Below are positions 1 to 64,000 of a stretch of DNA of 64,000 bases, piece by piece. The notes under the pieces are model-generated. The model had not been told where the DNA came from, made no database searches, and saw nothing but the letters and a program-made list of their open reading frames with translations. The position numbers were made by a program, and so were the translations under genes. Location of the stretch: contig JAAZBV010000156.1 in NCBI GenBank assembly GCA_012513605.1, forward strand, positions 91,270 to 155,269, written 5' to 3'. Positions within the stretch are counted from its first letter, which is position 1; every line of letters starts with the position of its first letter. Source of the stretch: Desulfatiglans sp. (GTDB taxonomy: Bacteria; Desulfobacterota; DSM-4660; Desulfatiglandales; HGW-15).

Positions 1-670
1 AAGAGCGGTGAAGCCTGTTTCCATAGGTGGACTCTATAAATAGATAATCGGCAGCAAAGATTTCAAACGGGTCTTTTACTATCAACTGGTTCTGTTTACC
101 AATATCCCCTGAGAAAACTATCTTTATCTCCCCACCATTTGTTTCCAGCCATAATTCAAGTATGGAAGAGCCTAAAATATGTCCGGCATTTCTCAGCCTG
201 GCCTTGATCCCCGGTTCTACCTGGATTATGTTATCCCGTTCAACAGAAGAAAAAAGACGAATAGCATCTTCTGCATCTTTTGTTATATACAGAGGCTCGA
301 CTCCTGACCTTGATTGTCTTTTGTTCTTTTTGGTCTGCCACTCTGCATCCATTTCCTGGATATGGGCTGAATCCAGGAGCATTATTTCACATAATTCGGC
401 TGTGGGTGGAGATGTAATTATCCTTCCCGAAAAACCATCTTTTACAAGTTTGGGTATCCTGCCACTGTGATCTATATGCGCATGTGTCAGAAAGAGGGTG
501 CTGATATCTTTCGGGTTAAAACCCCAGTCAGCCCAGTTACGAAGCTCCATCTGTTTATTGCCCTGAAATAGACCGCAGTCGACAAGTATCTTTTTACCCT
601 GTGCGCTTTCCACCAGAAAACTGGAACCTGTTACGCCTCCTGCACCACCCATACACGAAATTCTAATCAT
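1..670 (-). CDS. MBL-fold metallo-hydrolase, beta-CASP (RNA-metabolising) type; partial, 3' end runs off the window
   Basis: Not in the ORF track because no stop lies in the window. Reverse translation from ATG 670-668 gives MIRISCMGGAGGVTGSSFLVESAQGKKILVDCGLFQG...LFLTHAHIDHSGRIP (HxHxDH metal motif). AAGGAAAG lies just upstream. Confidence 0.8.
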   Translation of the reverse strand, partial: MIRISCMGGAGGVTGSSFLVESAQGKKILVDCGLFQGNKQMELRNWADWGFNPKDISTLFLTHAHIDHSGRIPKLVKDGFSGRIITSPPTAELCEIMLLDSAHIQEMDAEWQTKKNKRQSRSGVEPLYITKDAEDAIRLFSSVERDNIIQVEPGIKARLRNAGHILGSSILELWLETNGGEIKIVFSGDIGKQNQLIVKDPFEIFAADYLFIESTYGNRLHRS

Positions 671-740
671 TTTTCTTTCCTTTCTTTGCGGTATTAATTT
701 GATTCTATATAAAAATTGAGCCCCGATTTTTTAACCCGGT

Positions 741-1808
741 TCATGAGATGACCGGGTAGCTGAATTCAATACCCTGGTAATTTTTCACAATTATCTGATC
801 TCCCTTTATTGCGTTTATATATTCAGGCAATAAAGGTATTTTTCCGCCACCATGTGGGAGGTCAATCACAAACCTGGGCACCCCTATGCCTGAAATATTT
901 CCCTGAAGCCCGGCCATTATCTCTATACCTTTAGAAAGAGGTGTCCAGAAATGGGATGTCCCCTTAACCAAGTCTGCCTGAAACAGATAATACGGCTTTA
1001 CGCGAATTGCAAGAAGTCTTCTCATCAGCTCTGAAATAGTTTCAATATCATCATTTACCCCTTTGAGAAGCACAGTCTGACAACCAAGGGGAATGCCGGC
1101 ATCTGCAATCATATTGCAGGCAATGGATGATTCAGGTGTAATCTCCGCAGGGTGATTGAAATGGGTATTAATATAAAGGGGGTGATATTTTTTTAAAATA
1201 TTGAGCAGGTCCGGGGTTACCCTCTGCGGAAGGGTACATGGCGCCCTTGAACCGATCCTGATGATCTCCACATGGCCAATGGCCTTTACCTTTGACAGGA
1301 TACTGTCAAGTCTTTCATCTGAAAGCAGCAGAGGGTCACCCCCTGATAAAAGCACATCCCTTATTGTTTTTGTTTTTGCTATGTAACTTAATCCTTCCTT
1401 TATTGATTCTTCTGTTACCATAGAAGAATGGCCAACCTTTCTTTTTCTATTGCAGAATCTGCAATACATTGCACATCTCCCGGATATCAGAAAAAGCACC
1501 CTGTCAGGATATTTGTGCGTCAGACCCGGTACAGGGGAGAGATTTTCCTCATCAAGGGGGTCAATATAGCCTTTATTGGATTTGATCTCTCTGATATCCG
1601 GTATGGCCTGTTTCATTAAGCGGCTATCTGATCTGATCAGATTAAAATAGTAAGGGTTGATAAGCATCGGGTATGTTTTTGTTACCTGATCAATATCAGA
1701 GAGGTTGAACCCTTCCATATTCGGCAATTCATCAGATCTTTGTATGCTTTTAGCGAGTAAATCTTCCCACAACACTGCTGGATCTTTTCTTTTAAAAATA
1801 ATCTCCAA
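741..1808 (-). CDS. KamA-family radical SAM protein (lysine 2,3-aminomutase / EpmB-like)
   Basis: 355-aa ORF with radical SAM triad CAMYCRFC. KamA-type segments LLSGGDPLLL and KPYYLFQ are present. Confidence 0.8.
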   Translation of the reverse strand: MEIIFKRKDPAVLWEDLLAKSIQRSDELPNMEGFNLSDIDQVTKTYPMLINPYYFNLIRSDSRLMKQAIPDIREIKSNKGYIDPLDEENLSPVPGLTHKYPDRVLFLISGRCAMYCRFCNRKRKVGHSSMVTEESIKEGLSYIAKTKTIRDVLLSGGDPLLLSDERLDSILSKVKAIGHVEIIRIGSRAPCTLPQRVTPDLLNILKKYHPLYINTHFNHPAEITPESSIACNMIADAGIPLGCQTVLLKGVNDDIETISELMRRLLAIRVKPYYLFQADLVKGTSHFWTPLSKGIEIMAGLQGNISGIGVPRFVIDLPHGGGKIPLLPEYINAIKGDQIIVKNYQGIEFSYPVIS

Positions 1809-1831
1809 TCTTTTACCTAAAATGCCTCTTG

Positions 1832-3190
1832 TTAAAACAGTATATCCATTAAATCCAGTACAGAATTTATGCTGTATATCTTAATGTTATGGGGGGCTCT
1901 GCAACCCTCGTAATTACTCTTAGAAAGTATACATTTTTTGAATCCCATTTTTTCAGCCTCCTTTATCCTGGTTTCCGGCTGGATAACCCCTCTTACCTCA
2001 CCGGCAAGACCTACTTCGCCGAATACAACCATCTCCGGGTCAACGGGCCTGTTAAGAAAACTGGAGATCATGGCCGCTACAATGCTCAGGTCAGCGGCCG
2101 GTTCATCTACCTTAAGCCCGCCAGCCACATTTACAAATATATCCTGATCTCCCATTTCAATACCCATTCTTTTTGCAATAACAGCAACCAAGAGTGAGAT
2201 ACGGTTGTGATCTACACCGATTGCTGTTCTCCTTGGCATGCCGAACGGGCTTGGACAAACCAGTGCCTGTATCTCCAGAAGCAGAGGTCGAGTGCCTTCG
2301 AGGCACGGGATTACAATTGATCCGGATGCGTTTTCAGGTCGCTCTTCAAGGAATATCCTTGACGGGTTGCCAACCTGGGAAAGACCGGCCTCCTTCATCT
2401 CAAACACACCTATTTCATTGGTTGACCCGTAACGGTTTTTTATAGCCCTGATTATTCTGAAGGTATGACTCGCATCTCCTTCAAAATAGAGTACTGTGTC
2501 TACAAGATGTTCCAGTATTTTGGGGCCTGCTATTGAACCCTCTTTTGTTATATGCCCGATCAGTATAGTCGGGATACTCTTTTCTTTTGCCCATCTGAGG
2601 ATCTTACCAGATACTTCTCGGATCTGCCCCACACTCCCCGGTGCAGAAGGCAGCGTTTCTGTATATGTAGTCTGTATTGAGTCCACAACAAGCAGATCTG
2701 TCTTTATCTCTCTGATCTTTTCAAAAAGGTCATCTATTCGTGTGCCTGTAACAATAAAAATATTTTCTGAATTTATTGACAGTCTCTGTGCACGGAGTTT
2801 GATTTGCTGAGCAGATTCCTCCCCTGATAAATATATAGTATTCAGGTTTTTAAGGGAGAGTTTCCCCGCTACCTGCAGAATCAGTGTTGATTTTCCTATG
2901 CCCGGTTCTCCTCCTAAAAGTAAAAGGGATCCGGGGACAATACCGCCTCCTATTGCCCTGTCAAATTCATCCAAACCGGTTTTGATCTTGCTGTCAGGGT
3001 TAAACTCAATACTGCTTATCTCCTGAGGTGCACTCATGGTAAGTTGTGAGATCCCGGTTTTTCCTGGATCATGAAAGAGCTCCTCAACTATGCTATCCCA
3101 CTGGTTACAGTCAGGGCATTTTCCAAGCCATTTTGGTGTCTGGTACCCGCAGTTCTGGCAGGTAAAGATAATTTTAGGGTTTTTTGCCAT
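1832..3190 (-). CDS. radA: DNA repair protein RadA
   Basis: 452 aa. Has N-terminal zinc ribbon CQNCGYQTPKWLGKCPDCNQW, Walker A GEPGIGKST, the RadA-specific KNRYG motif and a Lon-like C-terminal domain. Confidence 0.93.
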   Translation of the reverse strand: MAKNPKIIFTCQNCGYQTPKWLGKCPDCNQWDSIVEELFHDPGKTGISQLTMSAPQEISSIEFNPDSKIKTGLDEFDRAIGGGIVPGSLLLLGGEPGIGKSTLILQVAGKLSLKNLNTIYLSGEESAQQIKLRAQRLSINSENIFIVTGTRIDDLFEKIREIKTDLLVVDSIQTTYTETLPSAPGSVGQIREVSGKILRWAKEKSIPTILIGHITKEGSIAGPKILEHLVDTVLYFEGDASHTFRIIRAIKNRYGSTNEIGVFEMKEAGLSQVGNPSRIFLEERPENASGSIVIPCLEGTRPLLLEIQALVCPSPFGMPRRTAIGVDHNRISLLVAVIAKRMGIEMGDQDIFVNVAGGLKVDEPAADLSIVAAMISSFLNRPVDPEMVVFGEVGLAGEVRGVIQPETRIKEAEKMGFKKCILSKSNYEGCRAPHNIKIYSINSVLDLMDILF

Positions 3191-3211
3191 GAGTATATCT
3201 GGAATATCCTG

Positions 3212-3736
3212 CTATTTAAATCTTATTTCTGCTCCCTGGGTTTTTGATAGTTCTATCAATTCTGTTCGCCATTTTTCTATTCCGTTGCGCCCCTCTTCAA
3301 ATTTTTTATTTCCCTGCTCTATAATTTTATAATCCTTATTTTCAAGCCCTATCATAATCATCTGAAATCCTTCCATGGTAGAATCCGCAGCTTTAAGATA
3401 AAAGGAGTGTACCTGTCTCACCTCAAGTGTTTCGGGCCTTATTTCTCTGAGACCGGTTAAAAATCGTTTATAGGTCGGAATTATGAATTCCTTCAGAGTA
3501 TCAAGAAGCTTTTGGTCAGTTGTTGCATTTTCACCTGTAACTGATGCGTAAGCCTCAAGTGATTTTTGTTCAAGCTCAGAAATAGCAATCAACCCCTGAT
3601 TTACATAATTCACAATATCACTGGCAGCTGGTCCTGATAAAAGTTTCCCACCGCTGTTTTTTTCGCCTGAAGCGCAGCTAAAGAATATGATGAAAAAAAT
3701 AACAAAGGTGAGATAAAGAAATTTCAAGTGTTTCAT
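3212..3736 (-). CDS. hypothetical lipoprotein
   Basis: 174 aa with a hydrophobic N-terminus ending in the lipobox-like FFSC. No family recognised. Confidence 0.6.
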   Translation of the reverse strand: MKHLKFLYLTFVIFFIIFFSCASGEKNSGGKLLSGPAASDIVNYVNQGLIAISELEQKSLEAYASVTGENATTDQKLLDTLKEFIIPTYKRFLTGLREIRPETLEVRQVHSFYLKAADSTMEGFQMIMIGLENKDYKIIEQGNKKFEEGRNGIEKWRTELIELSKTQGAEIRFK

Positions 3737-4025
3737 TTTTTACCCTCATTTCAATTGAATTAATATAATTATAGTCGCTGTAAAGGTAATATTAATATTG
3801 AGGAAATATCAAGTTAAATATCAGAGCATTGGTCTAACTTTTTTTATTGATTTTGTCTGCATTCTGCATTATAAATATAAAAATCTTCTTATTAGTGATT
3901 TCATTTACAATAAATAGAGGAAAAAAAGACAGTTTTAAAAAAAAGCTTGACTATGTTTTATTATTGTTATTTAATCCTGTCTTCATGAATGGGAGGGGCT
4001 AAACATTAACCTAGGAGGGTTTAAG

Positions 4026-4280
4026 ATGAAAAGAAGTTTTTCATGGAAAATTGTTGTTAGTATTTTGTCATTGGCGTTGATTCTGGTACCTGTAACTTCA
4101 TCTGTTTCATTTGCCCAGGCTGAATCAGGAGCAGCATCAGCAGGCGCAGCAGGCGCAGGCGGGGCAGCTGGACTCAGTACAGCCGCTATTGTTGGTATTT
4201 CCGCAGCAGTTGTTGCAGTTGGTGTTGCAGTAGCAGCAGCTATAGATGATGATGACAACGCTGCGGCTCACCACCACTAA
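4026..4280 (+). CDS. small secreted/membrane Ala-Gly-rich protein with acidic-His tail
   Basis: 84 aa. GGAGGG RBS lies 8 nt upstream. The signal peptide ends SFAQA|E. It is followed by a Gly/Ala tract, a hydrophobic helix (IVGISAAVVAVGVAVAAAI) and the tail DDDDNAAAHHH. It has its own terminator-like hairpin downstream. Confidence 0.6.
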   Translation: MKRSFSWKIVVSILSLALILVPVTSSVSFAQAESGAASAGAAGAGGAAGLSTAAIVGISAAVVAVGVAVAAAIDDDDNAAAHHH

Positions 4281-4306
4281 TAATTATTTACAACAAATGT
4301 TTTTAA

Positions 4307-4340
4307 GGGGACCTGTATTTCAGGCCCCCTAATTTGTTTT
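4307..4340 (+). terminator. rho-independent terminator-like hairpin after the small ORF
   Basis: ggggacctg / caggcccc stem with one bulge, followed by the T-rich run taatttgtttt. Confidence 0.5.
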
Positions 4341-4538
4341 ATCCTTTCCTGTAAAAAATATATCTCTATTTTTTATTAGGCCTGCCTTCAAATTTTTTGA
4401 ATCCTTTATTCCTCTTTATTTATCAATATTTATTTATGCCTTGATGTTTAATTCTTGATAAAAGGGTGGTTGTAATATATATATCCGATGATGTTTGGAA
4501 AATTACATCTGACCGGTTTTTAATTAATTGATATTACT

Positions 4539-7403
4539 TTGAAATGTATGAAAGGTGTCTTAACGATGATCTCTTTTTCATGCCGCAAATTTTTTAAGCT
4601 TTTTTCACTTTTTATTTTGTTATTTATTATGCCTTTTCCCCAATACTCTCTTGCTCAGACCTCAAGGTCTCCCTTAGGACAGAGCTCAAAAGTAAAAACA
4701 GGGGTTTCCTCAATAGCCACACTAGGCACAGGCATTAAAGACTATGGATATAAAAGGTCATTAAACGAATCGGTTAAAGAAGAGATAATCAGTCTTCTTA
4801 CTGCAGAAGAGCTACCCCTGCTATTTGAAAAGCTTGATGATGCAGACAGGCAGGATCTATTTAGTCATCTTTCCCCCTCACAGAAAAGAGTTGTTTTTGT
4901 TACAATTGCTGATAGTGAAAAACAAAAGATATTTCAGACTCTTGGCGATAAAGACAAAATTGATCTTTTTGCTTTAATTGATGATAAGGAGAGGATGATT
5001 CTACTGAGCAACCTTGGGTACATGGAAAAATCCAGGCTTATAAACAGCCTTTCTATCTCTGAAAAAAAGATATGGCTGGAAAAGTATCCTGAATTAGCCT
5101 CTTCAATTGAATTAAAAGGGGAGGAGTTTGTACCGGAAGGGGCTGAAAAAAAGAATTCAAGGCTTGAAGAGCTTTTTTCAGGCCAGTTTCCTTCAAGTAT
5201 TGATAAGGATATTCGACAGTTCGGATATGATTTTTTTATACAGAAATCAACATTTACACCAGAAAAAAACGTGCCCGTGGGCAGTGATTATTATATAGGT
5301 CCAGGTGACTCTTTTACCATTAACCTCTGGGGAAATGTTGAAGAGGCTCATTATGCAACAGTATCAAGGGATGGCACTATTACCCTTTCCAGGCTTGGAA
5401 CCCTTTCAGTCAGCGGGTTGACATTTTCTGAACTGAAAATTTTTTTATACAACCGATTCAAGGAGTATTATCCAGATTTTAAAATGAACATTGCAATGGA
5501 TGCCCTCAAATCCATTGATATATTCATGGTCGGTGAGTTGAATAACCCTGGCACTTACAGCCTGAGTTCTCTTTCCACTGTTGTGTCAGCCCTGTATGCA
5601 TCAGGCGGCCCCAATAAGAACGGCACACTGAGAAATATTAGCATTCTGAATAATGATGAACTGGTAAAAACAATCGATCTGTATGATTTTTTCATCCGTG
5701 GCGCAAAAGGTGATGATATTACCATTAAACAGGGTTATACGGTATTTGTCCCTGTTATCGGCCCGACAGTTGCGGTTGCTGGTCATGTCAAGAGACCTGC
5801 CATTTATGAGATAAAAGAGGGGCAGACACTTGAACAGGTAATAGATTATGCAGGGGGGCTACTCCCCACAAGTCATCTCCAGAATATAATAGTCGAGAGA
5901 ATTGTGGGGCAAAAAGGGAGGGTAATAGTCAGCTTTGATATTGACTCTTCAAATGAAAAAAACACCCAGAATCTGAAAACAGTTTTGAAAGATGGTGACC
6001 TGGTCAAGATATACCCTGTACATAAAAATATTGAAAAGGTGGTATACCTTGAGGGTAATGTTAAATACCCCAATGAATATGAATTAAAGAACGGGATGAA
6101 ATTGAAGGATATTATTCCTTCATACGATTACCTGTTACCTGAGTCTTACCTTCCTCAGGCTGAGATTCTGAGGCTGGTGCCACCGAATCTCCACCCTGAA
6201 ATAAAGACATTTGATCTTGGAAAGATGCTAGACGGAGACGAGGGTCAGAATCTCGCCCTTCATGACAGAGACAGGATTACAATCTACAATGCATGGGAAA
6301 AGCAGAATATTCCGGAGGTAACTATAAGTGGCGCAGTGAGAAATCCCGGTATATTCCGGCTCTATAAAGATATGACAGTAAAAGACCTGATATTCGCAGC
6401 AGGTAATTCAACTAAAGATGCATATCTTGAAAAGGGCGAGCTTACACGGGTGCTTTCAGGTGATTCAGGCGCAGATATTGTCAAGCTAGAATTTTCACCA
6501 AAAAGGGCAACTGAGGGCTCTCCTCAAGATAACATTATCCTTAAGGAAGATGACAAGGTTTTCATTAGAGAGATCCCCAAATATAAAACTTCGCTTGAAA
6601 AAAAGGTATATCTCGAAGGAGAGTTCAGGTTTCCCGGCGAATATAGCTTTAAGGAGGGTGAAACTATCTCATCTGTAATAGAAAGGGCAGGCGGTCTGAC
6701 AGAAGAGGCATATCCTTATGGCGCTGTTTTTACCCGTGAATCAGTAAAAGATATACAATCGGAGAGAAAAAGAGAATACATAGAAAAGCTTGAGCAGGAT
6801 ATCTTTACTATCAGTGCATATTCTGCTGAAACATCGCTTGATGCCTCACAGGCCAGTGTTGCCCTGCAGACACTTAATGCAAAAAGAGAGATGCTGGAAA
6901 AACTGAAACAGGCTGAGCCGACGGGGCGTATGATAATCAATATCCTTGACGCAGTGCTTATACCATCAGGTGATAATGATTTAGCGCTTAGGGCTGGTGA
7001 CAGGCTTATTGTAGGAAAAAGACCTGATTCTGTCTTTGTCATAGGAGAGGTATATAATCCGAATGCAATTATCCACAGGTCAGGCAGTGATGTGGGTGAT
7101 TATCTGAATCTTGTAGGTGGCATTACAGGAAATGCAGATAAGAAACAGCTTTATATTGTACGGGCAGATGGCACTGTAATGAGTAAAAAACAGGAGAAAT
7201 TCGGATTGTTTAACTGGGACAGTTCATCACACAGGTGGGGATTTGGTTCCTTTAAGAGTGTTAAAATGGAACCGGGAGATACTATAATTGTACCTAAAAA
7301 GGTTCTTCAATTCAGTTGGCTTAAATGGTTTAAAGACACAACAAGTGTTTTATATCAACTAGCAGTCTCAGCCGGGGTATTGAATGATATATTAAAAGAT
7401 TAA
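4539..7403 (+). CDS. polysaccharide export protein (Wza/OPX-like with multiple SLBB repeats)
   Basis: 954-aa ORF with signal peptide (...QYSLAQ). Poly-export motif region YYIGPGDSFTINLWG is followed by repeated SLBB-like beta-grasp units (GDxVxI/V patterns). The start is ambiguous: TTG 4539, ATG 4548, or ATG 4566 (the last has AAAGGTG upstream). Confidence 0.8.
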   Translation: MKCMKGVLTMISFSCRKFFKLFSLFILLFIMPFPQYSLAQTSRSPLGQSSKVKTGVSSIATLGTGIKDYGYKRSLNESVKEEIISLLTAEELPLLFEKLDDADRQDLFSHLSPSQKRVVFVTIADSEKQKIFQTLGDKDKIDLFALIDDKERMILLSNLGYMEKSRLINSLSISEKKIWLEKYPELASSIELKGEEFVPEGAEKKNSRLEELFSGQFPSSIDKDIRQFGYDFFIQKSTFTPEKNVPVGSDYYIGPGDSFTINLWGNVEEAHYATVSRDGTITLSRLGTLSVSGLTFSELKIFLYNRFKEYYPDFKMNIAMDALKSIDIFMVGELNNPGTYSLSSLSTVVSALYASGGPNKNGTLRNISILNNDELVKTIDLYDFFIRGAKGDDITIKQGYTVFVPVIGPTVAVAGHVKRPAIYEIKEGQTLEQVIDYAGGLLPTSHLQNIIVERIVGQKGRVIVSFDIDSSNEKNTQNLKTVLKDGDLVKIYPVHKNIEKVVYLEGNVKYPNEYELKNGMKLKDIIPSYDYLLPESYLPQAEILRLVPPNLHPEIKTFDLGKMLDGDEGQNLALHDRDRITIYNAWEKQNIPEVTISGAVRNPGIFRLYKDMTVKDLIFAAGNSTKDAYLEKGELTRVLSGDSGADIVKLEFSPKRATEGSPQDNIILKEDDKVFIREIPKYKTSLEKKVYLEGEFRFPGEYSFKEGETISSVIERAGGLTEEAYPYGAVFTRESVKDIQSERKREYIEKLEQDIFTISAYSAETSLDASQASVALQTLNAKREMLEKLKQAEPTGRMIINILDAVLIPSGDNDLALRAGDRLIVGKRPDSVFVIGEVYNPNAIIHRSGSDVGDYLNLVGGITGNADKKQLYIVRADGTVMSKKQEKFGLFNWDSSSHRWGFGSFKSVKMEPGDTIIVPKKVLQFSWLKWFKDTTSVLYQLAVSAGVLNDILKD

Positions 7404-7431
7404 TGGAATCCACTGATTGATTGTTTTTCTG

Positions 7432-7465
7432 ACAGGCATCACTGAAAAGTGATGCCTGTTTTTTG
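7432..7465 (+). terminator. rho-independent terminator
   Basis: Perfect 12-bp stem acaggcatcact/agtgatgcctgt with a 4-nt loop and a following TTTTTT run. It sits between convergent genes. Confidence 0.8.
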
Positions 7466-7476
7466 CCTCTGTCAAG

Positions 7477-9972
7477 CTACCCGCATTTTGAATAACCGCA
7501 TGAATGGCATATCATACAACCCTCTTCAAAACTTATTGTTTGTCCGCATTCAGGACATTTTTCACCCATAAAGGTATTTGAAGAGTTAGATGGTGTACTT
7601 TTATTTACTTTACCATTCATGTACCTGTTTTTCAGTACCCGTCCTATGGCATCAGGAATAGAAAGCACAAGCCCATCCTTCTGGAAGATCGGATATTCGC
7701 CTCCTATACCCTCAATCTGTTTTACGATTTTTTCTACCTCAACCCCGGATCTGAGGGCAAGCGAAACTAGACGGCCTATAGCCTCTGTCTTGGCCGTTGT
7801 TGATCTGCCGGATTTACCAATGGTTGCAAAAACTTCAAACGGTTTCCCATCCATCTCTGTAACCGTTACATACAGATTCCCCATGCCTGTCATCATCTTT
7901 GATGTAAAACCTTCGAGTGTCTCAGGCCGTTCCTTGATATCAGCTAGATTTGTTACAGTCTTTCCCTTTTCTTTTTCACTGAAACTCAAGACCTGATTTT
8001 CTTTGCTCCCGTCTCTGTAAATGGTAACCCCCTTGCACCCCAGTTCGTAGGCTGTGTTATATACCTTTCTTACATCCTCAACCGTGGCATCCATAGGCAG
8101 GTTAACAGTTTTAGAGACAGCATTGTCTGTATGTTTCTGGAATGCAGCCTGCATTAGGATGTGCCATTCAGGTGTAACATCATGGGCTGTAACAAATATC
8201 TCCCTTACATCAGTAGGGATCTGCTTTAGTTCATGAATAGAACCTCTTTTTGCGATAATATCCATCAGCTCAGCGCTGTAAAAACCCCTTTCTCTGGCGA
8301 TTGTCTCAAAATAGGGGTTAACCTCTGTCAGGATACTATTATCCATTACTCTTCTAACAAAGCTTAATGCAAAGAGGGGTTCGATGCCACTGGAACATCC
8401 TGCGAGTATGCTCAGTGTACCTGTTGGGGCGATTGTGGTAGTTGTTGCATTCCGGTATCTTTTATTTTCCTGATCCTTGAATATACTGTAGTTGAAATTT
8501 TCAAATACCCCACGCTCCTCAGCAAGGAATTTGGATGCCTCATGGGATTCCTTCTGTATGAAACTCATAACCTCTTCAGCTGTTTCAAGTGCCTTCTCTG
8601 AATTGTATGGTATCTTAAGCTGGTAAAGCATATCTGCAAAACCCATAATGCCCAGCCCTATCTTTCTGTTTCCTTTTACCATTGCATCTATTTCAGGCAG
8701 GGGATATTTTGACATATCAATGGTGTTATCCAGGAACCTGACGCTCCACCATACTAATTCCTTTAACCCTTCATAGTCTATTTTAGGTTCTACCTGATTC
8801 TCGATCACATATTTGGCGAGATTGATAGAACCTAGGTTACATGCCTCCATTGGTAGAAGAGGTTGTTCTCCGCACGGGTTGGTGCTCTCAATTTGACCAA
8901 GTTCAGGTGTAGGGTTATCCCGGTTAATCCTGTCAAGAAAGACAATCCCCGGGTCCCCGTTCTGCCATGCCTGTGTTAAGAGCGCATTATAGACATCTGT
9001 GCTGCTCATCTCGCCTGCCTTACGTCCGTCCCTCGGGTCTATAAGATCATATTTTTCACCTTTTTTCAGTGCCTGCATGAATTTATCAGTAACACCTACT
9101 GAGATGTTGAAGTTGTTTAATTCCCTGTTATCACGTTTACAGTATATGAATTCCATAATATCAGGATGATCAATCCTCAGTATCCCCATATTGGCGCCCC
9201 TTCGGGTCCCGCCCTGTTTGACCTGTTCTGTTGCCGTATTGAATATCTTCATAAAGGATATTGGGCCGGAGGCTACACCGCCAGTTGTTCCAACCCTGCT
9301 GCTTGTGGGCCTGAGCCTGGAAAAGGAAAATCCTGTGCCGCCACCTGATTTATGAATCAGTGCGGCATTTTTCAGGGAATCAAATATGGCATCCATGCTG
9401 TCTTCTACAGGAAGCACAAAGCATGCGGCAAGCTGACCCAGGTGCCTGCCGGCATTCATGAGTGTGGGTGAATTGGGCAGAAACCTGAATTCAGTCATCA
9501 TGCGGTAAAAATTTTCCTCAACCTTTTCAATAGAGGATTCGTTGCCATATTTTTTTTCAGCGAGGGCGATATGGTGCGCTACCCTTTTAAATAATTGTTC
9601 GGGTGTTTCAACCACATTTCCATTACTGTCCTTTTTCAGGTATCTGGTTTTTAAAACAGTATAGGCATTTTCAGATAAATTTATCTTCTCTTTAAGAAAA
9701 AATGAGCCCTCAAGTTTTATGGGTGTATTTTTTTTAAGGCCATATTCAAGCAGTTTAGCTTCCACAATTTCTTCCAGCAGTGGGATGGTTATGGTCTTCA
9801 GGTCCATCTGGTGTATTTCTTCCCTGAGCGCCCTGCTTATATCCATTGCACACGAGCTGTCTATTGAACTCTCCCTTATCAGCATATCTGAAAAGAGGTT
9901 ATCATCCCACCTGTAAGCTGCAAGATCAAAAGTACCATCTTTTGTCACAAGGAATTTACTCTGCTGACCCAT
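7477..9972 (-). CDS. nrdJ: adenosylcobalamin-dependent (class II) ribonucleotide reductase
   Basis: 831 aa with an ATP-cone-like N-terminus, active-site segment ESTNPCGEQPLLP, and Cys-rich C-terminal tail CPECG...CHSCG. GGAGGGTGG RBS. Confidence 0.9.
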   Translation of the reverse strand: MGQQSKFLVTKDGTFDLAAYRWDDNLFSDMLIRESSIDSSCAMDISRALREEIHQMDLKTITIPLLEEIVEAKLLEYGLKKNTPIKLEGSFFLKEKINLSENAYTVLKTRYLKKDSNGNVVETPEQLFKRVAHHIALAEKKYGNESSIEKVEENFYRMMTEFRFLPNSPTLMNAGRHLGQLAACFVLPVEDSMDAIFDSLKNAALIHKSGGGTGFSFSRLRPTSSRVGTTGGVASGPISFMKIFNTATEQVKQGGTRRGANMGILRIDHPDIMEFIYCKRDNRELNNFNISVGVTDKFMQALKKGEKYDLIDPRDGRKAGEMSSTDVYNALLTQAWQNGDPGIVFLDRINRDNPTPELGQIESTNPCGEQPLLPMEACNLGSINLAKYVIENQVEPKIDYEGLKELVWWSVRFLDNTIDMSKYPLPEIDAMVKGNRKIGLGIMGFADMLYQLKIPYNSEKALETAEEVMSFIQKESHEASKFLAEERGVFENFNYSIFKDQENKRYRNATTTTIAPTGTLSILAGCSSGIEPLFALSFVRRVMDNSILTEVNPYFETIARERGFYSAELMDIIAKRGSIHELKQIPTDVREIFVTAHDVTPEWHILMQAAFQKHTDNAVSKTVNLPMDATVEDVRKVYNTAYELGCKGVTIYRDGSKENQVLSFSEKEKGKTVTNLADIKERPETLEGFTSKMMTGMGNLYVTVTEMDGKPFEVFATIGKSGRSTTAKTEAIGRLVSLALRSGVEVEKIVKQIEGIGGEYPIFQKDGLVLSIPDAIGRVLKNRYMNGKVNKSTPSNSSNTFMGEKCPECGQTISFEEGCMICHSCGYSKCG

Positions 9973-10175
9973 TTACCACCCTCCATAAAATTAATTGACC
10001 GCCTATATTTTATATTAATTATAATAATATATCATTTTCCCCGTGATGAAAAAGGAATGAAAAATCATTCGCTAAAACAATAGTAAAGAGCCAGATTATC
10101 ACCTCTTCTATCATGTTTTATGCTGATGATTTAAATTGTTTATATACCCTTATATTGAATGAAGCGCATTCTAGG

Positions 10176-10191
10176 GCACAATATATGGTAT
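10176..10191 (-). promoter_or_regulatory. possible NrdR box upstream of nrdJ
   Basis: GCACAATATATGGTAT matches the palindromic NrdR-box pattern acaCwAtATaTwGtgt at about 13 of 16 positions. It lies ~200 nt upstream of the nrdJ start. I found no convincing second box. Confidence 0.3.
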
Positions 10192-10775
10192 GTCAATAAA
10201 TTCTTCCAGTTTTTGTTAAATTGGAAATATTTTATAAACAAGCATTGTCGATTACTTCCTATTATTCTTTTTTTCGGCTCATAGGATGGAAATGCGTAGT
10301 AGCATCTCCTCGTGGGTAGTATAAATAATGTGAAGTCAGAGAATAACTGAAAAAACACTACTGTTATGAATTATTTTTAGATTTATTGCAGTGATTATAG
10401 CGTCTTGCAGGTAGAAAATCGTCTGAAACGGCAGGCGTTACAGATTAAGATGCTGGTTAAACTTGTTCCCAGGCAACTATAGGTTTTTTCAAGGTATCAT
10501 TTGAGGGAGATATTCCTGATGAAAAAAGGCTGTAAAAATGATCAGGGAGGAAATGAAACCGGAAAAGTCCCGATATAAAAGGATCATTAAAAACCTGGTG
10601 CATAATGCTGATTCGGAAAGTGATCTGACAAAAGATACCGGCAAAAAAAATCGGTGATATTAGATATGGGTAGTGATGAAAAGGCTTACGATGAATATGA
10701 TAATGAATTCGGTAAATACTAGATGATTAGGATATCAGACACTCAAGGATTTAATCATATAGCGGATAAAAGAAT

Positions 10776-11135
10776 ATGGATCATAAAAATATGGAAGCAA
10801 GCACAGAGTTACTCTCTTTTTAACTCGCTAATGAACTGTTCGCTATTGAGGTTAGCAAGGTAAGAGAGGTTCTCGAATATACGACTATTACCAGGGTGCC
10901 GGGATCACCGGATTATATGGAGGGAGTGATCAATGTCAGGGGGAGCGTTGTCCCTGTAATGGATCTGAAAAAGAAGTTAAACATCCCCGCTTCAGATACA
11001 GACATCAATACGCGTATCGTAATAATGGAGTTGATCCTGAATGATGAAAAGGTGGTCGTAGGTTATATCGCAGATAAGGTCAGGGAGGTAATGTCTCTCT
11101 CTCCAGGTCAGATTCAGGCCCCCATGCAGGCTTGA
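10776..11135 (+). pseudogene. cheW: CheW-like coupling protein, interrupted by an in-frame TAA and C-terminally truncated
   Basis: ATG 10776 reads MDHKNMEASTELLSF, then TAA at 10821-10823. The same frame continues as LANELFAIEVSKVREVLEY...GVINVRGSVVPVMDL, which is a typical CheW core. It ends after ~119 codons, where CheW is usually ~150-165 aa. Confidence 0.7.
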
Positions 11136-11176
11136 CTCAAATTTTTTGATGATTATTTTATTGCCGCATGAGTCAA
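11132..11176 (+). promoter_or_regulatory. sigma70-like promoter plus inverted repeat upstream of hsp20
   Basis: TTGACT (11132-11137), a 16-nt spacer, then TATTTT. The arms TTGACTCAA (11132-11140) and TGAGTCAA (11169-11176) form an inverted repeat around the putative -10/+1. Confidence 0.35.
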
Positions 11177-11202
11177 AAAAACAAATTTAAGGGGGTGATC
11201 TT

Positions 11203-11637
11203 ATGAACAGCTTGTTAAGTATAATTCCAGGAACAGGTCTTGCGCCCAGCAGGAAACTGTTTGATCGCTTCTTTGATGACTGGGGTCTGGAAACGGTTTT
11301 TAGTGATGATAATGAGTGGGTACCGGCCTTTGATATTGCTGAGAATGAAAAGGATTATGCAGTTACAGCGGAGCTCCCCGGTATAGATATAAAAGATGTT
11401 GATATTACACTTTCTGAAGGTATCCTGACTGTTAAAGGAGAAAAGAAACAGGAAAAGGAGGAGACCGTTGAAGGTTTCCACAGGATTGAAAGATGTTATG
11501 GATCATTCAACAGGAGCTTCAGGATCCCTGGTAAGGTAGAGGCTGATAAAATTGATGCAAGCTATAAGGATGGTGTGTTAAAGGTTGTGCTTCCAAAGGC
11601 AGAAGGAACAGAGACAAAAAAGATTGAGATTAGATAA
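11203..11637 (+). CDS. Hsp20/alpha-crystallin family small heat-shock protein
   Basis: 144 aa with an alpha-crystallin domain (PAFDIAENEKDYAVTAELPGI...DGVLKVVLPK). RBS AAGGGGGTGA. Confidence 0.9.
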   Translation: MNSLLSIIPGTGLAPSRKLFDRFFDDWGLETVFSDDNEWVPAFDIAENEKDYAVTAELPGIDIKDVDITLSEGILTVKGEKKQEKEETVEGFHRIERCYGSFNRSFRIPGKVEADKIDASYKDGVLKVVLPKAEGTETKKIEIR

Positions 11638-11659
11638 CACACTGACTGTGTAAAAAAAA

Positions 11660-11693
11660 GAGGGTATCATCTGATGGTGATACCCTCTTTTTC
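11660..11693 (+). terminator. rho-independent terminator
   Basis: gagggtatca / tgataccctc 10-bp stem followed by TTTTT. Confidence 0.8.
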
Positions 11694-11710
11694 CCTCTCC
11701 GAAACCCCGT

Positions 11711-11977
11711 CTAAACAATAACATCTATGGGCTTTGGTTTTGTACCGATATTTTCATCGCGGTCCGGTTCACCGTATTTATTGTATAAAGTCCCTGTATC
11801 AAAGCGTCGTGTGTCAGGTTTTTTTTCAGTGATCTTATCCCTGTTTTTATTAAGCTTGGCCTCTTCGCTGTTTCCTGATTTTTCAACAGGTTTTATCTTG
11901 TCAGGCCCTTCCTTTTTCCGGATCTTAAACTCCCCTTCACCGGGATTATTTATTACTACAGAGGAATCTATAATCAT
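11711..11977 (-). CDS. hypothetical small charged protein
   Basis: 88 aa with a strong RBS (AAGGAGGTGG). It is Lys/Glu/Asp/Pro-rich and belongs to no family I recognise. Confidence 0.55.
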   Translation of the reverse strand: MIIDSSVVINNPGEGEFKIRKKEGPDKIKPVEKSGNSEEAKLNKNRDKITEKKPDTRRFDTGTLYNKYGEPDRDENIGTKPKPIDVIV

Positions 11978-12377
11978 ATGCCACCTCCTTACATAAGAAA
12001 CCTTTCTTTGAGGGAGCGCTGCTGTATATCAAATCCTCACATTAAAACCTGTCTTGTGAAAAAAGCCCGTTCCATTTTTAATGAACAGGTACATACAACT
12101 CTTTAATAACTTTGCAACCCCGCTGTCATATCCCTTTACATCATGGGACTTAGACCGGAAGTTTTGCGCCCTCTCCTTTCAGAGAGTTTGCCCTCAAGTC
12201 TTATCCAATCTTCAAATCGGCATCATGATCCTGAAACTTTAAAAAAATTTTTATTTTATTAAAAACAACTATATCAAGATGTTATCTATATGAAATACCA
12301 GACCTTTCCTGTTGACTAGCATATAATAAAAAGGCAGAATCAATGCGACTTAAAAAATAATTACACTGGAGCGGAAG

Positions 12378-13388
12378 ATGAAAATACTGGTAACAGGCGG
12401 TGCAGGGTATATAGGCAGCCATACAATGGTGGAGCTCTTGAGTGCGGGCCACGATGTTGTTGTGGTGGATAATCTTTCCAACAGCAAAGAGGAGTCAATA
12501 CGAAGGGTTAAGGAAATAACAGGTAAGGATTGTATTTTTTACAGGGCAGACCTGAGGGACAGGGATGCCCTTTCTAAAATTTTCAGTAAAAATTCCATAG
12601 ATGCAGTAATACATTTTGCAGGGCTCAAGGCCGTAGGCGAATCGACCCAGAAGCCCATTGAGTATTACAGCAACAACATAACAGGTACACTATGTCTGTG
12701 TGATGCAATGAGAGAGCATAATGTTAAAAAGATAGTATTCAGCTCATCCGCAACAGTCTATGGAGACCCGCACATGGTGCCCATAACAGAAGAGTTCCCT
12801 CTTTCAGCAACCAACCCCTATGGCAGGTCAAAACTCTTTATTGAAGAGATACTGAGAGACCTTTACACCTCAGAAAAGACATGGGATGTTATCCTTTTAA
12901 GGTATTTCAACCCTGTGGGTGCTCATACAAGCGGCAAAATAGGTGAGGACCCGAATGGAATACCGAATAACCTGGTGCCTTATATCTCACAGGTTGCTAT
13001 CGGTAAATTAAAGGTGCTTTCGGTGTTTGGTAATGATTACCCTACACCTGATGGCACAGGGGTAAGGGATTATATCCATGTTGTGGATCTTGCCTTGGGA
13101 CATGTAAGGGCAATTGACAGGATCAAATCAGAAACAGGCGTCAGGGTTTATAACCTGGGCACAGGCAAGGGTTACAGTGTACTTAAAATGATAGATGCTT
13201 TCAGGAAGGCTTCGGGAAGAGATATACCATATCAGATAACAGCGCGCAGAAAAGGTGATATTGCCGAATGTTATGCTGACCCATCACTGGCTAAAAAGGA
13301 ACTTGGTTGGGAAGCCCTCAAGGGTATAGATGAGATGTGCAGTGACACATGGAAGTGGCAGTCCCTTAATCCAAACGGCTATGAATAG
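12378..13388 (+). CDS. galE: UDP-glucose 4-epimerase
   Basis: 336 aa with Rossmann motif GGAGYIGSH and catalytic YGRSK (YxxxK). Length and layout are typical of GalE. Confidence 0.9.
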
Positions 13389-13403
13389 AAAAAGGAGTTA
13401 CGG

Positions 13404-14051
13404 TTGCCACTTAAGGTTAATGAGATATTTTTAAGCGTACAGGGCGAATCCACAAGGTCAGGTTTTCCATGTGTGTTTATACGCCTTACAGGATGCAACC
13501 TTAGATGCTCATACTGTGATACCACCTATGCATATGAAGAGGGTGCCCTTATGGAGATCAGTGATATCATTGAAATGGTAAAGGGCTTTAACTGCCCGCT
13601 TGTTGAGGTAACCGGCGGAGAGCCACTGATACAGGATGAAACACCTGAACTCATAACAAAGCTTATTGATGACGGGTACACGGTGCTGCTTGAGACAAAC
13701 GGAAGTCAGGATATAAGCATGGTTGACAGGCGCTCTATAAAGATCATGGACATTAAATGCCCATCAAGTGGTGAAGAGAGTCATAATGATTTAAAGAACC
13801 TTAACGGGCTCAATGAGGGGGATGAACTCAAGTTTGTGATTGCTGACAAAAGAGACTATGATTTTGCAGTTGAGACCCTTGCCCTGATACCTTCTGATAA
13901 AAGGGACGATATATATGTGAATTTTTCTCCATGCTTTAGCAGGATTGAACCGAAGGAACTCTCTGAATGGATACTGAGGGATAAACTTAATGTAAGATTA
14001 AACATGCAGCTCCATAAGTATATATGGCCCCCAGATAAAAGGGGGGTGTGA
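13404..14051 (+). CDS. queE: 7-carboxy-7-deazaguanine synthase
   Basis: 215 aa with a TTG start. Has the QueE N-terminus EIFLSVQGES and radical SAM motif CNLRCSYCDT. Confidence 0.85.
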   Translation: MPLKVNEIFLSVQGESTRSGFPCVFIRLTGCNLRCSYCDTTYAYEEGALMEISDIIEMVKGFNCPLVEVTGGEPLIQDETPELITKLIDDGYTVLLETNGSQDISMVDRRSIKIMDIKCPSSGEESHNDLKNLNGLNEGDELKFVIADKRDYDFAVETLALIPSDKRDDIYVNFSPCFSRIEPKELSEWILRDKLNVRLNMQLHKYIWPPDKRGV

Positions 14052-14172
14052 TAAAAAATAGGCCCAAGGTGCAAGGCGCAGGGCTCAAGGTATAAGATTT
14101 ATGATGCAAACCCCATAATAACTCATTGAATATGCAGGTGTATCAACTGTATTGATAAAAAGGTTTTAAAAA

Positions 14173-14991
14173 ATGAATTTTATTTCTGATTTTAGGTGTC
14201 CACAGGAAATTAATCCTGATTCATACTGGTTTTTGATAAATGAGCAGAAGATTATTGTACTGTCAGAAAACGGTGCTATGTCTATCCCTCGTTACAATAC
14301 TCTTAAAGAATATGAGATAAGAAGTGACCATATCCAGTATATGGGCACCTATAACAACATTTCATGTTATGCTGCAGAGATTGAGTCCACGGAAGCTCTC
14401 CCCGGATGTCTCGTCGTACACCCGCCTCTTACCCTTCTGGACAGACTTGACTCAGACCTTGTAAGGCTTTCAGGGCTTGCAGGTCAGTTTATTACCTGGA
14501 GCAGGAATCACAGGTTTTGCGGAAAATGCGGAGGCTCAACAAAAGATAAAAATGATGAGCGTGCAAAGATATGTACCCCATGCGGTCAGGTATATTATCC
14601 GCGCCTTTCGCCTGCAATAATAGTGGCAGTTACAAAGGATGATAAACTTTTACTTGCGAGTTCTCCCAGATTCCGGTCAAAGTTCTACAGTGTGCTTGCA
14701 GGTTTTGTTGAACCCGGTGAAACCCTTGAGGGGTGTGTAAAAAGGGAGATCAAGGAAGAGGTGGGTATTGAGGTTAAAAATATTAAATATTTCGATAGCC
14801 AGCCCTGGCCCTTCCCTGATTCCCTCATGATAGGGTTTACAGCAGAGTATGATAGTGGCGAAATCAAGCCTGATAAAAAAGAGATTGTTGATGTTGGCTG
14901 GTTTAAAAGGGATGAAATCCCCGGAATCCCATCCAGTATAAGCATTGCCCGGAGGCTTATAGACTGGTTTATTGAAGGTGGAAACCATTAG
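14173..14991 (+). CDS. nudC: NAD(+) diphosphatase (NADH pyrophosphatase, Nudix)
   Basis: 272 aa with zinc ribbon CGKCG...CTPCG, Nudix box GFVEPGETLEGCVKREIKEEVGI, and the NudC-type SQPWPFP. Confidence 0.85.
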   Translation: MNFISDFRCPQEINPDSYWFLINEQKIIVLSENGAMSIPRYNTLKEYEIRSDHIQYMGTYNNISCYAAEIESTEALPGCLVVHPPLTLLDRLDSDLVRLSGLAGQFITWSRNHRFCGKCGGSTKDKNDERAKICTPCGQVYYPRLSPAIIVAVTKDDKLLLASSPRFRSKFYSVLAGFVEPGETLEGCVKREIKEEVGIEVKNIKYFDSQPWPFPDSLMIGFTAEYDSGEIKPDKKEIVDVGWFKRDEIPGIPSSISIARRLIDWFIEGGNH

Positions 14992-15016
14992 CAAAAATGG
15001 GAAAAATAATATTTTT

Positions 15017-15078
15017 ACCACGGAGAGCATGGAGAACACGGAGTAAAAATTGAAAGAACTCTATGTCTCCTCTGTGGT
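15017..15078. repeat. hairpin-forming short repeat of the ccacggagaacacggag type
   Basis: accacggagagcatggagaacacggag ... ctctatgtctcctctgtggt forms an imperfect inverted repeat. The same core recurs at 58794-58824 and 61503-61532. Confidence 0.7.
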
Positions 15079-15287
15079 CAGCGCTAACGATCTATTTTAT
15101 ACGTTATCGGATTTTTAGTCCAAAGTGCTAAGCATTTCATTATAATCACCTGAAAAACACAGATGTATTCTTTTTATAATATTTTTTATCTTTATCTGGA
15201 TTTGCCTGAAACCATCCTTATATTGGTGTAACAAAGGCGTTAAAGCGCCTGCAAATTCAAACCATATTTTCATCTGGAGGTTTGGGT

Positions 15288-16376
15288 ATGAAAATATCAA
15301 TATTGATAATACTGGCAGCTATTATAGTATCAGGCTCAGTTAAAATTTACTCCATTGCAGAGGAGGATGGTATGGGAAACATGAATGTAAAAACTGAGAC
15401 CGCAACAGTGGCTGGAGGGTGCTTCTGGTGTGTGGAATCAGACTTTAAAAATGTTGATGGGGTAATAGATGTTATCTCAGGGTATACCGGAGGTAAAAAG
15501 GAGAATCCTACCTATGAAGAGGTTTCGAGTGGTAAAACAGGGCATGTTGAGGCAGTTCAGGTGATATTTGATCCACAGAAGATAACATATGGTGAAATCC
15601 TCGATGTGTTCTGGAGACATATAGATCCAACCGATGCAGGAGGTCAGTTTGCAGACAGGGGGAGCCAGTACAAAAGCGCTATTTTTTATCACAATGATGA
15701 ACAGAAAAGGATTGCCCTTCAATCCAGGGAGAGACTTAATGGATCAGCCATCTTTGACAGGCCTATCGTAACTGAGATAATCAGGTTTGAAAAATTCTAT
15801 CCTGCTGAAGATTATCATCAGGATTATTCAGATAAGAACCCTGTAAGATATAAAAATTACAGGTATCATTCAGGAAGGGAGAGGTTTATTGAAGAGACAT
15901 GGAAAAATGATAAAGTTGAAAACACTACCTCTCAGTGTGATATCCCCGATGATGAGACTTTAAAAAAAAGGCTTACTGAACTCCAGTATGATGTAACCCG
16001 AAAGGGTGCTACAGAAAGACCTTTCCAAAATGAGTACTGGGATAATAAACGTGAGGGCATTTACGTAGATGTGGTTTCAGGGGAGCCCCTTTTCAGTTCA
16101 AAGGATAAGTATGATTCCGGTTCCGGCTGGCCCAGTTTCACAAGGCCCCTTGTAAAAGAGAATATCATAGAAAAGATCGATAAAGGTTTTTTCATGACAA
16201 GGACAGAGGTGAAGAGCAAAAAGGGTGATTCTCACCTGGGGCACCTGTTTGATGACGGGCCAAAACCCACTGGCCAAAGGTATTGTATAAACTCTGCTGC
16301 GCTCAGGTTTATACCGAAAGAGGAACTTGAAAAGGAGGGGTATGGGGAATATAAAAAACTTTTCCAGGAGAAATGA
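15288..16376 (+). CDS. msrAB: bifunctional methionine sulfoxide reductase MsrA/MsrB
   Basis: MsrA motif GGCFWC and MsrB motif RYCINS occur in one ORF with an N-terminal signal/anchor. GGAGG at 15276-15280 favours ATG 15288 over the track's TTG 15282. Confidence 0.9.
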
Positions 16377-16383
16377 TCAGTGA

Positions 16384-16800
16384 TCATTGTAACGCTGGAA
16401 TCCCCGGCCTCACCTTTATAACCATCTCCTTTTTGATGGTAACAGTACCCGGCTTTGCACCCTTTGGCTTTGAGACATATTTTGCCATTGTGCAGGAGAC
16501 AGGAGTGATTCCGCCATTTTTTGCCTTGCTGTGCCAGGCGGCAATGGCGGCTGCCTCCTTCAGTATGTCCTTTCCCGGTTCTTCATTCTCTTTTGCCCTT
16601 AAAATTACATGGCTCCCCGGCATGCCTTTTACATGAAACCAGTAGTCATTGGGGTGAGTAAGCCTCAGGCTCAGGTAATCATTATCATCATCCGTTTTAC
16701 CTGCCAGGACTTCCCAGTCACCGGCAATTTTGTATTCAATAATATTGTGTTTTTCTTTATCAATCATATTGGTATTTACCAGGGTCTTTATGGGTAACAA
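16384..16800 (-). CDS. DUF814 / NFACT-R domain protein
   Basis: 138 aa with the motif WFHVKGMPGSHVIL typical of DUF814. The start may be the internal Met (MIDKEK...). Confidence 0.7.
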   Translation of the reverse strand: MLPIKTLVNTNMIDKEKHNIIEYKIAGDWEVLAGKTDDDNDYLSLRLTHPNDYWFHVKGMPGSHVILRAKENEEPGKDILKEAAAIAAWHSKAKNGGITPVSCTMAKYVSKPKGAKPGTVTIKKEMVIKVRPGIPALQ

Positions 16801-16979
16801 TAACAGAGCTGCTTTTACTCTACAATGGGAATCTATAAAAAAAGATTGAACCGCTGTATTAAAAAAATCTGCTCTGATTTGAAATTTGTTTTATGTGATA
16901 TATATTCCTGATATATATTGGGATATATTTGAGGAACAATATCGTTAACAGATGGTAAATGTTTTAAGGAGATTAAACA

Positions 16980-18320
16980 ATGAAGATTAAGATAGCTCTG
17001 GTATCAATTGTTTTTGTCATGATTTTGAGCATGCCTTATGGTCAGGTAGGCGCCTCGGATTACAACAGCAACTGGCCCACATGGAGGGGCCCCCTGTTTA
17101 CCGGCGAGGTGGTAAAAGGTAACCCTCCTACAATCTGGAGCGAGACAAAGAATATCAAATGGAAAATACCCTTACCAGGAAAGGGCCTATCCACTCCGAT
17201 AGTATGGGGAGATCAGATATTCCTGACCTCTGCCATACCTCTTGATAAAAAGGCGTCTGAAGAAACCCTTGCAAAACTTAAGGAGGGGCAGGCATCTTGG
17301 ATGCAGCCCAAACTGCCCGAATATCTCCAGCAGTTTGTGGTCTATTCCATTGATAAAAACACCGGGAAAACTCTCTGGCAAAAGGTTGTACGCGAGCAGT
17401 TTCCCCATGAAGGCACCCATAATGATGGTAGCTGGGCCTCACAATCATGTGTGACTGATGGGGAATATCTTGTTGCATCATTTGGTTCTTTTGGAATTTA
17501 CTGTTTTGATCTCAAAGGTAATCTGAAATGGGAGAAGGACATTGGAGATCTGAATATCCGGGCCTCTTTCGGGGAAGGTAGTTCTCCTGCCCTGTATAAT
17601 GATTATCTGATCGTAAACTGGGATCATGAAAAGGATTCCTATATATATGTCCTTAATAAGAAAGATGGCGAGGTTATATGGAAAAAGAAGAGGGATGAGA
17701 AGACCTCATGGTCTACACCCATCGTTGTCCCGGTAAAGGGAAAGCTTCAGCTGATTGTAAGCGCCACTGGAAAATCAACCGCCTATGACCTGCAAAATGG
17801 AGATATCATTTGGGTAATATCAGGTATGACCGAAAATGTGATCCCATCACCTGTTACTGACGGTGAACTTGTTCACCTGATTAGCGGTTTCAGGGGCGCT
17901 GCAATGCAGACAATCAGGCTGGATGAGGCAAGCGGGGATCTGAAAGAGTCATCCGCATTAGTCTGGACATATAACAAAAATACCCCGTATGTCCCTTCAG
18001 CGCTTCTCTACAATGGCAGGCTCTATTATCTGCGCGGAAATGATGAAAGGCTGAGCTGTGTAGATGCTAAAACCGGAAAGATATTTTATGAGGCTGTTAA
18101 GCTTGATGGAATGAAAGGTGTGTATGCTTCACCCATTGGTGTTAACGGCCTTGTTTATGTGCTGGGCAGGAATGGAATGTGTTATGTTATAAAGGATGGA
18201 GAAGAGTTGAATGTTGTTTCCAGAAACCAGCTTGATGACAATTTTGATGCCAGCCCTGTTGTTGTTGGGAATCAATTGTTTTTGAGGGGTTTGAAGGCTC
18301 TTTACTGTATTTCGGAGTGA
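16980..18320 (+). CDS. secreted PQQ-like (BamB-like) beta-propeller repeat protein
   Basis: 446 aa with a signal peptide. The NWPTWRGP segment after the signal is typical of this family, followed by repeated W/G blade motifs. Confidence 0.75.
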   Translation: MKIKIALVSIVFVMILSMPYGQVGASDYNSNWPTWRGPLFTGEVVKGNPPTIWSETKNIKWKIPLPGKGLSTPIVWGDQIFLTSAIPLDKKASEETLAKLKEGQASWMQPKLPEYLQQFVVYSIDKNTGKTLWQKVVREQFPHEGTHNDGSWASQSCVTDGEYLVASFGSFGIYCFDLKGNLKWEKDIGDLNIRASFGEGSSPALYNDYLIVNWDHEKDSYIYVLNKKDGEVIWKKKRDEKTSWSTPIVVPVKGKLQLIVSATGKSTAYDLQNGDIIWVISGMTENVIPSPVTDGELVHLISGFRGAAMQTIRLDEASGDLKESSALVWTYNKNTPYVPSALLYNGRLYYLRGNDERLSCVDAKTGKIFYEAVKLDGMKGVYASPIGVNGLVYVLGRNGMCYVIKDGEELNVVSRNQLDDNFDASPVVVGNQLFLRGLKALYCISE

Positions 18321-18329
18321 TTTTTAAAT

Positions 18330-18555
18330 TGGCATGGCGCATAGAGCATAGCGCATGGAGTAAGTATAAAAAATTGGTTTTGATATTGCCCTATGCTCTT
18401 TGCCCCCTATGCGCTATGTTTTCCTGTATGTTGTAGGGGTAACCCCCTGCCTGCCCCTACACTTATTTCCAGAATCATTCAATTCGCCCTGCGCCTTGAG
18501 CCATTCCTCTCTTTCTAACCCTCGAACCCTGGAATCCTTGACCCCTTGAACCCTT
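18330..18555. repeat. mosaic of short dispersed low-complexity repeats
   Basis: gcgcatagagcatagcgcat pairs with ctatgctct..ctatgcgc as an inverted pair. A tgtagggg...cccctaca hairpin follows. The cgccctgcgccttgagcc / ctcgaaccctggaatccttgaccccttgaaccc motifs are related to 14061-14096, 27955-27970 and 59319-59345. Confidence 0.7.
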
Positions 18556-19816
18556 ACTTTAAAACCACACACTTCATCTGCTTCTGATCCCTGATCAAAA
18601 GCTTCCCGTCACTTAATGCCAAAGGCGCCCATGCCTGTTTTGTGTCAAGCAGTTCTGCCTTTGCCTGCACCCTGAATTCATCAGGAGTTGGCTCAATAAG
18701 ATAGAGCATCTTTTCACCATCACTGCTTAAAATAATGTCATCAGCTAGAATGAATCCGCCCTTGTCAAAATTAGGGTCTTTCCCTGTCTTCCATTTGATG
18801 TTGCCCTTAAGGTCCATACACATGAAGCCATTTCTCACCTGATTATTTGTGCCTTGGCTATAAAGATGCCCTTTGTAAAATATAGCGGGGTGCACATGGG
18901 AAGCGAACTCCTTTGAAAACATCACCTCATTTACTTCCCATGAATTCTCCTTCTTATTTAACTGTATAAGCGCCCCTCCAGATAGATACCCTCCTGTGAT
19001 AAACAGGCTGTTATCGCCCGTCTCTGTTACATTAGGCACAGGGGTCTTGCATTTCCAGCCATCATAAGACCATAAAAGCTTGCCTGTATCAGGGTTAAAC
19101 CCCATGACAGCCCCGGTGCCCCCACCTTCAGGCCTGGTGGCTGATATCATCACCAGATGATCTTCATTATCCATTTTGACCACCTTTGGTGAGACATATC
19201 CGGGGCTCCCTGGAAGGACCGGTGTCTTCCAGATAATCTCTCCATTTATCTTGTCATATGCCACAATGCCGACCACCTCTGTCTGAGGGGCAATAATCAC
19301 CATGTTTTTATAAACAAGGGGGTTCTGGGCAATCGCCCACATGGGGATGTCTGTTTTACTGAAATCTGTCCAGAAGTTCTTTTTCCATAAAGGTTTACGG
19401 GTGTCTTTATCAACACAGAGGAAATTGCCGAATGCATCACTTACATAAATTCTGCTACCATCTATTGTTGGTACTGTCCTTGAACCGTCATAGCTGACTG
19501 ACCATTTTGCCTCACTGCTGAATTGCCATTCTTCTTTTCCGGTAATAAGGTCAAAACAGCGTAAAACATTCTCTCTGTCATCAACCCTGTCATATATGTA
19601 GACCTTACCTTTACTAACAGCAGGCCCTCCGAAACCCTCACCGAGTGGAACTGTCCATAAAATCTTTGCCCCCCCTGCGGGCCATTGCCTTAAAAGCCCC
19701 TTTTCATCAGATACTGCATCCCGGTCAGGTCCAAGGTACTGTGGCCAGTCAGATGCCTGGGTTTTGCAGATATTAAAAAGGAAAAGAATAATAAGAATCA
19801 TTTCTGTAATCTTCAT
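18554..19816 (-). CDS. secreted PQQ-like (BamB-like) beta-propeller repeat protein
   Basis: The ORF track gives 18554..19849. ATG 19816 (MKITEMILIILF...) has an AGGAAGG RBS and starts a signal peptide. It has the DWPQYLGP segment and repeated blades. Confidence 0.75.
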   Translation of the reverse strand: MKITEMILIILFLFNICKTQASDWPQYLGPDRDAVSDEKGLLRQWPAGGAKILWTVPLGEGFGGPAVSKGKVYIYDRVDDRENVLRCFDLITGKEEWQFSSEAKWSVSYDGSRTVPTIDGSRIYVSDAFGNFLCVDKDTRKPLWKKNFWTDFSKTDIPMWAIAQNPLVYKNMVIIAPQTEVVGIVAYDKINGEIIWKTPVLPGSPGYVSPKVVKMDNEDHLVMISATRPEGGGTGAVMGFNPDTGKLLWSYDGWKCKTPVPNVTETGDNSLFITGGYLSGGALIQLNKKENSWEVNEVMFSKEFASHVHPAIFYKGHLYSQGTNNQVRNGFMCMDLKGNIKWKTGKDPNFDKGGFILADDIILSSDGEKMLYLIEPTPDEFRVQAKAELLDTKQAWAPLALSDGKLLIRDQKQMKCVVLK

Positions 19817-20237
19817 ATCAATACCTTCCTGAATATAGAGATTGTACATAGTCTGATCTGATATAAATTTTTTAAAAAGTCAATAGTTCTTAAATGTAAT
19901 AAAAAGTGCAATTATAAGGTGTATTTTTATAGACAAATTAACTGGAAAATATGAAAAAGAATACGATAAAAGAAGTAGTTAGAGAGTGTCAAGAATTTAT
20001 TTTTTACAAAAAACAAGTGGTGTCTGTTGTCAGGTTTATTAAGTAAATATTAAATAAAATTAATATAATCAGTATATTGAAGAGTATTTGCATTTTAATT
20101 GTAATAACCTTTAACTAGAATAGCCCTTTAAAAATCCATGTGCATTATTTTCTAAAAAAAATTATTGTAAGACTGGTATAAGAAATGCAAATGGTCAGGT
20201 TCAGCAGGAAAATACTAAAATAACAGGAGCGAAGAAT

Positions 20238-20891
20238 ATGTTTTTTCTATTTCAGTACAGTAAAGCGGGTCTTCCAGGTGGTTTAATCAACCTTCATCAG
20301 TCACTTCTTGAAAGTATAACCTCATATTTTGAAAAAGGTGAATCAGTTAAAACAAGGGTAAGGGAGATTAGAAAGTCACTCAGAGATGCAATAACTTTTG
20401 CAAAGAAAAAGAGAATATATCCCAGCAGCAAGACAAACCGGGCAGCTGAACTTATGGAAGAGATGTATGAAGAGCTTGAACTGACCCATAAGATACTTAA
20501 AGAGGCAGCCATTGAAATGGAAAACATGATTAACAAGATAAAGGAAGAAAGGGTTATTAATGTCCACTCGATTATTACCGAGGCCCAGGAATATTTTAAG
20601 ATAAAAGAGGTTGATGCCGGGATACAGCTCCTTGAAAAGGCACAGAAGGAACTAAAAGAAAAACTGCTTGTGAAAACAAGAAAGAAGGTTTTCGCAGGTT
20701 ATAACAGTGAGCTAAAAAAATTAAAACATGAATTTGCTCAAAGGGAATGGACAGAAAGAAAGAATAAGAGCTCTAAATTTTTCAGCTTGTGCATACCCTA
20801 TGAAAATTACTCTACCTATAAACTTATCAGGAATATAATCGACGGCTTTACACGTTTAAAGAGCTCATTTGCATTTGACAGGGCAGAATAG
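20238..20891 (+). CDS. hypothetical coiled-coil protein
   Basis: 217 aa, Lys/Glu-rich with heptad-like stretches. AGGAGCGAAG lies upstream. No family recognised. Confidence 0.5.
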   Translation: MFFLFQYSKAGLPGGLINLHQSLLESITSYFEKGESVKTRVREIRKSLRDAITFAKKKRIYPSSKTNRAAELMEEMYEELELTHKILKEAAIEMENMINKIKEERVINVHSIITEAQEYFKIKEVDAGIQLLEKAQKELKEKLLVKTRKKVFAGYNSELKKLKHEFAQREWTERKNKSSKFFSLCIPYENYSTYKLIRNIIDGFTRLKSSFAFDRAE

Positions 20892-20911
20892 TCAATCCTC
20901 CAAAAGAGTGC

Positions 20912-20959
20912 AGAGACAAGGCATGTTTACCCGCCGTTATTCAGGCGGGCCTTGTCTCT
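20912..20959. terminator. nested inverted repeat (terminator-like, no T-run)
   Basis: agagacaaggc ... gccttgtctct forms the outer stem, with an inner cccgcc/ggcggg stem. Confidence 0.4.
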
Positions 20960-21126
20960 ACATATTATTCTGTTGACACATAATATTATCCCCCATATCC
21001 AGGCATCTTCGCGAGTAATCAGAGATGAATGGTAATGCCGGGGTTGAATCCAAAAACTCATCCACAAAAGCAGCCACGCTAAGGTTTTCTGCGTGCGTTT
21101 GTGTCCTATTCGGCATGTCTCTGTTT

Positions 21127-22926
21127 TTATGCATCTTTATTCAATAATACCGCTCTTATTTTTTGTAATGCAGACAAGGAAAAGATAAGGGGATAAAGTT
21201 TTTCATGATACCATAGCCTTGCAAAATAAAGGCCTATAGGGCTTGAAGGCAGTTTGTCATGGTTATTAATCATTTCAAGCAATGCTTCTGATCCTTTTAA
21301 AAGTGCCTTTTGAACTGGCGCGGCTAAATTATCAAAGAAACCATGAAGAGCCGCACAGCCTGCAATGGCATCAAGGGCAAGGGAGGTCTCCTCAATTGTG
21401 GCAGGCGCATTCTTATCTCCTCCCCATGTGCCATTTTCTTTTTGTGCCTCAATCAGCCATTTAAGTCCGCTCTTAAGCGATTCTTTCATGGTTGAAAGTT
21501 CAGTGGATTTCATACGGGTTAAATGAGAAATTACCTTTGCTGTCCCATAAACAGGGTTCTTCATATCGTGAACATCTTCGTTACCAAACCACAAAGGTAC
21601 CCATGAACCATCAGGCCGCTGAGCATTTCGTAAAAACAGGAAACCCTTTTCCATGGCAGAGTTAATACTATTTTGCAGTTCAGGCCTCATATCAGGCATC
21701 CATGCGGAACATGCTGCAAGTGCATGGGCGGTAAGGTCTGTAGCGCTTTTATCAAAGGGTAATTTACCCCAGCCTTTGCAGAATGTGGGTATGCCTCCAT
21801 CACGGTTCTGCAGATTAATAAGCCAGAGGATGGCCGCCTCAACCGCATCAAGGGGCTTTTCGCCATCCGGGTCAAGATTCTTTATGGCCATAAGGGCTCC
21901 TGAAGTATCATCCGCATCAGGCACGCCCCCTGGGAGATCAGTCCATGCCCAGCCTCCGGGGTCTGCCCCGGTATACGGGTGAATCTCCCTGTGCTGCTGG
22001 CCTATAAGCCATGTAAAAATGAGGTTTTGCTGAGTTTTACTTATATTATCATTCTTTAACGCCTGTACAGCCATTGTGGAAACCCAGGTTGATAGATTTG
22101 TATCTATCGGCCAGCTTCCGTCTGTTCGCTGGCTGTGAAGCAAAAAATTAACCCCTTTTTTTGTAACAATGTGTTCCCTGTGTCCGCAGTTTGCAAGGCT
22201 CATCAGAACAAAGCTTGTCAAAGGAGTGGCCTCCAGAAAACCTCCATTTTCAGGCTGGATTTTTGTCAGGACTTTAAGGGATTTTGTACGTGCCAGTTTA
22301 CGGGCTATCTTTTGAACCGGGTTAACAGGGGGATGATGATGAAATACGACCTGCCCGATTGCGATAAGGGCGGGAAGGGCGTAGCTTACAACCGGCAGCT
22401 TAAGCCATTTGAACCACTGCTGGGGCAGGACAGCCAGTTCAAATGGGAGACCCTTAACATGTTTCCAGCCCTCCTTACCCAGTCTGCCCGCAAGGGCACA
22501 CATGGTGAGAATAGGGCATGAAAATGTCCTGTCAGCTCCATAGGCCGTTAAGATTGATCCGGCAATCTTTTCCGGATCAATAGAACCTGCGATACCTTTT
22601 ATATATTTTTCACAGGCATCAAGGGCCTCCTGATCCGGTGAGGTAACTGTCATGGCGCAGTAAACAAGAAGGGTAGTGCTGAGGTTGCTCTTGCTTATTG
22701 CTGTATCGCCCCATCCACCATCAGGACTCTGATTTTTTATGAGCCAGTTTATGCCGGAGTTAATAGATGAAGCATGTTGATTTTCATCCACAGAAGCCAG
22801 CGCAAAAACAGCAGTTGCAGTGGAAAGGGCACTGCTGCTTAACTCACCGGTCCAGTAACCTTTGTCATTAGTTTCCGTGTGTAGCATCTGCTGCAATCTG
22901 TTAATAGTAGATTCAATCTCTTTCAT
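21127..22926 (-). CDS. squalene-hopene-cyclase-like class II terpene cyclase
   Basis: 599 aa with the N-terminal GYWTGEL. QW-type repeats are QSPDGGWG, QRTDGSWP, QNRDGGIP, QRPDGSWV and QKENGTWG. The protonation motif GGWAWTDLPGGVPDADDTS (D-A-D-D is encoded at 21907-21918) parallels the SHC DxDDTA motif. Confidence 0.8.
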   Translation of the reverse strand: MKEIESTINRLQQMLHTETNDKGYWTGELSSSALSTATAVFALASVDENQHASSINSGINWLIKNQSPDGGWGDTAISKSNLSTTLLVYCAMTVTSPDQEALDACEKYIKGIAGSIDPEKIAGSILTAYGADRTFSCPILTMCALAGRLGKEGWKHVKGLPFELAVLPQQWFKWLKLPVVSYALPALIAIGQVVFHHHPPVNPVQKIARKLARTKSLKVLTKIQPENGGFLEATPLTSFVLMSLANCGHREHIVTKKGVNFLLHSQRTDGSWPIDTNLSTWVSTMAVQALKNDNISKTQQNLIFTWLIGQQHREIHPYTGADPGGWAWTDLPGGVPDADDTSGALMAIKNLDPDGEKPLDAVEAAILWLINLQNRDGGIPTFCKGWGKLPFDKSATDLTAHALAACSAWMPDMRPELQNSINSAMEKGFLFLRNAQRPDGSWVPLWFGNEDVHDMKNPVYGTAKVISHLTRMKSTELSTMKESLKSGLKWLIEAQKENGTWGGDKNAPATIEETSLALDAIAGCAALHGFFDNLAAPVQKALLKGSEALLEMINNHDKLPSSPIGLYFARLWYHEKLYPLIFSLSALQKIRAVLLNKDA

Positions 22927-23828
22927 GGAATCTCCGCAAGATAGCCAAGGGCGAGGAGCCCGTAATAGGTGTACTCACAGTCAATAACAGGGTCTGCCCA
23001 TGTCCCGCTGAAGCCGCCCTCTGGGTTCCAGAGCGTGTCAAGAAACTCAAGGTGGCCCTCCCTAATGATCTTATTTTCAGGGAAGTAGGAAATGGCCTGA
23101 AGGGCAGTGGCAGTGCTTAAGAGATCAGGCAGATTCATTGGGCTGTCACTCTTAAAGGCGCAGAAGCCCCCCCTCTCACTTGCCCTGCCCATAAGCCATT
23201 CAGCCCCCCTTTCAGGTAAAGGCCTCCCAAGCATATGATATGAGCATATGGCCGCGGCTGTTGAGGGGGTGGTTGATATGCCCCCTGCCTGTTCATTGGC
23301 AAAGCCGCCGTCATCCATTTCAAGTTTATCAAGGCAGTTTAAAATTGCATCAGGGTCAGGAGGCGCAACACCCATATCCTCGCACATGGTAAGGGCCATA
23401 AAACAGCCATAGGCATTACCATGCGCATCTGACTGATTAGCGCTGAAACTGCCATCCGCACATCTGAGTTCTACAAGCCTTTGGGTAAGCCCCTCCTTTA
23501 GACCGGAATCAATAGTAAAGGATGATATGTCAGCCAGATTTGTATATGAGCGGGCAAGGCATGAAAGATGAACCAGGTCAAGCCCATGCCCGCTCTCAAA
23601 GCCAGCCAGATATCTTTTTATAAGATCAACAGGGAGGGAGAGCTCAAGGCTGATGGCCAGTTCAATGCCAAATACGGTATAGTAAAGGTCGCTCTTATTA
23701 TCGCGGCCCATGAATCCGCCATCGTGGTCCAGATGCCTCAATACAAAACCGCTGACAAGCCCTGTGGATTTATCCAGCAGCAGAGGCGCCCTGCCCAGGG
23801 CCTGTATCATCTCCTGTCTGAGTGTCAT
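22923..23828 (-). CDS. prenyltransferase/squalene-oxidase-repeat protein (single alpha/alpha toroid)
   Basis: 301 aa with five evenly spaced repeats: HDGGFMG, ADGSFSA, DDGGFAN, ERGGFCA and PEGGFSG. These resemble prenyltransferase beta subunits. ATGA overlap with the downstream cyclase gene. Confidence 0.7.
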   Translation of the reverse strand: MTLRQEMIQALGRAPLLLDKSTGLVSGFVLRHLDHDGGFMGRDNKSDLYYTVFGIELAISLELSLPVDLIKRYLAGFESGHGLDLVHLSCLARSYTNLADISSFTIDSGLKEGLTQRLVELRCADGSFSANQSDAHGNAYGCFMALTMCEDMGVAPPDPDAILNCLDKLEMDDGGFANEQAGGISTTPSTAAAICSYHMLGRPLPERGAEWLMGRASERGGFCAFKSDSPMNLPDLLSTATALQAISYFPENKIIREGHLEFLDTLWNPEGGFSGTWADPVIDCEYTYYGLLALGYLAEIP

Positions 23829-25479
23829 TGCAGCATCCCATTAAATCAAAGTCGCCAAATATCTTGCTGATCACGCGGCGCAAAAGCCCCTTAAGTGCAG
23901 GGTTATTAAGCTGCGCCAGGCTCTCAATTGCCCTTGCCTTTGTGCTATCCATCAATGCCCGCGCACATTGATCAATATTAAGATCGCTGAAGATCTCCAT
24001 GATATGATCAAACTCTCTCTCCCTTACGCCTGGCTCCTGCCATGCCCTTAAGAGCAGTTGACGCGCCTCCTCTTTTGCCTGTTCTGTTGCAAGGGCCATG
24101 AGTATGCTAGGGTTGTCAAGCAGGCGGCGCCTCTTTTCATGGGGGAGAAGGTAATCCTCCAGGTCATCCCTGATCTGGTAGGCTACACCCATTGCCTCGC
24201 TGTATTGATGAAGGCAGGCCAGCACAGAACTGTCCGCCCCTGCAAGGAGCGCCCCAAGGGAGAGCGCAACATCAAAGGCAGGGGATGTCTTTCTCCTGAA
24301 TATCTCGATCACCTGATTGGATGTGAGAGATTCAGGATGCCTTGACCAGTAGAGCTCCTCACCCTGCCCAAGGCACATGATGCGATGCGCATGGGCAGCA
24401 CATTCAATCAGAGAGGCCTTCACCTGCGCAGCCACATCCAACTCTGAGAGGAGCTGATATCCCCAGCCAATAAGTAGATCCCCTGCATTAAGCGCAACAG
24501 GGATGCCATATCTTGCATGAAGGGTCTCCTGCCCGTATCGAATATCATCATTATCCTCTATATCATCATGGATAAGAGATGCCTTGTGAAAGCATTCCAC
24601 TGCGACACATATACGCCTGATATTATTGTCGGAGATGTTATTGCCCGGTGTCAGGGCTGTAAATGTGCATGACGCAAGAAAGGGACGCCATCTTTTCCCT
24701 GACAGGGCAATCCAATCCATTGCAATGGCCTCTGTCTGCGTGCCTTCGGGCCTGATAACCTCATCAAGCTCCTCCTTTGAAAACCAGGAATCAACACGGT
24801 TTCTCTCCTCTTCAAGGTTCAGCCGCGGGATTGAGGGGTTTTCAGATGTTTCATACAATGCCTCCCATAGCCAGTCTGTATCAATAGCTGTGTTTTCACA
24901 CCCGTCATAGAGCAGGGGGATAGCTATACCGGGTACAGCGCCTGCCTCCATGTATGGAAAGACCCTTTCAAGTGTGGAGAGGCAGCTTACACCCAGAATT
25001 GCCTCAATCTGGCGTGTCTCTATCAGGCTCATTACAACCGGCGAACCCTCTGCAATGAGCACCGCATACCCCAGCTCCTCTGCCTGCCTTTTAAGGTCAT
25101 TTATTATGCATGATCCGCAGTGGGCGCAGATGAGCCCGATCTCATCCATAATGCCCCTGCACTTTTCCGCTGAACGCAGACACTTTGGTACCAACAGCAG
25201 GCGCCTGTTATAGGGGATGGCAGTAAAGATATCATGCCACAGGGTATTATTGATGAGCACAGCTACAAAACCCCTGAACCTTGCGGGCCATTTATACTGG
25301 TTCAGTAATATTTCTGCATGTCTCTCAAGTTCAGCAATACCAAGAGGCGCACAGAGAGAGTTTGACTCAGCATAATCCCTGACTATCCGGCGCAGCTCTT
25401 CCCTTTCCCTAAGGGTGCAGGGGATATCCGCCTGGGGCGGACGGGCATTATATATCAATGCAAGGTTAAGGTCGCTCAT
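23770..25479 (-). CDS. DUF116-like Cys-rich domain fused to a trans-polyprenyl diphosphate synthase
   Basis: 569 aa. The N-terminal half has LLLVPKCLRSAEKCRG...GLICAHCGSC...LIAEGSPVV...ILGVSCLSTL, a DUF116-like pattern recalled from memory. The C-terminal half has GKRWRP, first Asp-rich motif LIHDDIEDNDDIRYG (DDIED at 24553-24567), and second motif QIRDDLEDY. Confidence 0.75.
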   Translation of the reverse strand: MSDLNLALIYNARPPQADIPCTLREREELRRIVRDYAESNSLCAPLGIAELERHAEILLNQYKWPARFRGFVAVLINNTLWHDIFTAIPYNRRLLLVPKCLRSAEKCRGIMDEIGLICAHCGSCIINDLKRQAEELGYAVLIAEGSPVVMSLIETRQIEAILGVSCLSTLERVFPYMEAGAVPGIAIPLLYDGCENTAIDTDWLWEALYETSENPSIPRLNLEEERNRVDSWFSKEELDEVIRPEGTQTEAIAMDWIALSGKRWRPFLASCTFTALTPGNNISDNNIRRICVAVECFHKASLIHDDIEDNDDIRYGQETLHARYGIPVALNAGDLLIGWGYQLLSELDVAAQVKASLIECAAHAHRIMCLGQGEELYWSRHPESLTSNQVIEIFRRKTSPAFDVALSLGALLAGADSSVLACLHQYSEAMGVAYQIRDDLEDYLLPHEKRRRLLDNPSILMALATEQAKEEARQLLLRAWQEPGVREREFDHIMEIFSDLNIDQCARALMDSTKARAIESLAQLNNPALKGLLRRVISKIFGDFDLMGCCNDTQTGDDTGPGQGASAAG

Positions 25480-27047
25480 CTCTTTTTCTCCGTTGCGCTG
25501 TACGCGGAAATCGTTGCTGACCCTGATAATCTCTTTGACATGCCCCGAAAGGTCATGCGCCAGTTAAAGATCTCTGCCCTGCCCATCACCTGCATTATCA
25601 TACGTTTAAGCCAGGGCACACCTCCTGCCTGCTGGTTGTCCCACATGAGTTTGGGGACACGTTTAAAATTGATCTCATAACAGGTGCGATAGAGTTCAAA
25701 ATGGCTCATGCTCATACTCGAAACAGAAAAACCGCCACCTGCCCTGATATCCTTTTCAAGCACAGGCTCATAGAATACAGGGAAGACAACAAGCTCCTGA
25801 GAGGAGAGCTCTTTAATGAGACTGAGGGTATCTATCACATCCTTAGGCTCCTCACCGGGCAGGCCCAGGACAATGCTGATTACCGGGAAGAACCCGGAGC
25901 GGGTCATCCTGCCTACTGCCTCCCTTATAATGTCAGGCCAGTCTTCAGATGAAAATGGCGCAATCTTACCGGGGCTGTTGGCAGCAACAAGCCTTCCATT
26001 GGCGCTTTCAGCCCCCATGTTTACCCATAGGTATTTTGCCGGTTTTTCCCAGGTCAATAGCCGCCGGATCTCCACAAGCTCCTTTTCCTCAAGATCAATA
26101 ACGCTTGTGATATTGGCGTGATCTATCTGCATGAATGATAGCCCTTTAAGCCCTCTCATCTGTTCAAGGAGGGATGCAAGCCTTTTAAAATCAGGCCTTG
26201 TTGTGGATGAGCCATACCTGAAAAAATCTTCGCTCCCGCTCACCACATTTTTTATTCCATTGGAAAGGTTTGTCTCGAGGTCTGCCATGATCATATCAGG
26301 GGAAAGGTGTTTCATCCCCTTCTGGGCCATGCTGCAAAACCTGCATCCCCTTCCGCATCCCCTTGAAAGCTCAATAATACCCATCATTGAGGGGCCACAA
26401 ATGGGCTGAACGCGCTCGATGCCAATCCCATTTACAGCAACATAATTATCTACATGCCTGCCCGCTAAAATGTCAGCAATAAGCTCAGGGCCAGATTCTT
26501 CGAAATAGCCCTCATATACCACATCAATGCCAAGACGGGCCGCTTCATCCGGGCTGGTTATAAATTGCCATGCGCCTGCCCCTCCGAACACCACCTTGAA
26601 GGGGTATTTTTTTTTGGCAGCCTTGAGCATGAGGAGCGTCTCTCTTGTCCATCTCCTGGTATAGAGTTCCCCTCCCCAGAAGCTGCTTGTGGTGGTATTG
26701 CTCATGCCATGACCAAGAGGGTCGCTGGAGCTGAAGAGCACAAGCTTTACCCATGGCCCAATAAGGTCAAAAAGCCGCTCAGGTGTGGTGCAGACTATAT
26801 CATCAGGAGAGAGACCTGATGCGGCCCTCATGCATGATTCAATGCGGCGCAGCCCCAGGGGAGCAACAGAGGCCCTGCCATTTTCATCAGTATGCACCTT
26901 TGGGCTTAGAAAATATCTCATAAGGGGTTCAGGCACCTTGCTTGTCTGCATGGTTGCAAAGATGCCCTCAAACAATACTGGGTAATTGGCGCTTAGTGTG
27001 CGGTCAGCCACCAGTATAACGGCAGGTCTTAAGAAGTTATTTTTCAT
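25476..27047 (-). CDS. radical SAM protein with N-terminal B12-binding-like domain (class-B-like)
   Basis: The track ORF runs to 27119. ATG 27047 (MKNNFLRPAVILVADR...) has a GGAGATCAGG RBS. The N-terminal VILVADR...APLGL layout resembles B12-domain rSAMs. The Fe-S triad is CGRGCRFC (26334-26357). Confidence 0.75.
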   Translation of the reverse strand: MKNNFLRPAVILVADRTLSANYPVLFEGIFATMQTSKVPEPLMRYFLSPKVHTDENGRASVAPLGLRRIESCMRAASGLSPDDIVCTTPERLFDLIGPWVKLVLFSSSDPLGHGMSNTTTSSFWGGELYTRRWTRETLLMLKAAKKKYPFKVVFGGAGAWQFITSPDEAARLGIDVVYEGYFEESGPELIADILAGRHVDNYVAVNGIGIERVQPICGPSMMGIIELSRGCGRGCRFCSMAQKGMKHLSPDMIMADLETNLSNGIKNVVSGSEDFFRYGSSTTRPDFKRLASLLEQMRGLKGLSFMQIDHANITSVIDLEEKELVEIRRLLTWEKPAKYLWVNMGAESANGRLVAANSPGKIAPFSSEDWPDIIREAVGRMTRSGFFPVISIVLGLPGEEPKDVIDTLSLIKELSSQELVVFPVFYEPVLEKDIRAGGGFSVSSMSMSHFELYRTCYEINFKRVPKLMWDNQQAGGVPWLKRMIMQVMGRAEIFNWRMTFRGMSKRLSGSATISAYSATEKKR

Positions 27048-27936
27048 CCTGATCTCCGGCCTTAAAGGCCCTTTTTTGTATCCGGGACAGGTCTGATGGT
27101 GAGAGTCCTTCCAGCACACTCATCGGGATATCAAGCCTTTTGTGAAGCGCCTCCAGCATATTAACCGGCTTGCGCGGCTCAGCGGAAAAGAGCCCGCCCT
27201 GCCTGCCGCGGTTTCTCAGCATGGAGTGGATGTCTGTTCCATTCAGAAGATCCAGCCTTACAGGAGGTGCCTGGATTTTTGATTCATCTATTTCGTCACC
27301 ATTAAATGGTGGCTGATTCAGTTTAGGAAATATAATGGCCCTGCCAGGGCATATACGGGCGCATGCGGCACAGTTGTTTTTACAGTTGTCAGGGTGGGAA
27401 ACCCTGATATTGGCCTCTTCATCAATGGTGTAGACACCAAAAAGACAGAAATTAAAACAGAGTTTACATTTCTGGCAGCGGCCCCGATCAATTACCGGGA
27501 ACCATGGCTCCTGTAAACCGCTGAATGCTATCTTCTCAGGAGTGCCTCCTGAACCTCCTGTTACCTCACTTGTGACCCTTGACATGATCTCTTCAGGAGG
27601 CATGACCCGCGGGTTGAGGATTATGATTTGACTGCCGGGTGAAGACTCTGCCTCTGCCATGCTGAACAGGGCCTGTATGGCCCTCTCATAACAGGCAATA
27701 ACAATAAGTTTACTGTATTGCACCCACGCCTTTAACAGCGGGTCATTATGCGAGACAAGCCCGCACAGGTCATCAACAATAACCGCATCATGGCCATGTT
27801 GTTCAAGACTTTTAAGCAGCATATCACGGGATTCATCAGAGACCAAATCCCTGTGGGTACATTTGCAGTAAACTATCATATTATTTTCAGCCATATAACT
27901 TCCAAAAATATTAAGCTGTTTTTTTGTCTGTTTCAT
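27037..27936 (-). CDS. 4Fe-4S dicluster domain protein (ferredoxin-like)
   Basis: 299 aa with Cys motifs CQKCKLCFNFC and CKNNCAACARICP and an extra Cys-containing N-terminal domain. An alternative start MAENN at 27894 has GGAAG upstream. The stop overlaps the rSAM start by 11 nt. Confidence 0.7.
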   Translation of the reverse strand: MKQTKKQLNIFGSYMAENNMIVYCKCTHRDLVSDESRDMLLKSLEQHGHDAVIVDDLCGLVSHNDPLLKAWVQYSKLIVIACYERAIQALFSMAEAESSPGSQIIILNPRVMPPEEIMSRVTSEVTGGSGGTPEKIAFSGLQEPWFPVIDRGRCQKCKLCFNFCLFGVYTIDEEANIRVSHPDNCKNNCAACARICPGRAIIFPKLNQPPFNGDEIDESKIQAPPVRLDLLNGTDIHSMLRNRGRQGGLFSAEPRKPVNMLEALHKRLDIPMSVLEGLSPSDLSRIQKRAFKAGDQDEK

Positions 27937-28421
27937 AAAATAATTAAGACATTACCTTGAGCCTTGCGCCATTAATTATCTAAATATTCAATGTGGAAAC
28001 ACAACTGATGCGCAGCATGTAATGCTCAAATATAAACATGATATATTTTAATGCATTATATAGCCAATTAAAGGATAGTCAATCTATGTTGATGCCTATC
28101 CCTTGAATCCTGTTTATTCCCATATCCTTTCTCTCACTATTAGACTTTTGACTCTCTTTCTTTCTCTCCTCTTTTCCCCCCTTGCTTTTTTAAATAGTTC
28201 ATCTTAAACCCAGCTTTTTTATTAGTTTGGGTGCAATGTATTATTGTATCTTTTCAATCTCGGGGAGTTAACTTATAATTGTTTATGGTTCATGCATTTG
28301 TGTATTAAAAAGATGAAAACGGGTATGATGTATACCTTCACCGCCCGGAAGAGCCATGCCGGAAATTTTTTGGGGCTCCAAAGGCCAAGGCTAATGATGA
28401 TTAAATATAAGGAGAACTATT

Positions 28422-30518
28422 ATGGCGACACCAGGGTTTGGAGGAAAGTTACTCTTAGTTAATCTTACCAATAAACAGATAACTGCACTGGACACAGAAA
28501 AATATGAGCAGTTCGGCGGCGGGCATGGAATGGCCACTGCACTTTTCTGGGATTATTGTGTGGCGCCCGGAGACTGGGATCTGCAGGATGCCTTTCACCC
28601 GAAAAACATGGTTGCCCTTGTAACCGGCCCGGTAAGCGGGACAGGAGTGCCGTGGGCAGCAAGGACAAGTGTTTCAGGGTTGTCACCGCAGTGTTATCCC
28701 ATACAGTGGTTCGGTCATAGCAATTTCGGCGGCATGTTCGGGGCCTTTATGAAAATGGCCGGCTGGGATGGTGTTGCGGTCATTGGCAGGGCAGAATCCC
28801 CTGTCTATATCAATGTGGTAGATGACAGGGTCACCATTGAAGATGCTAAAGAGCTCTGGGGTTTAACCACATGGGAGTGCCAGGAGGAGATATGGAAGAG
28901 ATCCGGCATCAGGTATGGTAAGGAGTGGCAGGGGGTTGAAGAGAGGTATACACTACAGAGACCTGCTATAGTAACCATAGGCCCTGCTGGCGAAAACATG
29001 ACCAGGGTAGCATCACTTGTCCACGGAGGCGGAAGCGGTGCAGGGCAGGGAGGTTTCGGCGGGGTATTTGGCTCCAAAAATCTCAAGGCAATCGCCTTTC
29101 TTGGAACAAAGGGGATAAAGATAGCTGATCCAAAAGTATTGCTGGATGTAAGAGACTGGTATTACCAGAATTGGCCGGCAGGGGCACCCCCTTTTGCAGG
29201 GCAGGGTGTATCATCAGCGTGTATTGGCTGCGGACAGGTAAGAAAGTGTCATAACCGGGACAGGATTCATGGCAAGGATTCGGATGGTTGCGCTGAGGCA
29301 GGATGGTTCTACCTTACACCCCAGGATGCAAATGGGATGGACGATGCAACAAAGTTCAGGATAAACGCTAAAGGCACTGACATAGTCCAGCAGCTTGGTA
29401 TAAACGGCATGGAAACCTGTTTCATGGGCCCCCTGACATTTAAAACTGATCATAATCCCGATTTTCCAATTCAGCCGGAGGTGCCCGCCTATACGGCCCT
29501 TGGCTGGTACATGAAGAGGATGTATGACATGGGTGTTATAGGCCCAGGCACAAAATATGATACTGCCCCTCTGAATTTTAAAAAGTTTGCCACTCAGGAG
29601 TTCATGGAGATCTACGGCATTGCCCTGGCAAACCGTTATGGAATAGGTGACCTGTTGGCCGAGGGAACCGCGCGCATGGCGGATATACTTGGACGAAAGG
29701 ATGATTTTAATACACTTGCCAGACTTACCAACTGGGGTTATGTGGATCACTGGTCCATGCCCGGAGTAGACTGGGCCTATGGTAACCTGATGGATTCAAG
29801 GGACATCAACAGCCATGATATAGACCTGGCAAACCCTGCTGTAGGTCTGATGGGTTTTGGGGGCGGCGGCAACAGCAAATGGTCATGCGAGGAGTTTGTA
29901 AAGATCCATGCAGAGCGAACCACGCGCAACAACCCCTACTGGTTTGATTTCAGCTGGGAGGGTAAACAGGCACATGATACCGGTGTCTTTTCAAGGCACA
30001 AGGCGGAATTTGTCGCATGGCGCATGCATTACTGGACCTATTACAAGGAATCTGTCGGATTCTGTGACTGGGGTTATACAAAGCTCTTTGATGCAAACCA
30101 CCCGAAAGGCTATGGCTATACCCCTGAGGCTGAACCTCGCTGGCTAAACGCAATCACCGGAAGAAAACACACCTTTGAGGATGGGCTTGAAATGGGAAGA
30201 CGCGCCTGGAATCTGAAACGTGCAATCTTTGCCCTTCAGGGCAGGCACAGAAAGATGGAAAAATTTAACGGTTACATGTACAGACCCGGGGCGTCCTATT
30301 GCGGATTTTACAACACGAAGCCAATATACGATGGAAAAAACTGGGAATGGAAGGACTGCAAGGAGCTTTACCTGACTGAAGAGGGTGTGGAAAAGTGGAA
30401 GAGCTATTTCTATGAGATAGAAGGCTGGGACAAGGATTCGGGATATCCGAAGAGGAAAACCCTGGAAAAGCTTGGTCTGAAATATGCTGCTGATCTGCTT
30501 TCTAAAAAACTTGTTTAA
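28422..30518 (+). CDS. aldehyde:ferredoxin oxidoreductase (AOR) family tungsten/molybdopterin protein
   Basis: 698 aa with an AOR-type N-terminus GKLLLVNLTNKQI...FGGGHGMA and large C-terminal domains. Cys cluster CIGCGQVRKC. RBS AAGGAGAA. Confidence 0.7.
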   Translation: MATPGFGGKLLLVNLTNKQITALDTEKYEQFGGGHGMATALFWDYCVAPGDWDLQDAFHPKNMVALVTGPVSGTGVPWAARTSVSGLSPQCYPIQWFGHSNFGGMFGAFMKMAGWDGVAVIGRAESPVYINVVDDRVTIEDAKELWGLTTWECQEEIWKRSGIRYGKEWQGVEERYTLQRPAIVTIGPAGENMTRVASLVHGGGSGAGQGGFGGVFGSKNLKAIAFLGTKGIKIADPKVLLDVRDWYYQNWPAGAPPFAGQGVSSACIGCGQVRKCHNRDRIHGKDSDGCAEAGWFYLTPQDANGMDDATKFRINAKGTDIVQQLGINGMETCFMGPLTFKTDHNPDFPIQPEVPAYTALGWYMKRMYDMGVIGPGTKYDTAPLNFKKFATQEFMEIYGIALANRYGIGDLLAEGTARMADILGRKDDFNTLARLTNWGYVDHWSMPGVDWAYGNLMDSRDINSHDIDLANPAVGLMGFGGGGNSKWSCEEFVKIHAERTTRNNPYWFDFSWEGKQAHDTGVFSRHKAEFVAWRMHYWTYYKESVGFCDWGYTKLFDANHPKGYGYTPEAEPRWLNAITGRKHTFEDGLEMGRRAWNLKRAIFALQGRHRKMEKFNGYMYRPGASYCGFYNTKPIYDGKNWEWKDCKELYLTEEGVEKWKSYFYEIEGWDKDSGYPKRKTLEKLGLKYAADLLSKKLV

Positions 30519-30752
30519 GCATAAAGCCAGGGGATAGACTGTATGCTTAAGGCTGGTAGGAGGTATAAATTCAAGACTAAAGATTCACGATCCAATATTC
30601 CTCTAGTTCCAATGTTCTTCGTTGGAAAAAACGTTCGGCATGTAAATGTGGAACAGGTGGCGCACTTCAAAATGTTAAATTACTTTTAAGTTGGTAAATT
30701 GATGTGCGCCAACTATAAAAAAGTCCTGGTTTTATTACATCTCAGGAGATAT

Positions 30753-30950
30753 TTAATTTTTTATGTCCGTTTCCACTTTTAATACAGTATTCTTATTGTT
30801 TTCATGAGATCCTGTTTTTGACTGAACAACAAAATAATAAGGTTTACCAGGTTCAAGCCCTGTAACATCAATATGGTTTATATCTATTTCCTGCACCGCT
30901 GTATTATCCGAATTGCAAAGCACTAAAAAGCAACTGGATTCCCGCCTTCC
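30753..30950 (-). pseudogene. start-less C-terminal fragment of a fibronectin-type-III domain protein
   Basis: The minus frame reads ...NSDNTAVQEIDINHIDVTGLEPGKPYYFVVQSKTGSHENNKNTVLKVETDIKN*. It has no Met. Its 5' side runs into a short repeat (tcattccctggaaggcgggaatcc) and then a stop. Confidence 0.4.
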
Positions 30951-31002
30951 AGGGAATGACTATAAAAAGACTATTGTTATCAAAATCTTAAATTTAAAAT
31001 CA

Positions 31003-31779
31003 TTATCTTTCAATCTCTGCAAGCGTCTTTTCTATTGCATCCTGGAATATGGCAAATGGTTTTGCGCCGCGGATATAGGTTGCCCCCTTCACCTTTTCGG
31101 GATTTTCCGGATCGACTTTCCCAAGTATAAACCCCGGCACACTCGGTATGCGAAGCTTATCAGCAAGGGCTACATTTTTAGTGACTGTATCAGCATGTTT
31201 TTTTATCTCCATGCAGACCCTGAAATCAGGCATGTCAAGATTAATAGAGGATGCAATACCTTTTATGTCTGCCATTTTGGTCTGATTAAACATGAGCTCT
31301 TCATGCATCTCCCAGAATTTACCCTGATCAGATGCACAGTGTGCCGCCTCAGATGCTGTCACAGAAGGGAGGTCTGACAGCAAAGGATAATCTATAACCA
31401 CATAGCGAAGTTTCCCGGTATCAATAAAGTGCTTCTGTATATCAGGCAGGGTCTCTCTTGTATGAAATGAACAATGGCTGCATGAATAGTCTGAGAATTG
31501 CACAATTATAAGCCGGGCTTTATTACTCCCCATGACCTGATTACCTGCAATATCAAACTCAACATCCTTTACAATAGGGTCCGGCTGCCTTGGAGGCTGA
31601 TTCTGTTGCATGATCATATTGATCATCTCTTTGTCTTTGTTTATGGCCTCCTGTACAGAGCTTGATTCCATTCCATTTTTTTTCTTTTCAGTCGCCTGCT
31701 CCGCAGCAAATACAGGAGAGGCAACATCTGATACCATTAAAAAGATTAGAGCGGCTGTTATGACAAGCCTTATATGCAT
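31003..31779 (-). CDS. DsbA-family thiol:disulfide oxidoreductase (thioredoxin fold)
   Basis: 258 aa with a signal peptide and CxxC active site in FSDYSCSHCSFH. Confidence 0.8.
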   Translation of the reverse strand: MHIRLVITAALIFLMVSDVASPVFAAEQATEKKKNGMESSSVQEAINKDKEMINMIMQQNQPPRQPDPIVKDVEFDIAGNQVMGSNKARLIIVQFSDYSCSHCSFHTRETLPDIQKHFIDTGKLRYVVIDYPLLSDLPSVTASEAAHCASDQGKFWEMHEELMFNQTKMADIKGIASSINLDMPDFRVCMEIKKHADTVTKNVALADKLRIPSVPGFILGKVDPENPEKVKGATYIRGAKPFAIFQDAIEKTLAEIER

Positions 31780-31847
31780 TTTTTGATCTCCTTATTCTCA
31801 ATAAAAAAGCTTCATCCATAAAAACAACTTTCTGGATGTATGCTATT

Positions 31848-32003
31848 TAGTGTCCATCCAGAAAGAGACAAATTCTGGATGGGGCTTTCATCTGTCAGCG
31901 ATCAGATGTCAGCTAAATCTTTGATTTGAAAGTCTTTTGCTGAAAGCTGAATGCTGATGGCTGACCGCTTGAATCCAAAAACGACAGTTTTTGGATTGAC
32001 ATA
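31848..32003 (+). mobile_element. MITE-like element, copy 1 (~155 bp, terminal inverted repeats)
   Basis: TAGTGTCCATCCAGAAAGAG...TTTTTGGATTGACAT. It differs from copy 2 by about a dozen substitutions counted by eye. Internal hairpins are ccatccagaa..ttctggatgg and tccaaaaac..gtttttgga. Confidence 0.8.
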
Positions 32004-32138
32004 TTTAGTATTACCAGTGATTCCCTTTGTCAATAATCTATCCAAAATTTTGTGACGTTAGAAATGGTTGACAAAAAAAAAGATTACCTATAGATTTTTC
32101 ATATTCCCTAACATATTAATTTGAAAGGTATTATTGTT

Positions 32139-33065
32139 ATGAAAACAATTATTTCCGGTTCTATGGCTTATGACAGAATAATGGAGTTTCCGGCAGGATT
32201 CTCCGAATGTATATTACCCGAAAAGATAGATAACCTTAATGTATGCTTCACTGTTAACGGCATGAAGGAGAGGTTTGGCGGCACAGCAGGCAATATTGCC
32301 TATGCCCTCAGGCTCATGGGTGAAGCGCCTGAGATCTCTGCCGCCATTGGTCAGGATCATGCAAAATACATTGACTGGCTCAGAAAAAACAATATCTCTA
32401 CAGGCATGATCAAAATTATTGATAAGGATTTCACAGCAGGGGCATTCATTACCACCGATAAAACAGGCAACCAGATAACCGTATTTAACATCGGCGCAAT
32501 GGGCAATTCATCATGCCTTGATTTTAACAGCCTTGACCCTAAAAATACCATCATTATAATATCACCGGGTAATCTGGATGACATGGTCAACTATCCGAAC
32601 CATTGCAAGGAGAAGGGGATAAGGTATATCTTTGACCCGGGTCAGCAGATACCGGTTATACCCCCTGAGGCACTTGAAAAATCCATTGATGGGGCTATGA
32701 TACTTATTTGCAATGAATATGAACTTGACATGATCATGAATATTACCGGGCTTAATAGAGATGCCCTTCTTAAACGGGCTGAGACCATAATTGTTACAAA
32801 GGGAGAAGAAGGCTCAGTAATCTTCACACAGGATAGTAAAATAGAGATACCTGCTGTGCGTGCAATTCGTGTGCTTGACCCGACTGGCGCAGGCGATGCT
32901 TACAGGGGCGGGCTTATAAGCGGAATTGTAAGGGGAATGGGGCTTAGAGAGAGCGCTATACTTGGCAGCGTATGCGCCTCCTTTGCAGTTGAATGTTATG
33001 GGACACAGGAATATACTTTTACCAAGGATGAATTTCAAAAAAGACTGGATGAGGTTACTAGATAG
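32139..33065 (+). CDS. PfkB-family carbohydrate/nucleoside kinase
   Basis: Has the PfkB signature DPTGAGDAYRGG near the C-terminus. The track start is TTG 32121, but ATG 32139 (MKTIISGSMAYD) is more likely. Confidence 0.8.
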   Translation: MKTIISGSMAYDRIMEFPAGFSECILPEKIDNLNVCFTVNGMKERFGGTAGNIAYALRLMGEAPEISAAIGQDHAKYIDWLRKNNISTGMIKIIDKDFTAGAFITTDKTGNQITVFNIGAMGNSSCLDFNSLDPKNTIIIISPGNLDDMVNYPNHCKEKGIRYIFDPGQQIPVIPPEALEKSIDGAMILICNEYELDMIMNITGLNRDALLKRAETIIVTKGEEGSVIFTQDSKIEIPAVRAIRVLDPTGAGDAYRGGLISGIVRGMGLRESAILGSVCASFAVECYGTQEYTFTKDEFQKRLDEVTR

Positions 33066-33219
33066 TGTCCATCCAGAAAGAGGCAAATTCTGGATGGGGC
33101 TTTCAGCTGTCAGCGATCAGCTGTCAGCTAACTCTCTGATTTGAAAGTCTTTTGGTGAAAGCTGAACGCTGATGGCTGACCGCTTGAATACAAAAACGAT
33201 AGTTTTTGGATGGACACTA
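33063..33219 (+). mobile_element. MITE-like element, copy 2
   Basis: TAGTGTCCATCCAGAAAGAGG...TTTTTGGATGGACACTA with 13-nt perfect terminal inverted repeats. Its first three bases are the TAG stop of the kinase gene. Confidence 0.85.
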
Positions 33220-33257
33220 GATAACAGTATATAACAGCAAATCTGGAGAAAGGAAAA

Positions 33258-33887
33258 ATGACACAGACTAAGGAATGGGCAGAGGCAATTGGAATCAATA
33301 CACAGGATATCTTACCCCCCTCGGAAGATATCAATGAGAGCTACTGGAGAACTGCAGGGGAGGTCGCCATTCGAATCCTGTTGCTTCATTCAATTGTGGC
33401 AGCCGGCTCAGGCATAGACAGAAGGACTATTACTTCATGGTTGCAGGATCAGAACCTGTGGGAGCATGCATCACCACATGAGCAGACAGTGCTTCTCTCC
33501 CCAAGGGTCTTCAGAGAGGACAGGTCCGCTTCACAGTGGCTTCAGGAGGCGCAATGGGCGCTGTTATGGACTATCAATAAGGTTGAAGCCCTCGGCCTTC
33601 CGACAAAAACATGTAACAGTATCAGGCTGGTTGATGAGATTATGCCTACCCTCGGCGGCAATATAGACCAGTTCATCTCCACCGCAGAATTCCGGCCTGC
33701 CCCGGAGATAAATGCGGAAAATGACCGAATCAGCAGGCTGTACCTGAACTACAATAAGGCAGCCGATAAAGGCGAGGCACCTGATGACCTTATCTACGGG
33801 GTGCTGGCAAACCGTTATCACGCCTTCAGGTGGCTTACAAGTGATGACCCATGGGATGATGTGAAAATGGACATCACAGAGTCATAA
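33258..33887 (+). CDS. hypothetical protein (possibly DUF4272-like)
   Basis: 209 aa with GGAGAAAGGAAAA upstream. The family assignment rests only on recollection of the W-rich QWALLWTINKVEALGLP type segment. Confidence 0.5.
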   Translation: MTQTKEWAEAIGINTQDILPPSEDINESYWRTAGEVAIRILLLHSIVAAGSGIDRRTITSWLQDQNLWEHASPHEQTVLLSPRVFREDRSASQWLQEAQWALLWTINKVEALGLPTKTCNSIRLVDEIMPTLGGNIDQFISTAEFRPAPEINAENDRISRLYLNYNKAADKGEAPDDLIYGVLANRYHAFRWLTSDDPWDDVKMDITES

Positions 33888-33906
33888 ATATCGATAGAGA
33901 GATATC

Positions 33907-34635
33907 ATGAGAATAAAAATGCTCGGAACAGGAGGGGCAATAAATGACGGGCTCCCATATAACTCATTCATTGTTGATAATACCCTTCTTGTTGAAACCC
34001 CGCCCGATATCATGAACAGCCTTTACAGGGAGGGTATAGAGAGAAGGGATATATCGACAATATATATATCTCATTTCCATGCAGACCACTGTTTCGGGCT
34101 TCCATTCCTTCTTTTAAAAAATTTTTTTGACGGGTATACAAATACAATAGATGTTTATGGATCTGAAGATATTAGGCAAAGGGTATTAGATTTGTGTGCT
34201 CTTGCCTTCGGGCCTGAAAGCAGGATGCTAAACTGGGTAAACACATATGTCAGGTGCCATGAGGTCAAAGAGGGTAAAGAGGTAACAGCCTGTTCAAAAT
34301 ACAGACTCATTCCCATAAGGATGTTTCATTCTGAAGAGACGTACGGTTTCAATCTGGATTCAGAAGGAAAAAGGCTTCTGTATATAGCTGACTCATACTG
34401 GGATATGAGCCTGCTTAGATACATGGATGATGTGGACACCATTCTGATAGACCTGAATGGCGAAAAATCCGACACTGTAAAGGTGCATATATCTGAGGAT
34501 GACCTTGTAGAACATGCACTCCCTTACTTAAAAAACAGAGAGGTTATTTTTTACGGCACGCACCTCAAATTCAGCAAGGTATCATCAAACAAGAAGATAA
34601 GGTACCTTAAGCCTGGAGATGAGTTAATTATCTAA
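33907..34635 (+). CDS. MBL-fold metallo-hydrolase (RNase Z-like size)
   Basis: 242 aa with the HxHxDH motif as ISHFHADHCFG. Confidence 0.75.
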   Translation: MRIKMLGTGGAINDGLPYNSFIVDNTLLVETPPDIMNSLYREGIERRDISTIYISHFHADHCFGLPFLLLKNFFDGYTNTIDVYGSEDIRQRVLDLCALAFGPESRMLNWVNTYVRCHEVKEGKEVTACSKYRLIPIRMFHSEETYGFNLDSEGKRLLYIADSYWDMSLLRYMDDVDTILIDLNGEKSDTVKVHISEDDLVEHALPYLKNREVIFYGTHLKFSKVSSNKKIRYLKPGDELII

Positions 34636-36920
34636 GTCACCCTGTTATCCAGCACCCGACGCACTGTTTCCGCCACGTTATATAAAGCAAGTGGCTTCAT
34701 TATATATTTTGCAATGCCTGCTTCAGCCGCCCTCTGTTCATCAATAAGATCACTGTAACCGGTGCAGAGTATAACTGGGATATCGGCCCTTAATGCCTTT
34801 ACCCTTCTGGTAAGGTCAAACCCTGTCATTTTGGGCATGGTCATGTCTGTAATAATAAGGTCAAACCTATTTGGATCATTCTCAAATACTTTGCAGGTCT
34901 CGACGGGGTCTGTCCCTGATGTTACTCTATATCCAAGCCTTTCAAAGAGGTAGGTGAGCAATGTTACGATACTCTTTTCATCATCTATAATGAGTATACT
35001 TTCACTTCCACCAAAAAGTGTGCCTGATGATTCATTTTCCTTTTCAGGCTGCTCATTAACAACCGGGAAAACTACCCTTATTGTTGTGCCTTTACCTGGG
35101 ATGCTTTCAACGCGGATCTTTCCATTATGGACTGTCACTATACCATGCACAACAGCAAGCCCCATACCACTGCCCTCTCCCACCCCTTTTGTTGTAAAAT
35201 AGGGGTCAAATATGCGCTCCATAATATCAGGCAGAATGCCATGCCCTGTATCCTTCACTATCAGCTCTGCGTACTCACCATTGGGAAGGTCATAATATTT
35301 TATCCTTTCCCTGTCCCTGGCGCCGAATCTTATGACTGAAATATCGAGTGCTCCTCCGGTTTCACGCATGGCATGTGCGGAGTTTGCGCAAAGGTTAAGC
35401 ATCACCTGGCTTATCTGGGTTGAGTCGCCTATTATATTGTCATCAGACTCAGGGATATTTACGGATATTGATATTGTTGAAGGTATTGTGGCCCTGATCA
35501 GATTTATAGATTCCCTTATTACCCTGTTTATGCTTATGGGGCTAAACTCCTGATCGCTTTTACGGCTGAAGACAAGTATCTGCTCAACCATCTTTTTTGC
35601 CCTGAGACATGCGGTCTTTATCTCATCAATAAACTCTCCGACAGGCCCCCCTTCTGATATGGTGATCTGGGTAAGCTCCGCATTGCCAAGGATAATGCCA
35701 AGGATATTGTTAAAATCATGCGCAATGCCTCCGGCCAGCGTGCCGATTGATTCCATCTTCTGCGCCTGATATAGCCTAGATTCAAGGTTCTTGCTTTCGG
35801 TGATGTCATAAAAAGCGCCCTGAATAAAGCTCTTCTTTCCCTCTCCGGGGTTTATCCGGCAAATATCCCTTACCCACTTTACCTTGCCATCTTTGCGGCT
35901 TATCCTGTATTCATTATCTATAACCTGTACAGTGCCCTCCTTTAGATTATCAATATCAGCCATGACTTTCTTGATATCTTCAGGATGAATCAACTCTCTT
36001 AATGTCAGCTTCTTTTCAAGAATTTCCCAATCATCATAACCGGATATATCCTTCACATAACCGTGAATCATCATAAATTTAAGACTCTCCTGATCTGCCT
36101 GATAGGCAATGCCTACAAAGTTCTGCAAAAACTGACGATATTTTTCTTCGCTGTCCCATAAGGTACGATTAAGCGCCTCCAGTTCACCTGTATACTCATT
36201 GACCTTTCCTAAAAGTTCTGCAAGTTTCATATCAACAAGACGTATCTCACTGCTTACGACCCTGCAGCGGGATGAGACAGGCTCTATCTCCCTGATATTG
36301 CCCGCTGCCAGTGATTCAGCCAGAAACTGAAGTGGTTTAAGCAGGTACAGAAGGATCATCCATGATGCAAAAAGAAGCACTATTGTCCCGCAGGTGGCAG
36401 CTATAAAACTCTTTTTTACACTTTTCTCAAAATGCCTGAATGAATATTTACTGCAATGAAAACGGGCAATGCCAAGCAGCTCTTTTGTGTTAAGAGAAAA
36501 AAGGGGTATCTCAACATTGTAATAATCATCATCTGTGTTTTTAGTCTCAACATCCTGCCATCTGCTTATATCAAGCGAACCCTCTTGCACATCTTTTAAG
36601 ACATCATAATCCATTATAAGCTCAATGCCTGAAACAAAAGGTGTGCCTGTAACAGAATCCCTGAGCAGAAATAGATCATCTATAGTGCTGATGATCTTTT
36701 CCTTGTTTATTTCTCCATCTGAGAGAGAGTTTGCAATAGCGTTGCTCTGGGTCTGTGCAAGTGCCTTGATATTTGACTCTATATCACTCTCTATATGAGG
36801 CATCATAAAATAGAGCCAGTAAAGTGCAATGGATATCTCAATCACAAATGCCAGCACCACAAACATAAGTGTGATCCGGCCCTTCAGGGAGGACGCATAT
36901 TCAGAAAACTTATTGCCCAT
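34632..36920 (-). CDS. hybrid sensor histidine kinase (TM sensor - PAS - HisKA - HATPase - receiver)
   Basis: 762 aa with two TM segments, a PAS-like region, H-box GIAHDFNNIL, ATPase boxes DTGHGI and GSGMGLA, and receiver ILIIDDE...IITDMTMPKMTG. Confidence 0.9.
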   Translation of the reverse strand: MGNKFSEYASSLKGRITLMFVVLAFVIEISIALYWLYFMMPHIESDIESNIKALAQTQSNAIANSLSDGEINKEKIISTIDDLFLLRDSVTGTPFVSGIELIMDYDVLKDVQEGSLDISRWQDVETKNTDDDYYNVEIPLFSLNTKELLGIARFHCSKYSFRHFEKSVKKSFIAATCGTIVLLFASWMILLYLLKPLQFLAESLAAGNIREIEPVSSRCRVVSSEIRLVDMKLAELLGKVNEYTGELEALNRTLWDSEEKYRQFLQNFVGIAYQADQESLKFMMIHGYVKDISGYDDWEILEKKLTLRELIHPEDIKKVMADIDNLKEGTVQVIDNEYRISRKDGKVKWVRDICRINPGEGKKSFIQGAFYDITESKNLESRLYQAQKMESIGTLAGGIAHDFNNILGIILGNAELTQITISEGGPVGEFIDEIKTACLRAKKMVEQILVFSRKSDQEFSPISINRVIRESINLIRATIPSTISISVNIPESDDNIIGDSTQISQVMLNLCANSAHAMRETGGALDISVIRFGARDRERIKYYDLPNGEYAELIVKDTGHGILPDIMERIFDPYFTTKGVGEGSGMGLAVVHGIVTVHNGKIRVESIPGKGTTIRVVFPVVNEQPEKENESSGTLFGGSESILIIDDEKSIVTLLTYLFERLGYRVTSGTDPVETCKVFENDPNRFDLIITDMTMPKMTGFDLTRRVKALRADIPVILCTGYSDLIDEQRAAEAGIAKYIMKPLALYNVAETVRRVLDNRVT

Positions 36921-37500
36921 AGATAACCGATACCCTCATATAGAATTCTTTTATGTTTATTCCTGCCGACTTCATGGTTGATTTATTAATATAGGGCAGA
37001 ACCCTGTCACTTATGTGCAGCCCTCCCAGAACACCCTTTTCAACATCCCCCTGAAAAGGTGAAAAGAGAATAACTCCCTTGTTTACTGAAAATCTGATTA
37101 TCTCAAGCAGTTTTTCATCAAGGGGCTGCATTAAAAAGATGCCGGCAGGAGGATTATCCGCATATGCCCTCATAGTAAGGTCATTCGATATCTCAACACG
37201 GACTGGTATATTGCAGATTGTTTTAAGTTCGCCCAGTCTCTGCGACATGGAAATGGCCTGAGACCTTTTGTCAGTATAAACAAGAAGCAGGGTAATAGTT
37301 CCGTCACTGCCTCTCTTTTTTACAATGTCAAGGTCAGCAGCTATCAGGCTTGGGAAAAGGTCAATGCCTGCCCTCACCCCTAATTCATCCCTCTCTACTG
37401 AATATGCCCTTTCGCCCGTAATAACTATCAGGGCAAGGCTGATAAGGAGGAAATTCCAGGCCAGATATCTGGCATTCTTTATGTTAAAAAGTATCTTCAT
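36910..37500 (-). CDS. YfiR/DUF4154-family periplasmic protein
   Basis: 196 aa with a signal/anchor. The C-terminal pattern GVILFSP...GVLGGLHISDRVLPYINKSTMKSAGINI resembles YfiR. Its position between a TonB-dependent receptor and a sensor kinase is typical for this family. Confidence 0.6.
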   Translation of the reverse strand: MKILFNIKNARYLAWNFLLISLALIVITGERAYSVERDELGVRAGIDLFPSLIAADLDIVKKRGSDGTITLLLVYTDKRSQAISMSQRLGELKTICNIPVRVEISNDLTMRAYADNPPAGIFLMQPLDEKLLEIIRFSVNKGVILFSPFQGDVEKGVLGGLHISDRVLPYINKSTMKSAGINIKEFYMRVSVIYGQ

Positions 37501-37514
37501 GAATATAACAGCAA

Positions 37515-39614
37515 TTAGAATTCATATGTTATCTTTGTCCACCACTCTCTTCCCGGTCTTGGATAGTCATTAAAGTACAGATATTCCGGGGCTGCATAAT
37601 ACACATCTTCATTAAGGATATTTTTCATCCCGCACCTTAAGGTCAATCCCGGTGTTAAAAGGTTGTACAGGCTTACAGTAGCGTCAACAGTGTGATACCC
37701 CTTTAATTTTGCCCTTGTATCAGTTACTGCCCTGTTTCGTTTGCCAACATAGCTGTATTGAAGGTTAAAGGCCATGTCCCTGCCGGGTTCAAATATGACG
37801 CCCAGATCCCCAAGCCATTCAGCCACCTCAGGGATAGAGCCCCCTGTGATACTGTTATTTGAATGTGAATAGGAGATATTGCTGTCAAGCTTGAATCTTT
37901 CAAGAAATTTATACTCAACCTCCAGTTCAGCCCCTGAAATTTTAGTCGAGCCGGTATTTGAATATGTGCCCCCGCCTGCGCTAATCAGTTTATCAAGCTC
38001 CGAATAAAAATAGGTTAATCTCCCCATCGTAAGTTCATCACGATAGAGGTAGCTAAGTTCCATAGTATCGATCGTTTCCGGATCAATTGCGGGATTACCC
38101 ACCAGATATGGGTTATTCTTTGAATAGAGCTGGTTAAAGGTCGGGGGGCAAAATGCCCTTGCATACTGGGTCTTTATAATATGGTTTTGTGTTACCCTCC
38201 AGACCGCTGCGATTCTTGGAGAGAGTTCTGAACCCACATCATCATAATGATCATACCTGAGCCCGCCAGTGATGGAAACCATATCATTAATCTTATATTC
38301 ATCCTGAAGGGTAATATTGATGAGGGTCCTGTCCATCCCCTCCTCGATCCAGTTTTCAGTGCCTGTGAATCTTGAAACAGGGCTGATTGGCGCGCCTGTT
38401 GAGGGTATGTAATTTGTATCATGCCAGGCGCTGTCTATTTCAGTATTTGCAAAGGCTGCGCCAAATTTTACAGTATGCTTCTTCCAACCTGCATAGGTGA
38501 AATCAACCCCTGCATCAATTCTATCTTCCATATAAAATGGGGCTGCCGCCATCCCCTCTGTATAGATGCCGATAAAACCTGGAGGCTGCTGAAATGTAAG
38601 GGCTGAGCTGAATCTATGGTGGAAAAACCCCAGGTTATACTCAAACAGGAGATTTTCTATCATATAAATTTCCTGTTTTATCTGTCCTCCATAGTTCTTG
38701 AACCTGAAGGCAGTGCTGCTGTGAGGAGGTGGTAGAGATCCCAGAAACCCGTAATAATCCCCCTGGCCCTCATTCAGATAATATCCGGTAAGATTCAGGC
38801 CCTTAAAGGAAAACCCCATAATCGCATTGCTCACATCCCTTACTTCATTAACAGGCCCCGGTGCATTGGAGATATCCCCCATGCCCATTCCATACAATTG
38901 ATCAGTACCTGAGATAACATCTGCGCCATCTGTATCAAAGGCAGCAAGATTAAGGCTGAAGTCTATTGCGCGTGCCTCATTGGAATATGAATATAATGCG
39001 CTCCCGTGATATGAGTCATAACGGCCAACCCCGCCGGTCACCTGTCGGCCTTTATTGAGTGTAATGATGTTGACAACGCCGGTGCTTGCAAATTCACCGT
39101 GAACAGCAGATCCAGGCCCCCTGATTATCTCGATCCTGTCGATCTGCTCCACGGGTATATCAAGCGCAGGGTATGCCTTGCCCCACAGGGCTGAATTCAT
39201 GGATATGCCATTGAGCTGGATCTTCAGGTTGCCCGATGAAATGGTATTTCCTATGCCCCTTACAAGGACATCTCTCAAACCCATATTGTTTATGCTGATA
39301 TCCATGCCGGGGACAAAGCTCATTGCCTCCCATACATTATGGATGCCGCGCACCTTCAGGTCTTCACCTCTCAAGACTGTTACCATGCCCGGCACAAAAT
39401 CCACGTTGAGCTTGGTTTTAGTAGCTATCTCAGTATATTTGTCAATAAACTGTATAAGGCGGGTGAACTCCTCTTCATCCTCATCTGACTGGGGCTGACT
39501 GCTCTCTTCTTTTGGGATGACCTGCTCTGATGTCGCTGATAAGATGGGTGAAATAAGAAGAACCAGGATCAGAATTAATAAGGCCGCAAGAGGGCTGCAT
39601 GCAATTTTTTTCAT
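37515..39614 (-). CDS. TonB-dependent receptor
   Basis: 699 aa with a signal peptide, plug segment IDRIEIIRGPGSAVHG, a long beta-barrel region and a C-terminal aromatic residue (...KITYEF). Confidence 0.9.
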   Translation of the reverse strand: MKKIACSPLAALLILILVLLISPILSATSEQVIPKEESSQPQSDEDEEEFTRLIQFIDKYTEIATKTKLNVDFVPGMVTVLRGEDLKVRGIHNVWEAMSFVPGMDISINNMGLRDVLVRGIGNTISSGNLKIQLNGISMNSALWGKAYPALDIPVEQIDRIEIIRGPGSAVHGEFASTGVVNIITLNKGRQVTGGVGRYDSYHGSALYSYSNEARAIDFSLNLAAFDTDGADVISGTDQLYGMGMGDISNAPGPVNEVRDVSNAIMGFSFKGLNLTGYYLNEGQGDYYGFLGSLPPPHSSTAFRFKNYGGQIKQEIYMIENLLFEYNLGFFHHRFSSALTFQQPPGFIGIYTEGMAAAPFYMEDRIDAGVDFTYAGWKKHTVKFGAAFANTEIDSAWHDTNYIPSTGAPISPVSRFTGTENWIEEGMDRTLINITLQDEYKINDMVSITGGLRYDHYDDVGSELSPRIAAVWRVTQNHIIKTQYARAFCPPTFNQLYSKNNPYLVGNPAIDPETIDTMELSYLYRDELTMGRLTYFYSELDKLISAGGGTYSNTGSTKISGAELEVEYKFLERFKLDSNISYSHSNNSITGGSIPEVAEWLGDLGVIFEPGRDMAFNLQYSYVGKRNRAVTDTRAKLKGYHTVDATVSLYNLLTPGLTLRCGMKNILNEDVYYAAPEYLYFNDYPRPGREWWTKITYEF

Positions 39615-39899
39615 GATAATTCCTCCCTACTGCCTGACTTAAGTGCTAAATAAATCAGGATATGCTGTAAAAGCTAAATATTCTGCCCTTTAAATACCAT
39701 GGCAGAGTTTAACTTTGTTAAAATACGGAATACAATCTGAAAAATTATAATATCTAATCGGCCTTAAAATCAATTTTCATAAGAATATTTAGAGGTTAAT
39801 ACCATATAAATTTAGAATATTCAAATATGAAGAAAAAGGCTGACCCTGATGGTTTCTTAAAAAAGCTTAATCTCACACAAAGACACAAAGGTAACTACT

Positions 39900-40041
39900 T
39901 AGTGTCCATCCAAAAACTTTTTTTTTGTATTCAAGCGGTCAGCCATCAGCGTTCAGCTTTCAGCAAAAAACTTTCAAATCAGAGAGTTAGCTGACAGCTG
40001 AAAGCCCCTTCCAGAATTTGCCTCTTTCTGGATGGACACTA
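39900..40041 (-). mobile_element. MITE-like element, copy 3 (inverted orientation, one internal repeat unit shorter)
   Basis: Its reverse complement aligns end to end with copy 2, except that one cagcgatcagctgt unit is missing. Termini are TAGTGTCCATCC / GGATGGACACTA. Confidence 0.8.
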
Positions 40042-40152
40042 CTTAAATTAAAACTGTTTTTCTTGGTGTTCTTTGCGGTTTTGCGTGATAACTCACCTTT
40101 TTACAGCGTTGTCTTATCCTGATGTTTTTATTTATCAGGATAAGACTTTATA

Positions 40153-42408
40153 TTAAAGCAGTTTTCTGAATGGGTTATTAAATGGCTCTGGCTTTCTCTT
40201 TTCAGGGGGTCTTCTGAAATTCACGTTTGGCGCTGTTCTTTTTGGCGCTGGAGCAGACTCAGCCGCAGGCTCCGGGTTTTCCTTCATGGAAAGGGATATC
40301 CTGTTACGCGCAAGATCAACCTCCAGCACAGTCACCTTTACCTTCTGGTTTACCTTTGCAACGCTATGAGGGTCCTTTACAAAATGGTCAGCAAGGTGAC
40401 TCACATGGACAAGACCATCCTGGTGAACACCTATATCAACAAATGCGCCAAAGGCGGTTACATTAGTGATGACCCCGGGGAGCCTCATGCCGGGTTTTAC
40501 ATCCTCTATCTTTTCAACGCCGTCTGTAAACTTGAACTGCTCAAACTGTTTTCTGGGATCACGGCCAGGTTTTTTAAGCTCGTCCATGATATCCGTGAGT
40601 GTCGGCATACCGATGGTATCGGTAACATACCTGGCAAGGTCTATCCTCTTTCTTATATCCTCCTTACCCATGAGTTCATTAATAGAGCAGTCCATGTCAA
40701 CAGCCATCTTTTCAACAATATGGTATGTCTCCGGGTGCACCGCGCTTGAATCAAGGGGGTTAGCGGCGCCCCTTATCCTTAAGAAACCCGCTGCCTGTTC
40801 AAATGCCTTTGGCCCTAATCTTGGTATATTTTTCAGCGCCTCACGGCTTGAAAGCGCCCCGTTTTCATTCCTGTATTTTATAATATTTTTGGCAAGCTGT
40901 GGCCCAAGTCCTGATACATATGCAAGAAGCTGCTCGCTTGCTGTATTCACCTCAACACCAACCCTGTTAACACAGCTTATCACCACATCATCAAGCCCCT
41001 CCTTGAGTGACTGCTGGTTTACATCATGCTGGTACTGCCCTACACCTATTGACTTTGGATCGATTTTTACAAGCTCGGCAAGGGGGTCCATGAGCCTTCG
41101 GCCTATTGATACGGCCCCCCTGTATGATATATCAAGGTCAGGGAACTCCTGCCTTGCAACATCTGATGCAGAATAGACTGATGCACCGCTCTCATTAACC
41201 ATAGAGATTATGATATCTCCCGGAAGACCTAAGCCCCTTACAAATGTCTCAGTCTCTCTCCCTGCCGTGCCATTACCAATAGCGATGGCCTCAACATTAT
41301 ATTTTACACAGAGCACCCTGATTGTATTTTCTGCGCTCCTTATGGCCTCAGCAGAACCGGATGGGTAAATGGTCTCCTGGTAAAGGAGCTTTCCCTGTGC
41401 ATCAAGGCAGACCACCTTGCACCCTGTCCTTATGCCGGGGTCTATGGCCATTACCCTCTTCTGACCCAGAAAAGGCGCAAGCAAGAGTTCCCTGAGGTTG
41501 TTTGAAAAAACAGATATGGCCGTATCATCCGCCCTCTTCTTGGTCTCAAGCCTTACCTCCGTCTCCATGGACATGGAAAGTAACCGCTTGTAACAGTCAT
41601 TAACCGCCTCAAGCACCTGTGCTGATGCAGGGGATTCACCCTTAACAAAAAGCCTCTCAAGAATTTTAACGGCATCATCCTGTGGAGGGGTAACCTTCAT
41701 GGTGATAAAGCCCTCCTTTTCACCACGCCTCATGGCCAGCACCCTGTGGGATGGTGCGCTTGTTACAGGCTCAGACCATTCAAAGTAGTCCTTGAACTTG
41801 GCCCCCTCTGTCTCCTTTCCCTTTATAAGAGAGGTCTGGAACATGCTCTTTTCCATAAAGAAACCCCTCATGGCCTCCCTTGCTGCCTGATCCTCGTTTA
41901 TCTTTTCAGCGATAATATCCCTTGCACCGCTAAGGGCATCGTCTGCTGACCCTACGCCCTTTTCAGCATCAATAAATTTTGCGGCCTCGGCTATGGGGTC
42001 TGTTTCAGCAAGCTGCGCCCAGATAATATCAGCAAGTGGTTCAAGCCCCTTTTCCTTGGCTATTATCGCCCTTGTCCTCTTCTTTGGCCTGAATGGCAGA
42101 TATATATCCTCAAGCTCAGACATGGTCTGGGCATTTATTATTTTATTATTGAGTTCTTCAGTTAAAAGCTCCCGCTCCTTTAATGATTCAAGTATGCTCT
42201 CCCTGCGTTTATCAAGCTCCTTAAGCTGTTCAAGCCTGTCCCTGATATTAATAATCGCCACTTCATCAAGTGTGCCTGTTGCCTCCTTCCTGTACCTGGC
42301 AATAAAGGGCACAGTGGCCCCATCCTCAAGGAGCCTTGCAACCGCATCTACCTGTATTTGTTTAAGACCAAGTTCCTCCGCAATCTTCAACTCATGTTCA
42401 ATACTCAT
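40153..42408 (-). CDS. tex: Tex-like transcription accessory protein (YqgF/RuvC-like, HhH, S1 domains)
   Basis: 751 aa with the canonical N-terminus IAEELGLKQIQVDAVARLLEDGATVPFIARYRKE and a C-terminal S1 domain (PGVITNVTAFGAFVDIG). Confidence 0.92.
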   Translation of the reverse strand: MSIEHELKIAEELGLKQIQVDAVARLLEDGATVPFIARYRKEATGTLDEVAIINIRDRLEQLKELDKRRESILESLKERELLTEELNNKIINAQTMSELEDIYLPFRPKKRTRAIIAKEKGLEPLADIIWAQLAETDPIAEAAKFIDAEKGVGSADDALSGARDIIAEKINEDQAAREAMRGFFMEKSMFQTSLIKGKETEGAKFKDYFEWSEPVTSAPSHRVLAMRRGEKEGFITMKVTPPQDDAVKILERLFVKGESPASAQVLEAVNDCYKRLLSMSMETEVRLETKKRADDTAISVFSNNLRELLLAPFLGQKRVMAIDPGIRTGCKVVCLDAQGKLLYQETIYPSGSAEAIRSAENTIRVLCVKYNVEAIAIGNGTAGRETETFVRGLGLPGDIIISMVNESGASVYSASDVARQEFPDLDISYRGAVSIGRRLMDPLAELVKIDPKSIGVGQYQHDVNQQSLKEGLDDVVISCVNRVGVEVNTASEQLLAYVSGLGPQLAKNIIKYRNENGALSSREALKNIPRLGPKAFEQAAGFLRIRGAANPLDSSAVHPETYHIVEKMAVDMDCSINELMGKEDIRKRIDLARYVTDTIGMPTLTDIMDELKKPGRDPRKQFEQFKFTDGVEKIEDVKPGMRLPGVITNVTAFGAFVDIGVHQDGLVHVSHLADHFVKDPHSVAKVNQKVKVTVLEVDLARNRISLSMKENPEPAAESAPAPKRTAPNVNFRRPPEKRKPEPFNNPFRKLL

Positions 42409-42467
42409 TCATTCCCCTTTTAATAAGAACTATATTTATCACATTCAGCAAAATTAAGATTAAGAAT

Positions 42468-42535
42468 TGGCTGACAGCTGATAGCTGACAGCTGAAAGCT
42501 CCATCCGGAATTTGTTTCTTTCCGGATGGGACTAT
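42468..42535 (-). mobile_element. MITE-like element, half copy
   Basis: ttggctgacagctgatagctgacagctgaaagctccatccggaatttgtttctttccggatgggacta matches the right half of copy 3. It ends immediately next to the prfC stop codon. Confidence 0.65.
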
Positions 42536-44125
42536 TTAAGAATCATATTCAATTGTCTTTTTAAAGATTATCTTCGGGTGCTCCTTCATTGCCCTTTCAA
42601 GGTGCCACTCGCTCTGGGCAAGGTATGTAAGCTGACCCTCTGCATTAAATGCAAGGTTACGCGCGTTTGCCTGTTCAAACTCCTTCATGATCTTAGGGTC
42701 TTCAGCGCTGACCCATCTTGCGGTAATATATCTGGATGGTTCAAATACTGTCTCTGCTCCATACTCGGTTAATAACCTTGAGGCAGTCACCTCAAACTGG
42801 AGCACACCAACAGCGCCTAATATATACTCACTGCTGTTTATCGGCCTGAAGACCTGGATTGCACCCTCCTCTGCAAGTTGAAGCAACCCTTTAGCAAGCT
42901 GTTTTGTCTTAAGCGGATTCTTGATCCTGATTAGTTTAAAATGCTGTGGCGCAAAACTCGGTATGCCTTTAAACCTGAGGGGTTCCTTTTCAGTGAAGGT
43001 GTCTCCGATCTTTATGGTGCCGTGGTTGTGTATGCCTATGATGTCTCCCGGATATGCCTCCTCTACATTTTCCCTGTCCTGGGCCATGAGTACTGTGGCA
43101 TTTCCAAGGGATATCTCACGTCCTATCCTGTGGTGCATAACCTTCATCCCCTTTGTAAATCTGCCTGAGCATATCCTTAAAAAGGCTATCCTGTCACGGT
43201 GTGCAGGGTCCATGTTTGCCTGTATCTTGAAAACAAACCCGGAGAACTCCTCTTCATATGGCGAGACCTCCCTTGTGGTGGTCATGCGTGGATATGGGGC
43301 AGGCGCCATCTCTATAAAGGCATTAAGCAGTTCCCTTACACCAAAATTATTGATAGCACTCCCGAAAAAGACAGGTGTCTGAGAACCTGTAAGGTAATGT
43401 TCAAGCTCAAATGGATTGGCTGCACCCTCTAATAGCTCCACATCCGCCCTGAGCTCTCTTGCCTGGCTGCCAAGCAGGTCATCAAGCCTCTTATCACCAA
43501 GATCCTTTATAGTTATACCATCTGTGAGTCTTGTTACACCGCCCGGTGTAAAAAGATGAAGCTCCTTTTTATAGAGGTTATACACACCCCTGAATGATTT
43601 ACCCATGCCAATTGGCCATGAAAGCGGGGTGCACTCCACCTGGAGCTTTTCTTCAATATCGGCCATTATATCAATGGGGTACATGCCCTCCCTGTCCAGC
43701 TTGTTTATAAAGGTCATGATAGGGGTATTGCGCATACGGCACACCTCCATGAGCTTTTCGGTCTGTGTCTCAACCGCCTTTGCACTGTCTATCACCATCA
43801 TGGCGCTGTCAACAGCGGTAAGCACCCTGTATGTATCCTCAGAAAAGTCCTGGTGACCGGGTGTATCGAGCAGGTTGATCTCATAATCCATATAATTGAA
43901 CTTCATTGCGGATGCAGTAACAGAGATACCTCTCTCCTGTTCTATGGCCATCCAGTCGCTCGTGGCATGACGCGCCGCCTTTCTGGCCTTGACCGCACCT
44001 GCCTGTTGTATTGCACCCCCGAATAAAAGGAGCTTTTCAGTCAATGTGGTTTTACCGGCATCCGGGTGGCTGATAATCCCGAAATTACGCCTGCGGTCAA
44101 CCTCTTTCATATGCTGTTTATTCAA
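42536..44125 (-). CDS. prfC: peptide chain release factor 3
   Basis: 529 aa with GTPase motifs [17 protein letters not shown] and NKLDR. Length is typical of RF3. Confidence 0.92.
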
Positions 44126-44200
44126 TAGATATTCCTCTGTATTTCATTATATAAAAAACCGGGGCCAAAGGGCACCGGTTTTTAAAAGCCGGGCTATTAT

Positions 44201-44231
44201 ATTCATATTAATAAAAAGGTCAATGGCAGGA
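44201..44231 (+). repeat. 31-bp direct repeat, left copy
   Basis: ATTCATATTAATAAAAAGGTCAATGGCAGGA matches 45582-45612 at 30 of 31 positions. Confidence 0.85.
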
Positions 44232-44625
44232 TTAGTTCCTGGGAAATATAACAGGGTAATAATTTTGGGAGAGTGTGAAACATTTTCCCATGGGATAGTT
44301 TTATCGTAGTCCTCTGAATCAAAAGCCTCTAATTACTCTCCAGCTGCGCGCGTCTAAAACCCAGATCATTCCTCATACCCTCCTCTCAGGCGGCGCAGTA
44401 TTTCAAGACCGTTTTTGTTTACCTTTTTCCTTCCCCTCAAATTTTTGACTGAATCAAAAATACGTTTTTTCCCTTACTCTACCTTCCAGTCCAAAAACCT
44501 TTTTTCAAATTGATCCGGCGTAACAAGGACAGCCCTAACCTATGGTCCATCTGAACACAAACTTGACAATATTGATTGCATTGAATACATTGATATCATC
44601 GGTTAATTCATGGAGGTTTAAGTCT

Positions 44626-44874
44626 ATGGCAAGTTTAACAATTCGAAATATTGATGATTCTCTTAAAGCTACTCTCAGAATGAGTGCAGCCTTAAATAAA
44701 AGGTCGATGGAGGAAGAAGCCAGACAAATCCTTAAGCGTTATTTATTGCATCAAAAATGTTCCACTGGCATTGGCACTCGTATTTCAAAGCTTTTTTCAG
44801 AAATTGGTGGTGTAGAGTTGCCCCAGGTATCTCGTTCATTGCCGCGCCAATCTTCCATTTTATCGAATGATTAA
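44626..44874 (+). CDS. vapB: ribbon-helix-helix antitoxin (FitA/VapB-like)
   Basis: The track ORF starts at 44542, but ATG 44626 has a GGAGG RBS. The N-terminus MASLTIRNIDDSLKATLR is typical of RHH antitoxins. Confidence 0.75.
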   Translation: MASLTIRNIDDSLKATLRMSAALNKRSMEEEARQILKRYLLHQKCSTGIGTRISKLFSEIGGVELPQVSRSLPRQSSILSND

Positions 44875-44876
44875 TA

Positions 44877-45311
44877 ATGATGTTGCTGCTTGATACAAAT
44901 GTTCTCTCTGAGCTGATGCGCCCTAATCCGAATGAAGGTGTTGTCCATTGGCTGGATGCACAACCGGATGATGAGGTCTGGATCAGCGCTGTCACAGTGG
45001 GTGAAATTCGGTTGGGTATTGAACTACTACCGGAGGGTCGTCGTAAACAAATTCTAACAAAAATTGCAGATCAAATGTTTAAACAAGAATTTTCTGAAAG
45101 ATGTCTTCCCTTTGATTTTGAAGCTGCTGGTGAATTTGCAAAAATTATCGCATCGCGAAAACATAAAGGAAAACCAATTACAGTTGAAGATGCACAGATT
45201 GCAGCAATTGCCATAACGGCAGATATCACCTTAGCAACCCGGAACATTAAGGATTTCTCAGATATTGAAGGCTTGGAACTGGTCAATCCGTGGGAAGCTG
45301 ATATCCCCTGA
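44877..45311 (+). CDS. vapC: PIN-domain toxin VapC (FitB-like)
   Basis: 144 aa with LLLDTNVLSE at the N-terminus and acidic residues in ...DAQIAAIA...TRNIKDF. It starts 2 nt after the antitoxin stop. Confidence 0.85.
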   Translation: MMLLLDTNVLSELMRPNPNEGVVHWLDAQPDDEVWISAVTVGEIRLGIELLPEGRRKQILTKIADQMFKQEFSERCLPFDFEAAGEFAKIIASRKHKGKPITVEDAQIAAIAITADITLATRNIKDFSDIEGLELVNPWEADIP

Positions 45312-45581
45312 TCATTTATTTAAAGAGTTATGCCCCTGATGACAATAGTAAAACCCTGGCTAAAGATGGAATGTCTAAGCTGCCTCTTATTGCCGAAAAT
45401 GATGACCACTGTTAATAAAATGAATCTGATTTTTTCTTCAACCATCCCATAAAAAAGCTAGGTTATTAAAGATAATAACCTTTAACCCCCTTGGTATTAC
45501 AAGCTCTTCGATGTTTTTTAAATATTGAAGGACGTTTTTTCTTCACATAATGGGAGGATCGAATACGTCCCCTTTTTCTTC

Positions 45582-45612
45582 ATTCATATTAATAAAAAGG
45601 TCAATGGGAGGA
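45582..45612 (+). repeat. 31-bp direct repeat, right copy
   Basis: ATTCATATTAATAAAAAGGTCAATGGGAGGA. Weaker similarity continues to the right (gggaaata...). Confidence 0.85.
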
Positions 45613-45840
45613 TGGAATAAAGGGAAATAAGTATATTGGTGTCGAATTTGACTGAATGTCAATGTCTTAAATATGCAGTTGATTTTGAAGGTCTGATAAT
45701 CAACGCATCTTTATTGCGATTTTCCAGACCTATATTATTTATGTTGAATCATTATTTATCCTGATTGTATAATGGTTAACACAAACTAAAGAAGTGCCGG
45801 ACAGCACATAGGTAGACTGGGAAATCTGAATTAATAAAAT

Positions 45841-46275
45841 ATGAAAATATATTTAGACAATTGCTGTTTTAATCGACCATTTGATGATCAATCTCAACTC
45901 AGAGTGAGGCTTGAGTCAGAGGCAAAATTGAAAATCCAAGAAGAAATTCGGATTGGTAATATGGAGTTGATTTGGTCATATATATTGGATTATGAAAACA
46001 ATAAAAATCCCTTTATTGAGCGAAGACATAGAATATCAGAATGGAAAAAATATACCATTGAAGATGTAGATGAAAATCATGAACTAAAAAGTATAGCTAC
46101 TTCATTAAATAAAAAAGGTTTTCATAAAATAGATTCATTACATCTGGCTTGTGCAATCTTTTCCAAATGTAAATATTTCATAACAACTGATGACCAGATC
46201 CTAAAATTATCAGTTATTGAAAAAGAGATAAAAATAGTTGATCCGATCGGGTTCATAAAGGAGGTATTATCGTGA
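45841..46275 (+). CDS. PIN-like domain protein
   Basis: 144 aa. MKIYLDNCCFNRPFDD..., ...DSLHLACA... and ...ITTDDQIL supply the conserved acidic positions of a PIN fold. Confidence 0.6.
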   Translation: MKIYLDNCCFNRPFDDQSQLRVRLESEAKLKIQEEIRIGNMELIWSYILDYENNKNPFIERRHRISEWKKYTIEDVDENHELKSIATSLNKKGFHKIDSLHLACAIFSKCKYFITTDDQILKLSVIEKEIKIVDPIGFIKEVLS

Positions 46276-46499
46276 TTACTGATACTGAGATCAGATTAAA
46301 AGGAATAAAAATACTGGCAAAATATCTTGGAGATGTTGAAGCCGAACGATTCATTGCCTTGATACAGAGAGAACCATTTGATTATACTAAATGGAGACAG
46401 GACTTGGATGAGGAATTTTCAATAGAAGAAATCAGCAATAAAGCAATGAAATTAAGGATGAAAAACACAGCCCAAAATGGAGATAAAGGCCTGGCATAA
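46272..46499 (+). CDS. small partner protein of the PIN-like gene (possible antitoxin)
   Basis: 75 aa. GTGA start/stop overlap with the upstream gene. No family recognised. Confidence 0.5.
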   Translation: MITDTEIRLKGIKILAKYLGDVEAERFIALIQREPFDYTKWRQDLDEEFSIEEISNKAMKLRMKNTAQNGDKGLA

Positions 46500-46571
46500 T
46501 AGGTATACCTGGAAAAAGCTTTAACAATATAATTGAATTAACCCCCTTTCCAGCAATTACCCAAAAAATAA

Positions 46572-46603
46572 AAGGCAGTTAAGATAAAAACCTTAACTGC
46601 CTT
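46572..46603. terminator. bidirectional terminator hairpin
   Basis: Perfect 12-bp stem aaggcagttaag / cttaactgcctt between convergent genes, with A-run and T-rich flanks. Confidence 0.7.
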
Positions 46604-46763
46604 TGCATTACTGGCTATCTGCCTTACTATTTCACAATGAATATCTGATATTGATCTTTTTTCCTCAAAACCCACAATTGCAGTTTTTTATAAACTGTCA
46701 ATTACATAGGTTTGAAACCTAAATTTGTCTTAAATGAAGTTAATATAATGAAATAAAGTAAAA

Positions 46764-48650
46764 TCACTCACCATATAATACCTGGGCACGAAAATCCCTG
46801 CCTATAGCCTGTCCAAGGTCTCGCATGAGCGGGTACCCTTCAGGCGGACAGAGCCCCCTGGGGGTTTTAACAGAAAGCCTTCGTTCCACCTTGATTGCCT
46901 GCCCATCCTGTTTGTAGGTTGCAGTATAACTGCCATACTGATTCTGTACTGAAACATCCTTTGGCAGCTGCATAACCTTTATCTTTTCCGGTAATGCCAC
47001 TGTTGTAATCTCAACCTTTCCATACCCGCTATGGTAGCTTGGATATTTCATTTCCGGCTGATTGGTCCCAAATGAAAGGACAACAGCTGGAGATGGATTG
47101 GGGATACCGGCAGGTATCATAAATGCACCAGGGCCTGGAATAGTCATCACATTCTGAAGTGTATATGAGGTTTCAACCTTCATTTTATCAGTAAGTTTAC
47201 GCGGATCACTGCCAGTTATTGTCCCTTCACCCTGCTGCCCGGACCTTGTCAGAAAGGCATTTGCGGCCATTGCCTCCTGGCCTGGAGGTATTGAGGCCTT
47301 GTAGCTGCGCAGGACATATTCCATCCCACCATTTGCAGTAACCACTGATTGCCCTTTTGCTGTGCCGTCATCATTTATCGTAATGGTAGTGATGGTTTCC
47401 ATATTTGATATTTCAGGAGAGGGCTCCGGAAGCATCTTTATCCCCGCACCCTTTTCAAGCCCGCGTGTAACCAGGGCATACTTGCTGTATTCATTTGTCG
47501 GCAGTATACCAAAAGGAGCAATTTCTGCGGTAGGATCGATAAACAAATCAAAATCTGGCAGATAGGTGATTACATGGTTATAGACTCCAAGGGGCAGTGC
47601 CACGTCCGGCTGCCAGTACACATCCCCGGAATTAATAAGCACCGGCGCTGATTTTATACCTTTGGCAGAAAGTAATGCATTTAGCAGAACAACCTTGTCT
47701 TTACAGTCACCATACTGGGTCTCTATAATGGCATCGGCATCACGCGGTACAATACCCCCTACCTCAAAACTGAGGGCCACGTACCTGATATTCCCTGTTA
47801 CCCATTGGTACAGAGCGGCTGCCTGATCACGAGGGCTAACTATACCGCCTGTGATCTTGTCTGCAAGTTTTTGGACCTCATCTGTTACCTTTTCCTTGTC
47901 TGCTGCACGCTTGAGATATGCCTCGGCGACCTGATTAAAGTCAGCAAAGGATGTCACTGCCAGACGCGGGCAGTAGTTTGTCTCACTGATAGCTCCCGAC
48001 TCAGGGGTTTTGGCTTTCTGGTCTTTTACTGTCCAGACATATTTGGATTTACCTGGTATATCTGACTGAACCTGTCCACCTGCAACATCAATGGCCTGGA
48101 TATACATTTTCATTGTTTCAGGTGCAACCAGTGTTATTTTAATTGAATCTATATCAACGCTCATAGGGAAGGTTTCAAACATTGAGAAATGGTTTTCAAA
48201 CAGAGGCTTTATCTGTTTGTGTAAGAAATGATACCCCTTGCTTGCGCCCACAGATATCTGCGGAAACACAATCGCCTTCACCTTGATATCACCAAATGCA
48301 GGGGCTGATGTGCTGATTGGACTCTGCTGTGTGATTATCATATCAGCCGGAACAGGTATCTTTTCTCCCTGAGCTGTTAAGGTGTAGGCATCAAGCACTT
48401 CAAGGGACTGAAGGCTCTCACTGTAAGCAAGATATGACTGCGCCTGTGACTGGACTGCCTGATCAATATTAATCCGGATTTCACTGATTATATCCATGGT
48501 ATATGTACCGTCTGCATTTACCTCATAAGTCACATCCATTTTGCTAATCGTGAGTGGTGATTTGTATTCCGGGGCCGCCATCTGTGCGGTTACTGTTCCG
48601 GTCGTGATAAGAATGAAAAATACAACTGATAAAAATGAACCAAGTCTCAT
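46764..48650 (-). CDS. secreted transglutaminase-like protein with DUF3857-like N-terminal domain
   Basis: 628 aa with a signal peptide and transglutaminase core QYGDCKDKVVLLNALL. Confidence 0.7.
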   Translation of the reverse strand: MRLGSFLSVVFFILITTGTVTAQMAAPEYKSPLTISKMDVTYEVNADGTYTMDIISEIRINIDQAVQSQAQSYLAYSESLQSLEVLDAYTLTAQGEKIPVPADMIITQQSPISTSAPAFGDIKVKAIVFPQISVGASKGYHFLHKQIKPLFENHFSMFETFPMSVDIDSIKITLVAPETMKMYIQAIDVAGGQVQSDIPGKSKYVWTVKDQKAKTPESGAISETNYCPRLAVTSFADFNQVAEAYLKRAADKEKVTDEVQKLADKITGGIVSPRDQAAALYQWVTGNIRYVALSFEVGGIVPRDADAIIETQYGDCKDKVVLLNALLSAKGIKSAPVLINSGDVYWQPDVALPLGVYNHVITYLPDFDLFIDPTAEIAPFGILPTNEYSKYALVTRGLEKGAGIKMLPEPSPEISNMETITTITINDDGTAKGQSVVTANGGMEYVLRSYKASIPPGQEAMAANAFLTRSGQQGEGTITGSDPRKLTDKMKVETSYTLQNVMTIPGPGAFMIPAGIPNPSPAVVLSFGTNQPEMKYPSYHSGYGKVEITTVALPEKIKVMQLPKDVSVQNQYGSYTATYKQDGQAIKVERRLSVKTPRGLCPPEGYPLMRDLGQAIGRDFRAQVLYGE

Positions 48651-48689
48651 AATACTTTCTCCTTTTATTTATATAATCTATTACTGTCC

Positions 48690-48986
48690 TTATTTATCAA
48701 AATCCGGCACTATAAATTCCAATGATTTTTCACAAAATTCCTTCCATTTGGGTGTTATATCATCAAAAATAATATTTTGTTCTTTGTATATATCATCTGT
48801 TACAACATAGTTTTCCTGGAGATAAACAATCGATTCATCTGTGAGTACCCTTATTTCCTCAACCTCTATTCCATCAATTTCCTTTTTTTCTTTACGAGTA
48901 TTCTGTGTATTTTCCTTCCAGCTACGATATTTTCTCATGTCTCTCAAATGGTATGCCTTGCAATATTTTCCCATAACTTTAATCAT
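48690..48986 (-). CDS. hypothetical protein
   Basis: 98 aa with GAAGGAGAA upstream. No family recognised. Confidence 0.5.
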   Translation of the reverse strand: MIKVMGKYCKAYHLRDMRKYRSWKENTQNTRKEKKEIDGIEVEEIRVLTDESIVYLQENYVVTDDIYKEQNIIFDDITPKWKEFCEKSLEFIVPDFDK

Positions 48987-49068
48987 ATTGTTTTCTCCTT
49001 CAAAAATATATGAACAGAATTAATTTAATTCTGTTCATAATTATCCAAACAGTTCTAAGAGTATAAAA

Positions 49069-50523
49069 TTACTGGACTTCAAATTGTTTTGAACTGTTGA
49101 TTGTCATAGTTACACCACCAAAAGGATTTATTTCAATGACTCCTGTCACACTAACATTTTTTCCATTATAAAGATCAGGTGGAAACTGATCCTTTATTGT
49201 ATCTTGAATAGCAAGAGGAAATGCTCCGGGAGTTTCCGGGGGTTTCCCGATGGAAATAGTTGTTACCTCAAAATCAGGATATTCTTTTACTCCTTCTACT
49301 TTACCAAAAACAGTAGCCTGCCTTCCAATATAATTTTCAGCCTCTGAATAATATATTTTAACCAGTTCATCAGGATTGCCAGTCTCCATATTCTTCTGAA
49401 TATTTTGCTTTGAATAATTAGTTTGAGGTGTAACAGATATTTCCGATGTTTTAATTTCGGCCTTATTCAGTGTTTTTTTTGCACAGATTTGTGTTAAAGA
49501 GGTTCCAAAACCATCATATCGATTTACTGAATAATGCATCAATCCCTCTTTATCCTGAAAGTCTTTCAGCTCATCAAGCGTCCAGGTCCCGGATGTACTT
49601 GTGATACTCCAACATAAATCCATCAATACACTCGACAGATCATCAGCAGATGGAGCAGATGGTTTTATATACTCTTGAATTACATAATATCCATTTTGCT
49701 TTAAAGCTTTTGCTATTTTTTTAGAAACCAAATGATTCTCTTCTGACTTGAAATGGTGCAATAGACTTGAAACAAATATAAGATCATATTTATTCTCTCC
49801 AAAATCATCTACTAAAGCATTTCCAGCTTGGAATTTTATACGATCTTCCATATTATGCTTCTTTAATATTGATTTTGTAAATTCTTCAACTTGAGGAAGG
49901 TCAACTATCGTTGCTTTTAGAGTCGGGTATCTTTTGCATAGTTCAATAGAATAGAGTCCATGAGAACCTCCAATATCAAGCATTTCAGAAGGGTTTTCAG
50001 GAATTGGTGTAATTTTTGGGCAAATGTTGGATGTATATATTGCATGATTTTCCATAGCAATTTGATAATTACTCCATTCTTCATCAGACATTGTGTTGTG
50101 TAAATCAATTCCTTGACCTGTACGCAAATATTCTTTTAAATGAGCCATATTATTGCCCATAATTTCATAAAATCTGGCAAACTTATAATAACTAAACGGG
50201 CTATCTTTTAAGCACCATACTCTTGCCATCTTGGTTAATGAATATTTATCGTTTTCAATTTTAAAATAATCTAAAACAGCTAAAATAACCATAATTCTTT
50301 TCAATGCATCAATATTTAATCCTGTTTTTTCAGCGATTTGATCAATTGTAACCGGAGAGTCTTTTGCAGCTTCGAATATGTCTAATTGTAAAGAATTTAA
50401 TACAACTTTACTGAATATATTAAATGTATATCCATGTATTGATGGAAAATTTATTAAGTTACTTTTAAAAGCCAATTGTTCTGATTCATTTTCTGCAGTC
50501 ACATATTTCATAATCCTCTCCAT
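49069..50523 (-). CDS. O-methyltransferase (family 2, winged-helix dimerisation N-domain) with C-terminal OB-fold-like extension
   Basis: 484 aa with SAM motif LDIGGSHGLYS. The extra ~130 aa tail (ATVFGKVEGV...YNGKNVSVTGVIEINPFGG) resembles OB-type barrels. Confidence 0.75.
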   Translation of the reverse strand: MERIMKYVTAENESEQLAFKSNLINFPSIHGYTFNIFSKVVLNSLQLDIFEAAKDSPVTIDQIAEKTGLNIDALKRIMVILAVLDYFKIENDKYSLTKMARVWCLKDSPFSYYKFARFYEIMGNNMAHLKEYLRTGQGIDLHNTMSDEEWSNYQIAMENHAIYTSNICPKITPIPENPSEMLDIGGSHGLYSIELCKRYPTLKATIVDLPQVEEFTKSILKKHNMEDRIKFQAGNALVDDFGENKYDLIFVSSLLHHFKSEENHLVSKKIAKALKQNGYYVIQEYIKPSAPSADDLSSVLMDLCWSITSTSGTWTLDELKDFQDKEGLMHYSVNRYDGFGTSLTQICAKKTLNKAEIKTSEISVTPQTNYSKQNIQKNMETGNPDELVKIYYSEAENYIGRQATVFGKVEGVKEYPDFEVTTISIGKPPETPGAFPLAIQDTIKDQFPPDLYNGKNVSVTGVIEINPFGGVTMTINSSKQFEVQ

Positions 50524-50543
50524 ATTTTATTATTAATTAAAGA

Positions 50544-51314
50544 TTAACTGATTGGGGCAGCCAGATTTACGGTAAGCAATTCCTTATTTATAAGCTCAAT
50601 AACCTGAGCTTGATGAGTATTAATAAACAAATGTTTTCCTGTAATCATTTTTAAACAAAAGCCTTGGTTGGTATGTCTGTTCCATGCTTCAGCATCCTCT
50701 CTGCTTGCACGCTTGTCAAATTCACCATATAATACAGTCATACCGCTACTTAATGGTTCCTCATCAATATATTCCATTGTATTGAGCATCTCTATATCTG
50801 CCCGAAGAATTGGTAGAACTATTTCCAGTATTTCTTTATTCTGGAGCACTTCTTCCGCCATACCTCCAAGCTTAATCAATTTATCAATAAATTCTTTATC
50901 TTCCATCTTGTAGTGAAGGGCATCATGGATTGGCTCTGTTAGATGAGGCGCCCGCGCTCCTGAAATAAACATATGAATTGGACAGGGGAGATCATATTTA
51001 CGTAAATGACGAGTAAGATAAAAACTTATATGAGCCCCCAGGCTGTGTCCAAAAAAAATAAATGTTTTATCCAAAAATGGAAGAATAGCTGGCGCAAGGT
51101 CTTCAACCAGCTTCGGAATCCTTCTATAAGGAGGTTCATTGAACCTGATCTCACGGCCAGGCATCTTAATAATGCAAACTTCAATATCGTTTGAAATGCT
51201 ATGAGGCCAGTTTAAAAAAACAGAAGCCCCTCCGCCTGCATAAGAAAAACAAAACATACGTATTTTAGCATCCGGTTGTTTTTTCGGGCAGGTTATCCAC
51301 TTAGTACTGTACAA
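50544..51314 (-). CDS. type II thioesterase (alpha/beta hydrolase)
   Basis: 256 aa. FCFSYAGGGASVF plus GxSxG as FGHSLGAHISF is the typical NRPS/PKS editing-thioesterase layout. Confidence 0.85.
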   Translation of the reverse strand: MYSTKWITCPKKQPDAKIRMFCFSYAGGGASVFLNWPHSISNDIEVCIIKMPGREIRFNEPPYRRIPKLVEDLAPAILPFLDKTFIFFGHSLGAHISFYLTRHLRKYDLPCPIHMFISGARAPHLTEPIHDALHYKMEDKEFIDKLIKLGGMAEEVLQNKEILEIVLPILRADIEMLNTMEYIDEEPLSSGMTVLYGEFDKRASREDAEAWNRHTNQGFCLKMITGKHLFINTHQAQVIELINKELLTVNLAAPIS

Positions 51315-51342
51315 ATATCAACTCCTCTTAATAGTTAAAATA

Positions 51343-52974
51343 TCAACCAGTAACAAATTGCTCATCAAATAAAGCTTTTCCATTCAATGCTGCGGCTAAA
51401 AGTGTTTTTGTATATGGTTCCTTCGGTTTTTCAAAAATCTGTTTTACAGGACCTTGTTCCACAACCTCACCCTGGCACATTACCAGTACATAGTGGCTCA
51501 ATGCTCGTATAACTTTCAAATCATGACTTATGAACATGTAGGCAATCCTATATTTTCTCTGGATATCCCTAAAAAGTTCTATCATTTGCGCCTGAACCAG
51601 ACTGTCCAGGGATGATGTCGGTTCATCAAAGACTATAAATTTTGGTTTAAGCACCAATGCCCGCGCAATTGCTATCCTTTGTCTTTGCCCTCCTGAAAAT
51701 TCATGGGGTAACCTGTCCAGCATATCTTTCTCAAGTCCAACTTCAATCAATGTTTTAACTATTAATTCATTCCTTTCCTGGGTTTGCATGTGAGGTTGAT
51801 GCACCCTTAAACCTTCATCTATAATATTTCTAACTGTCATTCTTGGGTTAAATGCACCATATGGGTCCTGAAATACAATCTGGATTTTACTTCTCAATCG
51901 CCTCATATTCTCTTCTTTTAACAGATGTATCTCTTTCCCCATAAAAACCGCTTTGCCTTCAAATCGTTCCAATCGCAGGATAGCCATACCAAGTGATGTT
52001 TTTCCGGAACCTGATTCTCCGACGACTCCCAATGTCTGACCTTCAAATATTACAGAGGACACATCTTTTACCGCTTGGATACAGTTGACTGTTCTTTTCA
52101 TTAAACCTTTTTTAATGGGGTATTTTACCGATATATTATCGAACCTGACCATTTCCAGTGCCTTGGGATCAAGAGCTGTCGGTTCTCCTTTGGGGACAGC
52201 ATCAATTAATTGTTTTGTATATATGTGCCAGGGTTTTAAAAATATTTTTTCGATTGTGCCCTCTTCAACAATTTCACCATATCTCATCACTGCGACCCTG
52301 TCCGCTATCTTCTCAACAATACTTAAGTTATGCGTGATAAGTAAAATTGCCATCTGTGTGCGGATTTGAATCTCTTTAAGAAGTTCAAGAATCTGCGTCT
52401 GAATTGTGACATCAAGAGATGTAGTCGGCTCATCAGCAATCAACAGATCAGGACTATTAGCCAGTGCCATGGCAATCATAACACGTTGACGTTCTCCTCC
52501 TGAAAGGTTATGTGGATAAGCATTCAGCCTAGATTCACCTTCCGGAAATCCTGCTATATTTAACAATTCAATTATCCTGGTTCTTTTTTCTTTTTTGGAT
52601 AATGGGTGATGTTGAGTGATCATTTCACCTATTTGTTTTTGAACGGTATGCAATGGGTTCAGTGAGACCATTGGTTCCTGAAAAATCATTGAGATGCGTT
52701 TACCCCTGATACCGCGTAATATTGTTTCAGGTTGTTTGAGTAGCTCCATGCCATCGAAGGCTATAGAACCTTCCAGCTTAACAACATTACCAGGTAGCAG
52801 TTGAGGTATAGACAATCCTGTTACAGTCTTACCAGAACCAGATTCTCCTACCAGGGCAAGAATTTCTCCTTTATGGATGCTCAGGTTTGCTTCTTTAACC
52901 GCCTCTACAATACCATTGCCGGATGAGAAAGAGACTGTCAGTTTTTTAATAGTTAATAGTTGTGATGATGTCAT
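51343..52974 (-). CDS. ABC transporter ATP-binding protein, duplicated ATPase (YejF-like)
   Basis: 543 aa with two Walker A motifs (GESGSGKT twice) and two signature motifs (LSGGERQR, FSGGQRQR). Confidence 0.9.
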   Translation of the reverse strand: MTSSQLLTIKKLTVSFSSGNGIVEAVKEANLSIHKGEILALVGESGSGKTVTGLSIPQLLPGNVVKLEGSIAFDGMELLKQPETILRGIRGKRISMIFQEPMVSLNPLHTVQKQIGEMITQHHPLSKKEKRTRIIELLNIAGFPEGESRLNAYPHNLSGGERQRVMIAMALANSPDLLIADEPTTSLDVTIQTQILELLKEIQIRTQMAILLITHNLSIVEKIADRVAVMRYGEIVEEGTIEKIFLKPWHIYTKQLIDAVPKGEPTALDPKALEMVRFDNISVKYPIKKGLMKRTVNCIQAVKDVSSVIFEGQTLGVVGESGSGKTSLGMAILRLERFEGKAVFMGKEIHLLKEENMRRLRSKIQIVFQDPYGAFNPRMTVRNIIDEGLRVHQPHMQTQERNELIVKTLIEVGLEKDMLDRLPHEFSGGQRQRIAIARALVLKPKFIVFDEPTSSLDSLVQAQMIELFRDIQRKYRIAYMFISHDLKVIRALSHYVLVMCQGEVVEQGPVKQIFEKPKEPYTKTLLAAALNGKALFDEQFVTG

Positions 52975-54008
52975 ATCTTTTTAGGGTCAAATGCGTCTCT
53001 GAATGCTTCACCAATGAATATGATCAGGACAAGAGTTATTGAAACGGAAAAAAAGCCCACAATACCAAGCCATGGCGCCTGTATATTTGCTCTCCCCTGG
53101 GATAATAGTTCGCCAAGAGATGCAGATCCTGCTGGCAGACCGAAACCAAGAAAATCCAGGATTATCAACATTGTGACTGCACCGCTGAAAGTAAAGGGAA
53201 TAAAGGTCATTGCTGCAACCATTGCGTTTGGCAATACATGCTTTAAAAGGATATTATATCTTTTTACTCCCAGTGCCCGCGCCGACTTAATAAAATCAAA
53301 ATTTCTTATCCTGAGTACCTCTGCCCTTACCACATTTGATAATCCTGCCCATGAAAAAACCAGCAGTACACATATCAGTATCCAGAATCCCGGATTAATA
53401 ATGCTAAAGATGACGATTAACAGAAAAAACAATGGCAGCCCGTTCCATATCTCTAATAAACGCTGAAAAATAAGATCTACCAGCCCCCCCAAATAGCCCT
53501 GAACAGCCCCGGTTATTATTCCTATAATGGATGAAAAAATCGTTAATATTAAAGAGAAAATTATTGTTGTTCTGAAGCCATAAATCAAACGGGCAAATAC
53601 ATCCCTGGCCTGATTGTCTGTGCCCAGAGGGTTTTCAATGGATGGCGGTGATGGAACAGGCATTCCTGGTATTTTATTAATAGTTCTGTAGCCATATTTG
53701 AAAGGCGGCCAGATCATCCACCCATTGGAAATTATCTCTTCAATAATAAAGGGGTCCCTGTAATTCGTTTTAGCAAGAAAACCACCAAATACCGATTCAG
53801 GATAATCAACAAATACAGGGAAATATATTTGTTTTTTATATCTCACAATCAGAGGCTTATCATTTGAAATAAATTCTGCAGGCAGTGTGAAAATTAGAAG
53901 AAACAGGAATATCAACAGACTATAATAGCCACGTTTGTTTGCCTTGAACTTTTTCAGGCGTCTCCGGTTTACATCTGATGATTTTAATCTTAAAAAATTA
54001 TAGGACAT
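52971..54008 (-). CDS. ABC peptide-type permease (YejE-like)
   Basis: 345 aa, multi-TM, oligopeptide-permease-like. ATGA overlap with the ATPase gene. Confidence 0.85.
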   Translation of the reverse strand: MSYNFLRLKSSDVNRRRLKKFKANKRGYYSLLIFLFLLIFTLPAEFISNDKPLIVRYKKQIYFPVFVDYPESVFGGFLAKTNYRDPFIIEEIISNGWMIWPPFKYGYRTINKIPGMPVPSPPSIENPLGTDNQARDVFARLIYGFRTTIIFSLILTIFSSIIGIITGAVQGYLGGLVDLIFQRLLEIWNGLPLFFLLIVIFSIINPGFWILICVLLVFSWAGLSNVVRAEVLRIRNFDFIKSARALGVKRYNILLKHVLPNAMVAAMTFIPFTFSGAVTMLIILDFLGFGLPAGSASLGELLSQGRANIQAPWLGIVGFFSVSITLVLIIFIGEAFRDAFDPKKI

Positions 54009-54043
54009 TGTAACCTTTTGAGTGTAAGTTCCTGTAATCAGAT

Positions 54044-54153
54044 AAAGTCGCTAAGAAAAACAAAAATTATTATTTGATAAAAATAAAAAGCTTTTCTCCG
54101 TGAACTCTGCCTGTCCCGCCATAGCTTTAGCGGAGGCGGATGTTCTCCGTGGT
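54044..54153 (-). repeat. ~110-bp dispersed repeat, copy B1
   Basis: aaagtcgctaagaaaaac...ttttctccgtgaactctgcctgtcccgccatagctttagcggaggcggatgttctccgtggt is near-identical to 59160-59297 and 61650-61782. Confidence 0.85.
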
Positions 54154-54156
54154 AAA

Positions 54157-55254
54157 TCATACGCCTCTGCTTTCAAAATCTATTCTGGGGTCAATCACTG
54201 TGTACAAAATATCACTGACCAGCTTCATCAATAATCCCATAAGTGTATATATGTAAAGAGTGGCGAAAATAATCGGATAATCTCTCTCCAATACTGCCTG
54301 AAAACCCATCAATCCTAAACCATCCAGAGAGAAGATAACCTCAATCAGCATAGAACCTGTAAATATGGCAGTGATAAATGCCATAGGAAAGCTGGATATC
54401 ACGATCAACATGGCATTTCTGAAAACATGCTTATATAAAACCCCATTTTCGGTCAGTCCCTTTGAACGTGCTGTTACCACATATAATTTATGAATTTCAT
54501 CCATAAAGAAGTTTTTGGTAAGCATTGTCATGGTGGCAAAACCCGGAAGCGTAATACATATAACTGGTAATGTGATATGCCATATATAGTCAAGTATTTT
54601 AGCAGTACTGCTCAACTCATCCCAGTTATTTGAAATAAGTCCCCTTACAGGAAATATATGGAAATATGAACCTCCTGCAAAAAACACAATTAGTAATACA
54701 GCCAGAATAAATCCCGGTATAGCATAAAACACATTCACCATAAAACTTGACCAGGCATCAAATGGGGTGCCATCCTTAACTGCCTTACGAATCCCAAGGG
54801 GAATGGAGATCAAATACATAATGAAGGTGCTCCAGAGCCCAAGACTTAAGGATACTGGCAGTTTTTCTTTAATGATATTAAGAACAGTCTCGTTACGGTA
54901 ATAACTCTTGCCAAAATCAAAACAAAGATAATCCCATACCATATTTATAAATCGTTCATGGGCTGGTTTATCAAACCCGAACTGTATTTCCAGTTCTTTA
55001 ATAATGGCAGGGTTCAGGGCTTCTGATCCTCTGTAAACCCCTTTTGCGCCCCCGGATTGAACCGCGGTCTTGTTTCCATCTGCACTTTTACCGGATGTTC
55101 TCATTATTGGATCAGATGCCCCGAACGAGTATTTTGCTATTATTCGCTCCACCGGGCCACCGGGTGCAAACTGAATAATGAAAAAATTTATTACCAGTAT
55201 ACCAAACAGGGTCGGTATTATGAGTAATAACCTGCGTATAATGTAGGAAGTCAT
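54157..55254 (-). CDS. ABC peptide-type permease (YejB-like)
   Basis: 365 aa, multi-TM, with the DppB/OppB-like N-terminus YIIRRLLLIIPTLFGI. Confidence 0.85.
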   Translation of the reverse strand: MTSYIIRRLLLIIPTLFGILVINFFIIQFAPGGPVERIIAKYSFGASDPIMRTSGKSADGNKTAVQSGGAKGVYRGSEALNPAIIKELEIQFGFDKPAHERFINMVWDYLCFDFGKSYYRNETVLNIIKEKLPVSLSLGLWSTFIMYLISIPLGIRKAVKDGTPFDAWSSFMVNVFYAIPGFILAVLLIVFFAGGSYFHIFPVRGLISNNWDELSSTAKILDYIWHITLPVICITLPGFATMTMLTKNFFMDEIHKLYVVTARSKGLTENGVLYKHVFRNAMLIVISSFPMAFITAIFTGSMLIEVIFSLDGLGLMGFQAVLERDYPIIFATLYIYTLMGLLMKLVSDILYTVIDPRIDFESRGV

Positions 55255-55264
55255 TATGGATTCC

Positions 55265-55310
55265 TGATACTGGATACTGGATACTGGATGCTGGATACTG
55301 GATGCTGGAT
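55265..55310. repeat. tandem heptamer repeat (TGGATAC/TGGATGC, about 6.5 units)
   Basis: tgatac tggatac tggatac tggatgc tggatac tggatgc tggat lies in the 75-bp gap between the SBP and permease genes. Confidence 0.9.
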
Positions 55311-55329
55311 TAAGTATGATTAGAAACAG

Positions 55330-57168
55330 CTATTTTAATCCTCTATACTTTTTCACCGCCGCATCCTTTACAGGATCAACCCACCATGTATCGGAAGGGG
55401 AATATGCCTCCCATTTGGGCTGAGTTTCAGGTATCCCGAACCTGTCCCAATAGGCCATTAGTTGTTTATTCCAGAAATACATGTTTATTGAGTAATAATT
55501 CCATAAAAGCACTCTGTCCAGTGCCCTGCATGCGGCTACTTTATCGTCTCTGGTCTTTGCATTTACTACTTGTTCAATAAGATCATCAACAATGGAATTT
55601 TTAATATACTGCGAGTTTGAACTCGCATTGGCATCTGCTGTCTTTGATCCCCAGTTCTGCTTTAGTTCCGCCCCTGGAGAAAGAGAATGAGGATAAAGAC
55701 CATTTGATATCATATCCCAGTCATAACTGAAGTTTCTTGGCCAGAAGGTTGTGGAATCAACAATGTCCAGTCTGGCATCAATACCTAATAACTTCAGGTT
55801 TTCGACAAATGGTGCGAATAAGGGTTCATCGGATGGATCCTGCAACATAAAATCTATCATAAATGGTTTCCCATCTCTTACCAGTTTACCTTCTATATTT
55901 TCCCAGCCAGCCTCCTTAAGTAGTTTCGAGGCCTTACGTAAATTATTACGAAGACCTTCCTGTGTACCCTGAGTGCTGGGGGGTACAAATTCCTGAGTAA
56001 AAACCCTTGGGTCTAATTTATCACGATATGGTTCAAGTAACGCGAGTTCTTTGCCTTCAGGAACACCTCTGTGTGCCAGCTCTGTGTTGGCAAAATAGCT
56101 TGTATTACGCTCATACATACCATGAAATATATTCTTGTTTGTCCATTCCCAGTCAAAGGCATAAGCAAGAGCCTCTCTTGTTTTTTGGTCTTTAAACTGC
56201 GGCCTTCGGCCATTCATACCTATAGCAAAAAACCAGACAGGACCATTTAATTTATCTTCCCTCTTTTTGATAAAACTTTTTTTTACCGCATCATTGTTAT
56301 ATCCTTTTTTCCATTGCGCCGGTTTAAATTCATTACGTATATCAATGTTACCTCCCATAAAGGCCTCATAAGCAACATTGGTATCACGATAAACATCCAT
56401 ACGAACAAAATCAAAATTATTCCGGCCTGCATTTACAGGAAGATCCTTCCCCCAATAGTTTTCATCCCTTTTCATTATAAGGGTATTACCAACATCGACT
56501 TTATAAAAGACATATGGAGTACTTTGAACATTCATCTCGATGGTCGGTTGGGAAAAATCTCTATTTATCCAGTAATGTTTCGGGATTACAGGCAATCTTG
56601 TTGCTATCTTATATACATTATTACGATCACCCGGTTTGAGAAATATAAATTTAACAGTATCCTTTCCAGTCTTTTCAACTTTTTCTATGTCAGCTACCAG
56701 ACTTTTATATGTTGGAGATGCCTTGTCTCGCATTGTCTCATAGGAATAAATTACATCTTCAACAGTTATTGGTTTTCCATCGTTCCATCGGGCAATATCT
56801 CTGATTTTAAATTCTGCCCATTTGTAATCTTCAGGATATGTGACTGTTTCAGCAATCAGTCCATATGCTGAATTCGGTTCATCAGCATTCGTAACCATTA
56901 AGTTTTCAAAAACGCTGAAAGTTGCAAAACCTGGTGATGTCCCAAGCGCTATATAAGAGTTGATATTATCAAAATTACCCATATCCCAAACAATGGTTCC
57001 GCCTTTTGGCGCTTTTGGATTCACATAATTAAAATGTTTAAAATCCTTCCCATACATCAGATCACCATATAGTGTTATCCCATGAGAGGTAGTAATATCC
57101 TTTGCAAGTAAGACACCGGATGTAAAAAATACCAATAGTAAAACGATAAATATAATTTTTCGCAACAT
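55330..57168 (-). CDS. extracellular solute-binding protein, family 5 (YejA-like)
   Basis: 612 aa with a signal peptide. Size and layout match peptide/nickel SBPs encoded next to Dpp/Yej-type permeases. Confidence 0.8.
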   Translation of the reverse strand: MLRKIIFIVLLLVFFTSGVLLAKDITTSHGITLYGDLMYGKDFKHFNYVNPKAPKGGTIVWDMGNFDNINSYIALGTSPGFATFSVFENLMVTNADEPNSAYGLIAETVTYPEDYKWAEFKIRDIARWNDGKPITVEDVIYSYETMRDKASPTYKSLVADIEKVEKTGKDTVKFIFLKPGDRNNVYKIATRLPVIPKHYWINRDFSQPTIEMNVQSTPYVFYKVDVGNTLIMKRDENYWGKDLPVNAGRNNFDFVRMDVYRDTNVAYEAFMGGNIDIRNEFKPAQWKKGYNNDAVKKSFIKKREDKLNGPVWFFAIGMNGRRPQFKDQKTREALAYAFDWEWTNKNIFHGMYERNTSYFANTELAHRGVPEGKELALLEPYRDKLDPRVFTQEFVPPSTQGTQEGLRNNLRKASKLLKEAGWENIEGKLVRDGKPFMIDFMLQDPSDEPLFAPFVENLKLLGIDARLDIVDSTTFWPRNFSYDWDMISNGLYPHSLSPGAELKQNWGSKTADANASSNSQYIKNSIVDDLIEQVVNAKTRDDKVAACRALDRVLLWNYYSINMYFWNKQLMAYWDRFGIPETQPKWEAYSPSDTWWVDPVKDAAVKKYRGLK

Positions 57169-57239
57169 AGTAATATCCCCTTTCTATTAAATATTTTCAG
57201 CCAAGTTTTTTTGAATTATTTACTGGGCATCAATCTATT

Positions 57240-58781
57240 TCACAATGTGTTTTCCTTAATAATACTTCTATGGGGTTTCATCTTCAGTTCGGACAATCTT
57301 ATATCCGGTTTTTTCAAAACTTGAGAAATAAGGATCACATAGTCATTTGTCAGGTTAACAATAGTTGATCTGTTATAAAAAGTTTTGTTGAATGTAAAAG
57401 ATCCATTTATAGTATCTGCGGCCTCCGACAACATCACCTCAAATGGAAATATCGCGAATGGAGGCTGCTCAACCTTGATAGGAATAAACATCATGGGTGG
57501 AGGCATGGTCCTGGATGTTGTCGATTTTTCCTCTGTCTTCGATACTTGTTGAGAAGGCTTTTCTTCAGAAGTGCGCTCAGGTGCCTTAGCGCCTCCTTCC
57601 CAGAATGTCTGAAGTTGAAAATTGACCACAGGACCTTGAGGTGGAATAGTCTTAGAAACGTGGAGGAATGGAACAAAATTATCATATACCTTTAACAGTG
57701 TATTTTTTGTTCTCTCGATAACTTCTATAAAAGTGGGATCTCCTGATAGATCAATGTGAAAGAACTGCCAGGTCATAAAGCATCCTATCAGCGGTTCTGT
57801 TTCCTTTTGATTACGGTTTGCAACAATAAAGCTGAAAAAATTATATTTATTACCGCTGAAAATATAAACCATTGCCATAAATGCGGCATATAGAACTGTA
57901 AACATAGTAGTGTTATTTTCATTACACAATACTTTGAGTCTTTTGACTATTTCAGGCAGAATAATTATAGGGACAGTATCCCCGTCATAGCTGAAGCTTT
58001 CAATGGCATGGTCAAAAGGTAAAAAAGTATTTATTTTATCGGTTAACTGTTTCCAATAGCCAAGTTTTTCTTCAAGAAAATCTCCTGAATATCTTTCCTG
58101 TTCCCATATTGCATAATCGCCATACTGTAATGCCAATTCAGGAAGAGGGATAGATATGTTTAAAGCGTATGCATGATATAATGTTAATAATTCTGATTGT
58201 AGTATACCCATAGATATTCCATCTGTGGCGATATGGTGAGTAAAGATATATAGGGCATGTTCATCTTTGGCTGTTATCAGTGTAAATGTAATCATTAATG
58301 GATCCTTGAAAAATGAAAATGATTCAGATGCCCTCTTGTCTGCAACCCGTTTAAGTTCATCCTTTTTTTCATCTTCAGATAATTCGTTCAGATCAATTAC
58401 TTTAAGGATATTGGCAGGGACTTCGTTTATTTTCTGATATGGCTTATTATCTACTGCCTCATAATTTGTGCGCAGTATTTCGTGGCGTTTAACTACCTCC
58501 TGTATGGCCCTGTGAAAGGCAGAAATATTTACCCTACCTTTAATCAAATAACCTAATGCAGGGCCGGAAGATCTGATTTCTTCAGGGTCGTAATATTTAT
58601 TGATAACAGGCAGTAATGTACCTTCCTGTATGCATGAAACGGGTATCAACCCTTTTCTGTCACGCGGAGTTATTCGATCTTTATTTTTTGACTCTCTCTC
58701 TTTCTGAAATTTTAAAAACATCTCTTTTTTTGCTGCAATGGAAGATGATGCTGTATTTTCAAGCATTTTTGACTCCTTCAT
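57240..58781 (-). CDS. free-standing NRPS condensation-domain protein
   Basis: 513 aa with catalytic HHIATDG (58218-58238), plus C-domain context LIPVSCIQEG, QYGDYAIWEQ and YWKQ. Confidence 0.85.
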   Translation of the reverse strand: MKESKMLENTASSSIAAKKEMFLKFQKERESKNKDRITPRDRKGLIPVSCIQEGTLLPVINKYYDPEEIRSSGPALGYLIKGRVNISAFHRAIQEVVKRHEILRTNYEAVDNKPYQKINEVPANILKVIDLNELSEDEKKDELKRVADKRASESFSFFKDPLMITFTLITAKDEHALYIFTHHIATDGISMGILQSELLTLYHAYALNISIPLPELALQYGDYAIWEQERYSGDFLEEKLGYWKQLTDKINTFLPFDHAIESFSYDGDTVPIIILPEIVKRLKVLCNENNTTMFTVLYAAFMAMVYIFSGNKYNFFSFIVANRNQKETEPLIGCFMTWQFFHIDLSGDPTFIEVIERTKNTLLKVYDNFVPFLHVSKTIPPQGPVVNFQLQTFWEGGAKAPERTSEEKPSQQVSKTEEKSTTSRTMPPPMMFIPIKVEQPPFAIFPFEVMLSEAADTINGSFTFNKTFYNRSTIVNLTNDYVILISQVLKKPDIRLSELKMKPHRSIIKENTL

Positions 58782-58825
58782 TTAAAATATTTTCACCACG
58801 GAGAGCACAGAGAACACGGAGGGGT

Positions 58826-59128
58826 TTATGATACATATCTCTTTATTCCTTCTTTAAGCCTCGGTACATAGAGATCTCTCTTTTGTCCACAATCAAGTTT
58901 TATACCCTTATATGCTACGTGTAACCCATGCTGTAGTTTGAAGTTAATAACTTTCGGTTTCAACTTATAGGTCAGACATTGTTCATATGCAGATTCAAAC
59001 AAGCCGGGGTCTAAAATCCTGTGAACTCCAATCGTTGTCTGTATCATCGGATCTGTAATTTTACGTATTTCACTCCGCTTGTCCCGCCATAGCTTCAGCG
59101 AAGGCGGATGTTCTCCGTGAACTTTCAT
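58826..59128 (-). pseudogene. internally deleted GxxExxY-family (PD-(D/E)XK-like) remnant
   Basis: IGVHRILDPGLFESAYEQCLTYKL...VAYKGIKLDCG retains the GxxExxY signature. The central part is missing and it jumps to ...LKEGIKRYV. Its N-terminus is encoded by the dispersed repeat (HGEHPPSLKLWRDK). Confidence 0.6.
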
Positions 59129-59129
59129 T

Positions 59130-59297
59130 GTTAAAGTGACAGAAAATTAAACCGCAAAGTCGCAAAGGTCGCTAAGAAAAACAAACAATATTATTCATTA
59201 ATAAAATATAAAGGATTTTCTCCGTGCTCTCTGCCTGTCCCGCCATAGCTTTATTAGATGTCGAAAGCCTTAGCGACGGCGGATGTCCTCCGTGGTA
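59130..59297 (-). repeat. dispersed repeat, copy B2 (with an extra insert)
   Basis: gttaaagtgacag...gtcgctaagaaaaac...ttctccgtgctctctgcctgtcccgccatagcttt...gcgacggcggatgtcctccgtggt. Confidence 0.8.
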
Positions 59298-59349
59298 ATT
59301 AATTATGCAGTTAAACACATGAACCCTAGAACCCTCGAACCCTTCTTCG

Positions 59350-59709
59350 CTAAATCACCCCTTCCTCCATCTCTCCACCCAGCACCTCATTGTATGTATC
59401 TTCAATCTTCTTAGCTAGGGCTTTAACAGTCTGAAGTTCAAATATGGTCCTGATGGGTAATTCCATTCCAAACACTTCAAAAATAAGGTTAATAATGCGA
59501 CTTGCCTGTAATGAATTTCCTCCCATCTCAAAAAAATTATCATTACGGCCAATATGCTCTATCTTAAGTACACCAGACCAGATTCGTGCAAGCTCTTCTT
59601 CTATCTCACCTATAGGAGCCTCATAAGGAGTCGGCCCCTTTAACACCATAGAGTCAAAGATCGTATTGTTATTTTCATTGATGTCAGTTTCCATATCCAC
59701 CCCCAGCAT
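59350..59709 (-). CDS. peptidyl/acyl carrier protein
   Basis: 119 aa with phosphopantetheine attachment motif FFEMGGNSLQA. The start may be ATG 59694 (METDIN...). Confidence 0.85.
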   Translation of the reverse strand: MLGVDMETDINENNNTIFDSMVLKGPTPYEAPIGEIEEELARIWSGVLKIEHIGRNDNFFEMGGNSLQASRIINLIFEVFGMELPIRTIFELQTVKALAKKIEDTYNEVLGGEMEEGVI

Positions 59710-59747
59710 CCATAATCTAGTATCTAGAATCCAGCATCCAGTATCTA
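59703..59747. repeat. degenerate tandem heptamer repeat, inverted relative to 55265-55310
   Basis: gcatcca taatcta gtatcta gaatcca gcatcca gtatcta spans the junction between the C-domain gene stop and the carrier-protein start. Confidence 0.75.
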
Positions 59748-61271
59748 GACAAACTCCCCCAACCTTTTACCCGGTTCTTTAATTGCCTCAACCACTACTT
59801 CCTTAAAAATATCCAGAAACTTGTTAATAGTCTCTTCATCATAAACATCTGTCCTGTATACCATTGAACCTTCTATAACAGTTTCTCTGTCAATGAATTC
59901 CATGGCACAGGAAACAGGAAAGCCATGACACCCATGTCGTACACCTGGTGGCTCAATCTTTATACTGCGTGGTCTGAAATCATCCTGTTTTTCATCAGAA
60001 CTGCCAGTCAATATACTTATTCCAGGTGCATTAAATGAGATACCATCATCGGCTAAGGCCTTGCGTACCCAGTCGAGTGGAACTGGTTGATGAGAATGGG
60101 CTTCATTCATTGTATTTGTAACACGCTCGGAGATCTCTGCAAAACTTGGATTTCCTGTAAGGCTTGTTTGATAGGCAACCTCCATGGCAAAATTACCAAT
60201 AATATTTTGAAAATCAGTGTTTAACCTCCCGGCCTGAAGCGCAACAACAACCACCTCTTCCTGCCCGGTCATGCGCCAAATTGCCATGTTGTATGCAGAG
60301 AGCAAAACACAAAACAAGGTCTTCTTTAAACTGGAAGCCAATTGCTTTAGACCACTGGTTATATCAGTCTCAATAACAATGGTTTTTTCTGCACTTTCTT
60401 CTGTAGTTGATCTTTTAATAGATTGGTTTCCATTAGAAAGAAGGCCGGTAAAAGGAGCAGACTTAATAGTGTCCTTCCAAAAATTGATGTGCCTGATGCC
60501 TGCAGGGCTTTTTGCCCATTCCTCTATGGATGCAAGATAGTCCATGTACTGGAATCGGACAGGGAGTATTCGGGGCGGGGTGCTTGATAAAACTGAATTA
60601 TATACAATCATAAGTTCCTGAAAAAATATGCCAATAGATATAGCATCTCCAATGGCATGATGAAGACCAACGCTTAATATGTAATCTGTAAAAGATATCC
60701 TTATTAAAAAAACACGATATAATGGTCCTTTATCCAGATCGTATTCCTGCCAGACAAGTTCATTAGCAATACGTATTGCTTCATTTTCACGCTCTTCGAG
60801 AGACTCTCCTTTAATAACAATTTCTTGAAAGGCAGGTTCCTGTTTAGGTTTATTAACCAGGTAAAGATTGCCATCTAAAATCTCAACAGAACTATTAAGC
60901 ACTTTATGGCGACCAAGAATGTAGTTAATGCTTTTTATAAGAGAATCGGCATAAATTTCCCCTTTTTGCCGTATTACACTGTGGGTAGCATTAGCGCTGC
61001 TTAACTCAATCACACGGTTGGGATAATCCTTCCATAAGAACCTGTTAAATAATACGCCGCGATCTTTTGAAGTTGATAAAACCTGAAAAGGCCTATTGGC
61101 TTTTTCAACACTCTTCAAATATCGCAAGATGTCAGACTTTTTTTCTTTTATAGATAAAAGGATATCCTGCGTCATAGCGCCTTTCTGCGCTCGATAACTT
61201 AACTCTCTATCTTTGAGATACAAGTGTATGCCTTTCCCAAGGCAGTATTCAAGAAATGATTCTATTGTCAT
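59745..61271 (-). CDS. free-standing condensation-domain protein with TubC-type N-terminal docking domain
   Basis: 508 aa. The first ~55 aa (FLEYCLGKGIHLYLKDRELSYRAQKGAMTQDILLSIKEKKSDILRYL) fit the TubC_N docking pattern. The catalytic motif is HHAIGDA, a variant of HHxxxDG. Confidence 0.8.
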   Translation of the reverse strand: MTIESFLEYCLGKGIHLYLKDRELSYRAQKGAMTQDILLSIKEKKSDILRYLKSVEKANRPFQVLSTSKDRGVLFNRFLWKDYPNRVIELSSANATHSVIRQKGEIYADSLIKSINYILGRHKVLNSSVEILDGNLYLVNKPKQEPAFQEIVIKGESLEERENEAIRIANELVWQEYDLDKGPLYRVFLIRISFTDYILSVGLHHAIGDAISIGIFFQELMIVYNSVLSSTPPRILPVRFQYMDYLASIEEWAKSPAGIRHINFWKDTIKSAPFTGLLSNGNQSIKRSTTEESAEKTIVIETDITSGLKQLASSLKKTLFCVLLSAYNMAIWRMTGQEEVVVVALQAGRLNTDFQNIIGNFAMEVAYQTSLTGNPSFAEISERVTNTMNEAHSHQPVPLDWVRKALADDGISFNAPGISILTGSSDEKQDDFRPRSIKIEPPGVRHGCHGFPVSCAMEFIDRETVIEGSMVYRTDVYDEETINKFLDIFKEVVVEAIKEPGKRLGEFV

Positions 61272-61417
61272 TCAAACGTACTCTTATAATTGTTTTGATT
61301 TTTTAAGGTTATCTGTTATGTAAAGCTTGCGTTGCAATATATCCAGTTAAGAATTACATCAAACATAGTTATAGCAAAATAAAAACAACCAACAATATGC
61401 AATCTTTCACTTCCGTG

Positions 61418-61532
61418 TTTTTATTTTCGTGCTTTTCGTGTGGTTCGCGGTTAGAAATATGTTTTTGGTTTTTCAGTAACGGATGACAAACATTATTATA
61501 ATCAACCACGGAGAACACGGAGGGCACGGAGA
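61418..61532. repeat. short dispersed repeats (ttttcgtgtggttcgcggttagaa type plus ccacggagaacacggag type)
   Basis: The cgcggttagaa core recurs at 61868-61897 and 62812-62842. The ccacggag core recurs at 15017 and 58794. Confidence 0.75.
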
Positions 61533-61578
61533 TTTTTTTTTTATTAGATTATACTCTGTGCTCTCAATGTTCTTGTAT

Positions 61579-61782
61579 GGTTAAAGTGACAGGTTAAAAT
61601 TGAACCGCCCCTGTGAAATAACGGCAAAACATGTTTCACAGGGTAAACAAAGGCGCAAAGGGCGCTAAGAAAAACAATAATTAATATTTGCCTTTCGATT
61701 GATAAAAAAATAAAAAGTTTTTCTCCGTGAACTCTGCCTGTCCCGCCATAGCTTTAGCGGAGGCGGATGCTCTCTGTGGTGA
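61579..61782 (-). repeat. dispersed repeat, copy B3 (long form)
   Basis: ggttaaagtgacag...ggcgctaagaaaaac...ttctccgtgaactctgcctgtcccgccatagctttagcggaggcggatgctctctgtggt. Confidence 0.85.
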
Positions 61783-61901
61783 GAATACTGTATTCAAAAT
61801 ATAATCAGGTTCGCCTCGTAAAAGCACAAATTGATTGCAATGCACTTTTTCATTGCCCTGTTTTTATTTTCGCGCTTTTCGCGTGGTTCGCGGTTAGAAT
61901 G

Positions 61902-62201
61902 CTATATCTGAATTCCATTTTTTAATATTTCTTTTAAAAATCCGCTTTCATCATGATTTTTATCCAGAATAACAGGTTCAATTCTGTCGTCAATTTCCCT
62001 TCTTAGTTTCCATAATAAAGGTCTGGTTGAAAAATAATCTCCTTCAATTTTATCAACAATAACTGCAACGTCTATATCGCTGTCTTCTCTATTATTACCT
62101 GTTGCATAGGATCCAAACAAAACCATCTGATCAAACATCATGTTTTTTGAAAGGAGTTTTTTATATTTTTTAAGTTTTTTTATAACCTCTGTTTTATCCA
62201 T
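61902..62201 (-). CDS. minimal nucleotidyltransferase (MNT) domain protein
   Basis: GSYATGNNREDSDIDV is the GSxxxGx...DxD motif. The likely start is MDKTEVIKK at 62201; the track ORF extends to 62240. Confidence 0.8.
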   Translation of the reverse strand: MDKTEVIKKLKKYKKLLSKNMMFDQMVLFGSYATGNNREDSDIDVAVIVDKIEGDYFSTRPLLWKLRREIDDRIEPVILDKNHDESGFLKEILKNGIQI

Positions 62202-62566
62202 ATCTGAAGTTCCCTGGTGTCCTTTAAAATCTCTATGCATTTTTCATCGGTTAATGTTTTCAGTAATTCTTCTTTATGAACTGGATACCTGCATTCAATA
62301 TTCATTGGTTCGAGCAGGTCTATGAAATCCTGTTGTTTTTCTGATAAAAGCTCATAAAGTTCTGCTTTTTTAGCAATATATGAGAGACTGTGCGAGTATG
62401 GAGGTGTATCAGCGTGTATCTTAACAAAATAGCTTTTGAGTATTTTTTCGATTGCCTGATGAGCCATGAATCCGACATAAAGATATCTTTTGCTTTTCAG
62501 CATTGCTTCCGCTGTTTCCAGGTCATACTCTGACAATTCTTTCCAATAATTTACTTGGCTTGACAT
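62180..62566 (-). CDS. HEPN domain protein
   Basis: 128 aa. Has a four-helix HEPN pattern with AHQAIEKILK and the ECRYP motif. Its 3' end overlaps the MNT gene start. Confidence 0.75.
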   Translation of the reverse strand: MSSQVNYWKELSEYDLETAEAMLKSKRYLYVGFMAHQAIEKILKSYFVKIHADTPPYSHSLSYIAKKAELYELLSEKQQDFIDLLEPMNIECRYPVHKEELLKTLTDEKCIEILKDTRELQIWIKQRL

Positions 62567-62864
62567 TTATTCTCGCTATTCATCATTCTAAATAAAACAT
62601 AATTTTAGTTCTTTTCTGAAGCGACGAGATAATATAATCCAAACCAATGAATTTCTCAATATATTCTTTGAGATAGCTGCATATTTCCAAATCACTTATC
62701 GTCAGTTATGTAGTGCGGCTTTTCATATTTTTAATGAAGAATGGCAACAAACATCGTTATAACCAAACAAGATCTCCGGCGATACGCTTATTTTCATCTC
62801 CTATTTTCATTTTCGCGCTTTTCGTGTGGTTCGCGGTTAGAAATATGTCTTTGCTTTTATTTAA

Positions 62865-63024
62865 GGGGTCGGAGCCAGTACTGCCTCTTTTTAAGGCAGA
62901 TTCAATATATTCGATATTTTTCCTTTCTATCTTTCCTGCTCTTAGATATATCCTTTTACTCATTACCTCTTGATGTTACATGATAAAAAGCCCCCGGATA
63001 TGAAATTCTTAAAGGCCGAGCCAT
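62865..63024 (-). pseudogene. remnant of a REP-associated/IS200-like Y1 tyrosine transposase (RayT-like)
   Basis: ATG 63024 reads MARPLRISYPGAFYHVTSRGNE, then TAA. The +1 frame continues KRIYLRAGKIERKNIEYIESALKR before running into a dispersed repeat. Confidence 0.5.
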
Positions 63025-63130
63025 GATTGCTCCTCTCATATATTTTTATGGAAGGACATTTATCATGGCATCTTTATATTGTTAAGAATGAAGGTCTGAC
63101 CCCTTTATTTTTTCTTACTTTTACTTTCTG

Positions 63131-63712
63131 CTACCAGTACCTCAGTTGTTGATCTTTCATATCTACTTTACCATCTCCGTTTAAGTCACCGTGAGTTCCA
63201 TCTCCGCTTGCAACATAATTAATTTCATGTATAGGCGCATTGATTTTTTTCAATACTTCCAATTGGTACTTCAGACATTTTCTTTCAGCTTCAAAACTTA
63301 TCCAGACTTCCGGCGGAATTTGCCAAACTCGCCATGGATGCTTTTTCTTATATTCATGATAGAGTTTAGAGTGAAACGCTTCATGCGCAATGGCACCGGC
63401 ACACCATGTTAAAGAATAATATATAGTTTCATCAGACAGAAACATTATAGGTGGGATTTTAAATGGGGCCATTCCAGATCTTTTGCTCTGTTCAATCTTT
63501 ACGGCATATTCATTAACCATATCGTATGCCTCAGGTGCCTTTTCTTTAAGCAGGACCAACGCCTGTGAGATCTGATCAACAAACTTTGGATCGCCTTTTA
63601 TAACCAACTTTTTATATCCAAGACTTGCTATCCCCATTACTCTATTATAATTAAGGCTAATTATTACAACTAAACCCGAAAACACAATTATAATTAATAT
63701 CACTATTTTCAT
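63131..63712 (-). CDS. membrane-anchored hypothetical protein with HExxH motif and C-terminal Ca-binding (dockerin/EF-hand-like) loop
   Basis: 193 aa with an N-terminal TM helix, AIAHEAFHSKLYH (HExxH), and the C-terminal DLNGDGKVDMKD loop. Confidence 0.6.
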   Translation of the reverse strand: MKIVILIIIVFSGLVVIISLNYNRVMGIASLGYKKLVIKGDPKFVDQISQALVLLKEKAPEAYDMVNEYAVKIEQSKRSGMAPFKIPPIMFLSDETIYYSLTWCAGAIAHEAFHSKLYHEYKKKHPWRVWQIPPEVWISFEAERKCLKYQLEVLKKINAPIHEINYVASGDGTHGDLNGDGKVDMKDQQLRYW

Positions 63713-64000
63713 TACTTATTCTAGCCCTCTTTTATTATCTTCGAAAAAGATAATAAAATTACTCCTGCCCTGCAAGAATAATCTTCAGTTGTTAATATGC
63801 TAATACTGTATTATTGCTATATAATGTAAACTTACCCAATCATTATTTTATTCATTCATTTTATTTTTATGAAACGAGTCAATATATTACCCCGGAATGG
63901 AAGCACCACTCCGAGGTTACTAAATTAGGCTATTTTTTAAAATCCGTACATCTCCGCGACGTCCACCCATTGATGATATTGTTCTATGGATACATTCGGG

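What the first reader, a model, noticed from the sequence alone, without database searches (positions are those of the whole stretch)
21127..27936. Orphan five-gene isoprenoid cluster: ferredoxin-like, class-B-like radical SAM, DUF116::polyprenyl synthase, alpha/alpha-toroid protein, DxDD class II cyclase
Five co-directional genes have overlapping or abutting stops and starts: 27037/27047, ATGA at 25476-25479, 23770/23828, and ATGA at 22923-22926. This argues for a single translationally coupled operon.

The cluster combines five functions:
- a chain-building trans-prenyl synthase (DDIED at 24553-24567, plus DDLED);
- a squalene-hopene-cyclase-like protein with five QW-type repeats and the protonation motif DADDT (21907-21918);
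- a separate ~300-aa prenyltransferase-repeat toroid;
- a CxxxCxxC radical SAM with a B12-domain-like N-terminus;
- a 2x[4Fe-4S] protein that could supply electrons.

The genes that define known pathways are absent from the window. There is no squalene synthase or HpnCDE, no HpnH/HpnG-type hopanoid side-chain genes, and no YtpB-type curcumene synthase as in the Bacillus sporulene route.

My inference is that a polyprenyl substrate is made, transferred or cyclised, and modified by radical chemistry. That would be a candidate undescribed anaerobic cyclic-terpenoid lipid pathway.
Basis: partly seen in the sequence, partly recalled or inferred. Interest (0 to 1): 0.85.

Follow-up and report, generated by a model that had tools for sequence, protein, structure and literature searches.

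The report
Conserved squalene-independent cyclic-terpenoid gene cassette
Five tightly packed genes in a sulfate-reducer-type genome are one copy of a widespread but functionally uncharacterised bacterial cassette that probably builds a ring-containing isoprenoid lipid without squalene, using an iron-sulfur/radical enzyme set whose chemistry is unknown.

Summary
Five overlapping minus-strand genes (21127-27936) encode a 4-Cys/2x[4Fe-4S] ferredoxin-like protein, a radical SAM enzyme with a B12-type N-domain, a DUF116::trans-prenyl synthase fusion, a 301-aa alpha/alpha toroid and an SHC-like DxDD cyclase.

The cluster is not an isolated curiosity. The window matches a Desulfatiglans sp. MAG. Cyclase relatives occur in at least 597 species genomes, mainly PVC, Acidobacteriota, Bacteroidota and Desulfatiglandales.

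Of 60 loci with enough flank, 37 carry the fusion plus toroid beside the cyclase, and 35 of those 37 also carry a radical SAM gene. That gene comes in two mutually exclusive types: the ~520-aa B12-like type (as here, in the Desulfatiglans group and Phycisphaerae/Pirellulales MAGs, presumably anaerobic) and a ~397-aa SPASM/HpnH-like type.

The cyclase scores far below the hopene-cyclase cut-offs. It matches the published "SHC-like / unknown function" clade, whose substrate was still undetermined in 2025. The toroid looks like RabGGTase beta but lacks two of the three zinc ligands. The synthase signature is invariant (A-5, S-4, F-8) and suggests a C20-C25 product.

My best reading is a squalene-independent cyclic isoprenoid pathway with a radical tailoring or substrate-forming step. 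It is a real, functionally uncharacterised system whose existence was already flagged.

The parts
28055..28082 (-). Promoter-like site (TTGACT-16-TATAAT, 11 of 12 matches) about 120-160 nt upstream of the first gene.
   Evidence: This is a consensus match only. It is the best-scoring site in the 18-28.6 kb scan.
27037..27936 (-). Ferredoxin-like protein. The true start is probably 27894, giving 285 aa. The N-terminal domain (about 27562-27894) has four invariant Cys (CxC...DLCG...AC) and belongs to no known family. It is followed by a 2x[4Fe-4S] dicluster domain (about 27334-27498) and a C-terminal extension.
   Evidence: Fer4 families hit, but below their cut-offs; cysteine positions. N-domain alignment A4 has no Pfam or PDB match; start site.
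25476..27047 (-). Radical SAM enzyme, 523 aa. It has a Rossmann/B12-type N-domain, the cluster motif C231xxxC235xxC238, and long C-terminal helices. Outside the cluster motif only two other Cys are invariant (C86, C456), so no auxiliary cluster is evident.
   Evidence: PF04055; TIGR04013 B12/rSAM with E = 6e-20, below cut-off; invariant columns. AF2 model pLDDT 81; best folds are MgmA (9CCB), RimO/MiaB, AprD4 and TsrM, with TM about 0.5; about 800 relatives, most of the named ones from Phycisphaerae/Sedimentisphaerales.
23770..25479 (-). Fusion protein, 569 aa. The DUF116 domain (about 24859-25266) carries seven invariant Cys. The trans-prenyl diphosphate synthase domain (about 23998-24723) carries FARM DDIED (24553-24567) and SARM DDLED (24154-24168).
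   Evidence: PF01976 at 3e-31 and PF00348 at 2e-42; closest solved structures are GGPP/FPP synthases; 40 fusions show invariant ECFHKASLIHDDIED and invariant C100, C107, C118, C121, C124, C166 and C194.
22923..23828 (-). Single-domain alpha/alpha toroid, 301 aa. The fold is that of a prenyltransferase beta subunit, but without the zinc site. It is probably a prenyl-binding partner of the cyclase.
   Evidence: PF00432. AF2 pLDDT 94; best fold RabGGTase beta with TM 0.70 at 17% identity, followed by the single-domain class II cyclases MstE and 8PAK; positions aligned to the Zn ligands Cys240 and His290 are invariant Leu237 and Tyr286; invariant motifs SDLYYT, PDLLSTA and DCEYTYYG.
21127..22926 (-). 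SHC-like beta-gamma class II terpenoid cyclase, 599 aa. The acid motif is D337-A-D-D340 (21907-21918). A His partner (H401) and an invariant hydrophobic patch (residues 177-195) are also present.
   Evidence: SQHop_cyclase N and C domains; TIGR01507 scores 109 against a cut-off of 431; alignment to A. acidocaldarius SHC places D374/D376/D377 on D337/D339/D340, H451 on H401, W312 on W281 and F365 on W328; invariant columns; hydropathy.
18554..19849 (-). Secreted PQQ_2/BamB-like beta-propeller, a linked accessory. Its 62-66% identical orthologues lie directly upstream of the ferredoxin gene in L001 and L004. In the window it lies downstream of the cyclase.
   Evidence: present in 8 of 14 variant-A loci; signal-peptide-like N-terminus.
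16980..18320 (+). Second secreted PQQ_2 beta-propeller, a paralogue of the one above. Any link to the cassette is uncertain.
   Evidence: PF13360 at 3e-30; only 21-29% identical to the propellers in other loci.

Best explanation
The five genes are one copy of a conserved cassette that makes a cyclic isoprenoid, most likely a membrane lipid, from a head-to-tail prenyl chain rather than from squalene.

**Steps supported by sequence**
- The synthase half of the DUF116::IDS fusion has both Asp-rich motifs, so it elongates an all-trans prenyl diphosphate.
- The cyclase keeps the SHC protonation machinery (DxDD plus His), so it starts ring formation by protonating a C=C bond.
- The radical SAM enzyme has an intact CxxxCxxC site and a dedicated Fe-S protein encoded immediately upstream and overlapping it, so it can be reduced to cleave SAM.

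**Steps that are inferred**
- The chain is medium length, about C25 (range C20-C30). The pocket residues are invariant Ala(-5)/Ser(-4) with Phe at -8.
- The Zn-less toroid binds the prenyl chain and docks on the cyclase, rather than transferring prenyl groups to proteins.
- The radical SAM enzyme performs a radical step on unactivated carbon of the terpenoid. I favour tailoring of the ring system or side chain: C-methylation for the B12-like type, or C-C bond formation.
- The 7-Cys DUF116 domain and the 4-Cys/2x[4Fe-4S] protein form the electron path.
- The secreted beta-propeller acts on the envelope side.
For: **Co-conservation**
- The gene order Fd, rSAM, DUF116::IDS, toroid, cyclase recurs in a Desulfatiglandales MAG, Sedimentisphaerales and other Phycisphaerae, Pirellulales MAGs and the cultured Anaerobaca lacustris.
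- In the census of 60 loci, 37 have the fusion and toroid next to the cyclase, and 35 of those also have a radical SAM gene.
- The overlapping stops and starts are themselves conserved.

**Not a hopanoid locus**
- Cyclase scores are far below the SHC and OSC cut-offs.
- No squalene synthase or hpn genes lie in the window.
[quoted passage not shown] It also says the genomic context implies a precursor other than squalene (PMC12414744, PMC7306690).

**Catalytic competence**
- The DxDD, His and aromatic residues align with SHC.
- FARM and SARM are invariant.
- The radical SAM motif is invariant.

**Chain length**
- The best NCBIfam and PDB matches are FPP/GGPP-type synthases.
- The bulky -5 residue of the closest GGPP synthases (Tyr in 1WY0, Phe in 5JFQ) is Ala here, with an invariant Phe at -8.
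- By the established 'floor residue' rule for archaeal-type GGPP synthases (Ohnuma-type mutagenesis, my knowledge), this shifts the product by about one C5 unit.

**Toroid as partner**
- In every locus where the fusion was found, the toroid lies between it and the cyclase; in most it directly abuts the cyclase gene, but a gap of 1.4-2 kb separates them in L027, L065 and L073, about 2.5 kb in L083 and 5-7 kb in L029 and L084. In L012 an MFS gene sits between fusion and toroid.
- The Zn ligands are lost.
- PMC12414744 reports unusually dense substitutions on the SHC-type dimer surface at the stem of this clade. That is what a switch from homodimer to heteromer would produce.

**Radical SAM type**
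- The fold resembles the B12-dependent sp3-C methylase MgmA, TsrM and relatives.
Against: - No product is known for any member of the cassette. Substrate, chain length and the order of steps are all inference.
- Pfam's B12-binding model does not hit the N-domain, so cobalamin use is unproven.
- The two radical SAM types are mutually exclusive at the same cassette position. This argues for one shared reaction, yet the types have different cofactor logic: a B12-like domain in one and extra conserved Cys in the other. That fits C-C bond formation or substrate formation at least as well as methylation.
- There is no obvious enzyme to remove the diphosphate.
- Variant-B loci often add a CobW-type GTPase and a NifS-like desulfurase. 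That looks like metallocentre maturation rather than lipid tailoring.
- Ala/Ser at -5/-4 also occurs in type II/III GGPP synthases that stop at C20 (my knowledge), so C25 is not secure.
- 19 of the 60 loci have the cyclase alone within +-10 kb.
Confidence: 0.55

Rival explanations
1. The redox module acts before the cyclase. In this reading the radical SAM enzyme, the ferredoxin-like protein and the DUF116 Fe-S domain create the cyclase substrate from prenyl diphosphate. One route would be reductive removal of the diphosphate to give a hydrocarbon polyene. Another would be radical C-C coupling of two prenyl chains, an oxygen- and squalene-synthase-independent route to a long polyene. The SHC-like enzyme would then fold that product.
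For: - DUF116 is physically fused to the synthase in all 40 fusions examined, with seven invariant Cys.
- The cassette has no class I synthase or phosphatase to remove the diphosphate.
- The two mutually exclusive radical SAM types are one with a B12-like domain and one with extra conserved Cys. These parallel the two cofactor solutions described for C-C bond-forming lipid radical SAM enzymes: Grs with B12, and Tes with auxiliary clusters (PMC13459092).
- The radical SAM gene sits upstream of the synthase and overlaps it.
Against: - L012 keeps the ferredoxin, fusion, toroid and cyclase but has cleanly lost the radical SAM gene. L053 (Chthoniobacter flavus) has the fusion, toroid and cyclase with no radical SAM gene within 10 kb. 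This suggests the scaffold can be made without it.
- No known radical SAM enzyme couples allylic diphosphates.
- Gene order is weak evidence for reaction order.
Confidence: 0.2
2. The radical SAM enzyme and the Fe-S proteins are maturases, not lipid enzymes. With the CobW-type GTPase and NifS-like desulfurase of variant B, they would assemble an unusual metal centre in the DUF116 domain. This would resemble HydE/G/F or NifB systems. The terpenoid chemistry would then be done only by the IDS, toroid and cyclase.
For: - Variant-B loci repeatedly add a CobW/HypB-family GTPase (14 loci) and a class V aminotransferase resembling a cysteine desulfurase (16 loci).
- DUF116 has seven invariant Cys.
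- HydE appears among the weaker fold matches of the radical SAM core.
Against: - Variant A, the window's type, has neither the GTPase nor the desulfurase.
- The HydE matches cover only the common radical SAM core, with TM about 0.28.
- Two unrelated radical SAM architectures doing the same maturation step would be unusual.
Confidence: 0.1
3. This is an ordinary hopanoid cyclase, as NCBI annotates it ('squalene--hopene cyclase', NLD39580.1). It would use squalene made elsewhere in the genome, and the neighbouring genes would be unrelated or only loosely related.
For: - The public annotation calls it a squalene-hopene cyclase.
- The DxDD motif and the SHC N and C domains are present.
- The rest of the genome could not be inspected.
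Against: - TIGR01507 scores 109 bits against a cut-off of 431, and TIGR01787 scores 129 against 323.
- The best match to solved SHC has E = 1e-19, with several short partial alignments and one main stretch (query 209-505).
- The cyclase is tightly and widely co-inherited with a dedicated prenyl synthase and toroid.
- The published phylogeny separates this clade from SHC.
Confidence: 0.04
4. The cassette makes a low-abundance specialised metabolite, such as a meroterpenoid, an antibiotic or a signal, rather than a bulk membrane lipid. The toroid would act as a real transferase that attaches the prenyl or cyclised unit to a non-protein acceptor.
For: - The sister clade enzymes Lon15 and AtoE make secondary metabolites.
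- One locus (L012) carries an MFS exporter inside the cassette.
- A Bipolaricaulota preprint links a look-alike gene set to an antibacterial compound, although without genetic proof.
Against: - The cassette is very broadly distributed and keeps a constant architecture across the PVC group, Acidobacteriota, Bacteroidota and the Desulfatiglans group, with no variable tailoring genes. That pattern is typical of core lipid pathways, not of specialised metabolites.
- No acceptor-forming genes are conserved in the cassette.
Confidence: 0.1

Closest known systems
'SHC-like' / 'unknown function' clade of class II terpenoid cyclases (Santana-Molina et al. 2020, PMC7306690; Mol Biol Evol 2025, PMC12414744)
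   Same: - The taxa match: PVC group, Acidobacteriota and an FCB (Bacteroidota) member.
- The length falls in the 550-700 aa range used for that clade.
- The catalytic DxDD is conserved.
- The genomic context points away from squalene.
- No product is known.
   Different: - The window's copy comes from Desulfatiglans (Desulfobacterota), a group not listed for the clade.
- I did not place it in the published tree.
- The two radical SAM variants, the Zn-less toroid and the invariant IDS signature are not described in the accessible text of those papers.
Squalene-hopene cyclase and the hpn hopanoid locus (HpnCDE, HpnF, HpnH, HpnG, HpnP/R)
   Same: - Both have the beta-gamma fold, QW motifs and a DxDD/His acid.
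- In both, radical SAM enzymes are associated with a cyclic terpenoid. HpnH and HpnP/R are the precedents.
   Different: - The cyclase scores far below the family cut-offs.
- The window has no HpnCDE or Sqs, no HpnH equivalog and no HpnG.
- A dedicated head-to-tail prenyl synthase takes the place of squalene synthesis.
Epoxy-polyprenyl cyclase pathways (Lon15 for longestin, C40; AtoE for atolypenes, C25)
   Same: - This is the sister clade according to PMC12414744.
- The cyclase is paired with a dedicated head-to-tail prenyl diphosphate synthase.
   Different: - Those pathways use an O2-dependent epoxidase and an epoxide substrate.
- This cassette has no monooxygenase, keeps the alkene-protonating DxDD, and occurs in lineages I take to be strict anaerobes.
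Bacillus sporulene route (HepS/HepT, YtpB, SqhC)
   Same: A regular polyprenyl chain rather than squalene is cyclised by an SHC relative.
   Different: - The window has no YtpB-type synthase.
- The cyclase clade is different.
- The Bacillus route has no Fe-S or radical SAM module.
Protein prenyltransferase beta subunits (RabGGTase/GGTase-III beta) and single-domain class II cyclases (MstE)
   Same: These are the best fold matches to the 301-aa toroid, with TM up to 0.70. Profile matches reach E = 1e-6.
   Different: - The Zn ligands Cys and His are replaced by invariant Leu and Tyr.
- No alpha subunit is encoded.
- The position equivalent to DxDD reads D-L-L-S, so the toroid is neither a Zn transferase nor a standard protonating cyclase.
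Cobalamin-type (class B) radical SAM enzymes acting on lipids or sp3 carbon (HpnP/HpnR, GrsA/B, MgmA, TsrM)
   Same: The architecture is an N-terminal Rossmann-type domain followed by a radical SAM barrel. MgmA and TsrM are among the best structural matches. NCBI names the protein 'B12-binding domain-containing radical SAM protein'.
   Different: - Sequence similarity is marginal. TIGR04013 scores 71 bits against a cut-off of 251, and no HpnP or HpnR model hits.
- Pfam's B12-binding model is not detected.
- In sister cassettes the gene is replaced by an unrelated SPASM/HpnH-like radical SAM gene.

Membership tests
Squalene-hopene cyclase (TIGR01507 equivalog) | Whole-protein score above the curated cut-off (431 bits). 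| tested here: not met
   109 bits. The broader squalene/oxidosqualene cyclase model TIGR01787 gives 129 bits against 322.7.
Squalene-hopene cyclase (TIGR01507 equivalog) | DxDD general acid with its His partner, and QW repeats. | tested here: met
   D337/D339/D340 are invariant. H401 aligns with SHC H451. There are four strict QW motifs.
Squalene-hopene cyclase (TIGR01507 equivalog) | Uses squalene, with squalene synthesis genes (HpnCDE or Sqs) present. | tested here: not met
   none in the 64-kb window. The rest of the genome cannot be tested with these tools.
'SHC-like / unknown function' cyclase clade (PMC7306690, PMC12414744) | [quoted passage not shown] | not tested
   No joint tree with Lon15, AtoE or the reference SHCs could be built because those sequences were not retrievable. 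The assignment rests on the next row.
'SHC-like / unknown function' cyclase clade (PMC7306690, PMC12414744) | Taxon range, a length of 550-700 aa, conserved catalytic residues and a non-squalene genomic context. | tested here: met
   Relatives 45-53% identical occur in Gemmatales/Fimbriiglobus, Verrucomicrobiota, Acidobacteriota and Bacteroidota. Lengths are 580-645 aa. DxDD is invariant.
trans-Isoprenyl diphosphate synthase (PF00348) | First and second Asp-rich motifs (DDxxD) and a family score above the cut-off. | tested here: met
   145 bits against 27. DDIED and DDLED, invariant or nearly so in 40 homologues.
Long-chain (C35 or longer) polyprenyl diphosphate synthase | Closest to the hepta-, octa- or solanesyl synthase equivalogs. 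| tested here: not met
   Short-chain models score highest (IdsA 107, GGPP synthase 106, FPP synthase 105 bits). Long-chain models score lower (HepT 87, octaprenyl 67). All are below the equivalog cut-offs.
Protein prenyltransferase beta subunit | Zn site formed by Asp, Cys and His (RabGGTase beta D238/C240/H290; residue numbers from my knowledge). | tested here: not met
   The profile alignment places PDLLS on PDVCY and DCEYT on DPFHT. Cys becomes invariant Leu237 and His becomes invariant Tyr286.
Protein prenyltransferase beta subunit | Alpha/alpha-barrel fold. | tested here: met
   pLDDT 94, with TM 0.70 to 3C72_B.
Class B (cobalamin-dependent) radical SAM | N-terminal cobalamin-binding Rossmann domain plus a CxxxCxxC barrel. 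| tested here: inconclusive
   The fold resembles MgmA and TsrM and the CxxxCxxC motif is present. However, PF02310 is not detected, and AprD4 and the methylthiotransferases, which share the architecture without using B12, match equally well.
Methylthiotransferase (MiaB/RimO) | Three-Cys auxiliary cluster in the N-terminal domain and a TRAM domain. | tested here: not met
   only one invariant Cys (C86) lies N-terminal to the radical SAM motif; no TRAM hit.
HpnH adenosyl-hopene transferase (TIGR03470) | Score above the cut-off (225 bits). | tested here: not met
   the window's radical SAM enzyme gives no hit; the variant-B radical SAM enzyme scores 34-49 bits.

The most novel reading that the evidence does not exclude
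The cassette could be the long-sought biological source of cyclised regular polyprenoids in sediments and oils. These are the tricyclic terpanes (cheilanthanes) and higher 'tricyclopolyprenol'-type hydrocarbons. They would be made anaerobically, without squalene or O2, by sediment-dwelling groups: the Desulfatiglans group, Phycisphaerae/Sedimentisphaerales, Acidobacteriota and Verrucomicrobiota. A radical SAM step, B12-type or cluster-type depending on lineage, would add a methyl group or a C-C bond. That modification would give a diagnostic biomarker.
Probability: 0.12. Interest if true: 0.9.

Novelty: new variant of a known kind. Interest (0 to 1): 0.62.

Why it matters
Class II cyclase products such as hopanes and steranes are among the most durable molecular fossils, and several abundant fossil terpanes still have no known biological source. 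The cyclase in this cassette belongs to a large clade whose substrate specialists explicitly list as unknown (PMC12414744).

This work shows four things:
- The cyclase travels with a dedicated Fe-S-fused prenyl synthase, a Zn-less toroid and one of two alternative radical SAM enzymes.
- That gives a concrete gene set to express.
- It gives a predicted substrate class: a head-to-tail chain of about C20-C30.
- It identifies cultured carriers to test.

If the product is a membrane lipid, it would be a third major family of bacterial cyclic isoprenoid lipids, made without squalene. Its synthesis would also involve radical SAM chemistry on a terpenoid that has not been described.

Tried and rejected
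**Searches that found nothing useful**
- A sequence search of the toroid against the PDB gave no hit. Only a profile search and a fold search worked.
- A profile of the 4-Cys N-domain matched nothing significant in the PDB or Pfam. My guess that it resembles MvhD-like domains therefore stays unsupported.
- Literature searches for DUF116, tricyclohexaprenol/cheilanthane cyclases, the terms 'radical SAM + terpene cyclase + Planctomycetota', and lipids of Anaerobaca or Sedimentisphaera found no characterisation of the cassette.
- The supplement of PMC7306690 that shows the genomic context (Fig. S10) is not held.

**A lead I did not use as evidence**
- The Bipolaricaulota J31 preprint lists a look-alike gene set and a C50H68N8 compound. 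It gives no genetic link between the two.

**Ideas considered and rejected**
- The toroid as a zinc-dependent prenyltransferase: two of the three zinc ligands (Cys, His) are replaced.
- The radical SAM enzyme as a methylthiotransferase: it lacks the Cys for an auxiliary cluster.
- The ~1.4-kb gap seen in rSAM-less tblastn rows as an O2-dependent replacement enzyme: the gap holds a second type of radical SAM gene.

**Things I could not do**
- Read model coordinates to map the cavities.
- Run a multimer prediction.
- Fetch the Lon15, AtoE or Grs sequences for trees.
- Inspect the rest of the genome for squalene synthase.

**Caveat on the tree**
- The NJ tree of cyclases is star-like. I used it only to show that the radical SAM type largely tracks cyclase lineage.

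Full report
**1. What is in the sequence**

Five ORFs lie head to tail on the minus strand between 21127 and 27936. Reading the junctions directly gives:
- The ferredoxin-like gene's TAA (27037-27039) overlaps the radical SAM ATG (27045-27047) by 11 nt.
- The radical SAM and synthase genes share ATGA at 25476-25479.
- The synthase stop (23770) lies 59 nt inside the toroid gene (ATG at 23828).
- The toroid and cyclase genes share ATGA at 22923-22926.

Comparable synthase/toroid overlaps of 38-59 nt are called in distant homologous loci, so the overlap is not a start-codon artefact.

Two start sites need correcting:
- The radical SAM protein is 523 aa, starting at 27047.
- The ferredoxin-like protein most likely starts at 27894 (285 aa). 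Homologues align from residue 15, and the NCBI record is 285 aa.

A promoter-like site with 11 of 12 matches lies at 28055-28082; this is a consensus match only.

None of the five proteins has a clear transmembrane helix. The cyclase has an invariant hydrophobic patch at residues 177-195.

**2. Identity of the parts**

*Cyclase.*
- It has both SHC domains but scores 109 bits on the hopene-cyclase equivalog (cut-off 431) and 129 on the squalene/oxidosqualene cyclase model (cut-off 323).
- Against A. acidocaldarius SHC the acid triad and its partners align: D374/D376/D377 with D337/D339/D340, H451 with H401, and W312 with W281. These residues are invariant or nearly so in 24 family members.

*Synthase.*
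- It is a fusion of a DUF116 domain and a trans-IDS domain. The DUF116 half has seven Cys that are invariant in 40 homologues.
- The pocket region ECFHKASLIHDDIED is invariant across both cassette variants.
- Its closest solved relatives are GGPP and FPP synthases, which carry Tyr or Phe at position -5 where this protein has Ala. It has Phe at -8.
- From published mutagenesis on archaeal-type GGPP synthases (my knowledge), moving the bulky 'floor' from -5 to -8 adds about one C5 unit. I therefore infer about C25, with C20-C30 possible.

*Toroid.*
- It folds with high confidence (pLDDT 94) and best matches RabGGTase beta (TM 0.70), then single-domain class II cyclases.
- A profile alignment shows the Zn-ligand Cys and His replaced by invariant Leu237 and Tyr286.
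- The position equivalent to DxDD reads D-L-L-S.
- It is therefore neither a zinc prenyltransferase nor a standard protonating cyclase.

*Radical SAM enzyme.*
- The model has pLDDT 81. It shows a Rossmann-type N-domain plus the barrel.
- It resembles MgmA, TsrM, AprD4 and MiaB/RimO at TM about 0.5.
- It lacks the Cys needed for a methylthiotransferase auxiliary cluster.
- Pfam's B12-binding model does not hit it.

*Ferredoxin-like protein.*
- It has eight Cys for two [4Fe-4S] clusters.
- It also has an N-terminal domain with four invariant Cys that matches no Pfam family or solved structure.

**3. Source and distribution**

The radical SAM and toroid proteins hit 100% identical database entries, and the cyclase, fusion, ferredoxin-like and propeller proteins were found by exact look-up. 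All come from a Desulfatiglans sp. MAG on a 180-kb contig (NLD39578-NLD39584).

The best 80 are spread over:
- Planctomycetota, Verrucomicrobiota and Lentisphaerae;
- Acidobacteriota;
- Bacteroidota (Marinifilum);
- Hydrogenedentales and Sumerlaeota;
- Desulfatiglandales.

I searched these loci with the window's proteins and with proteins from sister loci. Of 60 non-redundant loci with at least 5.2 kb upstream:
- 14 have the window's full arrangement (variant A);
- 21 have a sister arrangement (variant B);
- 19 have the cyclase alone within +-10 kb, mostly Verrucomicrobiaceae;
- the rest are partial.

Thirty-five of the 37 loci with the fusion also have a radical SAM gene. No locus has both types.

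**4. Two variants**

In variant B the 520-aa radical SAM gene is replaced, at the same position, by an unrelated 397-aa radical SAM gene. This one has an HpnH-like N-terminus and five further conserved Cys.

In most variant-B loci the 4-Cys domain is a separate 128-aa protein. A CobW/HypB-type GTPase (14 loci) and a NifS-like protein (16 loci) are often added.

The two variants differ in host range:
- Variant A is found in Sedimentisphaerales, other Phycisphaerae, Pirellulales MAGs, Anaerobaca lacustris and the Desulfatiglans group. I take these to be anaerobes; no oxygen data were examined.
- Variant B is found in Acidobacteriota, Verrucomicrobiota, Planctomycetaceae, Gemmataceae, Lentisphaerae, Hydrogenedentales and Marinifilum.

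A rough NJ tree shows that the radical SAM type mostly follows cyclase lineage.

A secreted BamB-like beta-propeller gene sits directly upstream in 8 of 14 variant-A loci. In the window its 62-66% identical orthologue lies just downstream at 18554-19849.

**5. What is known**

Santana-Molina et al. 2020 defined divergent 'SHC-like' cyclases. They stated that the planctomycetal ones keep the catalytic residues. They also stated that the genomic context suggests a precursor other than squalene.

The 2025 Mol Biol Evol study makes several relevant points:
- It says neither function nor structure is known.
- It reports dense substitutions on the SHC-type dimer surface at the clade's stem.
- Its 14 expression tests were all of SHC- or OSC-clade enzymes.

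Makarova et al. 2015 had noted the DUF116-synthase fusion and predicted an electron-transfer role for DUF116.

A 2026 review of lipid-modifying radical SAM enzymes does not list this system.

I did not build a joint tree. Assignment to the clade therefore rests on matching taxa, length, motifs and context.

**6. Most likely mechanism**

*Shown by sequence:*
- a competent trans-prenyl synthase;
- a competent protonating class II cyclase;
- a competent radical SAM site with an adjacent Fe-S protein;
- no squalene or hopanoid genes in the 64-kb window.

*Inferred:*
- A head-to-tail chain of about C25 is cyclised from its terminal double bond into a polycyclic prenyl compound.
- The toroid binds the chain and pairs with the cyclase. 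This fits its constant presence beside the cyclase (directly abutting it in most loci), the lost zinc site and the altered dimer surface.
- The radical SAM enzyme, reduced through the 4-Cys/2x[4Fe-4S] protein, modifies unactivated carbon.

I give this overall reading 0.55.

The main rival (0.2) is that the redox module acts first and makes the cyclase substrate.
- In its favour: DUF116 is fused to the synthase, there is no diphosphate-removing enzyme, and the two alternative radical SAM architectures parallel the Grs (B12) and Tes (auxiliary cluster) solutions for C-C bond formation.
- Against it: L012 and L053 keep the synthase, toroid and cyclase without a radical SAM gene.

Other rivals:
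- a metallocentre-maturation role for the radical SAM enzyme (0.1);
- a specialised-metabolite reading (0.1);
- a plain hopanoid reading (0.04).

**7. Verdict**

The finding is real and well observed, and its central inference survives. Four qualifications apply:
- The cassette is common rather than orphan.
- It is not restricted to anaerobes.
- It was already flagged in the literature as a known unknown.
- Several part assignments need refinement: the Zn-less toroid, the short or medium chain length, the extra 4-Cys domain, and the linked beta-propeller.

What is added here:
- the two-variant architecture with mutually exclusive radical SAM enzymes;
- the invariant chain-length signature;
- the loss of the toroid's zinc site;
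- a list of cultured carriers for experiments.

Noticed in passing
window 22000-30000: GC content is 0.48-0.51 here, against 0.38-0.44 in the 10 kb on either side. The terpenoid operon and the divergent AFOR gene therefore sit in a GC-richer patch. This may mean horizontal acquisition. The nearest non-Desulfatiglans relatives are Planctomycetota, at about 50% identity.
   Followed up: partly
window 28422-30518 (+): An aldehyde:ferredoxin oxidoreductase family gene (AFOR_N/AFOR_C) is transcribed divergently from the operon and shares its intergenic region. It is not found next to the cassette in any other locus examined.
   Followed up: partly
window 49069-61271 (-): A block that looks like NRPS accessory genes. 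It holds two stand-alone condensation-domain proteins (one with a TubC_N docking domain), a type II thioesterase, an O-methyltransferase with an extra C-terminal region, and an Opp-type ABC peptide transporter. No adenylation domain was seen among the ORFs scanned.
   Followed up: no
window 741-1808 (-) and 13404-14051 (+): Two further radical SAM genes that appear unrelated to the cassette. One is lysine-2,3-aminomutase-like (LAM_C domain). The other is a small 215-aa radical SAM protein that resembles QueE by my own recollection.
   Followed up: no
window 20238-20891 (+): A 217-aa Lys/Glu-rich ORF with no Pfam match sits on the opposite strand between the cyclase and the beta-propeller gene. 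It has no counterpart in the other loci.
   Followed up: partly
L052:3498-4709, L069:12049-13206 and 14-16 other variant-B loci: A CobW/HypB-type GTPase and a NifS/IscS-like class V aminotransferase recur beside the variant-B cassette but never beside variant A. This hints at dedicated metal or sulfur delivery.
   Followed up: partly
L010:9512-9934, L053:9562-9975 and six other loci, at least six of them Verrucomicrobiota: A small protein of about 140 aa with a YDDQCPxC motif lies directly upstream of the cyclase in eight loci, mostly ones where the rest of the cassette is absent within 10 kb, although L053, L084 and L023 keep parts of it. It resembles DCC/DUF393 thiol-disulfide oxidoreductases, by my own recollection.
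   Followed up: no
L012:7654-9084: In this Pirellulales MAG the radical SAM gene is missing from the cassette. An MFS_3 transporter gene is inserted between the synthase fusion and the toroid.
   Followed up: partly
Preprint 10.1101/2025.11.21.689855, Fig. S12: A cultured Bipolaricaulota strain has, side by side, a separate DUF116 protein, IspH, an 'SHC', a hypothetical protein, an 'adenosyl-hopene transferase' (a radical SAM enzyme) and a polyprenyl synthetase. This looks like an unfused relative of variant B in another phylum.
   Followed up: no
window 21127-22926; NCBI NLD39580.1: The public record names the cyclase 'squalene--hopene cyclase', yet it scores a quarter of the family cut-off. 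This is probably an over-annotation, and it may be repeated across the clade.
   Followed up: yes

What the first reader, a model, noticed from the sequence alone, without database searches (positions are those of the whole stretch)
23770..25479. Fusion of a Cys-rich DUF116-like domain to a trans-polyprenyl diphosphate synthase with small residues before the first Asp-rich motif
Residues ~60-210 carry the pattern LLLVPKCL..C...GLICAHCGSC...AEGSP...GVSCL, which I recall as DUF116, a family of unknown function. Residues ~235-540 are a complete polyprenyl synthase with GKRWRP, DDIEDNDDIRYG and DDLED.

The positions -5 and -4 before the first DDxxD are Ala and Ser (CFHKASLIHDD). In characterised enzymes, bulky aromatics at these positions cap the product at C15. 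Small residues there are typical of C20 or longer products.

A physical fusion would give DUF116 a functional context in isoprenoid metabolism. The ORF also overlaps the next gene by 59 nt, which is unusual.
Basis: partly seen in the sequence, partly recalled or inferred. Interest (0 to 1): 0.6.

Follow-up and report, generated by a model that had tools for sequence, protein, structure and literature searches.

The report
Conserved DUF116–prenyl synthase fusion protein
This is a real, widely conserved bacterial protein that joins a seven-cysteine domain of unknown function to an enzyme that builds isoprenoid chains. It sits in a five-gene operon with a radical-SAM enzyme and an uncharacterised cyclase, which points to an unknown cyclic-lipid pathway, although the fusion itself was already on record.

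Summary
ORF 23770-25479 (-) encodes 569 aa with Pfam DUF116 (residues 72-207, E 3e-31) and polyprenyl_synt (253-494, E 2e-42). Ala300 and Ser301 sit at positions -5 and -4 before DDIED. The ORF overlaps the next gene by 59 nt.

It is not a frameshift artefact. More than 120 full-length homologues were found, and 586 confirmed places in a one-genome-per-species collection, across at least seven phylum-level groups. The AlphaFold2 model is confident for both domains (pTM 0.84).

It is not a new discovery. The identical protein is NLD39582.1 (Desulfatiglans MAG), and Makarova et al. 2015 already noted DUF116-polyprenyl synthetase fusions.

What I add is context.
- The gene is the centre of a translationally coupled operon: ferredoxin-like protein, radical SAM enzyme, fusion, 301-aa alpha/alpha-toroid protein, and a 599-aa class II cyclase with DxDD.
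- That cyclase fits the uncharacterised "SHC-like" clade.
- All seven DUF116 cysteines are invariant.
- The synthase has RYG instead of RRG.
- In this subfamily a conserved cysteine sits in a disordered C-terminal tail, and its motif changes with the type of radical SAM neighbour.

Most likely role: a dedicated prenyl-diphosphate supplier with a built-in Fe-S redox module, in a squalene-independent terpenoid pathway. Chain length and DUF116 chemistry remain untested.

The parts
23770..25479 (-). Fusion ORF, 569 aa: N-terminal helical extension, DUF116, conserved linker, trans-prenyl diphosphate synthase, disordered Cys tail
   Evidence: identical to NLD39582.1
25216..25479 (-). Residues 1-88: family-specific N-terminal extension. 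Three helices precede the alpha/beta core and there is a conserved 'RPPQxNIPxT' stretch. It overlaps the start of the Pfam DUF116 match.
24859..25266 (-). DUF116 domain (residues 72-207). Predicted four-stranded parallel beta/alpha (flavodoxin-like) core. Seven invariant cysteines: C100, C107, C118, C121, C124, C166, C194.
25108..25128 (-). CxxCxxC motif (C118-C124) of the DUF116 domain
23998..24723 (-). polyprenyl_synt domain (Pfam residues 253-494; helices continue to residue 541 in the model)
24553..24582 (-). Ala300-Ser301 (positions -5 and -4) plus the first Asp-rich motif DDIED (305-309). There is no insertion in the motif.
24532..24540 (-). RYG (314-316) where canonical enzymes have RRG. 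Tyr in 87% of 100 cluster representatives, Arg in 2%.
24154..24168 (-). Second Asp-rich motif DDLED (438-442). The loop after it is 6 residues shorter than in P. horikoshii GGPPS and lacks the 'GKP' lysine.
23824..23841 (-). MGCCND (547-552): conserved Cys motif at the start of the disordered C-terminal tail. Cys550 is kept in both the 'GCC' and 'GWC' subtypes.
23770..23828 (-). 59-nt dual-coding overlap: the fusion tail (one frame) and codons 1-20 of the next gene (another frame)
22923..23828 (-). 301-aa single alpha/alpha-toroid protein (called PT301 in this report; Prenyltrans repeats). It has 'PDLLSTA' where cyclases have DxDDTA.
21127..22926 (-). 599-aa class II terpene cyclase homologue (the 'SHC-like' protein). 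The DADD motif is at residues 337-340 (21907-21918).
25476..27119 (-). Radical SAM enzyme with an N-terminal Rossmann-type domain (best NCBIfam match is a B12-binding/rSAM family, below its cut-off). CX3CX2C is at residues 255-262 (26334-26357). The true start is probably Met25 (27047).
27037..27936 (-). Ferredoxin-like protein: an N-terminal domain with four Cys, then two 4Fe-4S-type motifs (C154-C164 and C185-C196)
28055..28082 (-). Best sigma-70-like promoter match (11 of 12 positions) upstream of the first operon gene. This is a consensus match only.

Best explanation
The ORF encodes a genuine two-domain enzyme at the centre of a five-gene, translationally coupled operon: ferredoxin-like protein, radical SAM enzyme, DUF116-prenyl synthase, toroid protein, DxDD class II cyclase.

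The C-terminal domain is an active all-trans prenyl diphosphate synthase of the archaeal/eukaryote-like short-to-medium chain type. It makes a dedicated head-to-tail polyprenyl diphosphate, probably C20 or longer.

That product goes to the cyclase pair encoded immediately downstream, giving a cyclic terpenoid that does not derive from squalene.

The N-terminal DUF116 domain is a flavodoxin-like alpha/beta domain whose seven invariant cysteines hold one or two Fe-S clusters. It acts as a built-in redox module. Together with the operon's ferredoxin-like protein it feeds electrons to the radical SAM enzyme encoded immediately upstream, which tailors the prenyl chain held by or released from the synthase.

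Shown:
- the domain architecture
- conservation of the cysteines and the catalytic motifs
- conservation of the operon

Inferred:
- metal content of DUF116
- direction of electron flow
- synthase activity and chain length
- substrate of the cyclase and of the radical SAM enzyme
For: Architecture:
- Both Pfam domains score above their cut-offs.
- More than 120 full-length homologues carry both domains.
- 586 confirmed places were found in the species-genome collection.
- The AlphaFold2 full-length model has pLDDT 85.6 and pTM 0.84, and the linker is conserved.

Cysteines:
- All seven DUF116 cysteines are 100% conserved in 100 representatives of 50%-identity clusters.
- The predicted core is a four-stranded beta/alpha fold.
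- This agrees with the published prediction of a metal-binding, flavodoxin-like, electron-transfer domain (PMC5898192).

Synthase:
- GKRxRP, DDxxD, KT, Q and the second DDxxD are 85-100% conserved.
- The closest sequence and fold neighbours are GGPP, hexaprenyl and octaprenyl synthases, with TM-score 0.78-0.86 normalised by target.

Operon:
- Among loci with enough flank, the ferredoxin-like gene lies upstream in 43 of 53.
- A radical SAM gene lies upstream in 40 of 53.
- The toroid protein lies downstream in 45 of 69.
- The cyclase lies downstream in 32 of 69.
- Gene junctions overlap by 4-59 nt.
- The cyclase DxDD motif is conserved.

Literature:
- The 'SHC-like' clade of PVC bacteria and Acidobacteria is sister to polyprenyl cyclases and has no known substrate.
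- Its genomic context was said to suggest precursors other than squalene (PMC12414744 and PMC7306690).
Against: - No experiment exists on any member of the family.
- The DUF116 domain has no solved or significantly similar structure, so Fe-S binding rests on the cysteine pattern alone.
- The operon already encodes a ferredoxin-like protein, so a second electron carrier is not obviously needed.
- The synthase departs from the canon (RYG instead of RRG, shortened loop after the second Asp-rich motif). It might not be a simple chain elongator.
- The cyclase is found within 6 kb downstream in only about half of the loci, so the tightest partners are the ferredoxin-like and radical SAM genes, not the cyclase.
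- Standalone archaeal DUF116 genes have non-isoprenoid neighbours.
Confidence: 0.42

Rival explanations
1. DUF116 is itself a catalytic Fe-S domain acting on the isoprenoid. For example, it could reductively remove or rearrange the allylic diphosphate made in the neighbouring active site (IspH-like chemistry), giving a hydrocarbon or reduced chain for the cyclase. The ferredoxin-like protein would be its electron donor.
For: - The tight fusion has a conserved linker and a confident inter-domain model.
- The seven cysteines are invariant.
- A ferredoxin-like gene is the most constant neighbour, in 43 of 53 loci.
- A DUF116 gene lies beside IspH, a hopene cyclase and a polyprenyl synthetase gene in a Bipolaricaulota cluster (bioRxiv 10.1101/2025.11.21.689855).
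Against: - There is no similarity to IspH, IspG or any known Fe-S enzyme.
- Class II cyclases can use diphosphate substrates directly, so no reductive step is required.
- The archaeal DUF116 context is unrelated to isoprenoids.
Confidence: 0.15
2. The fusion protein is also a scaffold or substrate. The conserved cysteine on its disordered C-terminal tail would be modified by the adjacent radical SAM enzyme, or prenylated by the toroid protein. It would then serve as a swinging arm (thiol, persulfide or covalent prenyl carrier) between active sites.
For: - Cys550 is invariant in the close family, in a tail with pLDDT below 50.
- The motif persists where the downstream gene does not overlap or is absent, so it is not a by-product of the embedded start codon.
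- The 'GCC' tails go with the 520-aa radical SAM type in 14 of 14 loci. The 'GWC' tails go with a 400-aa NirJ/PqqE-like type in 25 of 25 loci.
- Relatives of both radical SAM types include protein- or peptide-modifying enzymes.
- The radical SAM stop codon overlaps the fusion's start codon.
Against: - The GWC group is monophyletic in a tree of the two domains, so the correlation can be one evolutionary event.
- In a MAFFT alignment of 100 full-length cluster representatives, about 70% show gaps at the tail columns. That alignment may be unreliable at the C-terminal end.
- By a by-eye alignment from memory, the toroid protein lacks the zinc ligands of protein prenyltransferases.
- No precedent is known to me.
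Confidence: 0.12
3. DUF116 is a structural or regulatory metal domain (a zinc or Fe-S redox, oxygen or iron sensor). It tunes or stabilises the synthase and takes no part in the chemistry of the pathway.
For: - Cysteine-rich domains often bind zinc.
- No catalytic or electron-transfer homologue was found.
- The operon has its own ferredoxin-like protein.
Against: - Seven cysteines are invariant, including a CxxCxxC motif, in a flavodoxin-like fold.
- The domain is constantly associated with Fe-S partners.
- Standalone members neighbour redox enzymes.
Confidence: 0.15
4. The synthase domain is not a chain-elongating enzyme. It would be a prenyl-transferring or terpene-synthase-like catalyst that uses a non-IPP acceptor or a modified extender unit.
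For: - RYG replaces RRG in 87% of representatives, with Arg in 2%. From memory, the second Arg contacts the IPP diphosphate in farnesyl diphosphate synthases.
- The loop after the second Asp-rich motif is 6 residues shorter than in 1WY0 and lacks its GKP lysine.
- All NCBIfam synthase models score far below their cut-offs.
- Prenyl-synthase-fold enzymes deposited as 'prenyltransferase Ord1' appear among the fold neighbours.
Against: GKRxRP, His before the first Asp-rich motif, KT, Q and both Asp-rich motifs are conserved as in true elongating synthases.
Confidence: 0.12
5. The ORF is an artefact: a frameshift or misassembly that joined two genes.
For: None found.
Against: - The same 560-570-aa architecture occurs at 45-72% identity in hundreds of independent assemblies.
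- The linker is conserved.
- The two-domain model is confident.
Confidence: 0.01

Closest known systems
Archaeal-type short-chain trans-prenyl diphosphate synthases (GGPP synthase of Pyrococcus horikoshii, PDB 1WY0; IdsA)
   Same: Same fold and catalytic motifs. It is the best sequence match (E 8e-36) and the best Foldseek hit by E-value (TM-score 0.78 normalised by target). The first Asp-rich motif has no insertion.
   Different: - Ala instead of Tyr/Phe at position -5.
- RYG instead of RRG.
- A loop 6 residues shorter after the second Asp-rich motif.
- An extra 250-residue N-terminal DUF116 module and a Cys tail.
- NCBIfam scores of 106-123 bits against cut-offs of 450-500.
Standalone DUF116 / COG1852 / arCOG02078 proteins (for example MMP0162 of Methanococcus maripaludis)
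   Same: Same Pfam family, with a cysteine set that includes CxxCxxC, a predicted flavodoxin-like fold and a predicted electron-transfer role.
   Different: The archaeal proteins have two N-terminal transmembrane helices and neighbour sulfite/nitrite reductase or ArsA-like genes. Here the domain has a soluble helical N-terminal extension and is fused to a prenyl synthase.
DUF116-polyprenyl synthetase fusions already noted (Psta_0175 of Pirellula staleyi; Makarova et al. 2015)
   Same: Same architecture. The window protein is one more member. It is deposited as NLD39582.1.
   Different: The paper contains only a one-line remark. It describes no operon, motifs or function.
Polyprenyl-based cyclic terpenoid pathways: sporulenol (HepS/HepT, YtpB, SqhC) and longestin (dedicated prenyl synthase, methyltransferase, cyclase Lon15)
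   Same: A dedicated prenyl synthase is encoded with a hopene-cyclase-family enzyme that cyclises head-to-tail chains rather than squalene (PMC7306690 and PMC12414744). The longestin gene roles are from memory.
   Different: Those clusters have no Fe-S domain on the synthase, no radical SAM or ferredoxin partners and no 301-aa toroid partner. They occur in different taxa (Bacillota and Actinomycetes).
'SHC-like' clade of class II cyclases (Santana-Molina 2020; Mol Biol Evol 2025)
   Same: The downstream 599-aa cyclase fits the description: about 600 aa, found in PVC bacteria and Acidobacteriota, catalytic Asp motif kept, and not a true hopene cyclase.
   Different: I inferred membership from length, taxa and scores, not from a phylogeny. 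The clade has no known substrate, so it does not supply a function.

Membership tests
Pfam PF01976 (DUF116) | Match to the family model above the gathering score | tested here: met
   108 bits against a cut-off of 25; residues 72-207 match model positions 20-154 of 155
Pfam PF01976 (DUF116) | Conserved cysteine set that includes CxxCxxC | tested here: met
   C100, C107, C118, C121, C124, C166 and C194 are invariant in 112 close homologues and in 100 cluster representatives. The family feature is as described in PMC5898192.
Pfam PF01976 (DUF116) | Two N-terminal transmembrane helices (archaeal members) | tested here: not met
   The Pfam match starts at model position 20. Residues 1-88 are predicted as soluble helices. 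No transmembrane predictor was run.
trans-prenyl diphosphate synthases (PF00348) | Two Asp-rich motifs, GKRxRP, KT, and the conserved Q before the second motif | tested here: met
   All are present and 85-100% conserved. Pfam score 145 bits against a cut-off of 27.
trans-prenyl diphosphate synthases (PF00348) | RRG four residues after the first Asp-rich motif, and the Lys-bearing loop after the second | tested here: not met
   RYG: Tyr in 87%, Arg in 2%. There is a 6-residue gap opposite 'LGKPVG' of 1WY0.
trans-prenyl diphosphate synthases (PF00348) | Condensation of IPP with an allylic diphosphate; defined product length | not testable with these tools
   Needs an enzyme assay
Geranylgeranyl diphosphate synthase (NCBIfam NF041003, NF040698, NF045685) | Score at or above the curated equivalog cut-off | tested here: not met
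   106, 107 and 78 bits against cut-offs of 500, 468 and 460
Farnesyl diphosphate synthase | Aromatic residue at -4/-5 before the first Asp-rich motif | tested here: not met
   Ala300 and Ser301, 97-99% conserved
Squalene-hopene cyclase (neighbour gene, TIGR01507) | Score above the equivalog cut-off | tested here: not met
   109 bits against a cut-off of 431. It is nevertheless named squalene--hopene cyclase in NCBI.
Class II terpene cyclases (neighbour gene) | DxDD general-acid motif in a two-domain alpha/alpha-toroid protein | tested here: met
   DADD at residues 337-340, conserved in 40 homologues. The SQHop_cyclase_N and SQHop_cyclase_C domains are both present.
Protein prenyltransferase beta subunit (301-aa neighbour) | Zinc ligands (Asp, Cys, His) and an alpha-subunit partner | tested here: inconclusive
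   The profile hits Rab GGTase beta and FTase beta (E 2e-9 to 2e-7), no better than class II cyclases (E 3e-11). A by-eye alignment from memory puts Leu and Tyr at the Cys and His ligand positions. No alpha-subunit gene is in the operon.
Cobalamin-dependent (class B) radical SAM enzymes (upstream neighbour) | CX3CX2C plus a recognisable B12-binding domain | tested here: inconclusive
   CX3CX2C is present at residues 255-262. Pfam finds only Radical_SAM. The best NCBIfam match is TIGR04013 at 71 bits against a cut-off of 251.

The most novel reading that the evidence does not exclude
The operon encodes a so-far unknown, squalene-independent and radical-SAM-dependent route to a new class of cyclic polyprenoid lipids in anaerobic Desulfobacterota, PVC bacteria and Acidobacteriota. 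It would be the missing substrate pathway for the 'SHC-like' cyclase clade and a possible source of orphan biomarkers. In this route the prenyl synthase would carry its own Fe-S redox domain, and a C-terminal cysteine arm would tether or hand over intermediates between the radical SAM enzyme, the toroid protein and the cyclase.
Probability: 0.2. Interest if true: 0.8.

Novelty: new variant of a known kind. Interest (0 to 1): 0.5.

Why it matters
The architecture itself is already catalogued, so the value lies in the context.

The fusion is the hub of a conserved operon that includes a class II cyclase of the 'SHC-like' type. Specialists name the substrate of that clade as an open question that bears on the evolution of hopanoid and sterol cyclases and on the sources of fossil terpanes.

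The operon gives a concrete five-gene set to express and test. It also gives one DUF116 subfamily its first clear pathway context (isoprenoid metabolism coupled to Fe-S and radical SAM proteins).

If the product is a new cyclic lipid made without oxygen or squalene, it would interest lipid biochemists and organic geochemists.

Tried and rejected
1. Frameshift or assembly artefact: rejected.
2. Solved structure or known fold for DUF116:
   - The PDB sequence search with a family profile hit only the synthase half.
   - Foldseek of a domain-only model (pLDDT 83) against the PDB gave nothing below E 0.01. The weak top hits were B12-binding modules with TM-score about 0.25.
3. Hidden homology of DUF116 to the N-terminal domain of the radical SAM enzyme or of the ferredoxin-like protein: hhalign probabilities were below 1%.
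4. Other Pfam families in residues 1-215 at E up to 10: none.
5. Chain-length assignment from NCBIfam equivalogs: all were far below their cut-offs.
6. Tail motif versus radical SAM type as independent evidence of interaction: weakened, because the GWC group is a single clade.
7. The conserved tail motif as a mere by-product of the embedded start codon: rejected, because the motif persists where the next gene is distant or absent.
8. A riboswitch (B12 or SAM) ahead of the operon: none was found. The only Rfam hit in the window is elsewhere.
9. Literature:
   - Only two open-access papers mention DUF116 proper.
   - No paper was found on the operon.
   - The supplement of PMC7306690 that shows the SHC-like gene context is not held.
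10. Paralogues of the synthase or the cyclase elsewhere in the window: none.
Full report
**1. Observation**

The ORF at 23770-25479 on the minus strand is intact and encodes 569 residues. Pfam finds DUF116 at residues 72-207 (E 3.2e-31, 108 bits, cut-off 25). It finds polyprenyl_synt at residues 253-494 (E 2.4e-42, 145 bits, cut-off 27).

- LLLVPKC
- the CxxCxxC at 118-124
- GKRWRP at 261-266
- DDIEDNDDIRYG from 305
- DDLED at 438-442

Ala300 and Ser301 are positions -5 and -4 before Asp305. The next ORF (22923-23828) overlaps by 59 nt. Its ATG is embedded in the fusion's codons Asn551-Asp552 (AAT GAC).

**2. Artefact or real gene**

The gene is real.
- A search of 5.8 billion proteins returned more than 120 full-length proteins of 545-590 aa with both Pfam domains at 49-72% identity. 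Some lie on contigs of 4.1, 6.5 and 7.4 Mb.
They come from Desulfobacterota, Planctomycetota, Verrucomicrobiota, Acidobacteriota, Armatimonadota, Gemmatimonadota and Myxococcota.
- The linker between the domains is itself conserved.
- AlphaFold2 with 112 sequences gives mean pLDDT 85.6 and pTM 0.84. That points to a fixed two-domain arrangement.

**3. Is it new?**

It is not new as an observation.
- The identical protein is NLD39582.1, named 'DUF116 domain-containing protein [Desulfatiglans sp.]'. JGI calls it a geranylgeranyl pyrophosphate synthase.
- Makarova et al. 2015 described DUF116 (COG1852, arCOG02078) as a predicted metal-binding domain with a flavodoxin-like fold and an electron-transfer role. 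[quoted passage not shown]
- In the searchable literature only that paper and one 2025 preprint mention DUF116 proper. No function has been shown.

**4. How common is the fusion within DUF116?**

I searched the DUF116 segment alone (156 aa) against 1.84 billion representatives of 50%-identity clusters. It found 776 proteins at E<=1e-3, 472 at E<=1e-10 and 198 at E<=1e-30.

Of the best 150, 99 are at least 475 aa long, and 79 carry both the GKRxRP and DDxxD motifs by a simple pattern check. Most of the shorter ones look like fragments or frameshifted calls. As a rough estimate, the synthase-fused subfamily makes up about a quarter of the DUF116 diversity that this query can see. The rest was not inspected.

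**5. Anatomy of the DUF116 half**

- Seven cysteines (C100, C107, C118, C121, C124, C166, C194) are invariant in 112 close homologues. They are also invariant in 100 representatives of the wider fused family.
- The models predict three N-terminal helices followed by a four-stranded parallel beta/alpha core, with strands at 93-97, 139-142, 160-165 and 184-189.
- No PDB sequence matches this half.
- Foldseek of the domain-only model finds nothing below E 0.01. The weak top hits are cobalamin-binding modules, which have the same 'helical cap plus Rossmann' layout.
- hhalign finds no relation to the N-terminal domains of the two Fe-S neighbours.

Fe-S binding is therefore an inference from the cysteine pattern and the published prediction. 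It is not a result.

**6. Anatomy of the synthase half**

- The closest solved relatives are archaeal GGPP synthases (1WY0, E 8e-36; 5JFQ), then hexaprenyl and octaprenyl synthases. Fold similarity is TM-score 0.78-0.86 normalised by target.
- The catalytic set is conserved: K262 85%, R263 94%, R265 99%; D305, D306 and D309 99%; K397 98% and T398 97%; Q435 98%; D438 86%, D439 97% and D442 87%.

Three departures are family hallmarks:
- Ala300 and Ser301 at positions -5 and -4 (99% and 97%).
- RYG instead of RRG (Tyr 87%, Arg 2%).
- A loop after the second Asp-rich motif that is six residues shorter than in 1WY0 and lacks its 'GKP' lysine.

No NCBIfam chain-length-specific model comes near its cut-off.

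On chain length, the aromatic rule at -4/-5 excludes an FPP-synthase-type cap. From memory, however, the same 'ASLxxDDIED' context occurs in eukaryote-type C20 GGPP synthases and in the C40 synthase of Thermotoga maritima. Phe297 at position -8 (85% conserved) could also limit depth. I therefore regard C20 or longer as plausible and the exact length as open.

**7. C-terminal tail**

Residues 545-569 are predicted disordered (pLDDT below 50), yet the tail begins with a conserved motif. Two types occur among the 82 loci studied:
- 'MGCC(N/D)D', as in this window
- 'KGWC(S/K)E(F/Q)E'

One cysteine is common to both. The motif persists where the downstream gene is more than 1 kb away or is not found within the locus (L014, L017, L045-L049). 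It is therefore not merely a consequence of the embedded start codon.

The tail type goes with the type of radical SAM neighbour: GCC with the 520-aa type in 14 of 14 loci, and GWC with a 400-aa type in 25 of 25. In a neighbour-joining tree of the two domains the GWC group is a single clade. This correlation may therefore record one event and carries little independent weight.

In a MAFFT alignment of 100 full-length cluster representatives, about 70% show gaps at the tail columns. That alignment may be unreliable at the C-terminal end.

**8. The operon**

On the minus strand of the window the genes run in this order:

| Coordinates | Product |
|---|---|
| 27936-27037 | ferredoxin-like protein (two 4Fe-4S motifs plus an N-terminal domain with four Cys) |
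| 27119-25476 | radical SAM enzyme, CX3CX2C at residues 255-262 |
| 25479-23770 | the fusion |
| 23828-22923 | 301-aa alpha/alpha-toroid protein (PT301) |
| 22926-21127 | 599-aa cyclase homologue |

The junctions overlap by about 11 nt (if the radical SAM gene starts at Met25), then 4, 59 and 4 nt. The best promoter-like match lies just upstream of the first gene.

The same five genes in the same order occur at 60-70% identity in a 7.4-Mb genome and at 37-60% identity in a Sedimentisphaerales MAG.

Across non-redundant loci with at least 3.5 kb of flank on the relevant side (53 upstream, 69 downstream):

| Neighbour | Position | Loci |
|---|---|---|
| ferredoxin-like gene | upstream | 43 of 53 |
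| radical SAM gene (15 of the window's type, 25 of a 400-aa NirJ/PqqE-like type) | upstream | 40 of 53 |
| toroid gene | downstream | 45 of 69 |
| cyclase | downstream | 32 of 69 |

The ferredoxin-like and radical SAM genes are thus the most constant partners. Two non-homologous radical SAM enzymes occupy the same slot.

**9. The downstream proteins**

The 599-aa protein has both hopene-cyclase Pfam domains and a DADD motif (337-340) that is conserved in 40 homologues. It scores only 109 bits against the hopene-cyclase equivalog, whose cut-off is 431. Its NCBI name 'squalene--hopene cyclase' is therefore an over-annotation.

Its length, its relatives in Planctomycetota and Acidobacteriota and its retained catalytic motif fit the 'SHC-like' clade. 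The literature describes that clade as follows:
- It is of unknown function.
- Its gene context suggests 'different precursors to squalene'.
- It shows unusual substitution density on the SHC-type dimer surface.

I did not test clade membership by phylogeny.

The 301-aa protein is a single toroid domain. It is equally distant from class II cyclases (E 3e-11) and from protein prenyltransferase beta subunits (E 2e-9 to 2e-7). It has 'PDLLSTA' where cyclases have the DxDDTA acid motif. It is therefore unlikely to be a proton-donating cyclase. It could be a partner subunit of the cyclase.

**10. The overlap**

The 59-nt overlap recurs exactly in 18 loci from Desulfobacterota, Planctomycetota, Acidobacteriota, Armatimonadota and Gemmatimonadota. 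Other loci overlap by 38, 44, 47, 26 or 4 nt.

The N-terminus of the toroid protein is conserved from Met1, so its start is real. In the window, the stop of the fusion is formed across codons 19/20 of the toroid gene (GAT AAA, read as T AA).

My reading of the recurring 59-nt length is that the second reading frame keeps the tail length constant while the tail sequence varies. The arrangement suggests translational coupling of the two proteins.

**11. Best explanation and rivals**

I think the protein is a dedicated prenyl diphosphate supplier with a built-in Fe-S redox module. It would work in a squalene-independent terpenoid pathway that includes radical SAM tailoring and class II cyclisation (confidence 0.42 for the whole chain of inference). 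I put my confidence much higher, about 0.85, for 'genuine fusion, active isoprenoid enzyme, terpenoid operon'.

The rivals are:
- a catalytic reductive role for DUF116 (0.15)
- a scaffold or swinging-arm role for the Cys tail (0.12)
- a structural or sensor role for DUF116 (0.15)
- a non-elongating synthase domain (0.12)
- an artefact (0.01)

These are not all mutually exclusive.

**12. Verdict**

However, the fusion is an already catalogued and widely distributed architecture, and the chain-length argument is weaker than stated.

The interest lies in the conserved operon, which links a domain of unknown function, two kinds of radical SAM enzyme and an enigmatic cyclase clade. That makes an acknowledged open question directly testable.

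Noticed in passing
window 12110-12202 (-): A c-di-GMP-I riboswitch aptamer (RF01051; 74 bits against a gathering score of 35; full-length match). It is unrelated to the operon.
   Followed up: no
window 21127-30518: The operon (GC 0.49) and the divergently transcribed aldehyde:ferredoxin oxidoreductase gene at 28422-30518 (GC 0.50) form a GC-rich island. The flanks are at 0.41-0.43, which may indicate acquisition by transfer. An AFOR gene also lies about 8 kb downstream of the homologous operon in L001 and L002.
   Followed up: partly
window 25476-27119 (-): The listed GTG start of the radical SAM ORF is probably too far upstream. Starting at Met25 (27047) gives an 11-nt overlap with the ferredoxin-like gene, as in the homologous locus L001. 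NCBI also starts the ferredoxin-like protein 14 residues later (285 aa).
   Followed up: partly
window 21127-22926 (-): The public annotation 'squalene--hopene cyclase' (NLD39580.1) is not supported. TIGR01507 scores 109 bits against a cut-off of 431.
   Followed up: yes
L023 5491-7061 and 8438-9628: In the 'GWC' branch of the family, a 400-aa NirJ/PqqE-like radical SAM enzyme takes the place of the window's 520-aa type. A GcvH-like protein (lipoyl-lysine retained) and a CobW/COG0523-like GTPase often lie further upstream (23 and 22 of 82 loci).
   Followed up: partly
L001 6244-7518 and 15252-18084; L004 2185-6162: Genes for PQQ-like beta-propeller proteins recur near the operon (18 of 82 loci). 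Their meaning is unknown.
   Followed up: no
P0163, P0170, P0196, P0200, P0225 and others: A more divergent set of DUF116-synthase fusions (about 525-530 aa) lacks the C-terminal cysteine tail and has variant GKRxRP motifs. Their gene context could not be examined.
   Followed up: no
window 20238-20891 (+): A 217-aa ORF just downstream of the operon, on the opposite strand, has no Pfam match.
   Followed up: no

Follow-up and report, generated by a model that had tools for sequence, protein, structure and literature searches.

An uncharacterised terpenoid operon of anaerobic bacteria encodes a radical SAM enzyme translationally coupled to a ferredoxin-like partner

Hopanoid biosynthesis involves several radical SAM (rSAM) enzymes, HpnH, HpnP, HpnR and HpnJ, encoded beside squalene-hopene cyclase (SHC), of which HpnP has been defined by the domain set PF02310+PF04055+PF13282 (10.1101/2025.07.29.667474). 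Isoprenoid lipids are known substrates of B12-type enzymes, which can methylate them, close rings or introduce double bonds (PMC13459092; 10.1101/2025.10.20.683597). Tes, Gms and Mss have been described as belonging to the SPASM type, and their two auxiliary clusters are proposed to keep the first substrate radical stable (PMC13459092). Regarding terpene cyclases, an "SHC-like" group of unknown function has been described (PMC7306690, PMC12414744), with the suggestion that its precursor is not squalene (PMC7306690), and in the Bacillus sesquarterpene pathway (HepS/HepT, YtpB, SqhC) a prenyl diphosphate synthase gives an SHC-fold cyclase a non-squalene substrate.

The window investigated here, a stretch of 64,000 nt, contains a five-gene series encoding, in order, a ferredoxin-like protein, an rSAM enzyme, a fusion of DUF116 with a prenyl diphosphate synthase, an alpha-alpha-toroid protein and an SHC-like class II cyclase. 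As in the hopanoid pathway, an rSAM enzyme is thus combined with a class II cyclase of the SHC fold and isoprenoid supply genes, and a polycyclic terpenoid would be tailored independently of oxygen; unlike that pathway, the operon has a prenyl diphosphate synthase in place of the squalene synthase genes, and its ferredoxin is dedicated and translationally coupled.

Organisation and conservation of the operon

All five genes lie on the minus strand (Table 1), and Pfam matches across the operon comprise Radical_SAM, DUF116 with polyprenyl_synt, Prenyltrans, the N and C domains of SQHop_cyclase, and Fer4, for which the window protein falls just under the cut-off (24.7 vs 25.5) and the families of which are matched by all 36 partner homologs.

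Table 1. Features of the operon and its surroundings; coordinates are positions in the whole 64,000-nt window.
Feature	Coordinates	Strand	Remarks
Ferredoxin-like partner	27037..27936	-	ORF 299 aa; likely start M15 at 27894, giving 285 aa
Partner N-terminal flavodoxin-like domain	27559..27894	-	four invariant Cys: C10, C12, C44, C68
Partner 2×[4Fe-4S] ferredoxin domain	27319..27513	-	C140/143/146/150 and C171/175/178/182
Overlap of ferredoxin stop and rSAM start, 11 nt	27037..27047	-	translational coupling indicated; kept in 65/78 loci
Radical SAM enzyme, 523 aa, uncharacterised subfamily	25476..27047	-	
rSAM N-terminal Rossmann-like domain (B12-binding-like, also MTTase-N-like)	26403..27047	-	without cluster cysteines
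rSAM cluster motif CX3CX2C (C231, C235, C238)	26334..26357	-	
ATGA overlap of rSAM stop and synthase start, 4 nt	25476..25479	-	
DUF116 (seven conserved Cys) and trans-prenyl diphosphate synthase fusion	23770..25479	-	FARM and SARM intact; conserved CC near C-terminus
Alpha-alpha-toroid (Prenyltrans) protein, 301 aa	22923..23828	-	conserved Zn ligands absent; DxDD absent
SHC-like class II terpene cyclase, 599 aa	21127..22926	-	conserved VPDADDT (DxDD) motif
Secreted PQQ_2/BamB-like beta-propeller	18554..19849	-	
Second PQQ_2/BamB-like beta-propeller paralog	16980..18320	+	
Candidate sigma-70-like promoter TTGACT-16-TATAAT	28055..28082	-	11/12 matches, consensus match only; ~120-160 nt upstream of first gene

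The ferredoxin-like ORF ends with a TAA at 27039-27037, inside the rSAM gene, the ATG of which (27047-27045) has a GGAG 9 nt upstream; a 523-aa database protein (P0001) that matches the rSAM enzyme exactly (100% identity over 100% of its length) favours this start over the GTG at 27119. In the public record the ferredoxin-like gene (P0121) probably starts at M15. The TGA of the rSAM gene (25478-25476) shares bases with the ATG of the synthase (25479-25477), and the synthase/toroid and toroid/cyclase junctions overlap by 59 nt and 4 nt, respectively. Both overlaps claimed in the preliminary description, one between the ferredoxin and rSAM genes and one between the rSAM and synthase genes, are therefore seen in the ORFs and junction sequences, and the translational coupling it proposed for the pair gains from conservation: the first overlap, measuring 8, 11 or 4 nt in 53 of the loci that have it, is retained too widely to be due to chance.

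The same five-gene order was found in about 80 loci of Desulfobacterota, Planctomycetota and Acidobacteriota, and Planctomycetota carrying the cassette include Anaerobaca lacustris and Ca. Uabimicrobium. A second order, Fdx-rSAM-cyclase-synthase-[propeller]-toroid, surrounds rSAM relatives scoring 380-490 bits and was found in Armatimonadota (one MAG) and in unassigned metagenome contigs. The operon, which is uncharacterised, is thus distributed among anaerobes from no fewer than four bacterial phyla, and since the gene set has been reshuffled without loss, a functional link between its members is indicated; the terpenoid context noted in the preliminary description persists across phyla and in both gene orders. 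In 13 loci, genes for a NuoE/F-like flavoprotein and a GltD-like protein precede the operon on the same strand, and a similar NuoE/F-like protein adjoins the Armatimonadota cassette. In most related loci a gene of the beta-propeller family stands immediately before the ferredoxin gene or within the operon; both propellers of the window match the PQQ_2/BamB-like type, and the signal peptides that propellers carry would place them outside, away from the cytoplasmic enzymes.

Regarding the isoprenoid genes, the synthase is a trans-prenyl diphosphate synthase (PF00348, 145 bits) in which HDDIED and AYQI.DD..D are conserved among 74 orthologs, and its fusion to DUF116, a redox-type domain, is found in all loci. 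No PDB sequence match was obtained for the toroid protein, and no Cys or His that could bind Zn is conserved among its 71 orthologs; as an alpha-subunit gene is not present either, assignment as a protein prenyltransferase beta subunit was rejected. The cyclase belongs to the class II SHC fold (PF13243, 121 bits; PF13249, 71 bits), with VPDaDDT conserved in 65 orthologs and a best PDB match spanning residues 209-505 only. It is not a squalene-hopene cyclase proper (TIGR01507, 109 bits vs a cut-off of 431) and resembles the SHC-like group introduced above. In comparison with the Bacillus sesquarterpene pathway, a YtpB homolog was not seen here, the synthase is fused to the Cys-rich DUF116, the toroid protein and the rSAM enzyme with its ferredoxin are additional, and the hosts are anaerobic Gram-negative lineages.

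The radical SAM enzyme and its ferredoxin-like partner

The rSAM enzyme is a member of the radical SAM superfamily (PF04055, 43 bits vs a cut-off of 29.5) with C231, C235 and C238 invariant in 35 sequences; relatives from other phyla share 55-76% identity with it, and invariant residues occupy 188 of the 523 positions. Beyond the SAM-cluster motif, the only invariant cysteines in the 35-sequence comparison are C86 and C456, and auxiliary-cluster cysteines were not found in it. No curated family model was matched above its cut-off. The best curated match was TIGR04013, the MJ_1487 family (71 bits vs 251; relatives 48-89 bits), for which function has not been demonstrated and only a prediction is available (PMC11742838), and the best PDB sequence match was RimO (6e-06).

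A Foldseek search with the AF2 model (pLDDT 81) gave as best match MgmA, the MCR glutamine C-methyltransferase (TIGR04014, PDB 9ccb; E 1.6e-13, TM 0.51/0.62), followed by MtaB/RimO/MiaB (~1e-11), AprD4 (1e-10) and TsrM (7e-10). The enzyme is thereby predicted to have the cobalamin-type architecture of an N-terminal Rossmann-like domain and a radical SAM barrel, in agreement with the B12-domain-like character attributed to it from sequence and with the names of its homologs at NCBI (B12-binding-domain rSAM proteins). The Rossmann domain of AprD4 is an example of such a fold without cobalamin, so that the fold alone is insufficient to establish cofactor binding. Among 35 members, PF02310 matched three, below threshold (best E 0.14), and precomputed annotation assigns it to 3 of 120 second-order relatives.

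Domain order is the same in MgmA and the MJ_1487 family; however, scores are far under the cut-offs (20 vs 360 in addition to that given for TIGR04013), identity is about 14%, and the substrate of MgmA is a protein, unlike the isoprenoid proposed here. MiaB, RimO and MtaB have a similar three-layer architecture, in which a flavodoxin-like domain at the N-terminus precedes the radical SAM barrel, but assignment as a methylthiotransferase was rejected: the N-terminal triad of cysteines for an auxiliary cluster is absent (the 'GC' of MiaB, containing the third, aligns to 'GAG'), the Pfam search gave no TRAM match, and the TIGR00089 score is 35 bits vs 251.

The preliminary description related the enzyme to the hopanoid methylases HpnP and HpnR and to tetraether enzymes, and neither kinship emerged from the comparison. 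Models for HpnR, HpnJ and HpnH gave no match to the enzyme at E<=0.01 (one distant relative scores 25 bits against TIGR04367, the HpnR model, vs a cut-off of 650), and the HpnP-type domain set was not found, PF13282 being absent even at E<=10 and PF02310 sub-threshold. A SPASM domain was not found by Pfam search, which together with the paucity of invariant cysteines led to rejection of a coupler of the Tes/Gms/Mss type. Archaeal GrsA/B, Gmm and GDGT methylases, and Ted, are likened to the enzyme by description: they have the cobalamin-type architecture predicted here and act on unactivated isoprenoid carbons under anoxic conditions, and the chemistries of archaeal B12-rSAMs (methylation, ring closure, desaturation) cover those plausible here. 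In contrast, the present operon is bacterial, and a glycerol tetraether is presumably not its substrate, which would instead be a free or cyclised polyprenyl. The archaeal enzymes have also been reported to be unambiguous B12-rSAMs, and this family stays below the Pfam B12 threshold.

As evidence against its reading, the preliminary description had named closest characterised homologs unrelated to such lipid enzymes, with synteny elsewhere lacking terpenoid genes. The first half applies, because the closest characterised relatives (MgmA, RimO/MiaB, AprD4, TsrM) act on protein, tRNA or antibiotics, not lipids; the second does not, as relatives down to about 380 bits are always accompanied by terpenoid genes. 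Overall, the coupling, the terpenoid operon, the B12-like fold and the Fe-S partner stand, and the hopanoid-methylase and tetraether kinship is not supported.

The partner is confirmed as a 2×[4Fe-4S] bacterial-type ferredoxin with an extra Cys-containing N-terminal domain. The eight cysteines of its two motifs, CX2CX2CX3C and CX3CX2CX3CP, are invariant in 36 homologs, as are the four of the extra domain, C10 and C12 (CxC), C44 (DLC) and C68 (ACxxR). No Pfam family or PDB sequence matched this flavodoxin-like four-Cys domain, which at the sequence level is new. Neither the second operon type nor Uabimicrobium has it, so the core mechanism must be able to work without it.

Proposed reaction and alternatives

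The five-gene operon probably makes and tailors a polycyclic isoprenoid without oxygen, and it is likely that the ferredoxin-like protein and the rSAM enzyme, made in fixed proportion, form a two-component radical enzyme tailoring the isoprenoid provided by the next three genes. The DUF116-fused synthase would supply an all-trans prenyl diphosphate, the terminal double bond of which may be protonated by the cyclase through DxDD, giving a non-hopanoid polycyclic skeleton. The rSAM enzyme would reductively cleave SAM at its single CX3CX2C cluster, and the 5'-deoxyadenosyl radical would serve to functionalise an unactivated C-H, either in the prenyl chain or in the cyclised product, in an oxygen-free reaction. 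In the putative complex the partner would deliver electrons to the rSAM enzyme (or withdraw them from it) and may itself, in many genomes, be fed from NAD(P)H by the neighbouring NuoE/F-like flavoprotein. Since the architecture is predicted to be of the cobalamin type, C-methylation is ranked first among the reactions, tentatively, with desaturation or radical ring closure next.

Oxidative tailoring, in which the rSAM enzyme removes two hydrogens (desaturation as by Ted, or radical ring closure as by GrsA/B), appears rather improbable. The ferredoxin clusters would then replace auxiliary clusters in trans, taking the electron of the substrate radical and handing it back to the radical SAM cluster, which is consistent with an enzyme devoid of auxiliary-cluster cysteines next to a coupled partner that has two [4Fe-4S] clusters and, in this five-gene operon type, a four-Cys site, and with the B12-type enzymes documented to desaturate isoprenoid chains or form rings on them (10.1101/2025.10.20.683597; PMC13459092). 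However, a ferredoxin in the operon is just as expected for simple reductive activation, and the four-Cys site is not universal.

The cassette of Ca. Uabimicrobium keeps the core Fdx-rSAM-synthase-toroid and has no class II cyclase, so the substrate of the rSAM enzyme may be a linear prenyl chain or precursor, not the cyclised product. This also bears on the unlikely reading that the rSAM enzyme, its partner and DUF116 alter prenyl diphosphates or C5 units before cyclisation, resulting in non-canonical chain lengths, the product being taken by whichever cyclase is present. The invariable fusion of DUF116 to the synthase agrees with such a role, as do two nearby ORFs of Uabimicrobium with DDxxD and NxxxTxxxE-like motifs, one with a weak Terpene_syn_C_2 match (E 0.026); that class I terpene synthase assignment is, however, below threshold, and the methyltransferases known to act on prenyl diphosphates are conventional SAM enzymes.

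C-C cross-linking, the second idea of the preliminary description, would have the pair join two isoprenoid chains or ends as Tes, Gms and Mss do, giving a longer or bridged substrate. The isoprenoid context, the ability in principle of an rSAM enzyme to take H from an sp3 carbon and the likeness of the cyclase to a group proposed to use a non-squalene precursor (PMC7306690) are in its favour; it is nevertheless very unlikely, given the SPASM-type architecture with two auxiliary clusters of the known couplers (PMC13459092), of which nothing is found in an enzyme with only C86 and C456 to spare, and sequence similarity to coupler families did not surface in profile searches with the enzyme and its relatives. 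Modification of protein or RNA in the manner of methylthiotransferases or MgmA, with a target such as a secreted propeller or the CC tail of the synthase and the toroid protein as a protein prenyltransferase, is least credible of all: the structural and PDB sequence matches (RimO, MiaB, MtaB, MgmA), the Prenyltrans match, the conserved CC and the linked propeller gene suggest it, but methylthiotransferase cysteines, TRAM, a family-level score, the toroid Zn site and an encoded alpha subunit are all absent and the propellers are exported.

Returning to a two-component enzyme tailoring an isoprenoid, a broader and speculative extension, of low probability, is that the cassette makes polycyclic terpenoid lipids of a class not yet described, which may be glycosylated and exported. 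Their starting material would be regular prenyl diphosphates, not squalene, and in the pathway a cobalamin-type rSAM enzyme would borrow Fe-S clusters from a separate, coupled partner. If so, the makers would be anaerobic sediment bacteria such as Desulfatiglandales, Sedimentisphaerales and Anaerohalosphaeraceae, which would become a candidate biological source of orphan geolipids, e.g., the tricyclic terpanes for which a hypothetical 'tricyclohexaprenol' has been invoked, and the pair would represent a split two-protein radical enzyme with its accessory iron-sulfur clusters in a translationally coupled partner.

Gene order and conservation of the cassette

Regarding gene organisation, the window contains a minus-strand operon of five genes, each overlapping the next, whose neighbours in the window are unrelated housekeeping genes. 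The junction sequences bore out the coupling reported in the preliminary description: the ferredoxin TAA (27039-27037) lies within the frame of the radical SAM (rSAM) gene, whose ATG at 27047 is preceded by GGAG 9 nt 5', and the rSAM and synthase genes share an ATGA overlap at 25479-25476. The 523-aa length of the rSAM enzyme was confirmed by an identical Desulfatiglans MAG protein in the databases, and a strong match to a sigma-70-like promoter makes 28082..28055 a candidate promoter.

Genes of the terpenoid cassette, in window positions
Gene product	Coordinates	Strand	Basis	Remark
Ferredoxin-like protein	27936..27037	-		public record start at 27894, giving 285 aa
rSAM enzyme	27047..25476	-	ORF calling	
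DUF116–polyprenyl synthetase fusion	25479..23770	-	ORF calling	
Prenyltrans-type toroid protein	23828..22923	-	ORF calling	301 aa
SHC-like cyclase	22926..21127	-	ORF calling	599 aa

In base composition the cassette stands apart as an island, at a GC content of 0.491 versus 0.405 in the rest of the window. Together with a divergent aldehyde:ferredoxin oxidoreductase gene (28422-30518) it occupies a GC-rich region (21127-30518; GC 0.49) with a GC3 of ~0.50-0.54 versus 0.33-0.46 elsewhere, a pattern suggestive of horizontal transfer into this genome, perhaps from a lineage of higher GC, e.g., Planctomycetota. Neither this oxidoreductase gene nor a 217-aa ORF was retained as part of the cassette, since their adjacency is not conserved in other loci. 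A second, small radical SAM protein of the activating-enzyme type (215 aa, 13404-14051 (+); Radical_SAM and Fer4_12) is encoded between epimerase/dehydratase and NUDIX genes and is unrelated to the cassette.

A database sequence search returned hundreds of rSAM homologs with identities of 55-76%, and a survey in which each species was represented by a single genome detected relatives in 193 species, the best 80 of which belong mainly to Phycisphaerae lineages (Sedimentisphaerales, Anaerohalosphaeraceae) and also include Desulfobacterota (5 genomes), Acidobacteriota (2) and Ca. Uabimicrobium (2). The order ferredoxin, rSAM, synthase, toroid, cyclase is retained in essentially all loci with sufficient flanking DNA, and in 65 of 78 loci the ferredoxin gene ends inside the beginning of the rSAM gene, the overlap being 8, 11 or 4 nt in 53 of them. 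Three related loci (L063, 10522-11463; L064; L065) have a 313-aa ORF between the rSAM and synthase genes, with an N-terminal zinc-ribbon-like CxxC...CxxC and hydrophobic segments, for which a Pfam search gave no match.

When 1.84 billion cluster representatives were searched with a profile, 191 rSAM relatives were recovered at E<=1e-30. Relatives scoring 380-490 bits lie in a second operon type, ferredoxin-rSAM-cyclase-synthase-(propeller)-toroid, one example of which is found in an Armatimonadota MAG. Since a relative at ~255 bits has archaeal-looking housekeeping surroundings and another relative an unrelated gene context, the functional link between rSAM and terpenoid genes characterises the cassette clade but does not extend to the superfamily at large. 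No paper found by literature search describes the cassette; the published thallusin ebo operon proved unrelated.

The radical SAM enzyme and its ferredoxin-like partner

PF04055 is the sole Pfam family in the rSAM enzyme, and among curated models TIGR04013 (MJ_1487 family) scores highest, with 71 bits versus a cut-off of 251, followed by methylthiotransferase and MgmA models, a pattern shared by its distant relatives. The kinship to hopanoid rSAM families suggested earlier was not supported, as the curated-HMM scan matched none of the named lipid rSAM families, hopanoid rSAM models included. Only five Cys are invariant among the homologs, those of the CX3CX2C triad, C86 and C456, and this analysis revealed neither a SPASM nor any other auxiliary cluster.

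In the AlphaFold model (pLDDT 81) an N-terminal alpha/beta domain precedes the radical SAM barrel and the C-terminal region is helical, and Foldseek ranked MgmA first (1.6e-13), followed by MtaB/RimO/MiaB, AprD4 and TsrM. In the PDB profile search a conserved GGAGAW strand-loop aligned with the cluster-cysteine segment of MiaB, the cysteine position being non-Cys here. From this domain layout and these fold matches, the predicted architecture is of the cobalamin type, with putative cofactor binding. The resemblance to B12-domain enzymes initially noted thus holds for the fold (MgmA, AprD4, TsrM) but is less evident at the family level, where traces of PF02310 (B12-binding) stay below threshold even with the limit relaxed to E<=10. 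Precomputed annotations assign this domain to a few second-order relatives.

Across 36 homologs of the ferredoxin-like partner, the eight Cys of two [4Fe-4S] motifs, four invariant Cys of the N-terminal domain (CxC, DLC, ACxxR) and a C-terminal helix are all conserved, in agreement with its first description as a 2x[4Fe-4S] protein with an extra Cys-containing domain. The N-terminal domain is confidently predicted to have a flavodoxin-like fold in which the Cys sit where strands end; it had zero matches in a profile search of PDB sequences and only generic flavodoxin/Rossmann folds in Foldseek (best E 0.01), and in the partner homologs Pfam at E<=10 detected no families other than Fer4. The possibility that it supplies a methylthiotransferase-type auxiliary cluster in trans was considered in view of the similar Cys spacing at strand ends, but found no support. 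The four Cys are also absent from partners of the second operon type and of Uabimicrobium. At the sequence level, the universal feature of the partner is the predicted 2×[4Fe-4S] domain.

Isoprenoid enzymes and recurrent neighbour genes

In the ortholog alignment of the DUF116–synthase, both Asp-rich motifs are intact, the seven DUF116 Cys are kept and a CC pair close to the C-terminus is conserved. In the PDB and in NCBIfam it is matched best by short-chain synthases; the residues just ahead of its first Asp-rich motif are small, resembling those of medium-/long-chain enzymes, and either chain length may apply. A conserved 'GCC(D/N)D' motif lies ~20 residues from the C-terminal end (window 23770-23840), and the variable stretch that follows runs into the toroid gene start, with overlaps of 38-59 nt in several genomes. 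DUF116 is a predicted flavodoxin-like electron-transfer domain whose fusion to a polyprenyl synthetase has been noted in Pirellula (PMC5898192).

The toroid protein lacks both the conserved Zn ligands and DxDD in the ortholog alignment, and a PDB sequence search found no solved relative. The cyclase has a conserved VPDaDDT motif, scores far under the hopene-cyclase cut-off and looks like a member of the "SHC-like" group by taxon, length and divergence. The function of this group is still described as unknown; a non-squalene precursor was suggested earlier, and the literature points out that unassigned fossil terpanes may stem from SHC-like cyclases in Planctomycetota and related phyla (PMC7306690, PMC12414744). 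The cassette of Ca. Uabimicrobium amorphum (L075, 14291-16403 (-)) has no class II cyclase; alongside it are two ORFs, of 323 and 356 aa, with DDxxD and NxxxTxxxE-like motifs, one weakly matching Terpene_syn_C_2 (E 0.026), which may be class I terpene synthases in place of the cyclase.

Genes for secreted PQQ_2/BamB-like propellers immediately precede the ferredoxin gene in most loci with sufficient flanking sequence, and lie within the operon in the second type (in L087 between synthase and toroid genes). Propellers occur in the window at 16980-18320 (+) and 18554-19849 (-), and cassette-linked ones also in L002, L009, L085, L087 and L092 (Armatimonadota), a linkage that spans phyla; a role in periplasmic lipid handling or as a carrier is only a guess. 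An MFS_3 (EntS-like secretion) gene is inserted between synthase and toroid genes in 11 loci, a subset of the Phycisphaerae cassettes (L009, 12243-13718, and 10 others), which hints at export of the product. ABC and FtsX transporter genes lie near the cassette in some loci (ABC_tran with a large FtsX permease in L003, L085 and L087), and a GT4 glycosyltransferase gene adjoins it in Armatimonadota and Desulfatiglans loci (L092, 14913-16193; L003, 3627-4925; L006, 3985-5283); glycosylation and extrusion of the product are possible.

In 13 loci, genes for a NuoE/F-like flavoprotein, a fusion of 2Fe-2S_thioredx, Complex1_51K, NADH_4Fe-4S and Fer4, and a GltD/NfnB-like protein are found upstream on the same strand (e.g., L060, 72-2423; L040, 3947-5518), and a similar NuoE/F-like protein is encoded near the Armatimonadota cassette (L092, 1-1325). 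These proteins could serve specifically to pass electrons from NAD(P)H to ferredoxin.

Proposed function and significance

Both the conserved coupling and the retention of all the genes despite rearrangement favour a model in which the rSAM enzyme and its ferredoxin act on an isoprenoid from the neighbouring genes. Based on the rSAM architecture, methylation ranks first among the candidate reactions, followed by desaturation or ring closure. A Tes-like coupling, the cross-linking activity envisaged at first, is unlikely since the enzyme lacks the SPASM or other auxiliary clusters (PMC13459092), and the lack of the features that define methylthiotransferases makes a protein or RNA target unlikely as well.

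Thus, in anaerobic lineages an SHC-like cyclase is locked to four partners, namely a prenyl diphosphate synthase of its own that carries a fused Cys-rich redox domain, a toroid protein, and an rSAM enzyme of an uncurated subfamily with its own ferredoxin. Frequently encoded nearby are exporters, a glycosyltransferase, beta-propellers that are secreted and a flavoprotein linked to NAD(P)H. The genes can be cloned as a set, and the product can be sought in three carriers available in culture or co-culture, Anaerobaca lacustris, Anaerohalosphaeraceae strain U12dextr and Ca. Uabimicrobium amorphum. If the rSAM enzyme does methylate, desaturate or close rings on a terpenoid without O2, radical SAM lipid chemistry, familiar so far from hopanoids and from the tetraethers of archaea, would also encompass a new class of bacterial lipids, and such oxygen-free tailoring could aid biomarker interpretation.
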